From: Microcoleus sp.
Lineage (GTDB): Bacteria > Cyanobacteriota > Cyanobacteriia > Cyanobacteriales > Microcoleaceae
Direction of reading: 5' to 3'
NCBI GenBank assembly: GCA_042408215.1
Contig: JAYFMW010000020.1
Span: 32,001-96,000 of the forward strand
Length of the DNA stretch: 64,000 nt
Shown: positions 1 through 64,000 of the stretch, one piece after another
Numbering within the stretch: the stretch's first letter is position 1
Layout of the letters: each line of letters opens with the position of its first letter
Position numbers and translations under genes: made by a program
Notes under the pieces: model-generated
Databases searched by the model: none
Told to the model about the DNA's origin: nothing
Seen by the model: only the letters and a program-made list of their open reading frames with translations

Positions 1-258
1 GAATTGGGGGCCAAGGGCAACTACTCGGAGGCGATCGCTTACTACGCAAAGGTTTTGGAACTGCAACCCGCTTTTGCTAACGCTTTTTACAATCAAGCTT
101 GCTGTTATGCGCTGCTGGGCTTGGCAGATTTGGCAATTGACAATTTGCAACGGGCTGTGGAGTTTATGCCTAATTTGTACCGAGAGCTAGCTTTAACTGA
201 CTCGGATTTGAGAGGGCTGAGGAAACAACAACGTTTTGAAGCGTTGCTCCGAGGTTGA
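1..258 (+). CDS. TPR-repeat protein, C-terminal part (5' end outside window)
   Basis: TPR-like motifs GNYSEAIAYYAKVLELQP and AFYNQACCYALLG; frame runs from the window edge. Confidence 0.8.
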   Translation, partial: ELGAKGNYSEAIAYYAKVLELQPAFANAFYNQACCYALLGLADLAIDNLQRAVEFMPNLYRELALTDSDLRGLRKQQRFEALLRG

Positions 259-335
259 TTGTATAGGATTCTTGATTAGTCCTTCGGCATTTAACTGGTT
301 CCCAGGAAGAGCCTGGGAACGAGCAAATCCTGAAT

Positions 336-1001
336 CTATTGTAGAGCAACTTTGATTGAGGGCTTGATTGGTCTGTTGGCAACTACTAGGACTCGGTAGA
401 CTCCCGATTCTGGCAGTTGAGCGAAGGTTTGACCTTCGCCTTGGTCGAGGAGTTGTCCCGATGGAGATTCGATCGCCACATCGAGATTTTTGTTGCTAGC
501 AGTGACTGTCATCGTCTGTCCCCGCTTACCCTGAATTGTCAGAGGCTGGATTTGGTAGCCGGACATTTTGAGTTTGAGGGTGGCTTCGTTTTCTCCGAAT
601 GCTATGGGCATTGGGCGATCGGGTTTGTAAGTCCACTTGGCGTTAAAGTCGCGTTCTAATACAAAACTACTTGTTTCACCTTTAGGGACGACTCGCATCC
701 GGTAGATGCCTGACTCCGGCAACTGGCCTATCCACTGATTGTCTTTTTTTTCAATAACTCCCAAACTCTGACCACTGGGAGTGTAGAGTTCGGCTGTTAG
801 CTGTCCTGCCCACAGCGAGAGTGTGAGTTCTCGCCCTTTGATGCCTTCAAAAATATAAGTGGTGGGTTTGTTAATGGTTTCTCGAATTTCCGAGGTTGAC
901 ATCGGCTTGATGGGTTCAATTTTTGGGGCTGCGGGGCTGGCCAATGCTGTTTTTACCATCATCATCAGTAGCATCCCAGTCAGTAAAATTAGTTTTTTCA
1001 T
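336..1001 (-). CDS. Secreted hypothetical protein with two repeated beta-rich (PPC-like) modules
   Basis: Signal peptide MKKLILL...TALA; internal repeat PSGQ(S/L)L...QLPESG(I/V)YR. Confidence 0.65.
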   Translation of the reverse strand: MKKLILLTGMLLMMMVKTALASPAAPKIEPIKPMSTSEIRETINKPTTYIFEGIKGRELTLSLWAGQLTAELYTPSGQSLGVIEKKDNQWIGQLPESGIYRMRVVPKGETSSFVLERDFNAKWTYKPDRPMPIAFGENEATLKLKMSGYQIQPLTIQGKRGQTMTVTASNKNLDVAIESPSGQLLDQGEGQTFAQLPESGVYRVLVVANRPIKPSIKVALQ

Positions 1002-1408
1002 GTCGGATTTCTAAAAGTAATGAGTTGTATATGGTTACTTATGCTTGCCTGTTATTACCGGATTATATGCTGCGATCGCGATCGGCTACAGCAGCATTTC
1101 CATAAATATAAGTATACCCTACCGACACAGAAGCTGCGGTCAGTAGGTAAACATCAAAAACAGAGCGCTCAAAAAACCCTGAGTAGGGTGCGTCAGTCAG
1201 AAGCCTTGACTCCCCTCAAACAGTTTGTTTCTGACGCAGCACGGGAATCCTGGGACTGTTCTGGACGCAGAATCTAGGATGTCTGGAGTAGTTTATGTTT
1301 CGCGGATGGGTTGGGATCGATCGCGCCTATAGCGCGTCACGCGCAAACCCCGTCTTTCCCGCAGGGTATGAAACGCAGTTGCAGCCTGATAGCTGCCAGT
1401 ATTCTATA

Positions 1409-1861
1409 TTATTTACCTTTTTGCCCTTCAATATATTTTCTGACAGTTTCAGTTGAGACATTGCCAACACTACCGACAAAATAACTAGGAGTCCACAAAG
1501 TAGGTAGTTTTAGTAATTCGGGGAATTCCTTTCTCAAGTAACTAGAAGCTCTCCCTTTGACCCTTTGCATGACGAAGCTAGCAGAATCTGTTGGTTTAAG
1601 GTTCAGCAATAAATGTACAGGATCGGGCATAATTTCCAAAGCAATAATTTTCCACCTGTTTTCTGTAACCACCTCAAAAATAATTTCTTGCAGCCGTTCC
1701 GAAATTTTACCAACTAGGACGGCATTACGGCGTTTCGGTATCAAAACAAAGTGCATATTGATCGGTGAAACAGCATTGCTTTCGTGTCGATACTCTAAGT
1801 CTTTTTTTGATAAACTTGCCACAAAACTCTTGACTCCGTTGATAAATAATTTATAATCCAC
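1409..1861 (-). CDS. tnpA: IS200/IS605 Y1 transposase TnpA, probably inactive (HUH reads D-P-V-H); true start may be downstream
   Basis: HFVLIPKRR, LPTLWTPSYFVGSVG and catalytic Tyr in VRKYIEGQ; first HUH His replaced by Pro. Confidence 0.85.
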   Translation of the reverse strand: MDYKLFINGVKSFVASLSKKDLEYRHESNAVSPINMHFVLIPKRRNAVLVGKISERLQEIIFEVVTENRWKIIALEIMPDPVHLLLNLKPTDSASFVMQRVKGRASSYLRKEFPELLKLPTLWTPSYFVGSVGNVSTETVRKYIEGQKGK

Positions 1862-1878
1862 ATATTACACCAACAAAA

Positions 1879-3138
1879 GTGATTTGTGTCTTTGGATGTC
1901 AGCAAGTCTTAATTAAGCCTAACAAAGAATTGAAAGCGGTTCTAGAATATATTTGCAAAGAGTCAAATAAATTGCATAATTGCGCCGTTTCTTACGCTCG
2001 TCAAATATATTTTAAGTCCCATATTTACGTCCGCCCGTTTGACGTAATTAACGAGCTGAAACGTAACCCTCATTACGGCGCTTTGTGCGCTCAAGCTGCT
2101 CAACAGACTTGTGGCGCTGTTGGTGAGTCTGTAAAATCTTTCCAAGGATTAATCAAATTATTTCAAGAGGGAAAGCTTGAATACAAGCCAAAATTTCCTA
2201 ATTATCGCACTCCTGGGGGTTTTCACTTAATAGCATATCCAAGACAAGCGCTGGGCAAAAAGTTAATTAATAGTCAAATCTCAATCCCTCTGGGTTTAAA
2301 AGTTAAAACTTGGTTTGGACTGAAGAGCTTCCAAATTCAGATGCCTTCCAATCTAGATTATGCCGACATTCGAGAAGTGAGAATCCTTCCCATACATGGA
2401 TGTTTTTATGCTGAATTTATTTACAAGTCGGTAAATATCAAAACCAATACCGATAGTGAAAAGGTTTTAGGTATCGATCGTGGTATTGACAATTGGCTAA
2501 CCTGTGTCAGCAATACTAACACTAGCCCGATCGTTGACGGAAAGCATTTGAAATCTCTAAATCAGTGGTATAACAAGCGAGTGGCAGCATTAATGGATGG
2601 AAAGCCTAACGGTTTTTGGTCACATCAGTTGGCGCGACTAACCGAAAAACGCAATCGTCAAATGCGTGATGCTGTAAACAAAGCTGCAAAAATTGTGATA
2701 AATCACTGCCGAGAAAACCAAATCGGCACTGTTGTTTTTGGCTGGAACAAAGGTCAGAAAAACAGTGCAAACATGGGGAACAGGACCAATCAGAAGTTTG
2801 TGCAAATCCCCACGGGTAGGTTGAAGACTAGAATCTCCCAACTTTGTGACCAATACGGACTTCAGTTTGTCGAAACCGAAGAAAGTTATACATCAAAATG
2901 TTCTTTTGTTGACCGCGATTTCTTACCTACAATCGGTGCAAAACCCGAAGGGTGGAAAGTGTCGGGTAGACGAATTAAACGTGGATTGTATTGTACAGGT
3001 TTGCAGCAATGGCGCATCAACGCAGATTGCAATGGCGCGGCTAATATCATCCGAAAAGTAGCGACAATGCTAGATCTTGATCTTAGCGGAGTTGGTAGAG
3101 GTGTCTTGACAGCGCCCTTAAGAATTGCCATTTGGTAG
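1879..3138 (+). CDS. tnpB: RNA-guided endonuclease TnpB (cyanobacterial IS605 type)
   Basis: RuvC-I LGIDRG, GWNKGQK, ETEESYTSK and INADCNGAANI motifs. Confidence 0.9.
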   Translation: MICVFGCQQVLIKPNKELKAVLEYICKESNKLHNCAVSYARQIYFKSHIYVRPFDVINELKRNPHYGALCAQAAQQTCGAVGESVKSFQGLIKLFQEGKLEYKPKFPNYRTPGGFHLIAYPRQALGKKLINSQISIPLGLKVKTWFGLKSFQIQMPSNLDYADIREVRILPIHGCFYAEFIYKSVNIKTNTDSEKVLGIDRGIDNWLTCVSNTNTSPIVDGKHLKSLNQWYNKRVAALMDGKPNGFWSHQLARLTEKRNRQMRDAVNKAAKIVINHCRENQIGTVVFGWNKGQKNSANMGNRTNQKFVQIPTGRLKTRISQLCDQYGLQFVETEESYTSKCSFVDRDFLPTIGAKPEGWKVSGRRIKRGLYCTGLQQWRINADCNGAANIIRKVATMLDLDLSGVGRGVLTAPLRIAIW

Positions 3139-3175
3139 TTTCTTAAGAATCCCCGTACCGACCGGTCGGGGAGTG

Positions 3176-3898
3176 TCAAAAATCTGAGAGAATTTTCAAG
3201 TAAGCTTGTACAGTGTTAGACAAGCCCATGTCTAGCGCTTCTGCAATTAGAGCGTGACCGATCGATACTTCTAATATATCAGGAATCGAGCAAAACTTGG
3301 CGAGATTTTGCAAGTTTAAATCGTGGCCGGCATTGACTCCTAAACCGGCATCTTGAGCCGCCTTAGCAGCCAATACATATTGTTCAAAAACTGATGCTAC
3401 TTTCCCTTCGCGAAAAGCCGTTGCATAGGGTTCTGTGTACAATTCTACTCGGTCTGCGCCCACTTCTTTTGCTAGGGGCATTAGAGCAGGGTCTGCGTCC
3501 ATAAATAGACTGACTCTGATGCCGTTATCTTTTAATTTTTGAATGATTGGTAGGAGCCGATCGCGATTTTCGGGAATATTCCAACCGCTATCGGAGGTGA
3601 TCGCGTCGGGAGCGTCCGGTACTAAAGTACACTGGGCCGGTTTGACATCGCAAACTAGATCCATAAATGGAGGTTGAAAAGGATTTCCTTCGATGTTGAA
3701 TTCTACGGTTAGCATTTTGGCTAATTCATAAACATCGGAGGCTTTGATGTGTCGCTCATCAGGACGGGGATGGACTGTAATCCCATGAGCACCGGCTGCA
3801 ATTACTGTTTTTGCTGCTGCGGTAACGCTGGGGATGCCGATATTGCGAGAGTTTCTGAGCAGGGCGATTCTGTTGATGTTGACGCTGAGTTTGGTCAT
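3176..3898 (-). CDS. pdxJ: Pyridoxine 5'-phosphate synthase
   Basis: LSVNINRIALLRN, GITVHPRPDERHI, VNAGHDL, EVSIGHALI. Confidence 0.95.
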   Translation of the reverse strand: MTKLSVNINRIALLRNSRNIGIPSVTAAAKTVIAAGAHGITVHPRPDERHIKASDVYELAKMLTVEFNIEGNPFQPPFMDLVCDVKPAQCTLVPDAPDAITSDSGWNIPENRDRLLPIIQKLKDNGIRVSLFMDADPALMPLAKEVGADRVELYTEPYATAFREGKVASVFEQYVLAAKAAQDAGLGVNAGHDLNLQNLAKFCSIPDILEVSIGHALIAEALDMGLSNTVQAYLKILSDF

Positions 3899-4171
3899 GG
3901 AATTTCGATTTGTTGGTTTTTGAGTAAAGGCGATCGACCTTTAATTATCTTCTATTTCTAGGTTTTTGCAGTTGCAGTCTCTCAAATTTTACCATATTTA
4001 TAGATTCAGGTTGCGGGGGAGTAAGAAGCCCTTGGGCTTGGGATGCTGCGCGAACCCATCGGCTCAGCATTCCCCCAAAATCGTCCATTTCAAATCATTT
4101 TCAAATGCTCGGAATCAGAAACTTGCCCGATGTCAGGTAATATGAGAAAGCATTAATTTTAACAGCGCGGC

Positions 4172-5041
4172 ATGGCTACTATTTGGGAACTCGATTTTTA
4201 CAGTCGTCCGATCGTAGACGATCGACAGAAAAAAAAATGGGAAGTGTTAATTTGCGAAACTCCGCTGAATGTAGGCTCTAAGTCAGAATCTCTGTTTCGT
4301 TACTCGCAATTCTGCCCCAGTACAACAGTGAATTCCCTGTGGCTGGCTGGTGCAATTAAAGAGGCGATCGCCTCGGCACCGAAACCACCCGAAAAAATCC
4401 GCTTTTTCCGCCGCCAAATGGCCAACATGATTACCAAAGCCTGCGAGGATTTGGACATTCCCGCCGCAGCCAGCCGCCGCACCCTTGCCCTTAGCCTGTG
4501 GTTGGAAGAACGGATGCAATCATATTACCCCGCACAAGAGGGTTTTCAAGCCGCTGTCAACCCTTCGGTGCAATTTGTACCCGAAACGCCAGTTCCGCTG
4601 CCGGACGCTTTAATCGGCGAAAAATGGGCATTTGTGAATTTGCCCGCTGCCGCTTTTGATGAAATGTCCGAGTGGGATATCGGATTTGGCGAAGCTTTTG
4701 GGCTACCGATGACAGGCTTGGGCCCAGAAACGCAAATTCCGGGGCTGATTATATTTTCGTCGAGAGCAACAGCCCTCGCGGGTTGGATGTCGGGTTTGGA
4801 GTTAGCTTTTCTGAAATTTGACTCCGGCTCCCCTGGTACCCCCGCTAGGCTGATCTTGGATACGGGAGCTAACGATCGCTGGATTTTAGCTAATATCAGA
4901 GACGCAGCAACGGTCGCAGAAGGTAAAAAATTTGAGGCGGCGAAAAAGCAAGCAAAACAAGTACATTTCTTAGCAATCCAGTCAAATCCCGAATCGGAAT
5001 CTTTCGCAGGATTTTGGCTGCTACATGAATTAAATATGTAG
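4172..5041 (+). CDS. Tab2/Atab2-family RNA-binding protein
   Basis: WELDFYSRP...KKWE N-terminus; FLAIQ...FAGFWLL C-terminus. Confidence 0.9.
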   Translation: MATIWELDFYSRPIVDDRQKKKWEVLICETPLNVGSKSESLFRYSQFCPSTTVNSLWLAGAIKEAIASAPKPPEKIRFFRRQMANMITKACEDLDIPAAASRRTLALSLWLEERMQSYYPAQEGFQAAVNPSVQFVPETPVPLPDALIGEKWAFVNLPAAAFDEMSEWDIGFGEAFGLPMTGLGPETQIPGLIIFSSRATALAGWMSGLELAFLKFDSGSPGTPARLILDTGANDRWILANIRDAATVAEGKKFEAAKKQAKQVHFLAIQSNPESESFAGFWLLHELNM

Positions 5042-5042
5042 T

Positions 5043-5103
5043 CAGCAGTCATTAGTCATTAGTCATTAGTCATTAGTCATTAGTCATTAGTCATTAGTCA
5101 TTT
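5043..5103. repeat. Heptamer tandem array (TCATTAG)n, STRR-like
   Basis: Directly visible right after the stop codon. Confidence 0.9.
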
Positions 5104-5378
5104 ATTGGTTCTAATAACCAATAACCCTTCGACCCTCCGACCCTCCGACCCTTCGACTACGCGAGCGGGCGACGCTCCGCGGTTCCTGAGCGGAGTCGTT
5201 GGGCAGGGCACCGCTCCGCAGTTCCTGAGCCCTTCGACTTCGCTCAGGATAAACGCAGTCGTTGGGCAGGGCACCGCCAATAACCAATAACTGCCTCCTC
5301 GCCAATTCTTTAATCGAAAATCGAAAATCGAAAATCGAAAATGGTATCACCGATCGCCTACTACCAACTACCGACAAC

Positions 5379-6674
5379 ATGACCAATCACCAATCAGCAG
5401 AACAACTGCTAGAACTAGCCACCAAAGCAGGTGCTGAAGCTGCTGAGGTATTGGAGTCGCAATCGTTCTCGCGGCCAGTCTTTTTTGAAGCAAACCGCCT
5501 TAAACAGCTAGAAACAGCCCAAGCAGAAGGCATTGCCCTACGGCTGTGGAGGGATGGGCGACCGGGTTTAGCGGTGGCTTACGGGCCTGTGGAACCGCAG
5601 ATTTTGGTCGATCGGGCGATCGCCATCTCGCAACTCAACGAACCGGAAATCATCGAACTCGGTAGCGGTAACAAAGTTGTTTATCCCGATCTCGGACAGT
5701 CGATCGCGGTTGAACAGCTAGTAGAATGGGGAAAAAGTGCGATCGCGATCGTTCACCAAGCCTATCCCGAAAGCCTCTGCGCCGCCGAGCTCGACTGCGA
5801 AATAGAAAGCACCCGCTTGCTGAACACTAGAGGCTTGGATTGCAGCCACACCGACACCACCCTCAGCGGTTACTTGTCAGCAGAATTAGTGCGGGGAGAA
5901 GATTTCCTGAATATTTGGGAAGGCGAAACCGAACGCAGCACCCTCGACTTAGACACGATCGCCCAGCGGGTTTTGCAACGATTGGAATGGGCGAAAGAGA
6001 ATGTAGCACCAGCCACAGGGCGCGTACCAGTTTTGTTCACAGCCAAAGCCGCCGATTTGCTGTGGGGCACAGTCTGTGCAGCTTTAAACGGCAAACAGGT
6101 ACTCGAAGGGGCTTCGCCTTGGAGCGATCGATTGGGCCAACAAGTCACATCACCCCTAGTTACTCTCTCTCAAGAACCGGATACGGGACCCTATAGCTGT
6201 CCGTTTGACGACGAAGGCACTCCCACAAGGTCGATCGTATTCATCAACAATGGAGTCTTGCAGCTATTTTATACCGATCGCACCACCGGTCGAGCATTAG
6301 GCAGTGGCACCACCGGCAACGGATTTCGCCCCGGTTTGGGCAGTTATCCCACACCCAGTTTGTTCAATGTTTTGATTAAACCAGGAGTGCGATCGCTAAA
6401 GGATTTAATAGCTCAATTAGACGACGGAATTGTAGTCGATCAAATGCTAGGAGGTAGTGCCGGAATTTCCGGCGACTTTTCGATTAATGTCGATCTTGGC
6501 TACCGCGTCAAAAAAGGTAAAATAGTTGGCAGAATCAAAGACACAATGGTTGCCGGCAACGTCTACAGCGTCCTCAAACAATTAGTAGAATTAGGAGGAG
6601 ACGCAGAGTGGAACGGTTCTTTCCATACACCGTCTGTAATTGTAGAAGGATTGTCCGTCACCGGCAAAAACTAA
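5379..6674 (+). CDS. TldD/PmbA family protein, PmbA/TldE-like
   Basis: PFDDEGTP and SGDFS motifs, no HExxxH; start moved to ATG 5379 because the upstream extension is repeat DNA. Confidence 0.85.
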   Translation: MTNHQSAEQLLELATKAGAEAAEVLESQSFSRPVFFEANRLKQLETAQAEGIALRLWRDGRPGLAVAYGPVEPQILVDRAIAISQLNEPEIIELGSGNKVVYPDLGQSIAVEQLVEWGKSAIAIVHQAYPESLCAAELDCEIESTRLLNTRGLDCSHTDTTLSGYLSAELVRGEDFLNIWEGETERSTLDLDTIAQRVLQRLEWAKENVAPATGRVPVLFTAKAADLLWGTVCAALNGKQVLEGASPWSDRLGQQVTSPLVTLSQEPDTGPYSCPFDDEGTPTRSIVFINNGVLQLFYTDRTTGRALGSGTTGNGFRPGLGSYPTPSLFNVLIKPGVRSLKDLIAQLDDGIVVDQMLGGSAGISGDFSINVDLGYRVKKGKIVGRIKDTMVAGNVYSVLKQLVELGGDAEWNGSFHTPSVIVEGLSVTGKN

Positions 6675-6837
6675 ATTCATGGGAATTGGGCATAGGGCAT
6701 TGGTAATCGGTAATTGGTAATCGGTAATTGGTAATTAGTAATCGGTCATTAGTAATCGGTAATTGGTAATCGGTAATAGTTAGTGGTTAGTGGTTACTTG
6801 TTATAGGACTTACGCACAGACTCTACTTGTAGGGTAC

Positions 6838-7008
6838 TCATACCAATTTAATGGGTCGTTGCATATATCTCGATCCCCCTCGCATCCCCCTTAATAAGGG
6901 AGTAGGGTGTGAGTAGGGGGTGACGAAAGAGCAGAATCTTGTTCCCCCCTTATTAAGGGGGGTTAGGGGGGATCAGATTCTACGGGGCCTCATAAAAAAC
7001 TGGTATCA
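6838..7008. mobile_element. MITE-like repeat carrying a CCCCCTTAANAAGGGGG hairpin core
   Basis: Short inverted ends ATACCAATTT / AAACTGGTAT around the core shared with five other loci. Confidence 0.6.
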
Positions 7009-7127
7009 CTACATTTAAAACTTGCATCATTCCTGTTTTTAGGAGTTTTTCAAATAACGAATTCCCAAGGCCCGATGCCCTATTCCCGATGCCCTAGGCC
7101 CAATTACCAATTCCCAGACAGCGAATT

Positions 7128-7978
7128 ATGCTAGAATTAAATCAATTTGAAGCGATCAGTTTTGACTGCTACGGCACTCTGATAGATTGGGAAAGGGGGA
7201 TATTGCCAGCCTTGAAAAAATTGCTATCAAATCGGGAAATTGATTACAGCGATGACCAATAATTTCAAAGGTGGTACAAGCCCCCGGATTTATCCGTGGA
7301 ATCAATCCAAAATCCAAAATCTAAAATCCTCAAGCCCCCGCATTTATACGTGGGGTAAATCTAAAATCTAAAATCTAAAATCTAAAATCGATTGACGGAA
7401 CTTTAGAGCTGTTTGCTGAATTTGAATCCGAACTAGAAAACGAGGCAAGAGATTATATAAGATACCGGGAAGTTTTGCAACAAGTAGTGCATAAAATTGG
7501 TCAAAAATTCAACTTTGAACCGACAGAAACAGCATCAGGAACAGAAATAAATTGTTTGGTGGATTCCCTCAAAAATTGGCAGCCATTTCCCGATACAGTT
7601 GCAGCCTTGGCCGCACTCAAGCAAAAATACAAACTGGCAGTAATTTCCAACATTGACGATGATTTGTTTGTCGGTACAGCCAAACACTTAAAAGTTGAAT
7701 TCGACTGGGTAATTACTGCGGAAAAAGTGCGATCGTACAAACCGTCAACTCGCAACTTTGAAATCGCCCTAGAAACAATGGGAATAGCACCGGAAAAACT
7801 CCTGCACGTTGCACAAAGTCTGTATCACGACATTGTACCAGCCGCATCTATGGGAATCTCCACAGTTTGGGTAAATCGGCGACAGGACAAAACAGGATTT
7901 GGGGCAACTTTGCCGGCCAGCGGCAAGCCTGATTTGGAAGTGCCGGATTTAAAAACATTGGTAGAGGCGATCGCCTAA
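7128..7978 (+). pseudogene. Haloacid dehalogenase (HAD, type II-like) gene interrupted by a 140-bp insertion
   Basis: ATG 7128 gives MLELNQFEAISFDCYGTLIDWE (HAD motif I); removing 7257-7396 joins it in frame to ORF 7475-7978 (SNIDD, YKP, HVAQSLYHDI). Confidence 0.9.
7257..7396. mobile_element. Non-autonomous IS200/IS605-derived miniature element
   Basis: Follows TGAC, ends in TGAC, has two AAGCCCC...TGG(GG) hairpins like the ends of the IscB element, plus internal (AAAATCT)n. Confidence 0.7.
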
Positions 7979-8091
7979 AAATCATATATGATATCGCTTC
8001 CGGTTACATCAGAATTATTAGTAGCCGAAATTAGGAGACTGCACGTGCCGTGTCCCTACCCAAAATAACATTGTAGGGACACTCAAGCGTG

Positions 8092-8307
8092 CCCATTGGT
8101 GTCAACTTAAGACTGAAACCCTTGAGAAATCTCGTTTTTACGCTAAGTCTAGATCCCCCTCGCATCCCCCTTAAGAAGGGGGACTTAAAGAGGCTTCCTG
8201 TTCCCCCCTTCTTAAGGGGGAGTAGGGGGCAAGCTAAGGGGGGATCTGGCCTTAATAGTCAAACAGCAGACTGATACTACGTTTGACCTTAAGTTGACAC
8301 CAATGGG
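8092..8307. mobile_element. MITE with CCCATTGGTGTCAACTTAAG terminal inverted repeats, inside a REP-like palindrome
   Basis: 20-bp TIRs; sibling copies at 22355, 23138 and 25229. Confidence 0.8.
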
Positions 8308-8332
8308 CAATGCCGTGTCCTGTGAGCCTTGG

Positions 8333-11300
8333 CTAAATGAAAGTGAAATAAGGTCGATCGAGATTCAAATCCGTCAGCCCTTGCACCGTCGCAATTAAAT
8401 CATCCGATTGACCAGGTTTTTTCAAGAAAATGCTAGCCACATTCCCCGAAACCGACAGGGAATAATTGTCCTTAATTCCCGAAAGGACGATCGCATCTTC
8501 CGCAGAATTAAAATCACCGATCGCAGCATTACCATCACCAGAGTAGTAGATTTTATCACTATCTCCCAACAAGAAACGGTCATTACCTTCCCCGCCAGTC
8601 AAAGTATCAAACTCCCCAACTCCCGGATTGGTAGCACTCGGATCGACACCTACTAAAGTATCATCCCCAGCGCCACCACTAACAGCATCATTACCGCTGC
8701 CACCGAGTAAGTAATCATTACCTAACTGACCAAAAATGCTGTCATCTCCCGCATCGCCGCCCAGAGAATCATCACCCTTACCGCCCCAAATTACATCGTT
8801 ACCATCTCCTCCAAAAACAACATCCGAGGCTTCATTTCCGTACAGCGAATCATTACCTGCACTACCTAAAATGCCGTCGTCACCTTTACCGCCGTAAACG
8901 ACATCATTGCCATTTCCAGCATCAATAAAATCATTGCCAGCATTGCCAAATAGCGAGTCGTCGCCGTCACCGCCACCGATGCGATCGGCACCATCTAAGC
9001 CGAAAATCGTATCATTTCCAGCTAATCCATTGAGCGCATCAGCTTGCGAATTACTGCCGAATAAGAAATCGTTCAGAGGCCCGCCATTCAAAGTGGAATC
9101 AACGGTAGTATTCGGACTGGAAATCGGAATGCTGGGCGTTAAAATTTGGGGGCCGCGAGGTGTGGGAGTTGGTGTGGGTGTGGGAATGGGTATGGGTATG
9201 GGTTTAGGAATGGGAATGGCAAACTTAGAGAGAATTGTATTGCCGGGAGTACCTGCAACATTTTCGATGAATCCAGTACCGGGAACATTGCCAGTGGTAG
9301 AGGCGAAGAAATCGAGAATTTCGATGTCGTTAGCGAGGTTGACTTCACCGTCTTTATTGAGGTCTACTACTAAGCTAGTACCGCTGCGGCCGATTCCTAC
9401 TGAACCGGGAGTTAGAGATGTAACTAAGGTAGTATCGGTGAGAACCAGGTTGTCAGTACCTGCACCGCCTTGAATTTTGCTACCAGTGGCTGTTGCGGGG
9501 TCGAGGATAAAGGTGTCGTTGCCGCCGCCACCGGTGAGGATGTCGGCACCGCCGTTACCGATTAGGCTTTCGTCTGCTGCTGCTGCCGACGATGGTATCG
9601 GCGAAAGTTGTACCGATGATAACTTCGATACCGGTGAGAGTATCAGTACCTTCGGCTGTGGAACTTCCCGCTGCGAGATTGATATTAACAGGACTCAGCA
9701 GAGTAGCATAAGACACCGTATCAATACCGGCACCGCCGACAATACTGTCATTGCCCAAACCGCCATCTAGAGAATCATCTCCATCGCCGCCGTCGAGAGT
9801 ATCGTTGTCTTCGTTTCCGAACAAAAAGTCATTGCCGGCACCGCCCAACAAACTGTCATTCCCTTCATCCCCGTACAAAGAATCTTTGCCATCTCCTCCA
9901 TTGATAATGTCATTGTCCTTACCGCCCCAAAGGCTGTCATCACCGGCACCGCCTAACAGAGTATCGTTACCTTCGCCGCCGTCGAGGGTGTCATTGCCAT
10001 CGCCGCCGTCGAGATAGTCGTTGCCAATTCCGGTACCAAGAATTACGTCACCGCCCGCCTCACTAATTTTCCTTAGTTCGTCGCCGTTCAACACATCATC
10101 GCCGGCGTTGCCGAACAGCGAATCATTGCCTTGATTGCCCTCAATCTGATCGTTGCCGGCCAATCCGTCGATGCTGTCATCGCCGCTGCCACCATTGAGG
10201 AAATCAGGGCCGGGCGTTGCTTTCAGCGGGAAACTTTTGAGGATAGCGTCCCCTGAGAGATTGCCGACTGTTTCGATAAAACCATCTCCTTTTTCCAGAT
10301 TTGGTTCCGCGAAGAAGTTGGGAATAAACAAGTCGTCAGCAACTTTGTAAACCCCGTCTTTGTTGAGGTCAATTAGCAAGTCGGTATCGAATTCGCCGCC
10401 CCGCGTGACGCCTGCCGTATCGGCGGCCAAGCCGATCGCCAGCGTGACACCATTGAGAGTTAAACTATCAGTGCCGTTGTCGTCAGCAATAATGCTGCCC
10501 CCTGCGGAAGTACCATTTAACACGTAGAAGTCATTGCCGATGCCACCAAATAGGATATCTGCACCGCCACCGCCTTCTAGGGTATCGTTACCGTCATCTC
10601 CGTAGAGTGCGTCGCTGCCAAGGCCGCCGTTGATACTGTCATTATCTGCGCCGCCACTGAGTTCGTCATTGCCGTCACCGCCAGCTAAGGTATCGTTACC
10701 GTCACCACCATCTGCAACATCGCTGCCGACATCGCCAGAAATAGAGTCATTGCCTTCGTTGCCAAATAAAGAGTCATCGCCGACATCTCCTGTGAGGGTG
10801 TCGGCACCGCTGCCGCCGAAAACTTCGTCATTGCCGTCGCCGCCGGTGAGCAAATTATTGCCCAATTCATCGTCTAGGAAGTCATTTCCCGCGCCACCAA
10901 TTAGGCTGTCGTTACCTTCGTAACCATTTAAGTAGTCATCGCCGGCATCTCCTGTGAGGGAGTCGGCACCGCTGCCACCTACAACTTCGTCATCGCCGTC
11001 GCCGCCGGAGAGCAAATTATTGCCCGATTCATCTTCTAGAAAGTCATTTCCCGCGCCACCAATTAGGCTGTCGTTACCTTCGTAACCATTTAAGTCGTCA
11101 TCGCCGGCATCTCCTGTGAGGGAGTCGGCACCGCTGCCACCTACAACTTCGTCATCGCCGTCGCCGCCGGAGAGCAAATTATTGCCCGATTCATCTTCTA
11201 GAAAGTCATTTCCTGCGCCGCCAATTAGACTGTCATTTCCTGCGCCACCATTTAAGTAGTCATCTCCGGTGTTGCCTAGGAGGGAGTCATTTCCTCCTAG

Positions 11301-14177
11301 ACCGGAAATTTCATCGTTACCTGCAAGGCCGTCGATGGTGTCGTTTTGGTCGCTACCTTGGAGGGTATCATCGCCCGGTGTTGCCGGAGTTGGTGTTGGA
11401 GTTGTCGGAGTTGGAGTTGTCGGAGTTGGAGTTGTCGGAGTTGGAGTTGTCGGAGTTGGAGTTGTCGGAGTTGGAGTTGTCGGAGTTGGAGTTGTCGGAG
11501 TTGGAGTTGTCGGAGTTGGAGTTGTCGGAGTTGGAGTTGTCGGAGTTGGAGTTGTCGGAGTTGGAGTTGTCGGAGTTGGAGTTGTCGGAGTTGGAGTTGT
11601 CGGAGTTGGAGTTGTCGGAGTTGGAGTTGTCGGAGTTGGAGTTGTCGGAGTTGGAGTTGTCGGAGTCGGTGTTGTCGGAGTCGGTGTTGTCGGAGTTGGT
11701 GTTGTCGGAGTTGGTGTTGTCGGAGTTGGAGTTGTCGGAGTTGGAGTTGTCGGAGTTGGAGTTGTCGGAGTTGGTGTTGGCGTGGGAACGCCGAGAATGT
11801 CATAGCCAGAAAGGTTGCCGACGTTTTGGAAGCGGCCGCTATTAGGCAAGTAAAAGTCTTCAATGGTCAAATCATCCCGCGATTTTACCTTGCCGTCGGC
11901 GTTGAGGTCGATCAGCAAATCGTTGCCTTGTTTGTCAATCCCGTTCTGCCCTGCTGCGAGGGTTTTTGTCAGGGTGGCGTTGTTGAGGATTAAATTATTG
12001 GCGACACCACCAACATTTTTAATTTTGCTGCCGGAGGCTGTCGTGGCATCGAGGATGTAAGTAGTGTTTCCGGTGCTTCCCACTAGAGAGTCGCTACCGC
12101 CACCGCCGATGAGGGTGTCACCGGCACCGGAGGCGACGAGGGTGTCGTTGCCACGGCCGCCGGAGAGGGTGTTGGCTGCTTCGTTGCCGACTATTGAGTC
12201 ATTTCCTTCGCCAGCAAAGGCATTTTCAATGATGCTGCCGGGGGCGATGGTGAGGGTAACAGCAGCGAGTTTTTCGCGCCCTGTTACGTCGCGGCCTGGT
12301 AAGGTACTTGTAGCACCGGGCGCGAGGTTGACAATAACGTCGTCAGTGATGGCTGCAACGTTGATGATGTCGTTGCCAGCGTTGGTGTCGCTGAGAGTTT
12401 TGCGGGCAGCATCGGTGAAACTGGCGAACTCGTTGGTGTAGATGTAGGTGTTGTCAGGAATGATATCGTCGCCGTACAGCCGCAAAGTTGCGCCTTTTAG
12501 TTTGCCGATATTGTTGCCGCTGGTGGGAGTTTGGAATGTTTGGTCTCCAATTTTTAACGGGTACTCTTTACCCGTATTTTTGGGGTCGTTGGTGGCGCTA
12601 TTATCTGAAATGTTCAGCGTCCAATCGCCAAGACCGGTTTCTCCCCAGTCGCGGGCGCTGCTGAAGGTGTAGTTGTTGAGGGGGTTGTCGAAGGATGTTT
12701 TTTTGAAACCGTAATCGTCACCGGCGGGTTTCTGCTTACTCTTATTTACCTCGGTGTAGTAAGGGACTCGATCGAGAATGACACTCTCGGTTTTGTCGGG
12801 AGATGTCAGCTTAACTACTAAGTCTTGAAATTGACCGTGCTCGATATTCAAGTCTAGTTCGAGCTTGTCGATGTTGATGCCTTGAGTAATCTTGAAGGTT
12901 TGATTGATCCCTGCGGGGTTATTGTCAGGGATATCTACCCCCGATTCTGGCAGGGTCAAATTGGCAAGTTGAGATTTCTCATTTGTTGCAGTTGCCGCTT
13001 CATTTTTGGCAGTACCCGATCGCGGCTGCCAGGTTTCTGCTAACCGCACTGCTGCGGTGGCATCGACTAATCCGAAGCCGTAGTCGTGATTGACATGGAG
13101 TCCGCCACCGTTCCAGTTTTTGGCGCCATTAAATGTCCAAGTATCTTTCGGAATTTTCTTATCTGCATACTCTGTGCTTGCAACCGGTTGATTATTCGGG
13201 TCATTTTTGCGGGCTGAGTAAGCCAGGATTTCCTGAACGTCGCGGTAGCCGAGTTTGGGATTGGCTTGCAGGATTAAGGCTGCAACCCCCGAAACCATCG
13301 GCGCCGCTGACGACGTGCCGTTAAAGTGGTTGCTGTAGTTGGGGTTCGTAAAATCAATTAGCTTTTTCGCAGTTTCGTTCGTATTGTAGCCCTCATTTCC
13401 GGTACGATCGACTGTGGTAATACTTCCTCCATCGCCGAAGGCTGAGACAAGCAGCGGCGCACCAGGATTGCTGTATGGGGCAACAACTCCCTGACTGTCG
13501 ATCGCTGCTACGGCAATTGTATAGCGGCTGTTTTCGTAATCGCCTGAGTTGACATTTCTCCCCCGCTGTTGCACTCCTGCTGTCAGGTTTGGGTTAACAT
13601 CTTCGCGCTCGTTTCCCCCAGCCCAGGCAAATACTGTACCTAACCCATCGCGGCCTTTGGTGACAGCGTTTTTGATGGCTGCAACGTTGTCGCTATTGAT
13701 ATCAAAGTGATAGTTAAAGCCCCAGCTATTGTTGGAAACGTCGAATTTCTGTTGCGCCTCTAAACTAGCTTGGCGGCCAAGAGAAGCTGATTTATAACCT
13801 GCGATCGTGGCTTGGTAAGCAATACCCACTGTACCGATATTGTTTCTTCTAGCTGCGATAATGCCAGCTACAGCCGTACCGTGATTAGAAGTCGTTGGAA
13901 AGGGGCCCCCTAAGCTGTCTGGCAGGGAAAGCGATTGATCGAAGTTGCCTGCAAAATCTTCGTGGTTTCCGTCGATGCCGCCATCGATGACGCCTACTTT
14001 GATGCCTTTGCCAGTATACTGCGGCCACAGGGGGAGTACATTGATATCGATGCCGGGAGTGCCTGCGGTGGTGACGTAATAATTGTTTTCTACTTTCTGC
14101 CCCGTGTTGAACAGCCACCACTGCTCCTTAGCTAGGGTATTTTTTAAGTCGTCTGGCAATCTGGATGGAGTAGTCAT
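8333..14177 (-). pseudogene. Large S8 (kexin/subtilisin-like) peptidase + P-domain + Pro/Thr linker + RTX Ca-binding repeats, split by one frameshift near 9580
   Basis: Triad motifs VIDGG, HGTAVAG, GTSSAAP; many GGxGND repeats; the frame from 9574 is open and continuous with ORF 9091-8333. Confidence 0.85.
11385..11785 (-). repeat. 15-bp coding tandem repeat encoding (PTTPT)n, about 26 units
   Basis: GGAGTTGTCGGAGTT units on the + strand. Confidence 0.95.
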
Positions 14178-14438
14178 AACAAGCCTCACACTGATAATTT
14201 TCTAAACTGCTGAAAGCAATGGGCACAGGGAGAGACCGATCGCACCTATTTGCTGAGACTGGCGATCGATACCCGCATCCCCCATAAGATAGATGTTGTC
14301 ATATATCGGTTGCGATCGCTTGAGTAATTTTCTCTCAAACAATTAATTACGGCTCGCCAAAATCAAACTGCATAGAACCCAAGCGATCGCGGGTTGACTT
14401 TCGCTATGTCTATTATTTCTGGTAGTGGCCGTTTGTAT

Positions 14439-14492
14439 AAGTCGGAAAAGTCGGATCTTTAAAGTCCCAAAAGTCGGAAAAGTCGGATCTTT
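14439..14492. promoter_or_regulatory. Perfect 22-bp direct repeat AAGTCGGAAAAGTCGGATCTTT upstream of the protease; possible operator
   Basis: Copies at 14439-14460 and 14471-14492 (32-bp period); function is inference only. Confidence 0.35.
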
Positions 14493-14608
14493 GGCCATGA
14501 GGGTGGTTGATGGTTGACTTTTGAGGGTTGTTGTGTTAAAGGAATTGAATTTGCCTTCAGGGGCGATCTCGAATCCTCAGCAAAGTGAATCTCAACAAAT
14601 CAGGGAAG

Positions 14609-14717
14609 TATAGCCTTTCTCAGTAACAGTGCGGTACGCTTCGGGCTTCGGGCTTCGGGCTTCGGGCTTCGGGCTTCGGGCTTCGGGCATACCTCACAAC
14701 GCTTGAGAACCGCTATA
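14609..14717. mobile_element. Small MITE with internal (CTTCGGG)n array
   Basis: Inverted ends TATAGCCTTTCTCA / TGAGAACCGCTATA. Confidence 0.65.
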
Positions 14718-14912
14718 GTTCTTCCGTACTTGTTATGCTAAATCGACTGCTGTGAGCGATCGCAAGATCTCAAATGGGTTCTATAAACATATAGAATTAA
14801 TCCGCGTTAATCTGCGTTAATTTCCAGTTAAAAATTAGTTATATTTTGCCAAGTAGAACATTTTTTTGCTAAAGTGCGATCGAGCATATAATTCGCAGAT
14901 GCAGATAATAAA

Positions 14913-15060
14913 CCAATACGGTTCAGTTAATCTCGATCCCCCCTAGCCCCCCTTAAAAAGGGGGGGACAAGAACTTACTCAAAGTCAACCCCTACTCCCC
15001 TTCTTAAGGGGGATTTAGGGGGATCCGGATGAATAAATAGTTTTAACCCAAGCGTATTGG
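14913..15060. mobile_element. MITE-like repeat with the CCCCCTTAANAAGGGGG core
   Basis: Inverted ends CCAATACGGTTCAGTTAA / TTAACCCAAGCGTATTGG. Confidence 0.65.
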
Positions 15061-15079
15061 ATAATAATAAACCCTATTT

Positions 15080-17887
15080 ATGTGGTATATTCCTATCCCT
15101 AAACAATTTAGGGAAGCTTCCAGAGTCATCGAATCTCAACTTTTTTTGCAGCCAAAACGCCTCGCCATTTTTGAAGCTTGTCTGATCGGCTTAGTGGCTG
15201 GATTGGCTGGCGTTTTCCTCAAATTAGGCGTCGGATGGCTCGGTAGTTGGCGAGTCGCTACCTCAACATTAATTCCAGCTTGGATATTGCTTCCGGCTGT
15301 CGGTTTATTAGGCGGGTTACTAACAGGTTTATTGGTTGAACGTTGGGCTCCAGAAACTGCCGGTAGCGGCATTCCCCACGTCAAAGCTGCCCTTTCCGGT
15401 GTCAATCTTTCTTTGAATTTACGAGTAGCTGTCGCTAAACTTCTGACCACTATTTTAGCAGTTGGTTCCGGTTTAACCCTGGGAAGACAAGGCCCGACTG
15501 TACAAATTGGAGCGTCTTTGGCTAGCTGGATTGGTCACTTAATGCCAACTTCCCCCGACTACCGCCGGCAATTGATTGCTTGCGGTGCGGCGGCGGGATT
15601 AGCCGCTGGTTTTAATGCTCCCATCGCAGGAGTTTTGTTTGTAGTCGAAGAACTTCTGCACGATGTTTCTGGCCTGACTTTAGGTACTGCAATTATTGCT
15701 TCTTTCATCGGTGCAGTTGTCTCGCAACTTTTGGGCGGAGACAGTTTAAATCTGAATTTACGAGAGTACCCAACCAGTTTTGCGGCTCAGGAAATCCCGT
15801 TTTACATACTGTTAGGAGTTTTAGCAGGATTGCTGGGAGCTTTGTTCAGCAAAGGGATTATTGCTGGTTTGCAATTCAATCGGAAAACGCTCAAATTAGC
15901 TTTACCTTGGCGAGTTGCTTTAGCTGGCTTGCTCTGCGGTTTTGTCATCGCTGCTTTGCCAGAAAATTTCCGCAACAATACTGGTTTGCGAGAGTTTTTG
16001 CTAACCGGAGAAGCTACAGGAAAAACAAGTTTAATTGCTTTTGTTGCTCACTTCTTTTTGACAATTATCTCCGCAGCTTCTGGAGCTCCGGGAGGATTGT
16101 TTGCACCTTCTTTAGTTCTCGGTTCTGCACTCGGCCATATCGTGGGCATTTTACAGGCAGATTTGCTCGGCGTTGGTTTGCCGGTAACTTACGCTTTGGC
16201 GGGAATGGGAGCGTTTTTTTGTGCGGTTTCTAGGGCTCCGATTACTGCGGTAGTGATTGTGTTTGAAATTACGGCGGATTTTAAGTTAGTGCTACCTTTG
16301 ATGATTTGTTCTGTAGTTGCTTATTTAGTTGCAGAAAAGGTGGATAGTGGCTCTTTGTACGATCGCCTTTTGGAGTTGAAAGGCATTCAACTGACAAAAG
16401 ATAAACCAGCCGTTGATGCTTTGAGCGACTTGTACGCAGCTAACGTGATGCAGCGCCAAGTTGAAACTCTTTCGAGTCTACTGACTTTTGATGAAGTGAT
16501 GCAGGCTTTTTCGCGATCGACTCACCGAGGTTTTCCGGTAGTTGACGCTGGAAAATTGGTCGGAATTGTCAGTCAAACGGATTTGGAAAATGCCAGCAAG
16601 CGCAATTTTACTGGGCAATCTTTGCTCAAAGAATTTATGACGGCGCAGCCAATAACTGTAAAAGCAACTGATACTTTAAGCGAAGTTTTGTACAGGCTCA
16701 CCCACTACAATCTCAGCCGCTTGCCGGTGACAGAAGGACGACATTTAGTAGGCATTATTACCCGCAGTGACATTATTCGAGTTGAGTCAGATAGATTGAG
16801 TGGAGAAACCAATCAAGGCCCGCATCCAGAACCTTCTTACATTGTATATCAAACCAGAGCTCCGCAGGTAGGAAACGGCCGCTTGTTAGTGCCTCTCTCG
16901 AATCCGAATACAGCACCGGCTTTGTTGCGGCTGGCGGCTGCAATCGCGCGCGATCGCAATTACGAACTAGAATGTCTGCAAATCATGTTAGTACCGCGCA
17001 ACAGTTCTCCCTCAGAAACCGCAGTGCGGACAACAAAAGGCCGCCGCCTCCTACAACAAGCCGAGCGAATTGCCCGCGATTGGGATGTCCCATTACACAC
17101 GCAAATACGGGTAGCTCACGACGTTCCTCACGCGATTTTAGAGACAATTGGGGAGCGACACATCGATCTAATTTTGATGGGCTGGCAAGGCGAAATTTCC
17201 ACAACTGGACGCATTTTTGGCGATGTTGTGGATACCGTAATTCGGCAAGCTGGCTGCGAAGTAATTTTGGTAAAATGGAGCGATCAATTATTACAAAAAG
17301 GCCAGAAAGGAGACTGGGGAAACAAAATGGGAATCAAGAGAAAAGCATTGAGTCAAGAGTCTGTGGATTTAACCAACAGAAACCGGGCAGAAAATCCCCA
17401 ATCTCAAATCGAAAATCCCCAATCTCAAATGGCAGAATTTTCCGCACCATATTCAAACCTTCAAACCGAGGAATTGGGGCTCCACACGCTAATGGGTTTA
17501 CAGCGCTGGCTGGTGCCAATTCGCGGCAGTTATAAGCAAGCGGCCGCTTTGCGGTTGTTACCTGCTTTGGTGGCTGCGAGTGCATTACCGGAGATTAGAT
17601 TGTGTCAGGTGTACCAGCCTTCTGTCGCAGCACCCGATCGCCATGAATTGAAGCAGGCGGCGGAGTTTCTCCAGCGCAGGGTTAGCTGTGAGGTAATTGC
17701 GACTTCCGTTTGCGCTAAGTCGGTTTCTGATGCTTTAATTGATTTGGCTCAGAACGATCAGTGCGATGCGATCGTCCTGGGAGCCAGCCGCGAAGGGCTC
17801 CTGAAACAGGTGATTCAGGGAAATATCCCGGAGGCTGTGGCGCGTGGGTGCGATTGTACGGTAATTTTAGTGCGATCGGCAAATTAG
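15080..17887 (+). CDS. ClC chloride channel/antiporter with CBS pair and USP domains
   Basis: GSGIP, GRQGPTVQIG, GGLFAP motifs; CBS (GFPVVD, RLPV) and USP (DLILMGW, IVLGASREG) domains. Confidence 0.92.
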   Translation: MWYIPIPKQFREASRVIESQLFLQPKRLAIFEACLIGLVAGLAGVFLKLGVGWLGSWRVATSTLIPAWILLPAVGLLGGLLTGLLVERWAPETAGSGIPHVKAALSGVNLSLNLRVAVAKLLTTILAVGSGLTLGRQGPTVQIGASLASWIGHLMPTSPDYRRQLIACGAAAGLAAGFNAPIAGVLFVVEELLHDVSGLTLGTAIIASFIGAVVSQLLGGDSLNLNLREYPTSFAAQEIPFYILLGVLAGLLGALFSKGIIAGLQFNRKTLKLALPWRVALAGLLCGFVIAALPENFRNNTGLREFLLTGEATGKTSLIAFVAHFFLTIISAASGAPGGLFAPSLVLGSALGHIVGILQADLLGVGLPVTYALAGMGAFFCAVSRAPITAVVIVFEITADFKLVLPLMICSVVAYLVAEKVDSGSLYDRLLELKGIQLTKDKPAVDALSDLYAANVMQRQVETLSSLLTFDEVMQAFSRSTHRGFPVVDAGKLVGIVSQTDLENASKRNFTGQSLLKEFMTAQPITVKATDTLSEVLYRLTHYNLSRLPVTEGRHLVGIITRSDIIRVESDRLSGETNQGPHPEPSYIVYQTRAPQVGNGRLLVPLSNPNTAPALLRLAAAIARDRNYELECLQIMLVPRNSSPSETAVRTTKGRRLLQQAERIARDWDVPLHTQIRVAHDVPHAILETIGERHIDLILMGWQGEISTTGRIFGDVVDTVIRQAGCEVILVKWSDQLLQKGQKGDWGNKMGIKRKALSQESVDLTNRNRAENPQSQIENPQSQMAEFSAPYSNLQTEELGLHTLMGLQRWLVPIRGSYKQAAALRLLPALVAASALPEIRLCQVYQPSVAAPDRHELKQAAEFLQRRVSCEVIATSVCAKSVSDALIDLAQNDQCDAIVLGASREGLLKQVIQGNIPEAVARGCDCTVILVRSAN

Positions 17888-18270
17888 TCAGTAGTCAGTA
17901 GTCAGTAGTCATTAGTCATTGGTCATTGGTCATTGGTCATTGGTCATTGGTCATTGGTCATTAGTCATTAGTCATTAGTTATTAGTCATTAGTCATTAGT
18001 CATTAGTCATTAGTTATTAGTTATTAGTCATTAGTTATTAGTCATTAGTCATTAGTCATTAGTCATTAGTCATTAGTTATTAGTTATTAGTTATTAGTCA
18101 TTAGTCATTAGTCATTAGTCATTAGTCATTAGTCATTAGTCATTAGTCATTAGTCATTAGTTATTAGTCATTAGTCATTAGTCATTAGTTATTAGTCATT
18201 AGTCATTAGTCATTAGTCATTAGTCATTAGTCATTAGTTATTAGTCATTAGTCATTAGTCATTAGTTATT
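17884..18270. repeat. Long heptamer array (TCATTAG/TTATTAG/TCATTGG)n, about 55 units
   Basis: Directly visible. Confidence 0.95.
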
Positions 18271-18288
18271 AGTTGGTGATAATAACCA

Positions 18289-18645
18289 ATTCCCCATTCC
18301 CCATTCCCCATTCCCCATTCCCCATTCCCCATTCCCCATTCCCCATTCCCCATTCCCCATTCCCCATTCCCCATTCCCCATTCCCCATTCCCCATTCCCC
18401 ATTCCCCATTCCCCATTCCCCATTCCCCATTCCCCATTCCCCATTCCCCATTCCCCATTCCCCATTCCCCATTCCCCATTCCCCATTCCCCATTCCCCAT
18501 TCCCCATTCCCCATTCCCCATTCCCCATTCCCCATTCCCCATTCCCCATTCCCCATTCCCCATTCCCCATTCCCCATTCCCCATTCCCCATTCCCCATTC
18601 CCCATTCCCCATTCCCCATTCCCCATTCCCCATTCCCCATTCCCA
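18289..18645. repeat. Nearly perfect heptamer array (CCCCATT)n, about 50 units
   Basis: Directly visible; ends a few bases before ATG 18651. Confidence 0.95.
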
Positions 18646-18650
18646 TAAAA

Positions 18651-19772
18651 ATGGTTCACTTTAAAATAGGCTTTCAACACTTTAATTCCTTCGCTGACAT
18701 TACCCTTTCCCTGGCGAAAACCTTAGACAAAATGGGAATTCCTATTTCTGTCGAACCGTCACAAATTGCCCCTCACGTCACGCGCATTTCCACAGCAGAA
18801 GAAAACAATCTGCTGGCGAAGTGGATGAGCAACAGTCCATCGGATTTATTTCAAATAAAATGGTCGCATTACTGGAAACCTTATTTTTTAAAAGAACTCA
18901 ACGCTCATCTCAATTTAGAATTTTTCGCGATTAATTATGAATTTGCTACTAATCACGATGAATTTGATTATTGGATGTACGATGCTGTCAATAATGGCTC
19001 TCACAAATTAGCCGTAAGTGAATATTCTAAAAACGTTTTAATCCAAGCAGGTTGTCCGGCTGCTAACGTCTCAGTCATTCCTTTGGGTTTCAATCCTTTA
19101 ATCTCGGAACAGTATTATGAAAGACCCCAAAACCAGCAGAAAAATGTAACGTCTATTCTGCACATGACCAATTCTTTTGATTTATATCGATTTGGTACTG
19201 ATGTTGCAATTCAAGCTTTTTGTCAAGAATTTCAGCGCGAGTCAAACGTGGAATTAATTATCAAAGATGGGGGAAAAAATCCTGAAGTAATAGTAGAATT
19301 AATTATGGATTTTGAAAGTCGATTTGGCAAATTTAAGCCAAAGATTCAAATAATACCTAAGTTTTTTGACAAACAAGAATTAGCGAATTTATACTTATCA
19401 GCCGATGCTTTCTTAGCTCCGTTTCGTGGCGAGGGTTTTGCTATTAAAATTTTGGATGCGTTTGCTGCCGGTTTACCCGTTGCTATGACTCTGTACGGTG
19501 GCCCGACTGAGTACGCTAATACTGCTAATTGCTATCCCATTTCTTATGAGCTAATTCCCCTAGGAAAGTGTTATGATACTCAGTATCTTAAAATTAGAAA
19601 TTTTCCTCACTGGGCCGAACCAAATGTTCAGTCTGTTCGGGAGCAGTTGCGAAACATAGTTGCAGATCCAATGCGTTTTCAGGTAGCTCAAAAAGCCAGA
19701 GAGACGGCGGATTTATTTAATTGGGAAGCGACGGCTCAAAAATTGCTAAGATTAATGCGACAGTTGTTTTAG
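18651..19772 (+). CDS. Glycosyltransferase, GT-B/GT4-like
   Basis: LYLSADAFLAPFRGEGFAIKILDAFAAGLPV; start set at ATG after the repeat. Confidence 0.85.
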   Translation: MVHFKIGFQHFNSFADITLSLAKTLDKMGIPISVEPSQIAPHVTRISTAEENNLLAKWMSNSPSDLFQIKWSHYWKPYFLKELNAHLNLEFFAINYEFATNHDEFDYWMYDAVNNGSHKLAVSEYSKNVLIQAGCPAANVSVIPLGFNPLISEQYYERPQNQQKNVTSILHMTNSFDLYRFGTDVAIQAFCQEFQRESNVELIIKDGGKNPEVIVELIMDFESRFGKFKPKIQIIPKFFDKQELANLYLSADAFLAPFRGEGFAIKILDAFAAGLPVAMTLYGGPTEYANTANCYPISYELIPLGKCYDTQYLKIRNFPHWAEPNVQSVREQLRNIVADPMRFQVAQKARETADLFNWEATAQKLLRLMRQLF

Positions 19773-19783
19773 GAGCGGAAATT

Positions 19784-20005
19784 ATGGCACTGGAAAGCAA
19801 AAGATTTAGGGGAATGTTTTTACCTACCGAAGTGGTACAATTAAAACAGCCTTGTTTTACTCCGGGGCGTTTGTTTGAGCCGGGAAAATATCAGGCTGCT
19901 GATTTGCCGGATGTGGCTTTTGATATGGGTTTGGTAGACCATTTGCCGCGTGTAAAAGGGCAGAATTCAGAAATTGTCAATGCTGACTTGCGATCGCCCG
20001 TGTAA
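19784..20005 (+). CDS. Small hypothetical protein (73 aa), probably co-transcribed with the GT
   Basis: AGGAG RBS overlapping the GT stop, ATG 19784, non-repetitive sequence. Confidence 0.6.
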   Translation: MALESKRFRGMFLPTEVVQLKQPCFTPGRLFEPGKYQAADLPDVAFDMGLVDHLPRVKGQNSEIVNADLRSPV

Positions 20006-20137
20006 GGTGCGTCGCCATCCGTAAATCTGCAAGTTCTATCCAAGATCGAAGAGCGACGCACCCTACAGATTAACACTTCAGTCCTTAAATTAAAATAATC
20101 AAAGACTAAAGTCCTGACTGCGAACCAGACTGCCAAT

Positions 20138-21073
20138 TTAACTGTCTTGTTCGATTTGGGCAATTAACTCTTTCAAAACTTTACTAGCTTTGTCATGGTC
20201 AATCTGACAAGTTCCGGCATTCGGGTGTCCGCCACCACCATATTTTAACATTAACTGTCCAATATTTGTCTGAGAAGTTTTGTTGAAAATGGACTTGCCA
20301 ACTGCAAACACTGTGTTTTGTTTTTTCAGCCCCCAAAGTGCGTGAATTGAAATATTGCACTCAGGAAACAAAGCGTAAATTGCAAATCTATTTCCGGCAT
20401 AAATTGTATCTTCGTTTCGCAAATCCAAAACAACTAAATTATCATAAACCTTGGCGCAGCGCTGTATTTGCTGTTTAAACTGATCTTCTTGATCGAAGTA
20501 TAGATCCACTCTTTCTTTGACATCGGGAAGTTCCAAAATTTCTTCAATTGTGTGATTTTTGCAGTAATCAATTAACTCCATCATTAGCTGGTAATTGGAA
20601 ACTGTAAATTCCTTAAACCTTCCTAAGCCGGTTCTGGAGTCCATGATGAAGTTTAACAGTACCCAGTTTGTAGGATGCAAAATTTCTGCTTGGGAAAATT
20701 TGGCGGAGTCAGATTTGTCAACGGCTTCCATCATCGCGTCGGAAATTTGAGGAAACTTTTCTGGGCCGCCATAATATTTGTACAGTACCCTAGCTGCTGA
20801 AGGTGCATAGGGGTCGATGATGTGGTTTCTTTTGATTTTTGGATGTCTGAGAGTTTCGCTGAAATGGTGATCGAAAGCTAGATGAACTCCTTCAACATAG
20901 GGTAAATTAGTGCTAATATCGTTGTTGGTTATGGCTATTTTTCCGTCCTGCATATCTTTAGGATGCACGAATTTAATCTCGTCGATCAGGTCGAGTTCTT
21001 TCAAGAGAACGGCACAGACAAGACCGTCAAAATCGCTGCGGGTGACTAATCTGTATTTTTGAGTGGTTGACAT
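20138..21073 (-). CDS. DHH-family phosphoesterase (exopolyphosphatase-related/nanoRNase-like)
   Basis: RSDFDG, AFDHH and GGGH motifs; start uncertain (21073-21103). Confidence 0.85.
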   Translation of the reverse strand: MSTTQKYRLVTRSDFDGLVCAVLLKELDLIDEIKFVHPKDMQDGKIAITNNDISTNLPYVEGVHLAFDHHFSETLRHPKIKRNHIIDPYAPSAARVLYKYYGGPEKFPQISDAMMEAVDKSDSAKFSQAEILHPTNWVLLNFIMDSRTGLGRFKEFTVSNYQLMMELIDYCKNHTIEEILELPDVKERVDLYFDQEDQFKQQIQRCAKVYDNLVVLDLRNEDTIYAGNRFAIYALFPECNISIHALWGLKKQNTVFAVGKSIFNKTSQTNIGQLMLKYGGGGHPNAGTCQIDHDKASKVLKELIAQIEQDS

Positions 21074-21139
21074 ATGCTTCATCGCTGCGGAGGGACTGAA
21101 CAACAGCTAATATAACTTATTACCCGATCGCACTACAAT

Positions 21140-22309
21140 ATGAACGCTGACCCTTATGCTTGGATAGAGAAGTCTCTCGACACTGTTCGCCGCGCCGATT
21201 GGTATCGATCGCCACAGACGATCGAAAGTTGCCCAGGCCCTAGGGTAAAATTAGCAGGCGACTGGCTGATTAATTTTGCCAGCAACGATTATCTGGGACT
21301 AGCCGGCGATGACAGGTTAATTCAAGCGGCTATTTCTGCAACAAAAGAATTTGGTACGGGTGCGACTGGTTCGAGGTTGCTCAGCGGACACCGGGATTTG
21401 CACCGACAGCTAGAACTGGCTATCGCTAATTTAAAACAAACTGAGGATGCTTTAGTATTTAGTTCGGGATATTTGGCGAATTTAGGGGCGATCGCCTCGA
21501 TCGTCGGCAAGCGCGATTTGATATTATCTGACAAGTACAACCATTCCAGCCTGAAAAATGGAGCGGTACTCAGCGGAGCTAAGACTGTAGAATACGATCG
21601 CTGCAATCTTGAGGATTTGAGAACTCTGCTTGCTGAAAAGCGCGATCGACACCGCAAGTGTTTAATTGTTACCGATAGCGTTTTCAGTATGGATGGGGAT
21701 TTGTGCCCATTACCGCAGTTGTTAGCTTTGGCCAAACAATTTAACTGTATGGTGTTAGTAGACGAAGCTCACGCTACAGGAGTTTTCGGTGCTAGCGGTG
21801 CTGGTTGTATAGAACATTTCGGGTGTACCGGAGAAAAATTGATTCAAGTTGGCACACTCAGCAAAGCTTTGGGAAGTTTGGGCGGCTATGTTGCCGGTAC
21901 TTCTGCTTTAATTGATTTTCTCCGCAATCGAGCTCCGAGTTGGATTTATACTACGGGATTGACACCGGCGGATACAGCGGCTGCTTTGGAAGCTGTGAAA
22001 ATTGTACAACAAGAACCCGATCGACGACTGCGACTACACCAAAATATCAAAAATTTCAAAGATAACGCGATTAGCAATTACCAATTACCCGTTAGTAATT
22101 CTGATTCCCCAATTTTCAGTTTTCTCTTAAAAGATGCAGCCACAGCTTTAGCTGCTAGCAGCAAGCTGAAGGAGATGGGTATTTTTGCGCCGGCGATTCG
22201 GCCTCCGACTGTGAGTGTGAGTCGAATTCGGATTTCGCTGATGGCAACTCATGAGCTCGCACACCTTCAGCAGTTGGTAGAGGCTTTGAGGACGATCGCC
22301 CAAATGTAA
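21140..22309 (+). CDS. bioF: 8-amino-7-oxononanoate synthase
   Basis: [37 protein letters not shown]. Confidence 0.95.
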
Positions 22310-22354
22310 GACTATTTCTCAAAAGTTGCCGATCCGGGTAGGGACAAGGCATAG

Positions 22355-22549
22355 CCCATAGGTGTCAACAAACACATCAAACGTAGTACCAGCCTATTGT
22401 CTTCCTTCTACAGTCTTCCCGATCCCCCCTAACCCCCCTTAAGAAGGGGGGGACAGGAGTCCGATCAAAGTCCCCCTTCTTAAGGGGGATTTAGGGGGAT
22501 CGAGACTAGGTTACAAGCGAGATATACAGAGGGTTTTAGTCTTAATGGG
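22355..22549. mobile_element. Degenerate copy of the CCCAT..GTGTCAAC MITE
   Basis: Left TIR partial, right TIR internally deleted, core conserved. Confidence 0.7.
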
Positions 22550-22629
22550 AATTGTCAAGATTTCGCGATTGACTTATGCGGGAGATAATACACTATTTTG
22601 GTCGATCGGTCAATATTTGTAAAATTTTT

Positions 22630-22643
22630 GTAAATTTAGATAC
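22630..22643. promoter_or_regulatory. NtcA-binding site GTA-N8-TAC upstream of pirA
   Basis: GTAAATTTAGATAC, 17 nt before a TATATT -10-like box (22661-22666), i.e. over the -35 region. Confidence 0.65.
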
Positions 22644-22711
22644 TTTTTGAAATTTCGCGCTATATTAGAGAAGTAGCAAATACACCAAATTTAATATAAG
22701 GAACGTCCATC

Positions 22712-22861
22712 ATGAACACAAATCGTCAAAATGTAAGAAAAATAGCTGAAACCCACCGCGCTAATATTCAGAAGCAACTGATGCACCGCATCGAAGTAGC
22801 TAGAGCCAGTGGCAACCAAGATTTGGTCCGGGTACTTGAAGAAGAAATGAGACAGTTGTAA
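22712..22861 (+). CDS. pirA: PII-interacting regulator of arginine synthesis (Ssr0692-like), 49 aa, not in the ORF track
   Basis: MNTNRQNVRKIAETHRANIQKQLMHRIEVARASGNQDLVRVLEEEMRQL; AAGGA RBS; NtcA box; family recognised from memory. Confidence 0.8.
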   Translation: MNTNRQNVRKIAETHRANIQKQLMHRIEVARASGNQDLVRVLEEEMRQL

Positions 22862-22983
22862 ACAAGCGAGAACTGAAATTTTTCTGTCTAGAATTTGTCT
22901 GTGAATTTGAGATGATTGCGTGAGAAAAGCAGAATTCCCGCAATCAATGCCTGTTAAGTTTTCACTCCTCTCTTAGTCGGTAG

Positions 22984-23020
22984 AAAAAGTCCCGGTTTCT
23001 TGAAGAAATCGGGGCTTTTT
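22984..23020. terminator. Hairpin with A/T tails, likely bidirectional terminator
   Basis: AAAAAGTCCCGGTTTCT-TGA-AGAAATCGGGGCTTTTT between convergent pirA and tldD. Confidence 0.55.
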
Positions 23021-23137
23021 GTTGAGCCTGGTCGGACAAGGCAATGCCGTTTCCCTACCCCAAAATAAAATCAATCTTCCTCCTTCGGATGTAACCATCG
23101 CCCGATTAATTGTAGCCAGGTCGGACACTCAAGCGTG

Positions 23138-23361
23138 CCCATAGGTGTCAACTTAAGGTCAAACCCAGTCATAGACTGTTGTTTGACTATTAAATCTAGA
23201 TCCCCCCTCACTTGCCCCCTACTCCCCCTTAAGAAGGGGGGGACAGGAGTCTTTTCTTTCGTCACCCCCTACTCCCCTTCTTAAGGGGGATTTAGGGGGA
23301 TCTAGACTTAGGTAAAAGCGAGATATACCAAGGGTTTCAGGCTTAAGTTGACACTAATGGG
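23138..23361. mobile_element. CCCAT..GTGTCAACTTAAG MITE inside the middle unit of a REP array
   Basis: TIRs visible; flanked by identical ~60-bp direct repeats. Confidence 0.8.
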
Positions 23362-23513
23362 CACCCGAAAAGTGTCCCTACCCCAAAATAAAATCAATCT
23401 TCCTCCTTCGGATGTAACCATCGCCCGATTAATTGTAGGGAAACGGCACTGCCGTGTCCTGATTTCGGGTAAGATCAATTCCGATGCCACCGGATTTGAT
23501 AGAAGGCCTTTAA

Positions 23514-24881
23514 TTACCTGCCGCCGACGACGACATTTTTAATCCGCAAATGGGGGCCGCCGACACTTACCGGCAAGCCGCCTTGACCGGCTTTGCCGCA
23601 GCCGCCGCAGGTATAAACTGAATCATTTCCGATCGCCTCAATATCCTTTAGCGTCTGAAATACGTTGCCGCTTAAGGTGACATCGCTGACAGGTTCAGCT
23701 AATTTGCCGTCGCGAATCATGTAACCTTGAGCCGCCGCAAAGGTAAACATTTCGCCGTTGGTTTGTCCTCCTAACATCCGCACTGCATAGACTCCTTCTT
23801 CGATGTCGGCGAGCATTTCGTCAAAAGAATCTGATCCAGATTCGATCGCAGTATTAGTCATCCGCACAATCGGCATAAAAGTAGCACTCAAAGCCCGGGC
23901 ATTTCCCGTCGGAGATTCACCCATTTTACCCGCAGTCTCGCGATTGTGCATTCGTTGGGTTAAAACGCCATTTTTAATTAAATGCTTGCACTGGGCGGGT
24001 ACGCCTTCGTCATCGTATTTCAATGTTCCCGGTAATCCCGGCAAAGTCGCATCGTCAATTACATTCAATTGTGCGATCGCCACTGGTTTTCCCAAAGTCA
24101 ACAATTCCTGCATTTTTGGGTTTTCGTAAATGCCGTCTGCTTCCGACAAATGACCGAAAGCTTCGTGAATAAATACCCCTGACAAATAAGGGTCTAAAAT
24201 CACCGGATACTGACCGCCTTTAACCGATTTTGCATCGAGTTGGCTGACAGCTCGAACGGCGGCACTTTTAACTTGGTCTTCAAGATTTGTCAAGACATCG
24301 TAGTCCGATCGCGAATGAATTGACTCAAACCCTTGCCGGACAATGCCGCCGTCACCGCGAGCGATCGCCCCAAAACGCCCGGTGACATCCAACCGCTCTT
24401 GAGCGATGCAAGTTCCTTGAGAATTCACAAAATAAGTAATGCCGAACTTGTCGCTATAACCAGCCATTGTAGTCTGAATTCGCGGGTCATAATCTAATAG
24501 CAATTGGTTGTAAGATTCCAGCAACTTTCGTTTTTCTGCTAGGGTAACTTCCCGTGGATCGCGGCCCAATTCCACCGCTACATAATCTTGAACCGGGGCG
24601 ACATCTGCTAGTAGAGTCTTTTCGCTACCTACTAAGCGAGACTGAACCACAGCTTCTTCGATGCGGTCTTTTAATTCAGCCAAACCGTTAAAAGTAACAA
24701 AACTCCAGCCACCTTTGTGACAAGCGCGGATGCCGCCGGCTAGACTAAAACTGCGGTTGACAGCATCTAACTGGGGGCCGCGAAAACTAATAGCTGTTGA
24801 CTCGCTTTGTTCGAGGCGAACTTCTAGATAATCTACCCGATCGCGGTAAGGTGCGATCGCTTCCATCAACTGTTCCTGCAT
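23514..24881 (-). CDS. tldD: TldD-family metalloprotease
   Basis: HEAFGHLSEAD, YDDEG, RMTNT and CGKAGQ motifs. Confidence 0.88.
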   Translation of the reverse strand: MQEQLMEAIAPYRDRVDYLEVRLEQSESTAISFRGPQLDAVNRSFSLAGGIRACHKGGWSFVTFNGLAELKDRIEEAVVQSRLVGSEKTLLADVAPVQDYVAVELGRDPREVTLAEKRKLLESYNQLLLDYDPRIQTTMAGYSDKFGITYFVNSQGTCIAQERLDVTGRFGAIARGDGGIVRQGFESIHSRSDYDVLTNLEDQVKSAAVRAVSQLDAKSVKGGQYPVILDPYLSGVFIHEAFGHLSEADGIYENPKMQELLTLGKPVAIAQLNVIDDATLPGLPGTLKYDDEGVPAQCKHLIKNGVLTQRMHNRETAGKMGESPTGNARALSATFMPIVRMTNTAIESGSDSFDEMLADIEEGVYAVRMLGGQTNGEMFTFAAAQGYMIRDGKLAEPVSDVTLSGNVFQTLKDIEAIGNDSVYTCGGCGKAGQGGLPVSVGGPHLRIKNVVVGGR

Positions 24882-24924
24882 CTATTTACCCCTATAGTGA
24901 TTCGCCGTAGCGCTGAATATAATA

Positions 24925-25028
24925 TAGTCCTGGACGCAAAAAACCCGGTTTCTCCGAAAAATCGTGCATTTTTTCGAGAGATATTGACGCAGAAACCGGG
25001 TTTTTGACCCCGCGTGCATAAGTCCTAT
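24925..25028. repeat. Dispersed repeat with AAACCCGGTTTCT/AGAAACCGGGTTT core and TAAGTCCTA end
   Basis: Near copy at 43905-44015; related ends at 6805 and 38010. Confidence 0.65.
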
Positions 25029-25228
25029 AATAATTCCTAACTTTAGTTTAATCTTTTTGCTAAATCTGCCAAAAGTCGATCGCCCATTCTGGCAGATATT
25101 CCGGGACTCCCCAAATTTGGGGCTGCTTAACTTTTTGGCAATTATGTATGAATCTATACCAGAACTCTTGCAGTTAACTACGGATGTCGGACTAAAATCT
25201 ATCTATCTTAAGTAGGGACACGGCAATG

Positions 25229-25440
25229 CCCATTAGTGTCAAATTAAGGCTGAAACCCTTGATAAATCTGGGTTTTACGCCAAGTCTAGATCCCCCTAAA
25301 TCCCCCTTAAGAAGGGGAGTAGGGGTTGACTTTGATCGGAATCTTGTCCCCCCCTTCTTAAGGGGGGCTAGGGGGGATCTGGCCTTAATAGTCAAACAGC
25401 AGTCTCTGACTGGGTTTAACGTTAAGTTGACACCTATGGG
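25229..25440. mobile_element. CCCAT..GTGTCAA MITE inside a REP-like palindrome
   Basis: TIRs; flanks GTAGGGACACGGCAATG and CACGCTTGAGTGTCCCTAG. Confidence 0.8.
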
Positions 25441-25493
25441 CACGCTTGAGTGTCCCTAGGGGGATCTTAAATTAGAGACAAATACACTACCTG

Positions 25494-28400
25494 ATGAAAA
25501 AATTCCAAATTTCACCGTACTTAGCCGCAATTTCCGCAGCAGTAGCAATTTTGACTGGTGTCTGCCTTTTAGATCGATCGCAACAGCAGCGGTTTTGGGA
25601 GTACAACCGCGCTAGCACCCTCAATCAACTCAGCACAGTCCGTTCCAAGCTCGAAGGCTCTTTGAATTCGCGACTGTTTCTGATGCGGGGTTTGGTGGCT
25701 TCTATCTCAAATAACCCAAATATCAGCGCAGCGGAATTTGCAGCTACGGCGAGAATTCTGCTGGCCAACCAAACAGGCATTCGCAGTATAGCTTTAGTTA
25801 AAGGCACGAGCATCGCTTATATTTATCCGCTTGTAGGAAATGAATCGGCGATCGGGGCTGACTTGACTAAAATACCTCAGCAACGACAAATGGTCGCAGA
25901 GGCGATCGAGACTAGAAAAACTGTACTTGCTGGGCCGATGAAATTAATCGAGGGGAACATAGGGTTTATCAGTCGATCGCCCATTTTTCTCACACCCCCC
26001 GGCGCAGATCCCGAAACAGGGGTTTTTTGGGGCTTAACAAGCCTTGTCATCGACCAAGATACCATCCTCCAGGAGGCCCGGATCAAAGACCCCTCAGCGA
26101 AGCTGCAATACGCTCTGCGAGGCAAAAACGGCAAGGGTGCGTCCGGGGAAGTGTTTTGCGGCGACGGGGCAGTTTTCCAGCAAGCACCCGTACTGCTGGA
26201 AGTGATTTTGCCCAGCGGTTCCTGGCAGTTGGCAGCAATTCCCCTGGGGGGATGGCCATATAATTCGCCGTTTCGGGGGCTTTTGCTGGGTGGTGGTGGC
26301 TTGCTGGCACTTTTGAGCGGGGTGGTGGCGTTTAACTGGGTGTACGGTTCTAGAAAGTTGCGGGAAAGCGAAGCTAAGTATCGGCAATTGGTTGAGAATG
26401 CTAACAGCATCATTGTGCAGTTAGACAGTGAAGGAAATATTGCTTTTTTTAACGAGTTTGCTGAATCTTTTTTGGGGTATTCAGAAGCCGAAATAATTGG
26501 CAAAAGTGCGATCGGCACACTTTTTACGTCGGCAGATATGTCGGAAAATGACTTAGTAAGAATGATTCAAGACTGTTTGGAAATCCCGGAACACTATTTC
26601 AAACATGAAAATGAAAACATCCGTAGCAATGGGGAAAAAGTGTGGGTAGATTGGAAAAATCAACCTTTGCTGGATGCGAAAGGACGCTTGACGGGGGTGC
26701 TGTGTATTGGAACGGATATTAGCGATCGCAAATTTGCCGAAATAGCCCTGCAAGATTCTGAAGCAGAATTGCGGGCCTTGTTTGCCGCCATGAACGACGT
26801 AATTTTTGCGATCGATCGGGAGGGACGCTACCTGAAAATTGCGCCGACAAATCCCGATCTTTTGTACAAACCGCCGGCAGAAGTTATCGGCAAAACTATG
26901 CAGGATATCCTGCCCCCAGAAACCGCGGATTTTTTCCTGAGTCAAATTCAACTTGCTCTCGATACAAAGCAGATGCTTTCACTAGAATATAGCCTGCAAA
27001 TTGGCAACAGAGAAAGTTGGTTTGCTGCTAGCCTTTCACCAATGCAGTCAAACACTATTCTTTGCGTAGCCCGCGATATTACGGAGAGCAAGCAAGCTGA
27101 AAGTTGGTTGGATGGTCAAAAACAAATATTAGAAATGATTGCTAAGAGTGTTCCTCTGGGCGATACTTTAAATGCCTTAGTTAAAATGATCGAGCAGCCA
27201 TCTAGAGATATGATGGGTTCGATTTTACTTTTAGATAAAGAAGGCAAACACCTGATGCACGGAGCTGCGCCCAGTTTACCTGAGAGTTACAATGCTGTTA
27301 TTCATGGTACTGCGATCGGTCCTAATGTTGGTTCCTGCGGCACTGCTGTCTACCGTCGCGAACAGGTGATCGTTACAGATATTGCCAGCGATCCTTTGTG
27401 GGCAAATTATCGAGATATAGCTATAAAATTTGGACTAAGAGCTTGTTGGTCTACTCCTATTTTCTCATCTCAGGGTCAAGTCTTGGGAACTTTTGCGATG
27501 TATTATTCTGAGCCACACACTCCCCTAGATTTTGAGTGGCAATTAATCGAAGCGGTAAGTAATTTAGCCGGAATTGCGATCGAGCGCAAACAAGCAGAAG
27601 AAAGTCTTAAACAATTGAATGAAGACTTAGAAAATAGAGTGTTCGAGCGGACATCGGAATTGAGCAAAGCTTTTAACCAGTTGCAAACAGAAATTGCCGA
27701 ACGCCAGGAAGCAGAGCAAGAATTAATAGCCAGCGATCGCAAATTTCAAAAGCTTTCGGCTAATTTGCCTGGGGTGATTTATCAAAGTTTATTGAGTCCA
27801 GATGGCTCTGTTAGTTTCCCTTACATGAGTCCGGCTTGCCGAGAAATCTTTGAATTAGAACCAGAAGCAGTTCAGCAAAATTCTGATTTGTTAATAGATT
27901 TGGTTCATCCCGAACACCGCCAAAAATATCACGAATCCCTTGCTATTTCTGCCCAAACTCTGCAACCTTGGCAGTGGGAAGGACGGCTAATTCTTCCCTC
28001 GACCAAAATTAGATGGTTTCAGGTGATTTCCCGTCCAGAAGCTAAGGAAAACGGCGATATTCTTTGGGACGGTATCACCATTGATATTACCGATCGCAAA
28101 CAAGCTGAGTTAGCTTTGCAAGAGAGTCAGCAGTTTATTCAAAAAATCGCCGATGCTACTCCCGGTATTTTGTATCTCTACGACTTGGAAGAACAGCGAA
28201 ATGTCTACGCTAATGCTTCGATGGGTACACTTTTGGGCTATACATTTGACGAAATTGAAGCGATGGGTGCGTCGCTTATGCCTCAGTTAATCCACCCGGA
28301 AGATTTGACTAAAGTTGCAGAACATCATGCTAGCTTTGCAGGAATTCAAGATGGGGAAGTTTGGGAAATTGAGTATCGGATGCTGGCGGCGAATGGTCAA

Positions 28401-29441
28401 TGGTTTTGGCTGCAAAGTCGGGATACTATTTTTAGCAGGAATTCAGAGGGACGGTGCAAGGTGATCGTTGGATTTTCTCAGGATATTACGACTCGCAAAG
28501 CAGCAGAGGAAGCACTCATAAAAAGTGAGGTGCGAGAAAGAGAAAGATCTCAACAACTCGAAGAAGCGCTGCGGTCATTGCGCTCTACTCAAACTCAGCT
28601 AGTTCAAAATGAAAAAATGTCTTCCCTGGGGCAACTGGTGGCCGGTATCGCTCACGAAATCAACAATCCTGTTAACTTTATTCACGGTAATATCACTTAT
28701 CTCAATCAGTATACCAAACAGTTGCTAGACTTGGTAATTCTTTACGAACAGGAGTATCCCGAACCTAATTCAAAAATTCTCGATCGCAGAGAAGAAATAG
28801 ATTTAGATTTCTTAGCTGAAGACTTAACAAAAATTATGGGTTCGATGCAGGTGGGAACCGAGCGGATCAGGCAGATTGTTTTGTCTCTGCGTAATTTTTC
28901 GCGGCTGGACGAATCGGAAATGAAGCCGGTCGATCTTCATGGAGGTATTGAGAGCACTTTGTTGATTTTGCAGCACCGTTTGAAGGCTCAGGATTCATGG
29001 CCTGCAATTCAAGTAGTTAAGGACTTCGGCAACTTGCCGCTGGTGGAGTGCTACGCGAGCCAACTTAATCAGGTGTTTATGAATATTATTGTGAATGGAA
29101 TTGATGCGATCGAGGAACGATATCACAAGTTATCTGTTGCGGAAGCTGAGGCCAATCCTGGCCGGATTTCTATTTGCACTATGATGACGACTCAGAAAAC
29201 GGTGATGGTGGAATTTTCCGACAATGGTACGGGCATCCCGGATGAGGCGATAAATCAGATTTTTAATCCGTTTTTTACCACGAAAGCAGTGGGGAAAGGT
29301 ACGGGGTTGGGAATGTCTATTTCCCACTCGATAGTTGTGGAAAAACACAGGGGAAAAATAGAGTGTATTTCGTCCAGAGGACAAGGAACAACTTTTCAGA
29401 TTCAGATTCCGATGGGCCAACTCGATCGCTCAAATAAGTAG
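25494..29441 (+). CDS. Membrane sensor histidine kinase: CHASE - PAS - PAS - GAF - PAS - PAS - HisKA - HATPase
   Basis: CHASE-like region between two TM helices; DISDRK/DITDRK PAS ends; GSCGTA GAF; AHEINNP; GKGTGLG. Confidence 0.9.
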   Translation: MKKFQISPYLAAISAAVAILTGVCLLDRSQQQRFWEYNRASTLNQLSTVRSKLEGSLNSRLFLMRGLVASISNNPNISAAEFAATARILLANQTGIRSIALVKGTSIAYIYPLVGNESAIGADLTKIPQQRQMVAEAIETRKTVLAGPMKLIEGNIGFISRSPIFLTPPGADPETGVFWGLTSLVIDQDTILQEARIKDPSAKLQYALRGKNGKGASGEVFCGDGAVFQQAPVLLEVILPSGSWQLAAIPLGGWPYNSPFRGLLLGGGGLLALLSGVVAFNWVYGSRKLRESEAKYRQLVENANSIIVQLDSEGNIAFFNEFAESFLGYSEAEIIGKSAIGTLFTSADMSENDLVRMIQDCLEIPEHYFKHENENIRSNGEKVWVDWKNQPLLDAKGRLTGVLCIGTDISDRKFAEIALQDSEAELRALFAAMNDVIFAIDREGRYLKIAPTNPDLLYKPPAEVIGKTMQDILPPETADFFLSQIQLALDTKQMLSLEYSLQIGNRESWFAASLSPMQSNTILCVARDITESKQAESWLDGQKQILEMIAKSVPLGDTLNALVKMIEQPSRDMMGSILLLDKEGKHLMHGAAPSLPESYNAVIHGTAIGPNVGSCGTAVYRREQVIVTDIASDPLWANYRDIAIKFGLRACWSTPIFSSQGQVLGTFAMYYSEPHTPLDFEWQLIEAVSNLAGIAIERKQAEESLKQLNEDLENRVFERTSELSKAFNQLQTEIAERQEAEQELIASDRKFQKLSANLPGVIYQSLLSPDGSVSFPYMSPACREIFELEPEAVQQNSDLLIDLVHPEHRQKYHESLAISAQTLQPWQWEGRLILPSTKIRWFQVISRPEAKENGDILWDGITIDITDRKQAELALQESQQFIQKIADATPGILYLYDLEEQRNVYANASMGTLLGYTFDEIEAMGASLMPQLIHPEDLTKVAEHHASFAGIQDGEVWEIEYRMLAANGQWFWLQSRDTIFSRNSEGRCKVIVGFSQDITTRKAAEEALIKSEVRERERSQQLEEALRSLRSTQTQLVQNEKMSSLGQLVAGIAHEINNPVNFIHGNITYLNQYTKQLLDLVILYEQEYPEPNSKILDRREEIDLDFLAEDLTKIMGSMQVGTERIRQIVLSLRNFSRLDESEMKPVDLHGGIESTLLILQHRLKAQDSWPAIQVVKDFGNLPLVECYASQLNQVFMNIIVNGIDAIEERYHKLSVAEAEANPGRISICTMMTTQKTVMVEFSDNGTGIPDEAINQIFNPFFTTKAVGKGTGLGMSISHSIVVEKHRGKIECISSRGQGTTFQIQIPMGQLDRSNK

Positions 29442-29584
29442 TAGGGTGCGTCAGCGGAGATGATTTTCTCTACGCATTGATTGGCTACCAACTGACGCAC
29501 CTTACAAGTTAGTGACTAAAATAGATCCAAGCTGCTTGGGAAGCAGTGCTGAATAAAACCTTTAATTGTATAAAATTAAAACTC

Positions 29585-30439
29585 ATGGCTTTAATCATCG
29601 AAGCGTTGCACGCAATGGGACACAATGTCCGCTGGATGTCTTGGAATTTGTTTTTAGGTTTAGTACCGCTGGCGCTGAGTTTTTGGCTGTTTCGCAAACC
29701 CCGATCGCGCTGGCTGATCTGGGGGACGGGTTTTCTCCTGGGAGCTACTTTTTTGCCCAGTATGAGGCTGTTTTTCTTCTATCTGAAGCACGTTGTGCAA
29801 GATTTGGGTAAAACTTACGTTTTGGGGGCGATCGCCATTACACTCGCATTGATGGCTGTAGATATCTGGGTATTGCGGCAGCGCGGAGTTCGTTCTCTCC
29901 GCTGGTGGGGTGGTTTTTTCTGGTTTATCGCCTTTTTGCCAAACGCACCCTACGTTTTAACTGATATCATTCACCTGATTCGCCAAATTCAGGAGGGAAA
30001 ATCGGTGTGGGTGGTGACTCTAGCTTTGATTCCCCAATATCTTGTGTTTATGCTAGCAGGGCTTGAGGCTTACGTGCTGTCGGTGATGAATTTGGGTTAC
30101 TATTTAAGACAACAAGGTTGGGGTAAATTTATCCTGATAGCAGAGTTAACCATACACGCACTTTCGGCCCTCGGCATTTATTTAGGGCGATTTATCCGCT
30201 TCAACACTTGGGACATCCTGACTAACCCCGATGCCTTAGTTAACACCGTCATGAACGAATTGATTGGGAAACGTCCGGTTTTAGTGATGGTTGTAACTTT
30301 TGTAGTAATTGCCAGTTTATATTGGCTAATGAAGCAAGTCAGCTTGGGGATTAGCCAGCGATTTTACAGCAGCCCATCGCAGTCGGAGTTATCTGGGGAT
30401 AGCGCAACTTCTTCCGGGCCAATCGATTTTAGATTTTAG
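29585..30439 (+). CDS. DUF1361-family membrane protein
   Basis: WNLFLG, FLPNAPYVLTDIIH, GIYLGRFIRFNTWD. Confidence 0.85.
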   Translation: MALIIEALHAMGHNVRWMSWNLFLGLVPLALSFWLFRKPRSRWLIWGTGFLLGATFLPSMRLFFFYLKHVVQDLGKTYVLGAIAITLALMAVDIWVLRQRGVRSLRWWGGFFWFIAFLPNAPYVLTDIIHLIRQIQEGKSVWVVTLALIPQYLVFMLAGLEAYVLSVMNLGYYLRQQGWGKFILIAELTIHALSALGIYLGRFIRFNTWDILTNPDALVNTVMNELIGKRPVLVMVVTFVVIASLYWLMKQVSLGISQRFYSSPSQSELSGDSATSSGPIDFRF

Positions 30440-30567
30440 ATTTTAGATTTTAGATTTTAGAGGCAATCCCAGGGATGAATCCGGTAGCCCCGGACTAAAT
30501 TACTGCGGGAGTCGATCGCAAAACTTGATATGCTATAACTGCCGAAGTAGTTTTGTAAACAGCAAAA

Positions 30568-32542
30568 ATGAATCGATTTGACCGTCAGTTGTGGGATCGG
30601 TTTATTGCGATCGCCCAGCCTTATTTTTATCCTTTGGAGCCTGGGGGCGGCAGGACTTTTTTGGGATTAGTAGTGCTGTTGTTGATCTTTCTCTTCGCTG
30701 CAATGTTTTTTGCCGTCAGCGCTGTCTGTTTGCTAGGTCAAGCTTTTTTTCCAGAGTTTGTCAACAATATTGCGGCGGGCTTAGTTAGTTTGTTGCAAGG
30801 AATTATTAATTCGCCGGCAATTGTCATTATTGCTTTGATGCTAATTCTTCCTTTCAGCGCTTTTGTCTTTTTCAAAGGCCGATTGCTCCCCCATTGGCAA
30901 TCCTGGGCTTTATTGGCTTTATTGCTGTTATTGTCCCTCTCAGTCAGCGGTCTAAATGTAATAATTAGCTACGTCAGTAACTTTTTTGATACAGCACTGG
31001 CCAAGAAAGACCAGCTCAATTATTGGAAGTATCTTTTTGTCTATGCAGGCGTCTTTGTAGTCGGCACTCCCATTGTGGTAATTTACCGCTATACCCAAGA
31101 TAAATTGGGTCTCTACTGGCGGGAGTGGATGACTAATAAGTTCCTCGAAAAGTATTTTCACAATCGGGCTTATTACGCAATCAAATCCCACCAAGAAATC
31201 GACAATCCCGACCAGCGAATTTCTGAAGATGTCAGATCGTTTACCCGGACAAGTTTGGCATTTATGCTGATCGTACTGGGAGCAATAGTTGATATTATAT
31301 CTTTCACGGGTATCCTGTGGTCGATCTCAAAAGAACTTTCGATTTTCCTGATTGTCTATGCTATTTTAGGAACCACCGCCACTCTAGTTTTTGGTCAAAG
31401 ATTAGTACCTCTGAATTTCGAGCAAATTAAAAAAGAAGCTAACTTCCGCTACGGACTGGTTCACATTCGCGACAACGCCGAATCCATTGCTTTTTATAGA
31501 GGGGAGGAGCAGGAATCATTTCAAATAAAGCAGCGATTCGTGGAAGTATTCCGCAATTTTAATTTGCTAATTGGTTGGCAGCGGAATCTGGATTATTTCA
31601 CAACTGGATACGGATATGCTGTTGTGATTATTCCGGCTTTGTTTCTGGCTCCCGCTTACTTTACCGACCAAAGCGGTCACAATCCAGTTTGGAGATATCA
31701 GTCAAGCTGGTTTTGCTTTCAGTCAGGTTTTGCGCGCTTTTTCTGTGATTGTCAACCAAATTGAACCGCTCTCGTCTTTTGCGGCTAGTATCAATCGTTT
31801 GGCTATCTTTACAGATACTCTGGAACCGGAAAGATCAGTATCTCGTACAGGAGGAACTACCATAGATATAACGGTTGATTCGCAGTTGAAACTGGAACAC
31901 GTTACTTTAGATACTCCGAAACATCAAAAGACTTTAATTAGCGATTTGTCGGTAGCAGTGCAGCCTGGTGAAGGACTGTTAATTGTAGGTCAAAGCGGTG
32001 CTGGGAAGAGTTCTTTGCTGCGGGCAATTGCGGGTTTGTGGGACTCAGGAACGGGCCGTTTGGTGCGGCCGGAACTCGGCGAAATGCTGTTTTTGCCGCA
32101 GCGTCCTTATATGATTTTGGGTAGTTTGCGATCGCAACTCCTCTACCCCAACACCAGCAGCGAGGTGGACGAGGAAAAATTGCGCGCAGTTTTGACATTA
32201 GTAAACTTAGCAGATTTGCCGGACAGATTGGGCGGTTTTGACGCAGATTTAGATTGGGCTGATGTTTTGTCTTTGGGAGAACAGCAGCGGCTGGCTTTTG
32301 CCAGATTGTTGCTAACCCAACCGCGATACGCTATTTTGGATGAGGCGACAAGTGCTTTAGATTTGAAGAACGAGCAACATTTATACGAACAGTTACAAGC
32401 AACTAAAACTACCTTTGTGAGTGTCGGCCACAGAACGAGTTTGTTGCAATATCACCAGCAGGTTTTGGAACTGTTGGGTGATGCGACTTGGCGGCTGGTT
32501 TCGGTCGAAGAATATCGCGATCGCGCGAAGGTTTTTGCCTAA
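30568..32542 (+). pseudogene. ABC transporter fused permease/ATPase (YddA/ABCD-like) with one frameshift near 31678
   Basis: IDNPDQRI, EANFRYGL...NAESIAFY; GQSGAGKS, LSLGEQQR, LDEATSALD; skipping one base gives ...DQSG-TIQFGDISQAGFAFSQVLRAFS. Confidence 0.88.
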
Positions 32543-32731
32543 TCTTGTAGGGGCCCAGAGTCCCGCAGCACTTTAAGTGTTGCGGGGTTCTAATCCACTT
32601 CGGACTGCAAAAGCAAACTGAAAATTGCCAGTGGGAATTCCTAGCGGATTCCAACTCACCAGAAAGACGAGCGGGAAGCCCCTGACTTCAGGCATGGGGA
32701 GGAACGCGGCTGCGACGACCGCCGCCTTGAA

Positions 32732-34006
32732 CTAAAATCCATAGGAATAACCATCCTTTTTGTGAATAGATTTGCAATATTTATGACTAATTCCCGCTAC
32801 TCTTCCCGCCGTTGTGGCGATGTCGAACGAACCGGATGCGCGGCAAAGAATTCGTCCCACATAGGAGCCGACCTTCTTGCCTGCTGTGACGGTAGCGCTG
32901 ACAATATCGCCGGTCTGAAAACCGAAATGGATTTGCTTTCTCGACTTGTGACGAATTGGGAAGCCAAACTTATCTGTGCCGCACATTTGTCGAGTACCGT
33001 GTCCTGCTGCCTTAATTAGCAGCGGTTGAGAAGTCAGCACTTTTAATTCTTCGACTTTGCCTACACAAGCAGCATCTAACCAGTGAGTTTTAGCTAAATT
33101 TAATCGAGTGCGGTTGAACTTTGTTAGACCACCACTGCCTGTAGAAACAAGCAAGCCAGTCATACGAAGTCGGTTAAATAACGCCCAGCGAGTTGAATTG
33201 ACTGCTGCTGCGTCTTTTAAAGACCGCTTTGCTTGAGATAGAATTCGCTTCAAAATTTCTGGCTTTTTGGAGAGGAATTGCTCAATATCTTGAGTTCCCT
33301 TCCGAGTATTACAATTTTCGCAAGCAAGGCAAAGATTAGAAATACGATTAGATCCGCCTTTGGCTTTGGGATGAATGTGTTCGACTTGTAGCGGTGTATC
33401 CGTAACTCCACAATACGCGCACTTCCTATCCCATTTATTCAACAAGTATTCGCGGATTTCGTAACCACATAAAACGCCTTGCTGGTACTCCAGTCCACTA
33501 ATTTCTGGATTTTCTCGTCGTTGTAAGTCGAATCGCACAAGTTCTTGAGCAATAGAACTAATGGGAGCGACTTTCATTAATCTAGTTACCCATGTCAGGA
33601 TTGTTTCGACACGATGTTGCAAGCTTGGAGCCAGCCATCCTTTAGGGCAAGTTCTATTTAGAAATCTAGCCTTTCGATAACGAGTATGGCGATTTCTCCT
33701 GCCTCTACGCAGTGAACGGCGAGACTCCAAACAGGCTTTAATTGATTGACCTCGGTGAGTTAGTTCTGCACCAAAGATTACGTTTTCTCCTTCGACTAAT
33801 GCAATGCCCGTGGTTTGGGAGCCAGGATCTATTTTAAGAGTGATGGGTTGTTGGGATACCGTTACCTCTACTTTGAGAATTAGCGTGAATGGATACCTTT
33901 TGAAAACAGCAGCTTTGCCAGTGGTTAGCAATTTACGAGCCATTCCTGGGCGGATTGGATTGAGCGGTCGTTTTTGGGTATCAAGTACAAAAACGAAATT
34001 AGACAT
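32732..34006 (-). CDS. iscB: RNA-guided endonuclease IscB
   Basis: PLNP (PLMP), RuvC-I IDPGS, Arg-rich helix RRSLRRGRR, RuvC-II ELVRFD, HNH CAYC...VEHIHP...N...CENCN, RuvC-III HWLDA; GGAGG RBS before ATG 34006. Confidence 0.95.
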   Translation of the reverse strand: MSNFVFVLDTQKRPLNPIRPGMARKLLTTGKAAVFKRYPFTLILKVEVTVSQQPITLKIDPGSQTTGIALVEGENVIFGAELTHRGQSIKACLESRRSLRRGRRNRHTRYRKARFLNRTCPKGWLAPSLQHRVETILTWVTRLMKVAPISSIAQELVRFDLQRRENPEISGLEYQQGVLCGYEIREYLLNKWDRKCAYCGVTDTPLQVEHIHPKAKGGSNRISNLCLACENCNTRKGTQDIEQFLSKKPEILKRILSQAKRSLKDAAAVNSTRWALFNRLRMTGLLVSTGSGGLTKFNRTRLNLAKTHWLDAACVGKVEELKVLTSQPLLIKAAGHGTRQMCGTDKFGFPIRHKSRKQIHFGFQTGDIVSATVTAGKKVGSYVGRILCRASGSFDIATTAGRVAGISHKYCKSIHKKDGYSYGF

Positions 34007-34019
34007 AAAGTCCTCCATT

Positions 34020-34280
34020 GCTGGGTAAAGTTCGCTTCGCCGAATGTTTTCATGAGCTTGTCGTGCTCAAAAGCACTGGTCCTTAACCCCGTTACAGCCT
34101 GTTTAACTTCCGGCGATAGAGCGTACAAACTAGCGACGCATTCTGTAGGTATCGTGACCAAAGAAAACGTAGGACCAAGGGATGTCTGAGGCTGGTCGAT
34201 GCTTGCTGGCTTGCATCCCGCTCGGAACGAGCCGGACAGTCCCTACAAGCCCCTCGCCTTTAGGCGATGGGGTTCATGAC
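34020..34280 (-). ncRNA. IscB omegaRNA (HEARO-like) scaffold
   Basis: Begins GTCATGAACCCC...GGGGCTTG; contains GACCAGCCTCAG, CTACGTT, GTTAAACAG...CCAGTG and GGCGAAGCGAACTTTACC just upstream of iscB. Confidence 0.85.
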
Positions 34281-34326
34281 ACAATATAATAGAAGGTAGA
34301 TTTTTAGTATAAGCGAGATTCCTACC

Positions 34327-35979
34327 TTGACTACTCAGATTCCTCAGAACTTTGTGCAAACGATCGCCAAAGAGCGCGCAGTCACAGATGCCGAGTTAGA
34401 AACTGTGTTTATGGCTCTCGACGGTCAAACTACGGCGAAAATCGCAACCAAGCTTGGGATTAGCGATATTGCGGTTCGCAAAAGACTCGGCGAGGTTTAC
34501 AAAAAATTTCAGATTGGGGGGAACGGTCCTGGAAAGTTGTCGGAATTGAGACATCAGTTACTGTTTTTATACCAAACCGAGTCGGGAGCGAGGGATTTTA
34601 TTCCCAGAGGTAGAGGAGTTTTATCCAAGATTGCGATCCTCTCCGAGGGCTTCGCTAACGGACACCGACAACAAGATTGGGGCGAAGCACCAGATGTTTC
34701 GGTTTTTTACGGACGGAATGAAGAATTAACTACTTTAAAACAGTGGATTGTATCAGATAATTGTCGGTTGGTGGCGCTACTGGGTTTGGCTGGCTGCGGC
34801 AAAACAACTCTCGCGGTGCAATTGGCCTCACAGATCAAGCATGAGTTTGATTTTGTGATTTGGCGCTCTTTGCGATCGACACCTTCTGCACAAGACTTTT
34901 TAACTAACTTAATTCAAGTTTTTTCCAACCAACAAAAACCCGATTTGCCGCTCGACCTCAACGGCAAAATATCCCGGCTGGTTGAGTATCTGCGTTTTTC
35001 CCGCTGTCTGCTGATTTTCGACGATTTTGAAGCAATTTTGCAGCCATCAGAGTTAGCGGGACACTACCGCGAAGGCTACGAGGGATATAGAGAGTTAATC
35101 CTGCGGCTCGCCGAGGTAAATCACCATAGCTGTTTGGTCCTAGTTAGTTCGGAAGAACCGACAGAATTGGCTTTGCTAACCGCCGAAAAAGTGCGCTGTT
35201 TAAAACCTGCTATTTCCCCGGAAATTGCGCGGTATATTTTCCAAGAAAAAGGTTTATCAGCTAAAGATAAAGATTGGAAAATATTGATGGCGCGGTACGG
35301 AGGAAATCTGTTAGCGTTGAAAATTGTGGCGGCAACGATTCACGATTTTTTCGAGGATAATGTCTTTAAGTTTTTGGAAGCAACGGCATTATTTATTGAT
35401 GAACGCATCAGTAATTTGCTCGCGCAGGAGTTCGATCGAATGTCGAGTGCGGAAACCGATATTGCCTACTGGTTGGCGATTGCTCAAAGTCCGATTTCCC
35501 TGGCGAAGTTGCGAGAGGATATGTTCATCAAGTCGTCGCTTTCAGATTTGCTAAAAAATCTGGATTCTTTAGGTCGTCGGTCGCTGATTGAAAAAATCCA
35601 GCCCGGGGAAACTGTTTTTATGCTTCAGCCTTTGATGGTGAAATATGTTAGCGACAGATTAGTATATCAGATTATATCTGAGGTTTTGGAGGCGATTAAT
35701 ACCCAAGGAATCGAAAAAATGCAGTTGTTGAAGACTCACAATTTTAGCACAAGTATTGCTAAAGGAAAACAAAGTAAAGAGCGTCGAAGTAATTCTATTT
35801 TAGAATTAGTTAAAAATCGCCTGCAAGTGTTGTTTCTCAAAACTACAGGTTTTGAAGAACCGCTAAATATCCTGACGAAAGTTGCCTCTGATATGGAGCA
35901 TAAATCGACCCTAGAGGTGGGATATGCTAGGGAAAATCTGGCGCAGATTATTGCCGAATTGACAAGTTATTGTAAGTAA
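34327..35979 (+). CDS. LuxR-like HTH + NB-ARC (STAND) ATPase without C-terminal sensor repeats
   Basis: IATKLGISDIAVRKRLGEVYKK; DWGEAPDVSVFYGR; Walker A GLAGCGKT; Walker B LLIFDD. Confidence 0.85.
   Translation: MTTQIPQNFVQTIAKERAVTDAELETVFMALDGQTTAKIATKLGISDIAVRKRLGEVYKKFQIGGNGPGKLSELRHQLLFLYQTESGARDFIPRGRGVLSKIAILSEGFANGHRQQDWGEAPDVSVFYGRNEELTTLKQWIVSDNCRLVALLGLAGCGKTTLAVQLASQIKHEFDFVIWRSLRSTPSAQDFLTNLIQVFSNQQKPDLPLDLNGKISRLVEYLRFSRCLLIFDDFEAILQPSELAGHYREGYEGYRELILRLAEVNHHSCLVLVSSEEPTELALLTAEKVRCLKPAISPEIARYIFQEKGLSAKDKDWKILMARYGGNLLALKIVAATIHDFFEDNVFKFLEATALFIDERISNLLAQEFDRMSSAETDIAYWLAIAQSPISLAKLREDMFIKSSLSDLLKNLDSLGRRSLIEKIQPGETVFMLQPLMVKYVSDRLVYQIISEVLEAINTQGIEKMQLLKTHNFSTSIAKGKQSKERRSNSILELVKNRLQVLFLKTTGFEEPLNILTKVASDMEHKSTLEVGYARENLAQIIAELTSYCK
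34638..34658. repeat. 21-bp SDR5-like insertion in a HIP1-like site, in frame
   Basis: GCGAT|CCTCTCCGAGGGCTTCGCTAA|CGG. Confidence 0.7.
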
Positions 35980-36105
35980 TATCATGGGCATAGGACATAG
36001 GGCATAGGGCATAGGGCATAGGGCATACTATAGAACAACAAAAAAAGCGATCGCCCTTGATGACTGCGATCGCCCAATGCTCAACAAAAACAGAGTTTGA
36101 TAAAA

Positions 36106-37836
36106 TTATTTGAAAATGCCCAAAACTGATGCAGATTCAGACCCTGTAATTTTACCCAAAGCAGGCGCTCTTTGAGCCTGTGCAATTTGGGGAACCAAAA
36201 TTCCCTTCGCATAAATCCGAGGATTTTCCTGAGCAATTTGGATGTAAGATTGCCGGACTTCTGCGTTCACTGCGACAGTCTTTGCATCATAAACTTGCAT
36301 CGCCATCTTAGGATAGAAACCAATACCAACAATCGGTATCAAAAAGCAAAATGCGATCGCCACTTCGCGAGGTTGAGCATCGATAAACTTGGCATCCCCC
36401 GGCAAAACGCAACTATTACCGAAACAAACCGCTTCATCCAGATTATTTCTCTGATTCTGCAAATCTAAATCCTCGATGTCACAAGCCGCTGCGGCTCCAG
36501 AATTATAAAATAGCTGGCGCAGCATCGAGAGCAAATAAATCGGTGTCAAAATCACTCCAACCGCCGCCAGAAACACAATCACAGCGCGGAAAGAATCGCT
36601 GTAGATATCGCTAGTTGCCACACCCACAAATATGGAGAGTTCGCTAGCAAAACCACTCATACCAGGAAGTGCTAAGGAAGCCAGAGCGCCCGCCGTAAAC
36701 AAGGCAAACACTTTGGGCATAACTGTACCAATCTCGCCCATTTCATCCATAACCATTGTATGGGTGCGATCGTAAGTAACGCCAGCCAGAAAGAACAAAA
36801 CTGAGGCGATTAAACCGTGAGAAATCATTTGCAACAGAGCACCGTTGATTCCTAAGTCATTGAAAGAAGCAATACCGAGGAGCACGAATCCCATGTGAGA
36901 AATCGACGAATTCGCTAGGCGGCGCTTCATGTTCGTTTGGCCAAAGGAATTCAGCGCACCATAGATAATATTGACCACGCCGAGCACCACCATAATCGGT
37001 GCAAAGTAAACGTGTGCTTTGGGAAGAAGTTCCAAATTCAGACGAATCAAGCCGTATCCGCCCATTTTTAACAGCACACCGGCCAGAATCATCGACACGG
37101 GAGAAGATGCTTCGCCGTGCGCGTCAGGGAGCCAAGTGTGAAAGGGGAAAATAGCCAGTTTCACGCCGAAAGCAACCAGCAATCCTGCATAAAGCAGTAA
37201 TTCTAAACCCAGCGGGTAGTCTTTCAAGCCTAGTTCCACCATGTCGAAGGTGGGAGTACCTCCGCCGTAGAATGCCATTGCTAAAGCTGCGATTAAAATG
37301 AAAATTGAAGCGCCTGCGGTATAAATCAAGAATTTGGTAGCTGCGTAGCGGCGGTTTTGGCCGCCCCAAATCGAGATTAGCAGGTAAACCGGAATTAGTT
37401 CTAGTTCCCAGACAATGAACAGTAGCATGATGTCTTGGGCGACGAAGACTCCTATCTGTGCGGAGTACATCACCAGCATCAGGAAGTAGAAAAGTCGTGG
37501 TTTGCGATCGACTTCCCAGGCTGCAAAGATTGATAGCGTCGTCACCAATCCCGCCAACAGTACCAGCGGGACTGACAATCCGTCAACCGAAACAGACCAG
37601 TTGAGGCCTAAAGAAGGTATCCAGGGATATTGTTCTACGATTTGGAAAGTAGAGATGCTCGGATCGTAATGAGTCCAAAACACCCAGCACATTAATACAA
37701 AATCTGCAATTGCGACGCCTAGGGCATACCAGCGAATGGTTTTGCCATTTGTGTCAGGCAGAAAAGGGATGGCGACGGAAGCTACGAGGGGTAGTAGGAC
37801 AATCGCGGTCAGCCAAGGAAATTGATCCGCTATCAT
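36106..37836 (-). CDS. ndhD: NAD(P)H-quinone oxidoreductase subunit 4 (NdhD1/D2 type)
   Basis: [41 protein letters not shown]. Confidence 0.93.
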
Positions 37837-38101
37837 GGGGTGAGAATAAATATTTAGTGGGAGATGACTAAAATTATAATACTAAATTTAATAAAAACTT
37901 AAGATTTATTCATAATTGTTTATTATATCGAGATCAATACGGATTTACCAATCACGAATTGCTACAAAAGTCAATTGATTTGAGATTTGAGATTTGAGAT
38001 TTGAGATTCAGGACTTACGCACAACAAATATAGCGTTTTATAGGGGCAATCTCCCTGTGGTTGCCCCCGTCTGTGGTGATGTTGCGATCGCCAATCAGCC
38101 T

Positions 38102-38848
38102 TCAATCCGGCAAATCTGGATCAACTCCCAATTCGCGCAACTTAGCCGCCAATCGTTCTGCTCTTTGGTGTTCCTGCTGTGCTCTGTGGCGTTCCTGCTG
38201 TGCTTGCTCGGAACTCCACAACAACAAATTACCTGAATTATCCCACCAACGCAGCCAGTTCATGGTTTGTCCCAACCGTTCCCCAAACCAAATCCCCAGA
38301 TACAGTTCCAGTTGTGGAATCCACACCCGCCCCTGCTCATTTGCTGAGTGTAGAACATATCGTCCATCTTGCAAATAACGGACTTCTAAACTTCTATCGT
38401 AGGGGTCATAAGTGACATAAGTAGGAACTTGAAGAATCTGTTCATAAAAGTAGAATTTGCCATAGGGGGGAGTTGCTCTGAGTGATAATTCTCCTCCCTC
38501 GGCTTCTGAGAGAAACTCCATCGCGATCGCCACATTAGCACCATCAGTATTAGGAGTATAACTACGGCGAATTACCCCTTCGGGTAGAGGATGCACTTGA
38601 GGCACATAAAACCAGTCTGGAGCTTTGACAACAGTGTTTTTATTAACAGTTGCAACTAGCCCTAAATTAGAAGCAATTAGCATTTCTGGCTGAATATACC
38701 CGGCGGCTCCGAGTGCATCAGTCAGAGCAGCCGCCAGAGCGGGTTGTTGAGTATTTTCCACAGGATCGTCGGGTAATACGAAGTTAGCGGGTAGGGGTTC
38801 CCAAGTGACGGTTGGTTTGGCTTTGATATAAGGGGCTTCGAGTACCAT
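38102..38848 (-). CDS. Uma2-family (DUF820) putative endonuclease
   Basis: KAPDWFYV, EFLS, KFYFYEQILQVPTYVTYDP and C-terminal coiled coil AERLAAKLRELGVDP. Confidence 0.85.
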   Translation of the reverse strand: MVLEAPYIKAKPTVTWEPLPANFVLPDDPVENTQQPALAAALTDALGAAGYIQPEMLIASNLGLVATVNKNTVVKAPDWFYVPQVHPLPEGVIRRSYTPNTDGANVAIAMEFLSEAEGGELSLRATPPYGKFYFYEQILQVPTYVTYDPYDRSLEVRYLQDGRYVLHSANEQGRVWIPQLELYLGIWFGERLGQTMNWLRWWDNSGNLLLWSSEQAQQERHRAQQEHQRAERLAAKLRELGVDPDLPD

Positions 38849-39128
38849 TTTATTAACCTTCAACCAGAAATGTTTGTGTAAATTTGTCTATCTTAACTCA
38901 AGTTGCTAGTTTCTGGATGGGGATGGGGCGGGTCGATCTGATTTGTCGGTGGGTAGCAAAGATTTCGGCGAACCCGCCCCTACAATTATTGATCTTCTTC
39001 CTGGGAATTGTCACTGGGATTTAAAACCTTGCCTAACATATTACCAATTAAGGGTAATTGGGCGATCGCCATTTTCATTAATTCTCAGAAAGTTTCATAA
39101 TCAGCCATTAAGCCAAACACTTTTGACT

Positions 39129-42100
39129 TTAAATCGATTTGTCTTCTCTTGCTTGCTTGTGACGGAAATATTCGCGGATGGCGTTAATACCTTGTTCTGC
39201 AATTTCAATTGGGGGATCTTCGAGGGGGTTGTTCGTTAAATCAAGTGCGGATAAATTGGTGAGACGGGTGATAGATTCTGGTACGCTTGTCAGTCCGTTG
39301 TTCCATAAAGCAAGTTGGGATAAATTGGTGAGACGGGAAATAGTTTCTGGTACGCTTGTCAGTCCGTTGTTCCATAAAGCAAGTCTGGATAAATTGGTGA
39401 GACGGGTGATTGATTCTGGTACGCTTGTCAGTTCGTTGTCACTTAAATCAAGTGTGGATAAATTGGTGAGGCGGGTGATAGTTTCTGGTACGCTTGTCAG
39501 TCCGTTTCCACCTAGATTAAGATAGGATAAATTGGAGAGACGGGTGATAGATTCTGGTACGCTCGTCAGTTGGTTGTAACTTAAAGAAAGTGCGGATAAA
39601 TTGGTGAGACGGGTGATAGATTCTGGTACGCTCGTCAGTTTGTTGTTCGTTAAATCAAGTGCGGATAAATTGGTGAGACGGGCGATAGATTCTGGTACGC
39701 TCGTCAGTTTGTTGTTACTTAAATTAAGTCTGGATAAATTGGAGAGACGGGAGATAGATTCTGGTACGCTTGTCAGTTGGTTACTATCTAAATTAAGATC
39801 GGATAAATTGGTGAGACGGGTGATAGATTCTGGTACGCTCGTCAGTTTGTTGCCATATAAAGAAAGTGCGGATAAATTGGTGAGATGGGAGATAGATTCT
39901 GGTACGCTCGTCAGTTGGTTCCAACTTAAATCAAGTGTGGATAAATTGGTGAGACGGGAGATAGATTCGGGTACGCTCGTCAGTTTGTTGCCATATAAAT
40001 TAAGATAGGATAAATTGGTGATACGGGTGATAGATTCTGGTACGCTCGTCAGTTTGTTGTTCGTTAAATCAAGTGTGGATAAATTGGTGAGACGGGTGAT
40101 AGATTCTGGTACGCTTGTCAGTTTGTTGAAACTTAAATTCAACTTTTCCAACCATTCCAACTCAAACACCTCGGTCGGAATTTCGGTTAATGAATTACTC
40201 CTCAAATCTAATTCAGTGAGGCGTTGTTCCTTGACTCGTTGAATTAATCGGAAATATTTACGAATCGCGTTAATACCTTGTTTTGCAATTTCAATTGGGG
40301 GATCTTCGAGGGGGTTGCTACCTAAATCAAGTGTGGATAAATTGGTCAGACAGGTGATAGATTTTGGTACGCTCGTCAGTTGGTTGTTACTTAAATCAAG
40401 TTTGGATAAATTGGTGAGACGGGTGATAGATTCTGGTACGCTCGTCAGTTGGTTACTACCTAAATAAAGTTCGGATAAATTGGTGAGATGGGAGATAGAT
40501 TCTGGTACGCTCGTCAGTTGGTTCCAACTTAAATCAAGTGTGGATAAATTGGTGAGACGGGTGATAGATTCTGGTACGCTCGTCAGTTGGTTGTCATATA
40601 AAGAAAGTGCGGATAAGTTGGTGAGATGGGAGATAGATTCTGGTACGCTCGTCAGTTTGTTGTTACTTAAATAAAGTTCGGATAAATTGGTGAGACGAGA
40701 GATAGATTCTGGTACGCTCGTCAGTTGGTTGTTACTTAAATCAAGTTCGGATAAATTGGTGAGACGGGTGATAGATTCTGGTACGCTAGTCAGTTGGTTT
40801 TCAACTAAATAAAGTTCGGATAAATTGGTGAGATGGGAGATAGATTCTGGTACGCTCGTCAGTTGGTTGCCGCTTAAATCAAGATAGGATAAATTGGTGA
40901 GACGGGTGATAGATTCTGGTACGCTAGTCAGTTGGTTGCCACTTAAAAAAAGTATGGATAAATTGGAGAGACGGGTGATAGATTCTGGTAGGCTCGTCAG
41001 TTGGTTGTCACTTAAAGAAAGTGCGGATAAATTGGTGAGACGGGTGATAGATTCTGGTAGGCTCGTCAGTTGGTTGCGAGTTAAATCAAGACCGGATAAA
41101 TTGGTGAGACGGGTGATAGATTCTGGTACGCTCGTCAGTTGGTTGCGAGTTAAATCAAGATAGGATAAATTGGTGAGACGGGTGATAGATTCTGGTACGC
41201 TAGTCAGTTGGTTTTCAACTAAATAAAGTTCAGATAAATTGGAGAGACGGGTGATAGATTCTGGTACGCTCGTCAGTTGGTTGTTGCTTAAATTCAACTT
41301 TTCCAACCATTCCAACTCAAACACCTCGGTCGGAATTTCGGTTAATGAATTACCGCTCAAATCCAATTCAGTGAGGCGTTGTTCCTTGACTCCTTGAATT
41401 AATCGGAAATATTTACGAATCGCCTTAATACCTTGTTTTGCAATTTCAATTGGGGGATCTTCGAGGGGGTTGCTACCTAAATCAAGTTTGAATAAATTGG
41501 TGAGACGGGTGATAGATTTTGGTACGCTCGTCAGTTGGTTGTTACTTAAATCAAGTTTGGATAAATTGGTGAGACAGGTGATAGATTTTGGTACGCTCGT
41601 CAGTTGGTTGTTACTTAAATCAAGTTTGGATAAATTGGTGAGACGGGTGATAGATTCTGGTACGCTTGTCAGTTGGTTACTACCTAAAAAAAGTGTGGAT
41701 AAATTGGTGAGACGGGTGATAGATTCTGGTACGCTTGTCAGTCCGTTTTCGCTTAAATCAAGTGTGGATAAATTGGTGAGACGGGTGATAGATTCTGGTA
41801 CGCTTGTCAGTTGGTTACTACCTAAAAAAAGTGTGGATAAATTGGTGAGACGGGTGATAGATTCTGGTACGCTTGTCAGTTGGTTACTACCTAAAAAAAG
41901 TGTGGATAAATTGGTGAGACGGGTGATAGATTCTGGTACGCTTGTCAGTTGGTTGCCCATTAAATAAAGATAGGATAAATTGGTGAGACGGGTGATAGAT
42001 TCTGGTACGCTTGTCAGTTGGTTGCTACCTAAATCAAGTGTGGATAAATTGGTGAGACGGGTGATAGATTCTGGTACGCTCGTCAGTTGGTTGTTATATA

Positions 42101-42788
42101 AATAAAGTTCGGATAAATTGGAGAGACGGGTGATAGATTCTGGTACGCTCGTCAGTTGGTTGCCACTTAAATTAAGTTCGGATAAATTGGTGAGACGGGT
42201 GATAGATTCTGGTACGCTCGTCTGTTGGTTGCCACTTAAATTAAGTATGGATAAATTGGTGAGATGGGAGATAGATTCTGGTACGCTCGTCAGTTGGTTG
42301 CGACTTAAATTAAGTATGGATAAATTGGTGAGATGGGAGATAGATTCTGGTACGCTCGTCAGTTGGTTGTTCGTTAAAAAAAGTTTGGATAAATTGGTGA
42401 GATGGGAGATAGATTCTGGTACGCTCGTCAGTTGGTTGTCACTTAAAAAAAGTTCGTATAAATTGGTGAGACGGGAGATAGCTTCTGGTACGCTTGTCAG
42501 TTCGTTGTCACTTAAATCAAGTGTGGATAAATTGGTGAGACGGGTGATAGATTCTGGTACGCTTGTCAGTTGGTTGCTACCTAAATCAAGTGTGGATAAC
42601 TTGGTGAGACGGGTGATAGATTCTGGTACGCTCGTCAGTTGGTTGCCACTTAAATTCAACGTTTCCAACCATTCCAACTCAAACACCTCGGTCGGAATTT
42701 CGGTTAATGAATTATTCATCAAATCTAATGCAGTGAAGCGGTGTTGCTTGACTTGTTGAATTTTTTGGCGAATTTCGTCTGTCATCAT
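39129..42788 (-). CDS. Stand-alone leucine-rich-repeat protein, three capped modules, about 50 x 23-aa repeats
   Basis: LTSVPESITRLTNLSxLxLxxNQ repeats; N-cap LTEIPTEVFELEWL and C-cap NPLEDPPIEIAKQG each occur three times. Confidence 0.95.
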   Translation of the reverse strand: MMTDEIRQKIQQVKQHRFTALDLMNNSLTEIPTEVFELEWLETLNLSGNQLTSVPESITRLTKLSTLDLGSNQLTSVPESITRLTNLSTLDLSDNELTSVPEAISRLTNLYELFLSDNQLTSVPESISHLTNLSKLFLTNNQLTSVPESISHLTNLSILNLSRNQLTSVPESISHLTNLSILNLSGNQQTSVPESITRLTNLSELNLSGNQLTSVPESITRLSNLSELYLYNNQLTSVPESITRLTNLSTLDLGSNQLTSVPESITRLTNLSYLYLMGNQLTSVPESITRLTNLSTLFLGSNQLTSVPESITRLTNLSTLFLGSNQLTSVPESITRLTNLSTLDLSENGLTSVPESITRLTNLSTLFLGSNQLTSVPESITRLTNLSKLDLSNNQLTSVPKSITCLTNLSKLDLSNNQLTSVPKSITRLTNLFKLDLGSNPLEDPPIEIAKQGIKAIRKYFRLIQGVKEQRLTELDLSGNSLTEIPTEVFELEWLEKLNLSNNQLTSVPESITRLSNLSELYLVENQLTSVPESITRLTNLSYLDLTRNQLTSVPESITRLTNLSGLDLTRNQLTSLPESITRLTNLSALSLSDNQLTSLPESITRLSNLSILFLSGNQLTSVPESITRLTNLSYLDLSGNQLTSVPESISHLTNLSELYLVENQLTSVPESITRLTNLSELDLSNNQLTSVPESISRLTNLSELYLSNNKLTSVPESISHLTNLSALSLYDNQLTSVPESITRLTNLSTLDLSWNQLTSVPESISHLTNLSELYLGSNQLTSVPESITRLTNLSKLDLSNNQLTSVPKSITCLTNLSTLDLGSNPLEDPPIEIAKQGINAIRKYFRLIQRVKEQRLTELDLRSNSLTEIPTEVFELEWLEKLNLSFNKLTSVPESITRLTNLSTLDLTNNKLTSVPESITRITNLSYLNLYGNKLTSVPESISRLTNLSTLDLSWNQLTSVPESISHLTNLSALSLYGNKLTSVPESITRLTNLSDLNLDSNQLTSVPESISRLSNLSRLNLSNNKLTSVPESIARLTNLSALDLTNNKLTSVPESITRLTNLSALSLSYNQLTSVPESITRLSNLSYLNLGGNGLTSVPETITRLTNLSTLDLSDNELTSVPESITRLTNLSRLALWNNGLTSVPETISRLTNLSQLALWNNGLTSVPESITRLTNLSALDLTNNPLEDPPIEIAEQGINAIREYFRHKQAREDKSI

Positions 42789-42891
42789 TTTTCTGTCCCC
42801 AAATATCTTTAAATATTACACTAAATGGTAAATATCACCGATCGAGCTAAGATTGATCTTAACCCGCCCATACCCGAACTCAGACCCCTCC

Positions 42892-43692
42892 ATGACACCC
42901 GATGTTTCCCCCGGAGCCACTTCCGCCCCCGCCCCTCAAACAACACCCGAAGTCAGCCTCGATATGCAAGTCCGTCTTAAAACAGAAGATGGACAGCTAC
43001 TGCTGCTACTCCCCTCAGAAACTAACACCAGTGAAACACCAACAGCGGCGGCTTCCACTTGGACTGAACTTTGGCAACAGCTAAAAGTTAGGCTAAATGC
43101 AGGAGAAAGGTTTTGGCAGCCCAATGCCGAAGTACAATTGATGGCGAGCGATCGCCTTTTAGATATTCGTCAACTGCAAGACATCGCCGAAGCCCTATCG
43201 GAAGTCGAACTTCAACTAAAACGAGTCCATACCAACCGCCGTCAAACAGCCGTTGCCGCAGCCACCGTCGGCTATTGTGTAGAACAGCAGCCTCCTGTTT
43301 CAACCCTCACTAAAGCCCCCGCAGCCAAACCGCAATCCCTCGCGGAACCTTTATATTTGCAGATGACAGTGCGATCGGGCGTAGAAATTCGCCATCCGGG
43401 CACCGTCGTACTTTTGGGAGATGTCAATCCTGGCGGCGCAGTCATCGCCGGAGGCGATATCCTGATTTGGGGCCGTTTGCGAGGCGTCGTTCATGCTGGT
43501 GCTGGCGGCAACACCAAAAGCGTGATTATGACCTTGCAGATGGAACCGATGATGATTAGGATTGCTAAATATGTTGCCAGAGGCCCAGAAACCCCGCCCG
43601 CTCAGTTTTTCCCGGAAGTCGCCTACGTGACACCTCAAGGGATTCGGATTGGCAGAGCTTCTGATTTTGACAAAACGCAGTTGATGGGTTAG
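42892..43692 (+). CDS. minC: Septum site-determining protein MinC
   Basis: TVRSGVEIRHPG...GDVNPG...GRLRGVVHAG; upstream of minD. Confidence 0.95.
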   Translation: MTPDVSPGATSAPAPQTTPEVSLDMQVRLKTEDGQLLLLLPSETNTSETPTAAASTWTELWQQLKVRLNAGERFWQPNAEVQLMASDRLLDIRQLQDIAEALSEVELQLKRVHTNRRQTAVAAATVGYCVEQQPPVSTLTKAPAAKPQSLAEPLYLQMTVRSGVEIRHPGTVVLLGDVNPGGAVIAGGDILIWGRLRGVVHAGAGGNTKSVIMTLQMEPMMIRIAKYVARGPETPPAQFFPEVAYVTPQGIRIGRASDFDKTQLMG

Positions 43693-44038
43693 TGATGATT
43701 GGTTAGTTGTTATTGGTTAGTTGTTATTGGTTAGTTGTTATTGGTTAGTTGTTATTTTAGTCCTGGACGCAACTGGCACACGACCATTGACTTGTAGGGT
43801 GCGTCAGACTTTCGTTATAGGACGAGGATCGAGGCTTTGGGATAGTAGAGCACCTTACTAATTGTGACACTTGGCCTTAGTCCTGTATTTGTTAGTTGTT
43901 ATTTTAGTCCTGGACGCATCAAAACCAAAGAAACCGGGTTTTTGCCGTTTTGCGGTCTGTAGCGCGTCTTATCGCCAAAAAACCCGGTTTCTGACCACCC
44001 GTGCGTAAGTCCTATAAAATCTAAATCTAAAATCGCTT

Positions 44039-44845
44039 ATGGCTCGCATTATTGTTGTTACATCAGGGAAAGGCGGAGTTGGCAAAACCACCTCGACAGC
44101 CAATCTCGGCATGGCTTTAGCTAAGCGGGGGCGCAATGTTGCCGTGATTGATGCCGATTTCGGTCTCAGAAACTTAGACTTGCTGCTGGGCTTAGAAAAT
44201 CGCATTGTTTACACTGCACTCGAAGTGCTCGCAGGAGAGTGTCGCTTAGAGCAAGCTTTGGTGAAAGATAAGCGTCAGCCGCGTTTGGTACTGTTGCCGG
44301 CAGCCCAAACTCGGATGAAAGATGCCATTAGCGCTTCGCAAATGAAGCAACTGGTTGAGATGTTGAGCGGTAAGTACGACTATATTTTGATCGACTCTCC
44401 GGCGGGAATTGAACAAGGTTTTCAAAATGCGATCGCCCCGGCTCAAGAAGGTGTGATTGTCACTACTCCAGAAATCGCTGCTGTCAGAGATGCCGATCGA
44501 GTCATCGGCTTGCTGGAAGCCAACAACGTCAAGAAAATCAACCTAATCGTCAACCGGATCAGACCCGCAATGGTACTCGCCAATGATATGATGTCGGTGC
44601 AAGACGTGCGGGAAATTCTCGCCATACCGCTGCTGGGCGTAGTTCCTGATGACGAGCGCGTCATTGTTTCCACCAACCGAGGGGAACCATTAGTATTATC
44701 AGAAACACCTTCTTTGGCTGGAACAGCCTTCGACAATATTGCTCGCCGCTTGGAAGGGGAAAAAGTCGATTTTCTCGATCTAAATCCCCGTCCCGAAACC
44801 TTTTTTAGTCGCCTCCTCAAGTTTCTCAACACTAAAATTATCTGA
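44039..44845 (+). CDS. minD: Septum site-determining ATPase MinD
   Basis: TSGKGGVGKTT, DFGLRNLD, DSPAGIE. Confidence 0.97.
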   Translation: MARIIVVTSGKGGVGKTTSTANLGMALAKRGRNVAVIDADFGLRNLDLLLGLENRIVYTALEVLAGECRLEQALVKDKRQPRLVLLPAAQTRMKDAISASQMKQLVEMLSGKYDYILIDSPAGIEQGFQNAIAPAQEGVIVTTPEIAAVRDADRVIGLLEANNVKKINLIVNRIRPAMVLANDMMSVQDVREILAIPLLGVVPDDERVIVSTNRGEPLVLSETPSLAGTAFDNIARRLEGEKVDFLDLNPRPETFFSRLLKFLNTKII

Positions 44846-45064
44846 TTTGTCTAGCCTGGATTTTCCCAAAGTTATAGCAACCGCCAAGACGGTTAGGATA
44901 TTCTTAATCGCTGAAGCCATTGCTATTATTCCTTTTTTGTACCCTTGTTCCTTGTTCCTTGTTCCTTGTTCCTTGTTCCTTGTTCCTTGTTCCTTGTTCC
45001 TTCTTGCTTCTTCCTTCGGTTATAACTTTTTCTATGCCTAATCCTTGACAAATGAGTACAACCC

Positions 45065-45385
45065 ATGCTATATACACTTTTCGATCGCCTTTTCCCGTCC
45101 ACGTCTGACAACAGCCGCGATGAGGTCAAACGCCGCCTCAAACTGGTTCTCGCCCACGATCGGTCAGAACTCAGCCCAGAAATGGTTGAGTCGATGCGCC
45201 GAGAAATTCTGGAGGTGGTGTCTCGCTATGTGGAAATCGATACCATCGGGTCAGAGTTTTCGCTCTCCAGCGACCAGCGGTCTACAGCACTGATTGCAAA
45301 TCTCCCCATCCGGCGAGTTAGGCTCGATACAGTACCGGCAAATTTACCGGAGTATGTAGTCGAAAGTCTAGCGGATCAGGACTAA
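45065..45385 (+). CDS. minE: Cell division topological specificity factor MinE
   Basis: [17 protein letters not shown]...[10 protein letters not shown]. Confidence 0.95.
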
Positions 45386-46575
45386 TAATTCATCGCTCTT
45401 TCCAGAGGTGATTGTAACTGGAGTTCTAAAGGTCGATCGGGGCGAATTAGCATACCGGGTAAATCATTTTTTACTAATATTTTTTCGCCTATTTCAGCAG
45501 TGGCGCTCGGCCAAAGTACCCAACGACTGCCTTGGGGAAGAGTGCTTAAACTTGCAGACTCTTTGAGATCATATTGAGTCAGCCAAATAATCGGCAGTTT
45601 GGGCGGTTTCTCACTCTTCGACAAAATACTATCTTCCCCTGCATTAACTGCTGCTAAAGTTTCCAAAACTACCCGGTTCCCGGATACGAGTCCACTTCCA
45701 GCAGTCCAAAGTTTGACGTTTAACAGGCGCTTGCTAGCATAGAAGTATAGGGACGCAGCTACTGTCACGGCTCGTTCAAATTCCTTTGGCTGCCATGTCG
45801 CACCGCTGTCGAGAGCAATAATAATTTCTTGACCGCCGGCTGCAACTTCTAACTCCCGCACCCGCAGTTCACCGTAGCGGGCGCTGGTGCGCCAGTGAAT
45901 CAAACGGGTGGGGTCTCCGTGTCGGTAAGGTCTCAGGGTGCGAGTGAGTCCTTCGGTGGCATTTTGCGATCTCCTGCGATCGTACAATTGCGGACTGTCT
46001 TCTTGACCGATGCGATCGATCAAAGGACAAGTGCTCAACGGCAAAACCTGCGGGTAAACCACCGCCACCGCTTTCGCCGGCTGGCTGCGCCGACACCAAA
46101 ACAACCCCAAAGGTGCTCCTGTCTTCAAGTGTACCTCTTGCCAGCGATAGATGCCCCGCTGCTTGACTTCCAGGTAGTATATATCCCTGTAAATACTGGC
46201 GGGCGCGATGACCTCGATCGGGCGGAAAACCTGCTCTCCTAGTACAAATGGCAGAATGTCTCTGATTTGCAACAGGGTTTTAGGTTCGTGGGAGCGATTT
46301 TCGATTTCTAGTTCGATCGTAATTTGGTCGCCGGCACTCACCGGTTCGATCGGGCGACGACGGACTTCTAAGGATTCGAGCGATCGAGCCGGCAAAACCG
46401 CCGCTATTCCCAACAGCGCCAAACTCACTCCGCTGAGAAGGTACAGCCACCCAGCCATTGTATTAGCCGCAGAGCCAAAAAAGAAAACAGTCAGCCCGAC
46501 CAACAGCCCGCCCGCATAAGCAGGAGTTACAGCGCGAGTTTCGAGCCAGTCGGCAATTTTGTGACCGATGTTCAT
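45382..46575 (-). CDS. DUF58 domain protein
   Basis: Two N-terminal TM segments; [25 protein letters not shown]. Confidence 0.88.
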
Positions 46576-46656
46576 AAAAGTTGAAATTGTTAATTGCTGA
46601 ACTATCGCCTAAGAGAGAGAGAGAGACTAATTGCAAATTATTATAATTTAACTTAC

Positions 46657-48030
46657 ACCGCCGGGAAGTCCCCCGCTCTACCTGTACCCAGGTGAGCGGT
46701 GGGATGATAGGCCCGTCAACGTAGGTACGGAGTTGACCAAATCTTTTTTCAGTATTATGTAGTAATATATTCAGACCAGGAGGTGATCTTGAGTGCTACA
46801 TCAAGCTGTACAAGTCCGTCTGTATCCAACTGCATTGCAAGAAGCACTACTAGCCCAAACATTTGGATGTTCGCGTTGGTGGTGGAATTATGCCTTAAAT
46901 AAATCCATTCAGGTTTATCAAGATACGGGTAAAGGGCTGGGACAGGTAGCACTCAACGCCCTACTACCTAAGCTCAAAAAAGCCGAAGATACGCTGTGGT
47001 TAGCTAATTGTTACAGTCAAGTTTTACAAGCTACAACACTTAATTTAACCACTGCTTACAAAAACTTTTTTGAGCAACGTGCAGGTTTCCCTAAGTTTAA
47101 ATCTAAACATGGCAAACAGTCAATTCAATATCCTCAAAACGTCAAAATTGTTGATGGTAATGTCAAACTTCCTGGCAAGATTGGGATAGTCAAAGCCAAA
47201 ATACATAGACTAATTGAGGGGAAAATCAAGACTGTAACTATTAGTAAAACACCATCAGGCAAATATTTGGCATCTATCCTAACAGAAATTGAAGGGGAAA
47301 ATCAAAATGTTTCAGAAGGTAAGATTTACGGTATTGATTTAGGGTTAAAACACTTTGCTGTTGTCACTGATGGCGAAAATGTTTCTAAATACGATCATCC
47401 TAAACACCTTGCTAAACATGAGAAAAATCTCAAACGCAAACAGAAAAAATTAGCGCGTAAACACAAAGGGAGTAAATCCAGAAATAAATATCGTCAAGTT
47501 GTTGCCACATTGTACGAACGAGTTAGTAATTCCCGGCAAGATTTTCTACATAAACTTAGTCATAAGTTGGTCAGCGATAGCCAAGCTGTTATAGTAGAGA
47601 ATCTTAATGTCAAAGGCATGGTTCGTAATCATAAATTGGCGAAGGCAATATCTGATGCAGGATGGGGAACTTTCACAAATTTCTTGGCTTACAAACTAGA
47701 ACGAAAAGGCGCTAAGTTAGTTGAGATTGATAGATGGTTTCCCAGTTCCAAACTCTGTTCTAATTGTTTCTATCAAGTCAGTGAGATGCCATTAGATGTT
47801 CGTGAATGGACTTGTCCTAATTGTGGTACTGATCGTGACCGAGATGGAAACGCAGCTATCAATATTAGAGCAGAGGGGATCAGAATGCTAAAGACGGATG
47901 GTTCAGCCGTTTCTGCTGTAGGAGGGGATGTCAGACCCCATCTTGGGCGAAAGTCTAAGATGGGGCATTCGCCTGTGAGTACAGAAGCCGACACTGTACT
48001 TGGTACTCCAAGTCAGTGTGGGTAGTTCAC
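46657..48030 (+). mobile_element. IS200/IS605 element with tnpB only (IS891/IS1341-like)
   Basis: Preceded by TTAC (46653-46656), left-end hairpin, right end GTAGTTCAC. Confidence 0.75.
46793..48025 (+). CDS. tnpB: RNA-guided endonuclease TnpB, apparently intact
   Basis: RLYPT HTH, GIDLG, IVENL, CSNC/CPNC zinc ribbon, DRDGNAA. Confidence 0.93.
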   Translation: MLHQAVQVRLYPTALQEALLAQTFGCSRWWWNYALNKSIQVYQDTGKGLGQVALNALLPKLKKAEDTLWLANCYSQVLQATTLNLTTAYKNFFEQRAGFPKFKSKHGKQSIQYPQNVKIVDGNVKLPGKIGIVKAKIHRLIEGKIKTVTISKTPSGKYLASILTEIEGENQNVSEGKIYGIDLGLKHFAVVTDGENVSKYDHPKHLAKHEKNLKRKQKKLARKHKGSKSRNKYRQVVATLYERVSNSRQDFLHKLSHKLVSDSQAVIVENLNVKGMVRNHKLAKAISDAGWGTFTNFLAYKLERKGAKLVEIDRWFPSSKLCSNCFYQVSEMPLDVREWTCPNCGTDRDRDGNAAINIRAEGIRMLKTDGSAVSAVGGDVRPHLGRKSKMGHSPVSTEADTVLGTPSQCG

Positions 48031-48108
48031 CACCGAATTAGCTCTTAGCGATTAGATTGGAAATCTGCCATTTTTTAGCAAAAAATCTACATTGACCGGA
48101 GACAAAAA

Positions 48109-49374
48109 ATGAACCCCTTAAATAATCCTACACCCGTTAGACCAGACGCCCAAGCCCGCCGATCGCCACCGCCACCACCGCCCTTGGCTATCACTCCCCC
48201 ACCTCCTGCTCCCGCGCCCTCAGCCCCGCAGCCTCAAGAGACTCCCCTCAGTACGATCGAGCAAATGGTCAGAGATGCCCATAGCGCCGGAGCTTCCGAC
48301 ATTCACATTCGAGTCGGCCTTCTGCCTCGATTTCGGATTCGGGGCGTGATGCAAGTAGCCACCAGTCACCCCAAAGTAACACCAGAAATTTTTGAACATT
48401 ACTTGGCAGAAATTCTCACCCCCGAACAGCGAAAACAATTTGTAAGTAGCAAGGAATTGGATACAGCTATTTTTTACCCAGGCTTTGTGCGGTGTCGGCT
48501 AAACTGTTTTGATTCCCTCAACGGCGGCGCGATCGTATTGCGTTTGATCGGTTTGAACATACCTACTATCGACTCCTTGAGGTTGCCAGAAGTCCTCAAA
48601 AATATCATCCTGCGCTCCCAGGGATTAATATTAGTTACGGGGCCTACTGGTTCAGGAAAATCGACAACAGTGGCTGCGATGATCGACCACCTCAACCAGA
48701 TGGAGCAAAAGCACATAGTTACAATTGAAGACCCGATCGAATTCATTCACCCTTCTAAAAAATGTTTGGTCAGCCAGCGGGAAGTAGGCTTACACACCCA
48801 CGAATTTCAACAAGCTTTGCGGGCTGTTTTGCGGGAAGATCCCGATGTCATTCTGATTGGGGAAATGCGCGATCGTGTCACCATCAATACAGCTTTGCAA
48901 GCAGCTCAAACTGGTCACTTAGTCTTGGGAACTCTCCACACTCGCAGCGCCATTAACGCTATCAACCGGTTGTTGAATATGTACCCCCCTGAGGAACAGC
49001 AGGGGATGCGGATTCAAATCTGCGACTCTTTGGTGGCTGTAGTTGCACAACTTTTGCTACCAACAGTTGACAACCGTCGCGTCGCAGTTCACGACATTTT
49101 AGTTAATACGCCTGCTATGCACGATTACTTGATGAAAGGTGATGAGGACGAAGCTTTCCGGTTGATGGAACATGATACTTACGAAGGAATGCAGCTTATT
49201 AACCAGGCTCTCTATAAAGTTGTGCTTGAGGGGAGAGTTACGATCGAAGAAGCAGCGAAAGCTTCTCCCGACGCCAGCGATTTAGACCGTCGCTTGCGGA
49301 CAGGAGGCTACGATGCTGCGGATGCTCGCGACTTTAAAGGCAGCAAAAAAGAACGCAGCGTTAGTGCTAGGTAG
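48109..49374 (+). CDS. pilT: Type IV pilus retraction ATPase, PilT family, Pro-rich N-terminus
   Basis: ASDIH, GPTGSGKST, TIEDPIE, LREDPDVILIGEMRD, TGHLVLGTLH. Confidence 0.9.
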   Translation: MNPLNNPTPVRPDAQARRSPPPPPPLAITPPPPAPAPSAPQPQETPLSTIEQMVRDAHSAGASDIHIRVGLLPRFRIRGVMQVATSHPKVTPEIFEHYLAEILTPEQRKQFVSSKELDTAIFYPGFVRCRLNCFDSLNGGAIVLRLIGLNIPTIDSLRLPEVLKNIILRSQGLILVTGPTGSGKSTTVAAMIDHLNQMEQKHIVTIEDPIEFIHPSKKCLVSQREVGLHTHEFQQALRAVLREDPDVILIGEMRDRVTINTALQAAQTGHLVLGTLHTRSAINAINRLLNMYPPEEQQGMRIQICDSLVAVVAQLLLPTVDNRRVAVHDILVNTPAMHDYLMKGDEDEAFRLMEHDTYEGMQLINQALYKVVLEGRVTIEEAAKASPDASDLDRRLRTGGYDAADARDFKGSKKERSVSAR

Positions 49375-49687
49375 TAGCGCCAAACTGAAGGGTAGAGAAC
49401 ATCAGCCTCTACCCTTTGCCTTGTATGTTAATTTATGTGTGTTTTTAATTTATTTCGGTCGATCGCCCGCACGGAAAATCCCTTGTTTGATTTTTCGATT
49501 CTCCACCCTGGGGGTGCGACTACATCTGGCTGATTGTTAAGTTTGTTTGGGGTATTGTCCAGGACGTAAATTACCCAGACATTCTGGACTTTTTCCGACC
49601 CAGCTACGAGAACACATTTATAGTTGATTGACAAACCATAATACAAGCGTTAAACTGATATTAGCATTCGTTTTGACAGTTTATAAA

Positions 49688-50807
49688 ATGCTGCTGGGTT
49701 TTAAAACCGAACTTAACCCCAACAATAAACAACGTACTTTGCTGGCTAAATCAGCAGGGGTAGCTAGATATGCTTACAATTGGGGTCTTCAAATTTTAAT
49801 TACCAGCTTAGAACATCATAAAACTCAACCAGAAAACCAAATTAAATTACCAACTGCCATAGATCTGAATAAGCGATTTACGGCTGAGGTAAAATCAGAA
49901 AACCCTTGGACTTATGAAGTGTCGAAAGGATGTCATAATTATGCTACCCGCCATGTTAGAGATGCTTTAAACAATTTCTTTAAACAACCAGAAAAGGGAT
50001 TTCCCAACTTCAAAAAGAAAGGATTTCACGATAGTTTTACTTGTGATGGTTCCACAATAGTCTGTTCTACTTGGGTAAAGATTCCTAATATTGGTAAGGT
50101 CAGAACTTTTGAAAAATTACCAGCTTTGGGAAAAGTTAAAAGTTTCACCATTAGTAAAAAAGCAGATAAGTGGTTTGTAAGTTTCAAGAGAGAAACACCG
50201 TCACAGCCAATGAGAGAACCAATCGAAGTTGTAGGTGTTGATCAGGGAATTAAATCACTAGCAACTTTAAGCAATGGTCAAGTTATCCCCAATATAAAAC
50301 CTCTGAAAGCGGCTCTAGGAAGACTTAGACAATTATCTCGGTCACTTAGTCGCCAGCAAAAAGGAACCGCATCTTATCAGGAAGCAAAGATTAAATTAGG
50401 ACGGTTTCATTCGCACGTTGCGAATATCAGAAAAGACTATCTGCACAAATTAACTACATGGCTGGCCAAAACTTTTGATGCGATCTGTATTGAAGATTTA
50501 AACGTTAAAGGGATGCTGAAAAACCCTAAATGAGCTTCGCGCTATAGCCGATTTAGGTTTGTTTGAATTCCGAAGACAGTTGGAATATAAATGCCAGTTG
50601 TATGGTTCACATTTAGTAATAGTTGACCGCTGGTATCCGTCTTCTAAATCATGTTCTAATTGTGGACATAAACAAGATTTGACTCTTGCTGATAGAGTAT
50701 ATAAGTGTGAAAACTGTGGTCATGTCCAAGATAGAGATGAAAATGCCGCCGTTAATTTAAAACACGAAGGTTTAAGAGTTTTAAAACTTTCCTTGTACAG
50801 CCCGTAG
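49688..50807 (+). pseudogene. tnpB: TnpB pseudogene (IS607-like), stop plus frameshift at about 50531-50537
   Basis: MLLGFKTELN, GVDQG, IEDLNV; KNPK-TGA then RAIADLGLFEFRRQLEYK in another frame; CSNC/CENC, DRDENAA; downstream GAAGCAGGAAG and end ...CAGAGCGG (50934). Confidence 0.85.
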
Positions 50808-51305
50808 CTTACGGGCGATCGGCCTGTGGATGGGATCGGATTACTGACCGTGAGAAGCAGGAAGAAAACACTAAAACTATTTAATCTCCGGTTGGTCGGG
50901 GTTTATTTGGTTTTGGGTAAGTTTTTCAGAGCGGTTACTTTACATTAACTTTAAAAATCCGCGAAAACTCGTAGGTGATTGCAAAGAAATGGTAAAGATA
51001 GGTTTTGACTGTTGGCAACAGCCAGGAACTTGAGTTTATAATTGTAGAGACAAAATTATTACAAAAAAGGTTCCGACTCTACCAATCCCAAAAGTAAGCA
51101 GGTTGAAAAAGCACTTAATAAAACTACAAGTAGGCTGAATACAAGCATTAGTGGAGGAGCCGAGCGCCTGTCTTTCCGATTAAGTCGCTTTCAGTCTAAA
51201 AAATCCTGAAACCCAGCTAACTTTTTAAAGCTCCTATCCCTCTAAAATCTGTTTAACAACCCTGAAAAAGCAACCCGATCGCTATAAAATCAAGGAGAAA
51301 GTAAA

Positions 51306-52934
51306 GTGAAGAGTGCATTTAACCCCTCAGAAGTATTTGAATGTGCAAGCAAAGCGGAAATCATCGATCGCATCCAACAGCTAGTTCCCCCCGGCTCTGG
51401 CGAACCACAAAACCCTGAAATCCTGGCTGCTTTACAAACTTTGACCGCCCAGTTAATCGCAGCCTACAAAGCAGACGGGAAATTAGAAAACGATCCTTTT
51501 TGCGACGTGCGCGATCGCTCCGTGCACCTCTACACCACCGGAGTCAGCAGCAAACTCAAAGGAAAAACCATTCTAGTAACCGGCGGCGAAGGATGCGTCG
51601 GCAAATTCTTAATTGAAAAACTCCTCGAACTAGGCACAAATCAAATAATTTCCGCAGACAAAGCCCGATGTCACAACCCAGAAGAAACTCGCCCTGTTTA
51701 TAACCGAAAAGGTGCTGTTACCTTCTATGCCGCTGACATTCGCAACTTTGAGGCGCTGAAATACATATTTGAAGTAGAAAAGCCAGACATTGTTTTTCAC
51801 CTAGCAGCTCAACGCTCCCCCGGACTAGCTGAAATCAAAATCCGAGAAACAGTTACAACTAGCCTTATAGGCACCCAACACGTCATCCAACTCTGCGAAG
51901 AATACGGCGTAGAACACTGCATATTTTCTTCCACAGGCAAAACATCTAGATATTTTACCACCGAAGTTTACGCAGCTTCCAAAAAGTTTGCAGAATGGCA
52001 ATTTGCCAAAGCAGCTCAAGAAGGAAACGTCACTTACGGAATGGTTCGCTTTACTCATATGTTGGAAAACAGCTTGTTCTGCGAACAAATGTCCAACAAA
52101 GTACAGCAAGGTATGACTGTCAACGTTCACGCTCCCCACCGCTACGTCACCGCTCAAAATCTGGTCGAAGCCGTACATTTATTGCTGAACGCCCTAGTTT
52201 TGTCCGTTCCCGGAAAACTCAAATTTCTCATGGTGCGAAATCTCGGTTGGCCCACAGAAACACTGGAAGTAGCACTCTACAAAATTGTTGAGTCAGGCAA
52301 AAATCTGCCGATTTATTTTCAAGGACTTTTACCGGGATACGAAGAACCATTTTTCCTCGGACAGTTTGACTGGAGCAAACCTACAGAAATTCACCTCCTG
52401 ATTAATGCTCTCGAAGACCCTTTTAGAATTGTTGGCGATTCGGGCGATCTAGTGAGTGCAGAAGTGGCTCCTTTTTCTTTCCGGGTGTTAGATCGACAAG
52501 TGTCGCACCTGGAAAGCTTAATCAGCGATCGAGATTTCCCGGAAGCACAAATCAAACAAGTTCTTGTAGCAGCGAAAAAAGAAGTCATTGCTTCCTCTTT
52601 TTCCTGGAGTTCAGCCAAAGATTTGTTGAAAATTTTGCAGTGGGGAGTCCACCCGAAGAAATTACAAGGTTACGGAACTGACATCGCTGACTACAGCGAT
52701 ATTATCGAGCTACTTCTGCAAGGAATGTACGGCCGACTCGATCGAGAAGTGCTGCACAGTGCTGGAGTTACTGCTGATGAATTTGATGAGTTAGTTGAAA
52801 GTCTTTCAACAGTGGATTCTATTCGAGCGGAAGTAGGGTATTTGCGATCGGTATCCAGATATGTCAGAGAATTTACACCGTCACAGTTAACTCCCAAAAA
52901 ATCTGACCATTTTGCCCTCCGCGATGCAGCCTAG
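51306..52934 (+). CDS. Polysaccharide-biosynthesis NAD-dependent epimerase/dehydratase-like protein (CapD-like)
   Basis: ILVTGGEGCVG, PDIVFHLAA, YAASK. Confidence 0.8.
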   Translation: MKSAFNPSEVFECASKAEIIDRIQQLVPPGSGEPQNPEILAALQTLTAQLIAAYKADGKLENDPFCDVRDRSVHLYTTGVSSKLKGKTILVTGGEGCVGKFLIEKLLELGTNQIISADKARCHNPEETRPVYNRKGAVTFYAADIRNFEALKYIFEVEKPDIVFHLAAQRSPGLAEIKIRETVTTSLIGTQHVIQLCEEYGVEHCIFSSTGKTSRYFTTEVYAASKKFAEWQFAKAAQEGNVTYGMVRFTHMLENSLFCEQMSNKVQQGMTVNVHAPHRYVTAQNLVEAVHLLLNALVLSVPGKLKFLMVRNLGWPTETLEVALYKIVESGKNLPIYFQGLLPGYEEPFFLGQFDWSKPTEIHLLINALEDPFRIVGDSGDLVSAEVAPFSFRVLDRQVSHLESLISDRDFPEAQIKQVLVAAKKEVIASSFSWSSAKDLLKILQWGVHPKKLQGYGTDIADYSDIIELLLQGMYGRLDREVLHSAGVTADEFDELVESLSTVDSIRAEVGYLRSVSRYVREFTPSQLTPKKSDHFALRDAA

Positions 52935-52999
52935 CATCATTTGCACTAAGGCCCAAAAAACCCGGTTTCTATCAATACAGCGTATCCCAGGTTTATGAA

Positions 53000-53028
53000 G
53001 TAGGGACACGGCAGTGCCGTGTCCCTAC
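53000..53028. repeat. Intact REP-like palindrome GTAGGGACACGGCAGTGCCGTGTCCCTAC
   Basis: Perfect 14-bp arms; same family as the MITE-occupied copies. Confidence 0.85.
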
Positions 53029-53200
53029 GGGGATTGGAGGTGTAGGGTGCATCAATATATTGGCATTGGCAAAATCTACATGATATGCTACCTTGGATAG
53101 CGTGACTGAATCAGTTGCCAAGTACAATTTAATTAAACTATTTTGATTAGATTCTGCTCAGAACCGTAGGAAGTAAAAATAAAATTAAGGTACTAGAGTT

Positions 53201-54406
53201 GTGCAAAATAATCAGCTAGCGTTCCTATTTATAGATGTGATCCTATTGGCGATCGCCCTAATCCTTCTAATTCCCGTCGCAGTTCTATTTCTAGAATGCA
53301 CAGCCGCTTTATTGTCGCGTCACAACTCCACAGCCACAACTAAATTACCCCGTCCCAAAATAGCAGTTCTAATTCCCGCTTACAACGAAGCAGCAGGAAT
53401 TGCAGCCACAATATCCACAATAATGCCACAGCTAACACCGGACGATCGCCTGTTAGTGATTGCAGACAACTGCACCGACGCTACGGCAGAAATTGCCCGT
53501 AATTGTGGTGCAATCGCGATCGAACGCCAAGACACCGAACGCAAGGGCAAGGGATACGCCCTAGACTTCGGCTTAGAGTCGATCGCCTCAGACCCCCCAG
53601 AAGTAGTAATCATGGTTGACGCAGACTGTATCTGTCAACCAGACGCCTTAGAGACATTAGCCAGAGTTGCAGTGGCTTCAAAACGACCGGTGCAAGCAAC
53701 TTATTTAATGGAACAGCCACCCAATCCTACTCCCAAAGATTCCATTTCTGCCTTAGCATTTCTAGTAAAAAACTTAGTCCGGCCCAGCGGATTAAAACAG
53801 TTAGGATTCCCATCATTACTAACAGGAACCGGCATGGCCTTTCCCTGGTCAATAATTCGATCGGTTTCCCTAGCAAGCGGCAATATTGTTGAAGATATGC
53901 AAATGAGTTTGGATTTGGCGATCGCCGGACATCCAACCATATTCTGCCCCTGGGCCAGAGTCACCGGATGTTTACCACAACAGCAGCAAGCAGCCACAAG
54001 TCAAAGAACCCGATGGGAACACGGCCACATACAGACATTGTTAACCCAAACCCCCCGCCTTGCAACAGCTTCCCTACAGCAAAAACGATTTGACCTATTG
54101 GCGATCGCCCTCGACCTATCCGTCCCTCCCCTGTCACTTTTAGTCACCATTTGGATAGCAGCTTTCGCCGCCTCATTACTAGCAGCAACCCTCGGAACAT
54201 CCCCAATTCCAGCTATCATTTTAGCAATACAAGGAATACTGATTTTAGTTTCAATTGTCGGCGCTTGGGCAAAATTTGGTCGTGCCGATATTTCCGGTTC
54301 CACTCTGTTATCCGTACCCTTTTACATCCTCTGGAAAATCCCTTTATATCTGGGTTTTATCCTGAAGCGGCAAACCAAATGGGTACGCACAGAACGCGAT
54401 GTTTGA
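53201..54406 (+). CDS. Family 2 glycosyltransferase, membrane
   Basis: IPAYNE, DNCTD, GKGYAL, DAD, VED, QRTRW. Confidence 0.92.
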   Translation: MQNNQLAFLFIDVILLAIALILLIPVAVLFLECTAALLSRHNSTATTKLPRPKIAVLIPAYNEAAGIAATISTIMPQLTPDDRLLVIADNCTDATAEIARNCGAIAIERQDTERKGKGYALDFGLESIASDPPEVVIMVDADCICQPDALETLARVAVASKRPVQATYLMEQPPNPTPKDSISALAFLVKNLVRPSGLKQLGFPSLLTGTGMAFPWSIIRSVSLASGNIVEDMQMSLDLAIAGHPTIFCPWARVTGCLPQQQQAATSQRTRWEHGHIQTLLTQTPRLATASLQQKRFDLLAIALDLSVPPLSLLVTIWIAAFAASLLAATLGTSPIPAIILAIQGILILVSIVGAWAKFGRADISGSTLLSVPFYILWKIPLYLGFILKRQTKWVRTERDV

Positions 54407-54670
54407 TATCCAATCCGGTTGATTAACCGTCTTAAGTCATTCTGAGAAACGCGAAGAATCTCAGTCTCAGTCAAGGATTGATATCAAATCCGTTGGCATC
54501 GGAATGATTCATCTCTCTCCTCTCTTCCTCTGCGTCCTCTGCGCCCTCTGCGGTTAAATCAATCATAAACAAACCGTAAACGATATGAGATGCTTCACTG
54601 CGTTCAGCATGACAGGATCATTTACCAGGATTTGATATTATACAATAACGAATCAACCGGACACGATCTA
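54405..54670. repeat. Nested dispersed repeats between convergent genes
   Basis: ATATCAAATCC/GGATTTGATAT and TCCGGTTGATT/AATCAACCGGA inverted pairs enclosing CTCTGCG repeats. Confidence 0.55.
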
Positions 54671-54686
54671 AAAATTTAAAAAAAGC

Positions 54687-57600
54687 TCACCGCTGCACCG
54701 GAATTTCAATTATAAACTCAGCCCCTTCACCCGGTGCGGAAACGCACATTAGCTTCCCGCCATGTTTCTCTACCACAATCTGATAACTGATACTCAGTCC
54801 TAAACCCGTACCTTGGCCCACATCTTTTGTAGTAAAGAAAGGGTCAAATATTCGCGATCGTACTTCCTCCGTCATCCCAGGGCCATTATCAGCAATACAA
54901 ATTCTCACAAAGTTTTTGTCCCATACCTCAGTCCGAATCTGAATTTTTGGCTCAAAGATTTGAGATAAAGGATTTTCTAATTTGGCAGCTTTTTCGTGAA
55001 GCCCAACTCCTAACTCTACTGCATATATCGCATTACTCAAAACATTCATAAACACCTGATTTAACCCAGAAGCATAACAATTTACCTTCGGTAGTTCACC
55101 ATAGTCTTTAATCACCTGAATTCCCGACCCATCTGCATTATTTTTCAACCTGTGCTGCAAAATTAACAGAGTAGATTCAATCCCAGAATGAACATCAACT
55201 GGTTTCATGTCAGCTTCATCAAGCCTTGAGAAATTCCGCAGCGACAGCACAATATTGCGGACACGCTCAACCCCAACCCGCATCGATTGCAGCAGTTTGG
55301 GCAAATCTTCTTGAATAAAACAGATGTCAATATCTTCTGTTTTAGCAACAATTTCAGGAGTCGGATTCGGGTAAGACTGCTGGTAAAGATCGATCAATCC
55401 CAGCAAATCCGAGCTATAATCGCTAGCGTGAATGACATTGCCATAAATGAAATTAATCGGATTATTAATTTCGTGAGCAACCCCCGCCACTAATTGCCCC
55501 AAAGAAGACATTTTTTCAGTTTGAATTAGTTGAGTCTGAGTCGATCGCAATTCGGACAAAGTAACTTCCAACTGTGTCGCTTTTTCCCTCAACTGCGCCT
55601 CCGAAGTCTTTAATTCCTGCGTGCGCTCTTCTACTCTCACCTCCAGCGTCCGCGAATAATCCTCCAACTGTTCCTTAGCCGCCGACAAATTAGCAACAAG
55701 TACCGCATTTTCCAGAGATATAGCCGCTTGGGAAGAAAGCATTTTTAAAACCTCCAATCTAGTGGTCGAAAACGCTTCAGAAGTTAAATTGTTTTCCAGA
55801 TAAAGAATGCCTACGAGTTTGCTTTGATTCAGAATCGGAGTACAAAGCGCCGAGCGCACTTTCTGCCTTTTAATATATGAATCCTGTGTAAATAAACCTT
55901 CCTTAGTAGCCTCACTTAAAACCACATCAGAGTGCGTCCTTTCCACATAATTAATCACCGTTATTGGCAAAACCGACCCAGGAGCCACTGTAGGACATTG
56001 CTCAACTTCAACATCCGCAGACTCCACAGAAGCTGCTGCTTGAATCACCAATTTTCCTTCTTTGGGCATCAACAGAAAACCTTTTTGTGCGCCCGCATTC
56101 TCGATCGCAATTTTAATTAACTTTTCTAACAACCTGTCCAGCACAATTTCACTAGCTAGCGCCTGAGATGCTTTCAAAACAGTTGTCAAGTCTAATAAAC
56201 TGCTGTGACTGCTACTTGTCGAAGTAGAATTAGTGCTAATAATAGTTCGATCTGCACTAGATTTTGCCGCCGATGCAGGGGGTAAAGACATCGGATACTC
56301 TGACTCCAAATGTTTAACCTTGGCGGTTGCTCCCCAATGAAGATAGCCGTAGTAAGCATCTATCAGATAAGTCTGAGCCACTTTATTTCGACCGTTAGCT
56401 AGATAAAATTCTGCCGCTAGTTCATTGGCTAGGGCTTCTTCGTGGATGTATTCATTCTCCGACGCTCCTTTCACCGCGCGATCGTAATAGAGAGCAGCTT
56501 TTTCATATTGTCCCAATACTCGCGCTTTCTCGGCCTCTATCAAGTCATATTTATGCTGATAATTTTCGGGACAGTTCACAGCCCAATGCTTCATTTTTTT
56601 CTGAAGCGAAGCAACTTTTTTTAAATATTTTTTCTGTTCAATTTTTGAAGCTGCGGGATACAAAGCTAAGAGTGCTAGAGAATAGTAAAAATTGTGAATG
56701 GGAACATACATCATGGCCATGACAGCCTCAGAGTAACTTGATGCTGTCAGGGCATATTCAGCAGATGTTGCATAATTTTTAAATAGATAATTCAGCCATG
56801 ATTTATACAAATCTACTACAAATAATACCAGATTATTTTTACTTTCCTTTAAAGCTGGCAACATAGTTTCTTCATTACATCTCTCGCCAACTAACAGGCA
56901 AGGATTAGCTGTTTTACCTTGCAAATTTAAGACAACTTGCGCCCCAACCTTACTATGGTTTATAATAAATTTATTCTTATAATTTAGCAGCATTTCGATA
57001 TATTGACTCTGTTTGATCTCCACGGAATCCAGAGATTCACCGCTCAACAATATATAATTGCTATAAAAACTAGCACAATAACAAGCATTGTTGATATCTC
57101 CCGTTTCTAACCCGCTCTGAATACCTTCAAGTAAACCGATAAGACTTTCCCTGACGTGTTCAGACCAGTGACGGATAAAACCATTGAAACTTAGCAAGAT
57201 TGGAGATTTGTGCGAGATGGTGTGGAATCGCTCTAAAAGTGTATTAGCTAGTTGACCGTATCGGTATCCAGCATCCATATCGCCTAAAACTGCACAGTGG
57301 ATCAGCCCATAAGTTCCATAGCCGAAACTAGACAGGGGCGCATTCCCGTACTTAAGAGAAAGAATAACCATTGTAAAGATAATCAATGGGTACATATTCG
57401 GTGCTACTATAAAACTAGCGGGAGCCATATTCGTTAAAATCCTAATAGCTGCGATTTGATTAGCATCAGTCATTGGCAGCAACTCAGCTAAATCCTCAAT
57501 CCGTTTGTTTCCCATAGCTAATTTTGTCCGTATTAGCTCTATCAAAATATTGAATTTATTAGGTTTCTGAGGGAGACCAACTCCCAGCATTTTCAAAGCT

Positions 57601-60446
57601 TCGATACCCATATCTATCGAAGCTTGTGATTGATTTTGATTGAAGTAAAAACTAATTTTTAGCTCATAAACTTGGACTTTTTCGAGTAATTTTTTGGCGC
57701 GGGCTATAATAACCTCTGATAGCTTGAACGCTCGCTCAAACTCGGTATTTATATAGGACGATTCCAGCGCTTCGGCATGGAGTTCCATAATTAAACTGTA
57801 GTGACTCTGCCAAGCTCGATCGGGCAAAAGTTCTATACCTGCATTAAAATATTTGAGCGCCGCTTCATAAGCAGCAGAACTCTTAGCTTTTTTGCCAGCT
57901 ATCAGATTAAAGTTAGCTAGTTCATTTCGCTGTTCCTCATTTGTGATGAATTCCACCCCGATATTGAGTTGGTTGACAATATCAAAGATATTTTCTGCTA
58001 TCTCCGATGCCGTAGGGGCGGTGCCCCCGTGCCCGCCCTTTTGCCCCGATGCCGTAGGGGCGGTGCCCCCGTGCCCGCCCTTGTGCCCCGATGCCGTAGG
58101 GGCGGTGCCCCCGTGCCCGCCCTCTAATAGCAGATACCCGATTTTTAAGTGAGTTTGTTTTTTCTGGGAGTCAGGGATGAGAGAATAGGTGGCTTGCTGT
58201 ACGCGATCGTGCAAAAACCTGTAAGCAATTGGGCGTTGCATAATTGCGGGATGATTTTGATTGTTTTGTGGGATGGGCGTCTCGCCCGTCCGATGTGTTT
58301 TCCGGGCAGGCGGGACACCACAAGCATCATCCTCAAATTGTGCAACGCCAGAAATTGAGCTCTTAGCCTGCCCTACACAAGATCGATCGAGAATCGCAAC
58401 TCCTTCTCCATCCCCTCGCCGCTGAGAGTCGCTTTCCTCAACCAGGGGAATCTTGTAAGCATCGCTCATGGGCAGAATTAAACCAAATTGCAGCGCCTCC
58501 CATAAATCAGCAGCAGTTTCTGAGGGAGATTTTTCCCTAACAATTGCCAAATTTTCTAAACTAAAACGGTTCCCCATACAAGCAGCTAACTTTAATACTT
58601 GCTGCGTCTCCTCCGGCAGTTTTTGAATATTCCGAGCAACTAATTCAACGACACTGTAATCTACAATGCCAGCGGCTTCAATTTCCAGGAGAGCCCACTG
58701 CCACGCACCAACAGTGAAATCAAAAGCTAACAGTTTTTCTGAGTGAATAGTTGAGAAAAGTTGAGTTATAAAAAATGGATTTCCGCCAGTATTCTTAAAA
58801 ATTAACTCTGCCAGGGACTTTAAGTTTTCGGTTTCATTACCCAAAGTATCCCGTACTAGCTCAGTAACACTGCTCAACTCTAAACATGAGAGCATAATCT
58901 GATGCACCTGAGCACCAGTTTGTTCAATTTTTTCGACAGTTTGAACTAACGGATGAGTCGAATTGACTTCGTTATCTCGATAGGCTCCTATCAGTAAAAA
59001 ATATCGGCTATCCAAGTCTGTTACCAGTTCCTGAATCAATTTCAAGGAAGCTAAATCCGCCCACTGTAAATCATCCAAAAACAGAACTAATGGGTGTTCT
59101 GCTTGGGTAAACACATTCATAAATTCTTTAAACAATCGATTAAAGCGATTTTGAGATTCTGTCGGCCCCACTTGGGGAACAGCAGGCTGCGAACCAATTA
59201 TTAGTTCGACAGCAGGGACAATATCAATAATAATTCCACCGTTTTGACCTAGCCTTGACAAAAGTTTTTCTTTCCAAATTGTTAACTCTTCTGAGCTGGT
59301 TGTTAATAACTGCTGTATCAATGACTCAAAGGCTTGAGTTATTGCAGCATAAGGAATATCCCGCTTAAACTGGTCAAACTTACCAGCAATAAAATAACCC
59401 CGCTGCCGTATAATTGGTTTGTGAACTTCACTGACAACTGAGGTTTTGCCGATGCCTGAGTAACCGCTCACCAACACCATCTCAGTTTTTCCAAAGCTGA
59501 CTCGATCGAAAGCTGCCATCAAATCAGCGACTTCTTTTGTGCGGCCGTAGAGTTTTTGGGGAATCAAAAATTGACCGGATTTGTCAAGTTTCCCCGGCCT
59601 GAAATTTTCTATTTTGCCAGTAGTTTGTAGCTGATTTAGACAAGTTTCCAGGTCTGCTTTTACTCCAAAGGCACTTTGATATCTGTCTTCGGCATTTTTA
59701 GCTAATAGTTTCATGACAATGGATGAAACTATCTGCGGGACTTCATTGTTTAGTTGATGGGGAGGAACTGGCATCACCGCAATGTGGCTGTGAATTAATT
59801 CTAGCGGGTCGGTGGAGTTAAAGGGCAACTCTCCTGTCAGCATTTCATAAAACGTGATGCCTAGAGAATACAAGTCAGTTCGGTAATCAAGGTCGCGGTT
59901 CATCCGACCAGTTTGCTCTGGGGATATATAGGCTAGAGTGCCTTCTAGCACGGCGGTATTGCTATTTTGGTGAACCTCTCTAGATAGGCGGGTTGCCATG
60001 CTAAAGTCGGTGATTTTTACTTGCTTAAAATCTGGGGTGACGATCATATTTGAGGGTTTAATATCTTTATGAATAATCTGGTTTTGATGCACTTTTCCGA
60101 TAGTTTGAGCCCCTTGAATAGCCAGGGTCAAAAACTTCTGAATTTGAATACTTTTACCCGCGAGATGTTGTCTGAGAGATTGACCTCCGCAATCTTCTAA
60201 TATCAGAGCGAAACTGTTTTTATATTTTTCTAAACTATAGGGTTTGATAATCCCTTCGATTTTGAGATTCGAGCTAATTTTGTATTCATGTCTCAGGCGG
60301 GTAATTTGTTCTATTGTGGGATACTCGCTATTGAGTGTTTTAATGATGACTGACGCTTGATTTGATTCTCTGACTGCGCGATAAATGATGGATTTCACAC
60401 CAAGTTGAACAACTTCTGTGATTTTGTAACCGGGAAGTGTATTCAT
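54687..60446 (-). CDS. Ser/Thr kinase - AAA ATPase - GAF - histidine kinase (HstK-type dual kinase)
   Basis: HKDIKPSN, SPEQTGRMNR, GYSGIGKT, LDDLQWAD, YLENN GAF, AHEINNP, GQGTGLG. Confidence 0.93.
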   Translation of the reverse strand: MNTLPGYKITEVVQLGVKSIIYRAVRESNQASVIIKTLNSEYPTIEQITRLRHEYKISSNLKIEGIIKPYSLEKYKNSFALILEDCGGQSLRQHLAGKSIQIQKFLTLAIQGAQTIGKVHQNQIIHKDIKPSNMIVTPDFKQVKITDFSMATRLSREVHQNSNTAVLEGTLAYISPEQTGRMNRDLDYRTDLYSLGITFYEMLTGELPFNSTDPLELIHSHIAVMPVPPHQLNNEVPQIVSSIVMKLLAKNAEDRYQSAFGVKADLETCLNQLQTTGKIENFRPGKLDKSGQFLIPQKLYGRTKEVADLMAAFDRVSFGKTEMVLVSGYSGIGKTSVVSEVHKPIIRQRGYFIAGKFDQFKRDIPYAAITQAFESLIQQLLTTSSEELTIWKEKLLSRLGQNGGIIIDIVPAVELIIGSQPAVPQVGPTESQNRFNRLFKEFMNVFTQAEHPLVLFLDDLQWADLASLKLIQELVTDLDSRYFLLIGAYRDNEVNSTHPLVQTVEKIEQTGAQVHQIMLSCLELSSVTELVRDTLGNETENLKSLAELIFKNTGGNPFFITQLFSTIHSEKLLAFDFTVGAWQWALLEIEAAGIVDYSVVELVARNIQKLPEETQQVLKLAACMGNRFSLENLAIVREKSPSETAADLWEALQFGLILPMSDAYKIPLVEESDSQRRGDGEGVAILDRSCVGQAKSSISGVAQFEDDACGVPPARKTHRTGETPIPQNNQNHPAIMQRPIAYRFLHDRVQQATYSLIPDSQKKQTHLKIGYLLLEGGHGGTAPTASGHKGGHGGTAPTASGQKGGHGGTAPTASEIAENIFDIVNQLNIGVEFITNEEQRNELANFNLIAGKKAKSSAAYEAALKYFNAGIELLPDRAWQSHYSLIMELHAEALESSYINTEFERAFKLSEVIIARAKKLLEKVQVYELKISFYFNQNQSQASIDMGIEALKMLGVGLPQKPNKFNILIELIRTKLAMGNKRIEDLAELLPMTDANQIAAIRILTNMAPASFIVAPNMYPLIIFTMVILSLKYGNAPLSSFGYGTYGLIHCAVLGDMDAGYRYGQLANTLLERFHTISHKSPILLSFNGFIRHWSEHVRESLIGLLEGIQSGLETGDINNACYCASFYSNYILLSGESLDSVEIKQSQYIEMLLNYKNKFIINHSKVGAQVVLNLQGKTANPCLLVGERCNEETMLPALKESKNNLVLFVVDLYKSWLNYLFKNYATSAEYALTASSYSEAVMAMMYVPIHNFYYSLALLALYPAASKIEQKKYLKKVASLQKKMKHWAVNCPENYQHKYDLIEAEKARVLGQYEKAALYYDRAVKGASENEYIHEEALANELAAEFYLANGRNKVAQTYLIDAYYGYLHWGATAKVKHLESEYPMSLPPASAAKSSADRTIISTNSTSTSSSHSSLLDLTTVLKASQALASEIVLDRLLEKLIKIAIENAGAQKGFLLMPKEGKLVIQAAASVESADVEVEQCPTVAPGSVLPITVINYVERTHSDVVLSEATKEGLFTQDSYIKRQKVRSALCTPILNQSKLVGILYLENNLTSEAFSTTRLEVLKMLSSQAAISLENAVLVANLSAAKEQLEDYSRTLEVRVEERTQELKTSEAQLREKATQLEVTLSELRSTQTQLIQTEKMSSLGQLVAGVAHEINNPINFIYGNVIHASDYSSDLLGLIDLYQQSYPNPTPEIVAKTEDIDICFIQEDLPKLLQSMRVGVERVRNIVLSLRNFSRLDEADMKPVDVHSGIESTLLILQHRLKNNADGSGIQVIKDYGELPKVNCYASGLNQVFMNVLSNAIYAVELGVGLHEKAAKLENPLSQIFEPKIQIRTEVWDKNFVRICIADNGPGMTEEVRSRIFDPFFTTKDVGQGTGLGLSISYQIVVEKHGGKLMCVSAPGEGAEFIIEIPVQR
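58004..58123. repeat. Three 42-bp-period REP-like units in frame inside the kinase (GGHGGTAPTAS x3)
   Basis: CCGATGCCGTAGGGGCGGTGCCCCCGTGCCCGCCC x3. Confidence 0.9.
58232..58349. mobile_element. MITE-like element translated inside the kinase ORF
   Basis: Imperfect 23-bp TIRs GGCGTTGCATAATTGCGGGATGA / TCATCCTCAAATTGTGCAACGCC. Confidence 0.75.
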
Positions 60447-60916
60447 GGTTTTTATTCTGTGACTAAGTGTTGGGTTAACATCGCCCTTGATGTCGGGGGG
60501 CGGGCGGACGGTACTTAATTATTTTTAGTAGTTTATATAACTTTCGATACATGAAAAGTTAAGTAATTACTCGGTGTTTTTCGAGGTAAGTAGATGCGTA
60601 AAGGTTTAGAGGGTGTGAACTGGCTGACCACAGCACCTCTGGTTGGATCTCCCGCTGAGATTTGCGGTATGACACTTCACGCAGTTGAGCATTACATTTT
60701 GACATTGTAACAAAGTCAGTGATGCCGATCGCACAGGCTTGCCAACACATCCACATCAAATCAAGATTGAGTTTCTGACTCTGCGAGCTCTGCGCCCTAG
60801 AAGAGTTAAATCATTCCGATACAACCGGAATTGATATGACTGGCAAAAATCCGCATTAATTTAGGAAAACACAAAAAATCAGAAGCTGGAAAATTCCAAA
60901 TTCTGATTTTTACTAA

Positions 60917-60988
60917 CTCCCCGGGTAGGATTTGAACCTACGACCAATCGGTTAACAGCCGACCGCTCTGCCACTGAGCTACCGAGGA
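60917..60988 (-). tRNA. trnN: tRNA-Asn(GTT), CCA not encoded
   Basis: TCCTCGGTAGCTCAGTGGCAGAGCGGTCGGCTGTTAACCGATTGGTCGTAGGTTCAAATCCTACCCGGGGAG. Confidence 0.97.
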
Positions 60989-61097
60989 TTGGGGCTTTTT
61001 GATTGCCACATTTACTAATAGTAACAGCAACATACTGAATTTGGCAAGGCCTGCAAGCAAACTTTTTTTTAGTCATACAGAAAGGGGGTTTCAGGAG

Positions 61098-61652
61098 TTA
61101 ATGCAGCCCCATTCTCAGTTTAGCGAGGCGCTGTTGGGATTCAGGATCGAGAGAACTGGCGAGAAAGCGACTGGAAGTTTGTTTGCGGGATTTGTGCAGG
61201 CGCTCGCTGCGGCGGGCTGTGGATTCGACATCAGCAGCCAGTTGATCGGCAGACATCCATTCGGCACCGTAGCCGACGACGGTTAATTGCTGCGCTCGGT
61301 CTGAGGTAGCGACAATCATGCGGCCTTTTCCCGATCGCGATCGCAATTCATAGCGCAAACTAGCACAAGATTTTTCAATATAAGTATCTGCTGTCTGACC
61401 GAAGTCAGTGTAGTGCACCGATAAATGTTTAGTAATAATTTCTTTAACGCTGGGGGTATCTCGGTAGTGCGCGTCAAACACCAGTCGAGCCTCAAAATCT
61501 TGAACAGCGCTGTAGTTAACTAAAACCTCTATTAACTCACGGCGAGCTGTTTCGAGTTGGTCCCGATCGCGCTTTTCTCGGAGTCGAGGCCAAAGCCCAA
61601 TCATGTTATAGCCGTCTACAAGTAAAACTGCTTGCGATACATAGGGTGACAT
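61098..61652 (-). CDS. NYN-domain (YacP/Rae1-like) ribonuclease
   Basis: LLVDGYN, VFDA, TADTYIE, VATSD. Confidence 0.9.
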   Translation of the reverse strand: MSPYVSQAVLLVDGYNMIGLWPRLREKRDRDQLETARRELIEVLVNYSAVQDFEARLVFDAHYRDTPSVKEIITKHLSVHYTDFGQTADTYIEKSCASLRYELRSRSGKGRMIVATSDRAQQLTVVGYGAEWMSADQLAADVESTARRSERLHKSRKQTSSRFLASSLDPESQQRLAKLRMGLH

Positions 61653-61764
61653 GGTTCAAGGCTGAATGGCTCCAGCATATATAGGACATTATTTGTTTAA
61701 ACATCAAAGCTTTTGTTGAATTTTATTACAAATGGATGTCTAGTATCAAGTCCGGTTGAGTACG

Positions 61765-61848
61765 GGCCTGGGGCCTGGGGCCTGGGGCCTGGGGCCTGGC
61801 GGCCTGGGGCCTGGGGCCTGGGGCCTGGGGCCTGGGGCATGGGGCATG
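61765..61848. repeat. Heptamer array (GGGGCCT)n
   Basis: Directly visible. Confidence 0.9.
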
Positions 61849-61931
61849 GCGGCAAAAAATCAACCCCCTAAATCCCGTGGCCAAGGGGGGATTTGGGGGG
61901 TAAATGTTGTACTAGGGAGCAATTTGCGGGC

Positions 61932-62771
61932 CTATTCGGCAGATTCGATGGATACGGGCGATCGTACAACAGCCGGCAGCGAAATTTTCTCAACCGCAGG
62001 AGTACAGCCCAGCCACTGCACAGACAATTCGGCAAACTGCTGTGGAGGGCCGCTCACACAAAAGCGAGTCGGCAGCGCAGTACCAGCATTCCGCAGCCCC
62101 AAAAGCTCCAACTCTTGAGCAGCAGCAGCCACCACCCGCACAGCAGGATCGATCGACTGCACCCCAACAGGCAAAAGCGATCGCAACACCGGAGCCAATA
62201 GCGGATAATGAGTGCAGCCGTAAATCAGCGTATCAATCCGCTGCTGAATCAAAGGAGCCAAATATTCCCGCGCCACCTCATAAGTGTAAGGATCATAAAT
62301 GCGGTTTTGCTCAATCAGCGGGACAAAAGCCGGACAGCTAACCTGCCAAACCAGGCAAGAATTATCCATTTCCCAAATCGCATTGCGATAAGCATTACTA
62401 GCAGCCGTAGCAGGCGTGGCGATGACTCCGATCCGCTTCCCTTGATGCACCGCAGCCTGGGCCCCCGGCAGAATAACTCCCAGCACCGGAATATCAAACT
62501 CAGCCTGCACCATCTCCATCGCCAAAGCAGAACTGGTGTTGCAGGCCATAATCACCATTTTGACATCCTGTTCCACCAGCCAAGCCATGATTTCGCGGAC
62601 AAACTGCACAATTTCCGCTGCAGAGCGAGTGCCGTAAGGTAGTCTCGCCGTATCTCCAAAATAAAGTATCGATTCCTTAGGCAATTGTCGGTACAACTCC
62701 CTCAAAACAGTCAAACCACCCACACCGCTATCAAAAATACCGATTCTTTGTTGTCCTGAGTCTGTTGTCAT
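61932..62771 (-). CDS. murI: Glutamate racemase
   Basis: FDSGVGGLTV, ACNT, GCTHYP. Confidence 0.96.
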   Translation of the reverse strand: MTTDSGQQRIGIFDSGVGGLTVLRELYRQLPKESILYFGDTARLPYGTRSAAEIVQFVREIMAWLVEQDVKMVIMACNTSSALAMEMVQAEFDIPVLGVILPGAQAAVHQGKRIGVIATPATAASNAYRNAIWEMDNSCLVWQVSCPAFVPLIEQNRIYDPYTYEVAREYLAPLIQQRIDTLIYGCTHYPLLAPVLRSLLPVGVQSIDPAVRVVAAAAQELELLGLRNAGTALPTRFCVSGPPQQFAELSVQWLGCTPAVEKISLPAVVRSPVSIESAE

Positions 62772-62784
62772 TTGTTAATTGTTT

Positions 62785-62945
62785 GTTAGTTGACTGTTGA
62801 CTGTTCACTGTTCACTGTTCACGGTTGACTGTTGACTGTTGACTGTTCACTGTTGGCTGTTCACTGTTCACTGTTGTCATTAGTTACCGATGCCCAATGC
62901 CCAATGCCCGATGCCCAATGCCCAATGCCCGATGCCCAATGCCCG
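62785..62945. repeat. Adjacent heptamer arrays (TGTTGAC/TGTTCAC)n and (ATGCCC[A/G])n
   Basis: Directly visible between the amidase gene and murI. Confidence 0.85.
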
Positions 62946-62949
62946 AATA

Positions 62950-64000
62950 TTACCTTTGCTGAAGGTACAACAAAATGCCACGGGCGATCGAAGCCGCCAT
63001 TTGACTGCGGTAAGCTGGATCGGAAAGCCTCGCAGCATCCTCAGCACCCGTCACAAAACCCACCTCCAGCAAAACAGAAGGCATAGTAGTCTTCCTCAAA
63101 ACGTAAAATCTAGCCTGACGCACCCGGCGGTCATCCGCCCCCGTCCCCTGTAAAATACTGCCGTGAATAGTCCTCGCCAAATCTAGTCCATTATCGAAAT
63201 AATACGTCTCAATCCCGTTCACATCGGGCCTGCTCATATTAATCGCATTAGCGTGAATGCTGACGAACAAAGTAGCATTCAACCGCTGGGCCAGAGAAAC
63301 TCTTGGTTCCAGGTCGATCTCGCTGTCGTCATTTCTACTCATCACTGCTTGGACTCCCTGCTGTTCCAGCAGTCTCGCCACCTGAAACGAGATATCTAAA
63401 ACAATGTCTTTCTCCTGAATCCCCCCAATCCCGACGGCACCAGGATCGCGGCCGCCGTGGCCAGGATCGATGACAACCACTGAGCGGCTGTTAGAAACTT
63501 GGGGCAAATCGCCCCCTCCGGCAGTTCTTCTCGGCAAAGGCACCGGATTGGGAGTTCGATCGAGTGGTGGCGGCACGCTAACAGAGGAGGGTATAGGAGG
63601 GTCTACCGTCAGGCGGCGAGGGGTGGCTGACTGCCTTGCGCCCGCAGGCTGTAGGGAAATACCGCCCAAACTACTCAAAGAAGCCCGCCACTGTGTGTTA
63701 GAACTATTCATCCGCAAAGTCACGCGGATCATGGGCGGATCCGTTGGTAGTTGCCGGACTTCAATCCGTTCAACGCCGTGCTTGCCGTTAGTCTGAGGCT
63801 GTTGACTGAAACGGCCAGGAGCGATAGTCGCCCCTTCAATATCCAGCGTGGCGATGTCAAGAGCCCGACTTTGTTGAAAGTTAATTTGCGGGCGGCCGCC
63901 TGTGGTGCGGATCAAAAAACCGTCTCCCGTCACCTGAACGTTCTGAACTACAGTGGTCTCCACAGAAGGCTCAGATGGTGCTAAAGGCTCAACCGACAAC
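62950..64000 (-). CDS. amiC: N-acetylmuramoyl-L-alanine amidase (AMIN + Amidase_3), 5' end outside window
   Basis: IDPGHGG.DPGA, EK, FVSIHAN, PSVLLEVGF; adjacent to murI. Confidence 0.88.
   Translation of the reverse strand, partial: LSVEPLAPSEPSVETTVVQNVQVTGDGFLIRTTGGRPQINFQQSRALDIATLDIEGATIAPGRFSQQPQTNGKHGVERIEVRQLPTDPPMIRVTLRMNSSNTQWRASLSSLGGISLQPAGARQSATPRRLTVDPPIPSSVSVPPPLDRTPNPVPLPRRTAGGGDLPQVSNSRSVVVIDPGHGGRDPGAVGIGGIQEKDIVLDISFQVARLLEQQGVQAVMSRNDDSEIDLEPRVSLAQRLNATLFVSIHANAINMSRPDVNGIETYYFDNGLDLARTIHGSILQGTGADDRRVRQARFYVLRKTTMPSVLLEVGFVTGAEDAARLSDPAYRSQMAASIARGILLYLQQR

What the first reader, a model, noticed from the sequence alone, without database searches (positions are those of the whole stretch)
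39129..42788. Three-module LRR protein with invariant framework and hypervariable binding face (VLR/antibody-like)
Seen: about 50 repeats of 69 bp in three capped modules of 19, 16 and 15 LRRs (junctions near 41400 and 40245). The framework LTSVPESITRLTNL is almost identical even at DNA level. The four x positions of S-x-L-x-L-x-x-N vary widely (T/E/K/I/Y/A/G/D/R/Q; D/F/N/Y/S/A; GS/SD/TN/SR/YN/MG/VE/TR/SW/WN and others). Whole variable cassettes recur at distant positions (ELYLVE x2, TLFLGS x3, KLDLSN x3, TLDLSW x2). Known: these positions form the concave ligand-binding surface of LRRs, and this cap/LRR type usually precedes Roc-COR in cyanobacterial Roco proteins; here there is no enzyme domain or signal peptide. 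Inference: a cytoplasmic receptor or decoy diversified by repeat shuffling under positive selection, possibly in phage or parasite defence.
Basis: partly seen in the sequence, partly recalled or inferred. Interest (0 to 1): 0.75.

Follow-up and report, generated by a model that had tools for sequence, protein, structure and literature searches.

The report
Orphaned, tripled Roco receptor sensor
This cyanobacterial gene is the variable leucine-rich-repeat sensor of a Roco receptor that lost its GTPase switch and membrane tail and then tripled; it likely persists as a signal-less binding protein, although a slowly decaying relic is almost as likely.

Summary
Observation confirmed: a 1219-aa ORF with 50 LRRs in capped modules of 19, 16 and 15, variable at four binding-face codons. 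The missing enzyme is explained. The gene is a Roco (LRR-Roc-COR-membrane tail) with two internal deletions: a tail remnant follows the stop, and relative G005 holds the full Roco at this site. The genome has no COR domain. The truncated end occurs in 8 of 79 genus genomes, and independent assemblies hold three-module alleles of 48 and 51 repeats in other orders, so shuffling is real and the layout is no misassembly. The allele moved between species on a gene-sized tract. The hypervariability is inherited: intact Rocos are equally variable, and alleles show no excess turnover at variable codons. There are no donor cassettes, so it is not VLR-like. Selection on the fold after truncation has moderate support (not significant). 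Best reading: effector-less binder (0.45) versus relic (0.35). The scan noted this repeat pattern before in another cyanobacterial Roco.

The parts
39129..42788 (-). LRR-only ORF, 1219 aa, 50 repeats in three capped modules
41394..42788 (-). Module 1: N-cap helix, 19 LRRs, C-cap helix fused to the next N-cap
40239..41393 (-). Module 2: 16 LRRs and C-cap
39129..40238 (-). Module 3: 15 LRRs, terminal C-cap and a ten-residue tail across the deletion joint
39138..39149 (-). Joint of deletion 1 (about 1.55 kb, Roc and COR removed), at a 6-base microhomology present on both sides in undeleted relatives
39097..39128 (-). Non-coding remnant of the start of the Roco tail; one extra base relative to G005 makes the present stop codon
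38989..39096 (-). Non-coding remnant of the last 36 codons of the Roco tail, behind deletion 2 (about 150 bases, the hydrophobic segments); 78% identical in translation to P0003, one internal stop
39062..39069 (.). HIP1 palindrome: alleles of G011, L071 and G047 switch here to the 3' end of an ADP-ribosylglycohydrolase gene; likely 3' end of the exchanged tract
42900..42960 (.). Approximate 5' edge of the exchanged tract, in the start of minC
42853..43692 (+). minC, divergent neighbour and conserved anchor of the slot
38102..38863 (-). Uma2-family gene, variably present neighbour

Best explanation
The gene is the LRR sensor of a Roco receptor (LRR-Roc-COR-membrane tail) that lost its switch and tail by two deletions and tripled its sensor module, and it likely survives as an effector-less binding protein that would sequester targets instead of signalling. 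Shown: (1) parent architecture and both deletions; (2) three capped modules; (3) repeat number and order differ between alleles in whole 69-base steps; (4) the three-module allele is 98-99% identical at its module joins in species whose flanking genes are 86-89% identical; (5) no COR domain is left in the genome. Inferred: repeats are reshuffled by unequal crossing-over and gene conversion between near-identical frameworks, including crossovers inside a unit; the allele moves by recombination at the minC-ndhD slot; the variable face was diversified mostly while the array served an intact receptor. Predicted: three solenoids on flexible links, each with a variable concave face. Untested: expression, ligand, and any protection against phage or other invaders. 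Confidence in the origin is about 0.95; the figure below is for the whole statement, including a retained binding function.
For: Origin: full Roco at the same site in G005; tail remnant behind the stop; close relatives at 71-77% identity are all Roc-COR proteins. Persistence: the truncated end is in 8 of 79 genus genomes and metagenome locus L071 and in 15 of 21 short protein hits, while only G005 of the 79 matched Roc-COR over its whole length. The frame is open in 6 of these 9 alleles, broken in 2, undetermined in 1. Constraint: terminal C-cap pN 0.093 against pS 0.40 (5 N, 6 S, p 0.018), while the adjoining ten-codon tail has pN 0.33; structural repeat positions give a pooled ratio of 0.28 (23 N, 66 S over five lineages), no stop in any repeat unit of eight alleles, and the multi-module alleles are as clean as intact L112. 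Transfer tract limited to about the gene itself; in G011, L071 and G047 the gene stands in place of most of the ADP-ribosylglycohydrolase gene that most relatives keep there. Fold: pLDDT 83.8, linker under 50. Parent family proposed as counter-invader receptors with rapidly evolving LRRs (PMC8195603 section 15).
Against: No excess change at variable codons between the three alleles once diversity is allowed for (0.38 v 0.33, 0.57 v 0.57, 0.45 v 0.47; intervals include zero). Whole-framework tests are not significant (29 S: 53 N, p 0.09; variants absent from Roc-bearing relatives 15: 32, p 0.33; private to three-module alleles 0: 6, one a core Leu to Gln; the Roc-bearing control is not significant either, so power is low). 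Fourteen of 29 synonymous variants also occur in Roc- or tail-bearing relatives, so clean repeats may be recent imports from intact alleles. Single-module alleles look relaxed (structural dN/dS 0.4-0.8) and some whole proteins have shrunk to 104-115 aa. The family breaks often: the C11 paralogue, L111, L114, L117 and G056. No evidence of expression, no ligand, and only a weak PADLOC hit on repeats.
Confidence: 0.45

Rival explanations
1. Near-neutral relic. Loss of a costly, possibly self-triggering Roc-COR-membrane effector was tolerated or favoured; the leftover array keeps expanding, shrinking and reshuffling by recombination, and is refreshed from intact alleles, without a function of its own.
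For: Neutral-looking turnover between alleles; variability equal to intact Rocos; alleles from 104 aa to 1242 aa; 2 of 9 broken; relaxed single-module alleles; two other Roco-like LRR genes in this genome also lack Roc-COR.
Against: One truncation shared across 8 species-level genomes, with up to 12 of 70 differences in its non-coding remnant, yet no stop in any repeat unit; C-cap constraint; gene-sized transfer between species, in place of a commonly kept gene.
Confidence: 0.35
2. Cassette reservoir. The array is kept as donor DNA from which intact Roco alleles in the population take new repeats by transformation and gene conversion.
For: Frameworks are nearly identical to intact alleles, so exchange is possible; tail-intact sequence occurs in environmental runs (run X14); cap variants are shared with G005.
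Against: No intact acceptor in this genome; only 3 of 61 cassettes of the three-module alleles occur among 74 cassettes of 18 intact relatives, and no 69-base unit is shared with any Roc-bearing locus; a donor needs no open frame.
Confidence: 0.08
3. Trans-acting sensor or regulator: the protein signals through, or inhibits, a separately encoded effector.
For: LRR domains fold back on Roc-COR and control activation in CtRoco (PMC11052575, passages); an NB-ARC protein lies 3 kb away.
Against: No COR domain in a 99.98% complete genome; the three Roc-profile hits are a 182-aa frame, a 121-aa fragment and a weak match; the NB-ARC gene is present in relatives that lack the LRR gene; no constant partner beside the allele.
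Confidence: 0.07
4. Programmed diversification (VLR-like assembly from cassettes, or a diversity-generating retroelement).
For: Variation confined to a few codons; the genome has four reverse transcriptase matches.
Against: No template repeat or silent cassette: two loci by BLASTN, no other match over 18 bases to one unit; the reverse transcriptases lie on other contigs; adenine-rich framework codons are invariant.
Confidence: 0.02
5. Misassembly of several loci into one three-module array.
For: Near-identical 69-base repeats; no reads of this genome were available.
Against: Three-module alleles on single contigs in G011 and L071, a two-module allele in G047; contigs of runs X1 and X2 bridge both deletion joints, and X2 and X6 carry the module join. 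The exact repeat order in G000 stays unchecked.
Confidence: 0.03

Closest known systems
Prokaryotic AP-GTPase/Roco conflict receptors, LRR-Roc-COR plus variable C-terminal effector (Kaur et al. 2021, PMC8195603, section 15 read)
   Same: Direct parent: same caps, repeats and variable face; relatives carry Roc, COR-A, COR-B and a hydrophobic tail.
   Different: Roc, COR and tail are deleted; three capped modules and 50 repeats against one C-cap and 5-14 core units matched in 18 close relatives. Module doubling alone is not unique: P0123 is a two-module intact Roco.
CtRoco of Chlorobaculum tepidum (PDB 6hlu, 8r4b; PMC11052575, passages; organism name recalled)
   Same: Best solved relative of the intact parent P0003 (E 6e-93).
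   Different: The window protein stops at the linker helix, so it can have no GTP-driven dimer-monomer cycle.
Brown-algal ROCO genes with shuffled LRR exons (PMC3341825 and PMC11378527, passages)
   Same: [quoted passage not shown]
   Different: Those use one exon per repeat and keep Roc-COR; here shuffling is between intron-less 69-base units and the switch is gone.
Fungal NLRs with repeats of high internal conservation (PMC4986451, passages)
   Same: Homogenised repeat framework, length polymorphism, variable concave sites.
   Different: WD, ANK or TPR repeats on a STAND NTPase with an effector; no LRR reported there.
Leptospira LRR proteins LIC11098 and LIC10831 (PDB 4u08, 4u06)
   Same: Closest fold per target length (TM 0.84 and 0.88, 42-45% identity); 23-residue repeats with no enzyme domain (recalled).
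   Different: They are host-binding proteins of a pathogen (recalled); nothing here links them to this locus beyond repeat class.
[quoted passage not shown]
   Same: Capped LRR solenoid with a variable concave face.
   Different: No germline cassettes, no secretion signal or anchor, no sign of programmed assembly.

Membership tests
Roco / AP-GTPase receptor | Roc GTPase domain | tested here: not met
   No Pfam Roc hit in the protein; no Roc sequence in 36001-44000.
Roco / AP-GTPase receptor | COR domain | tested here: not met
   None in the protein or in the genome.
Roco / AP-GTPase receptor | N-terminal variable LRR array ending in the linker helix | tested here: met
   C-cap 85% identical to P0003 over 34 residues; same variable positions.
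Roco / AP-GTPase receptor | C-terminal effector in the same chain | tested here: not met
   Only a non-coding remnant of the tail follows the stop.
Roco / AP-GTPase receptor | Descent from a Roco gene | tested here: met
   Full Roco at the same site in G005; both deletion joints mapped.
Roco / AP-GTPase receptor | Counter-invader activity | not testable with these tools
   Proposed from genomics in PMC8195603; no experimental test surfaced in searches.
Concerted-evolution repeat receptors (fungal HIC NLR, algal ROCO type) | High internal repeat identity with variable concave sites | tested here: met
   Framework piN 0.052 and piS 0.065 against piN 0.52 at four codons; strand at unit positions 3-5 in the model.
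Concerted-evolution repeat receptors (fungal HIC NLR, algal ROCO type) | Repeat number and order polymorphism between alleles | tested here: met
   50, 48 and 51 repeats; 19 of 40 aligned units identical between G000 and L071, 4 of 39 between G000 and G011.
Concerted-evolution repeat receptors (fungal HIC NLR, algal ROCO type) | Ongoing positive selection on the variable sites | tested here: inconclusive
   Excess piN between repeats but no excess turnover between alleles; no codon-model test was run.
Concerted-evolution repeat receptors (fungal HIC NLR, algal ROCO type) | Nucleotide switch and effector | tested here: not met
VLR-like assembled receptors | Donor cassettes outside the gene | tested here: not met
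   only one broken paralogue, sharing no identical unit.
VLR-like assembled receptors | Clone-level rearrangement | not testable with these tools
   No raw reads of this genome were offered.
Diversity-generating retroelement target | Template repeat with adenine-specific differences and a linked reverse transcriptase | tested here: not met
Type III secreted LRR effectors (XopAE, XopAC, XopL models) | Match over the whole model, including the non-LRR part | tested here: not met
   Scores pass the cut-offs only by summing 9-12 LRR stretches; best stretches cover about half of each model or less.

The most novel reading that the evidence does not exclude
A bacterial immune receptor has turned into a stand-alone, multivalent intracellular binder: having shed its GTPase switch and membrane effector, it tripled its variable sensor, keeps reshuffling it, and spreads between species because it neutralises phage or competitor proteins by sequestration without killing the cell.
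Probability: 0.3. Interest if true: 0.75.

Novelty: new variant of a known kind. Interest (0 to 1): 0.42.

Why it matters
If the truncated protein protects by binding alone, it would be a bacterial case of a receptor turning into a decoy, and a way to get at the unknown ligands of bacterial Roco LRRs with a soluble, effector-free bait. Even as a relic, the slot gives matched natural alleles (full Roco, LRR plus tail at a paralogous site, and LRR-only with one, two or three modules) and a dated series for measuring how fast repeat shuffling rewrites a binding face. The diversification pattern itself is already known from algal ROCO and fungal NLR genes.

Tried and rejected
Donor cassettes, template repeat, DGR: none. 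Roc-COR partner in trans: none. Metagenome scan for the module join: 13 loci, of which only L071 holds the gene; the other 12 had no LRR frame and were dropped as chance matches. Ongoing selection on variable codons between alleles: no signal. Whole-framework S/N test: not significant, also not in the control set. The expected-stop figures are inflated by changes shared between repeats, so they are not used as a p-value. Expression: the one RNA run laid (X14) has a contig over 38922-39098 that goes on with nine letters of the tail-intact allele and no cover over 39120-39270; contigs cannot show absence, and RNA runs X17-X19 stayed unexamined. Small-share runs were not used. Promoter scan: nothing above chance. 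PADLOC: no match for the intact parent, one weak repeat match for the window protein. ESM Atlas: no usable hit for the parent's tail, so its effector class rests on hydropathy alone (two stretches above 2.2). NCBIfam effector names: summed repeat scores. Cluster membership of the close Roco proteins could not be looked up. The G047 row is empty and was not used. Literature: searches surfaced no paper on an LRR-only Roco derivative in cyanobacteria; the library is partial and the source-data files of PMC8195603, which may list this subfamily, were not read. PMC7159879 and the HIP1 papers were seen as search listings only.
Full report
Observation. The ORF at 39129-42788 (-) encodes 1219 residues. 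It holds 49 units matching LxxLxLxxN plus one N-cap repeat, 50 in all, as modules of 19, 16 and 15 separated by 40-residue cap units. In 41 core units the entropy is 2.3-2.9 bits at positions 3, 5, 7 and 8, 1.3 at position 10 and 0-0.28 at the structural positions. piN at the four codons is 0.52, piS over all codons 0.090 (ratio 5.8, bootstrap 4.6-7.1); within those four codons the ratio is 1.9. Identical cassettes recur ten times more often than in column shuffles, and 101 of 198 informative site pairs show four gametes, also at distances of six bases or less (recurrent mutation can add to this). A single-sequence AlphaFold model of residues 1-855 gives two regular solenoids (mean pLDDT 83.8, pTM 0.58) with strands at unit positions 3-5 and a linker under 50; its matches are LRR solenoids. 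That positions 3, 5, 7 and 8 line the concave face follows from established LRR geometry; surface exposure was not computed.

What it is. The close relatives (71-77% identity) among the best 120 listed protein hits are LRR-Roc-COR proteins, several named as Planktothrix. In 18 such proteins the part behind the LRRs is 616-623 residues and ends in a hydrophobic tail, while the array varies in length. At the window's own site, between minC and ndhD, genome G005 (minC 96% identical) carries the full Roco, with assembly gaps inside it. Behind the window's stop lie two remnants of that tail; alignment shows a deletion of about 1.55 kb at a six-base microhomology, one extra base that makes the stop, and a second deletion of about 150 bases that removes the hydrophobic segments. 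G065 has a matching first joint but keeps the tail DNA out of frame, which suggests the order of events (inference). The genome, 99.98% complete, has no COR domain, and its other copy of this family (C11) is frameshifted and stops before Roc. The host is a filamentous cyanobacterium, probably Microcoleus-like, judged from named homologues (P0157, P0172, L113).

Spread. Ten of 79 genus genomes match the caps. Eight carry the truncated end, as does metagenome locus L071 and 15 of 21 short protein hits; only G005 matched Roc-COR over its whole length (four candidates scored per genome). Alleles have one module (G004, G059, G066, G071), two (G047) or three (G000 50 repeats, G011 48, L071 51); G065 is split over contigs. 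Six of nine frames are open, two broken, one undetermined. Between G000 and L071 (minC 98% identical) only 19 of 40 aligned core units are identical; between G000 and G011, 4 of 39. The exact order in G000 is unchecked. G000 and G011 differ at 2 and 4 of 219 bases in the module joins but are 86-89% identical in minC, minD and ndhD. The shared tract starts near 42900-42960 and ends at a HIP1 palindrome at 39062-39069, where G011, L071 and G047 run into the 3' end of the ADP-ribosylglycohydrolase gene that most relatives keep in this slot. Transfer is inferred from these identities; no tree test was run.

Is the variability selected now? The excess of replacements between repeats is real but inherited: intact relatives have 2.4-3.3 bits at the same positions. 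Between the three alleles, changes at variable and at framework codons occur at the same rate once scaled by diversity, as expected if whole units are swapped at random. This does not exclude selection, but it gives none.

Is the truncated protein maintained? For: the C-cap beside the deletion has pN 0.093 against pS 0.40 over nine alleles (5 N, 6 S, p 0.018, uncorrected) while the ten codons behind it have pN 0.33; structural repeat positions give 23 N against 66 S (ratio 0.28), mostly conservative, with no stop in any unit, and the multi-module alleles are as clean as intact L112 (shared ancestry and the unit filter inflate its p-value). Against: whole-framework tests are not significant, the six variants private to three-module alleles are all replacements, and half of the synonymous variants also occur in Roc- or tail-bearing relatives, so clean repeats may have been imported from working receptors; single-module alleles are relaxed (0.4-0.8); some have shrunk to 104-115 residues; the family is often broken elsewhere. 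Expression is not shown.

Mechanism. Shown: origin, deletions, module tripling, allele differences, absence of a switch. Inferred: recombination between frameworks reshuffles units and half-units; the allele moves between species. Predicted: three flexibly linked solenoids with different binding faces. I commit, at 0.45, to an effector-less binder that would sequester the kind of target its parent detected; a near-neutral relic stands at 0.35, a cassette reservoir at 0.08, a trans sensor at 0.07.

Comparison. Kaur et al. describe prokaryotic AP-GTPase-COR proteins with rapidly evolving N-terminal LRRs and variable effectors as counter-invader systems (PMC8195603, section 15 read). Algal ROCO genes shuffle LRRs with four selected concave sites and show many disrupted loci (PMC3341825, PMC11378527, passages); fungal NLRs show the same repeat behaviour (PMC4986451, passages). 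The window protein descends from the first group but fails membership, since it has no Roc, COR or effector. It diversifies like the second and third. It is not VLR-like or a DGR target. Two-module arrays also occur in an intact Roco (P0123). Searches surfaced no description of the LRR-only, multi-module derivative; the library is partial and supplements were not read.

Verdict. Real, explained in origin, and a new variant of a known kind. What is unusual is not the variable face but that a disarmed sensor has grown threefold and crossed species on a gene-sized tract. Interest 0.42.

Noticed in passing
G000:C11:31708-33163 (L050:2703-4164): Paralogue of the same family, about 17 repeats, frameshifted before the C-cap, with a stop just before Roc and the rest lost. 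G056 has, beside the same neighbouring gene, an in-frame LRR, Roc stub and membrane tail made by a different deletion.
   Followed up: partly
G000:C6:591583-592506: A third Roco-type LRR gene (307 aa, different framework) that ends without C-cap or Roc; a 121-aa Roc fragment lies alone at C8:27153.
   Followed up: partly
window 38864-42852 slot; L033-L049, L074-L080: The slot beside minC is polymorphic in the genus: ADP-ribosylglycohydrolase (best NCBIfam match Tri1, below cut-off) in most, or Roco, LRR-only, Uma2, transposon or other genes.
   Followed up: partly
window 39062-39069; L031, L071, L074: A HIP1 palindrome marks the switch from the Roco tail remnant to the 3' end of the hydrolase gene: a possible natural HIP1-linked crossover.
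   Followed up: partly
window 30568-32542: ABC transporter gene split by a frameshift near 31675; relatives have one frame of 657-660 aa. Real or an assembly error.
   Followed up: partly
window 34327-35979: NB-ARC/NACHT-type protein without C-terminal repeats, present beside ndhD in most genus relatives examined (74-80% identity).
   Followed up: no
window 32732-34018, 46793-48025, 49628-50807: An IscB gene (NCBIfam above cut-off), a TnpB gene, and a second TnpB-like frame split in two (the last judged by eye).
   Followed up: no
window 17883-18644, 10772-11779: Two adjoining 7-base arrays of 56 and 51 copies, and 162-base and 15-base arrays in a likely surface-protein gene.
   Followed up: no
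P0153, P0123: An LRR array of this family fused in frame to Uma2 (38 cluster members), and an intact Roco with two capped LRR modules.
   Followed up: no
G000:C30:82317-82916: Reverse transcriptase in a 369-aa frame, shorter than the two intron-sized ones; could be a DGR or retron enzyme, unlinked to this locus.
   Followed up: no
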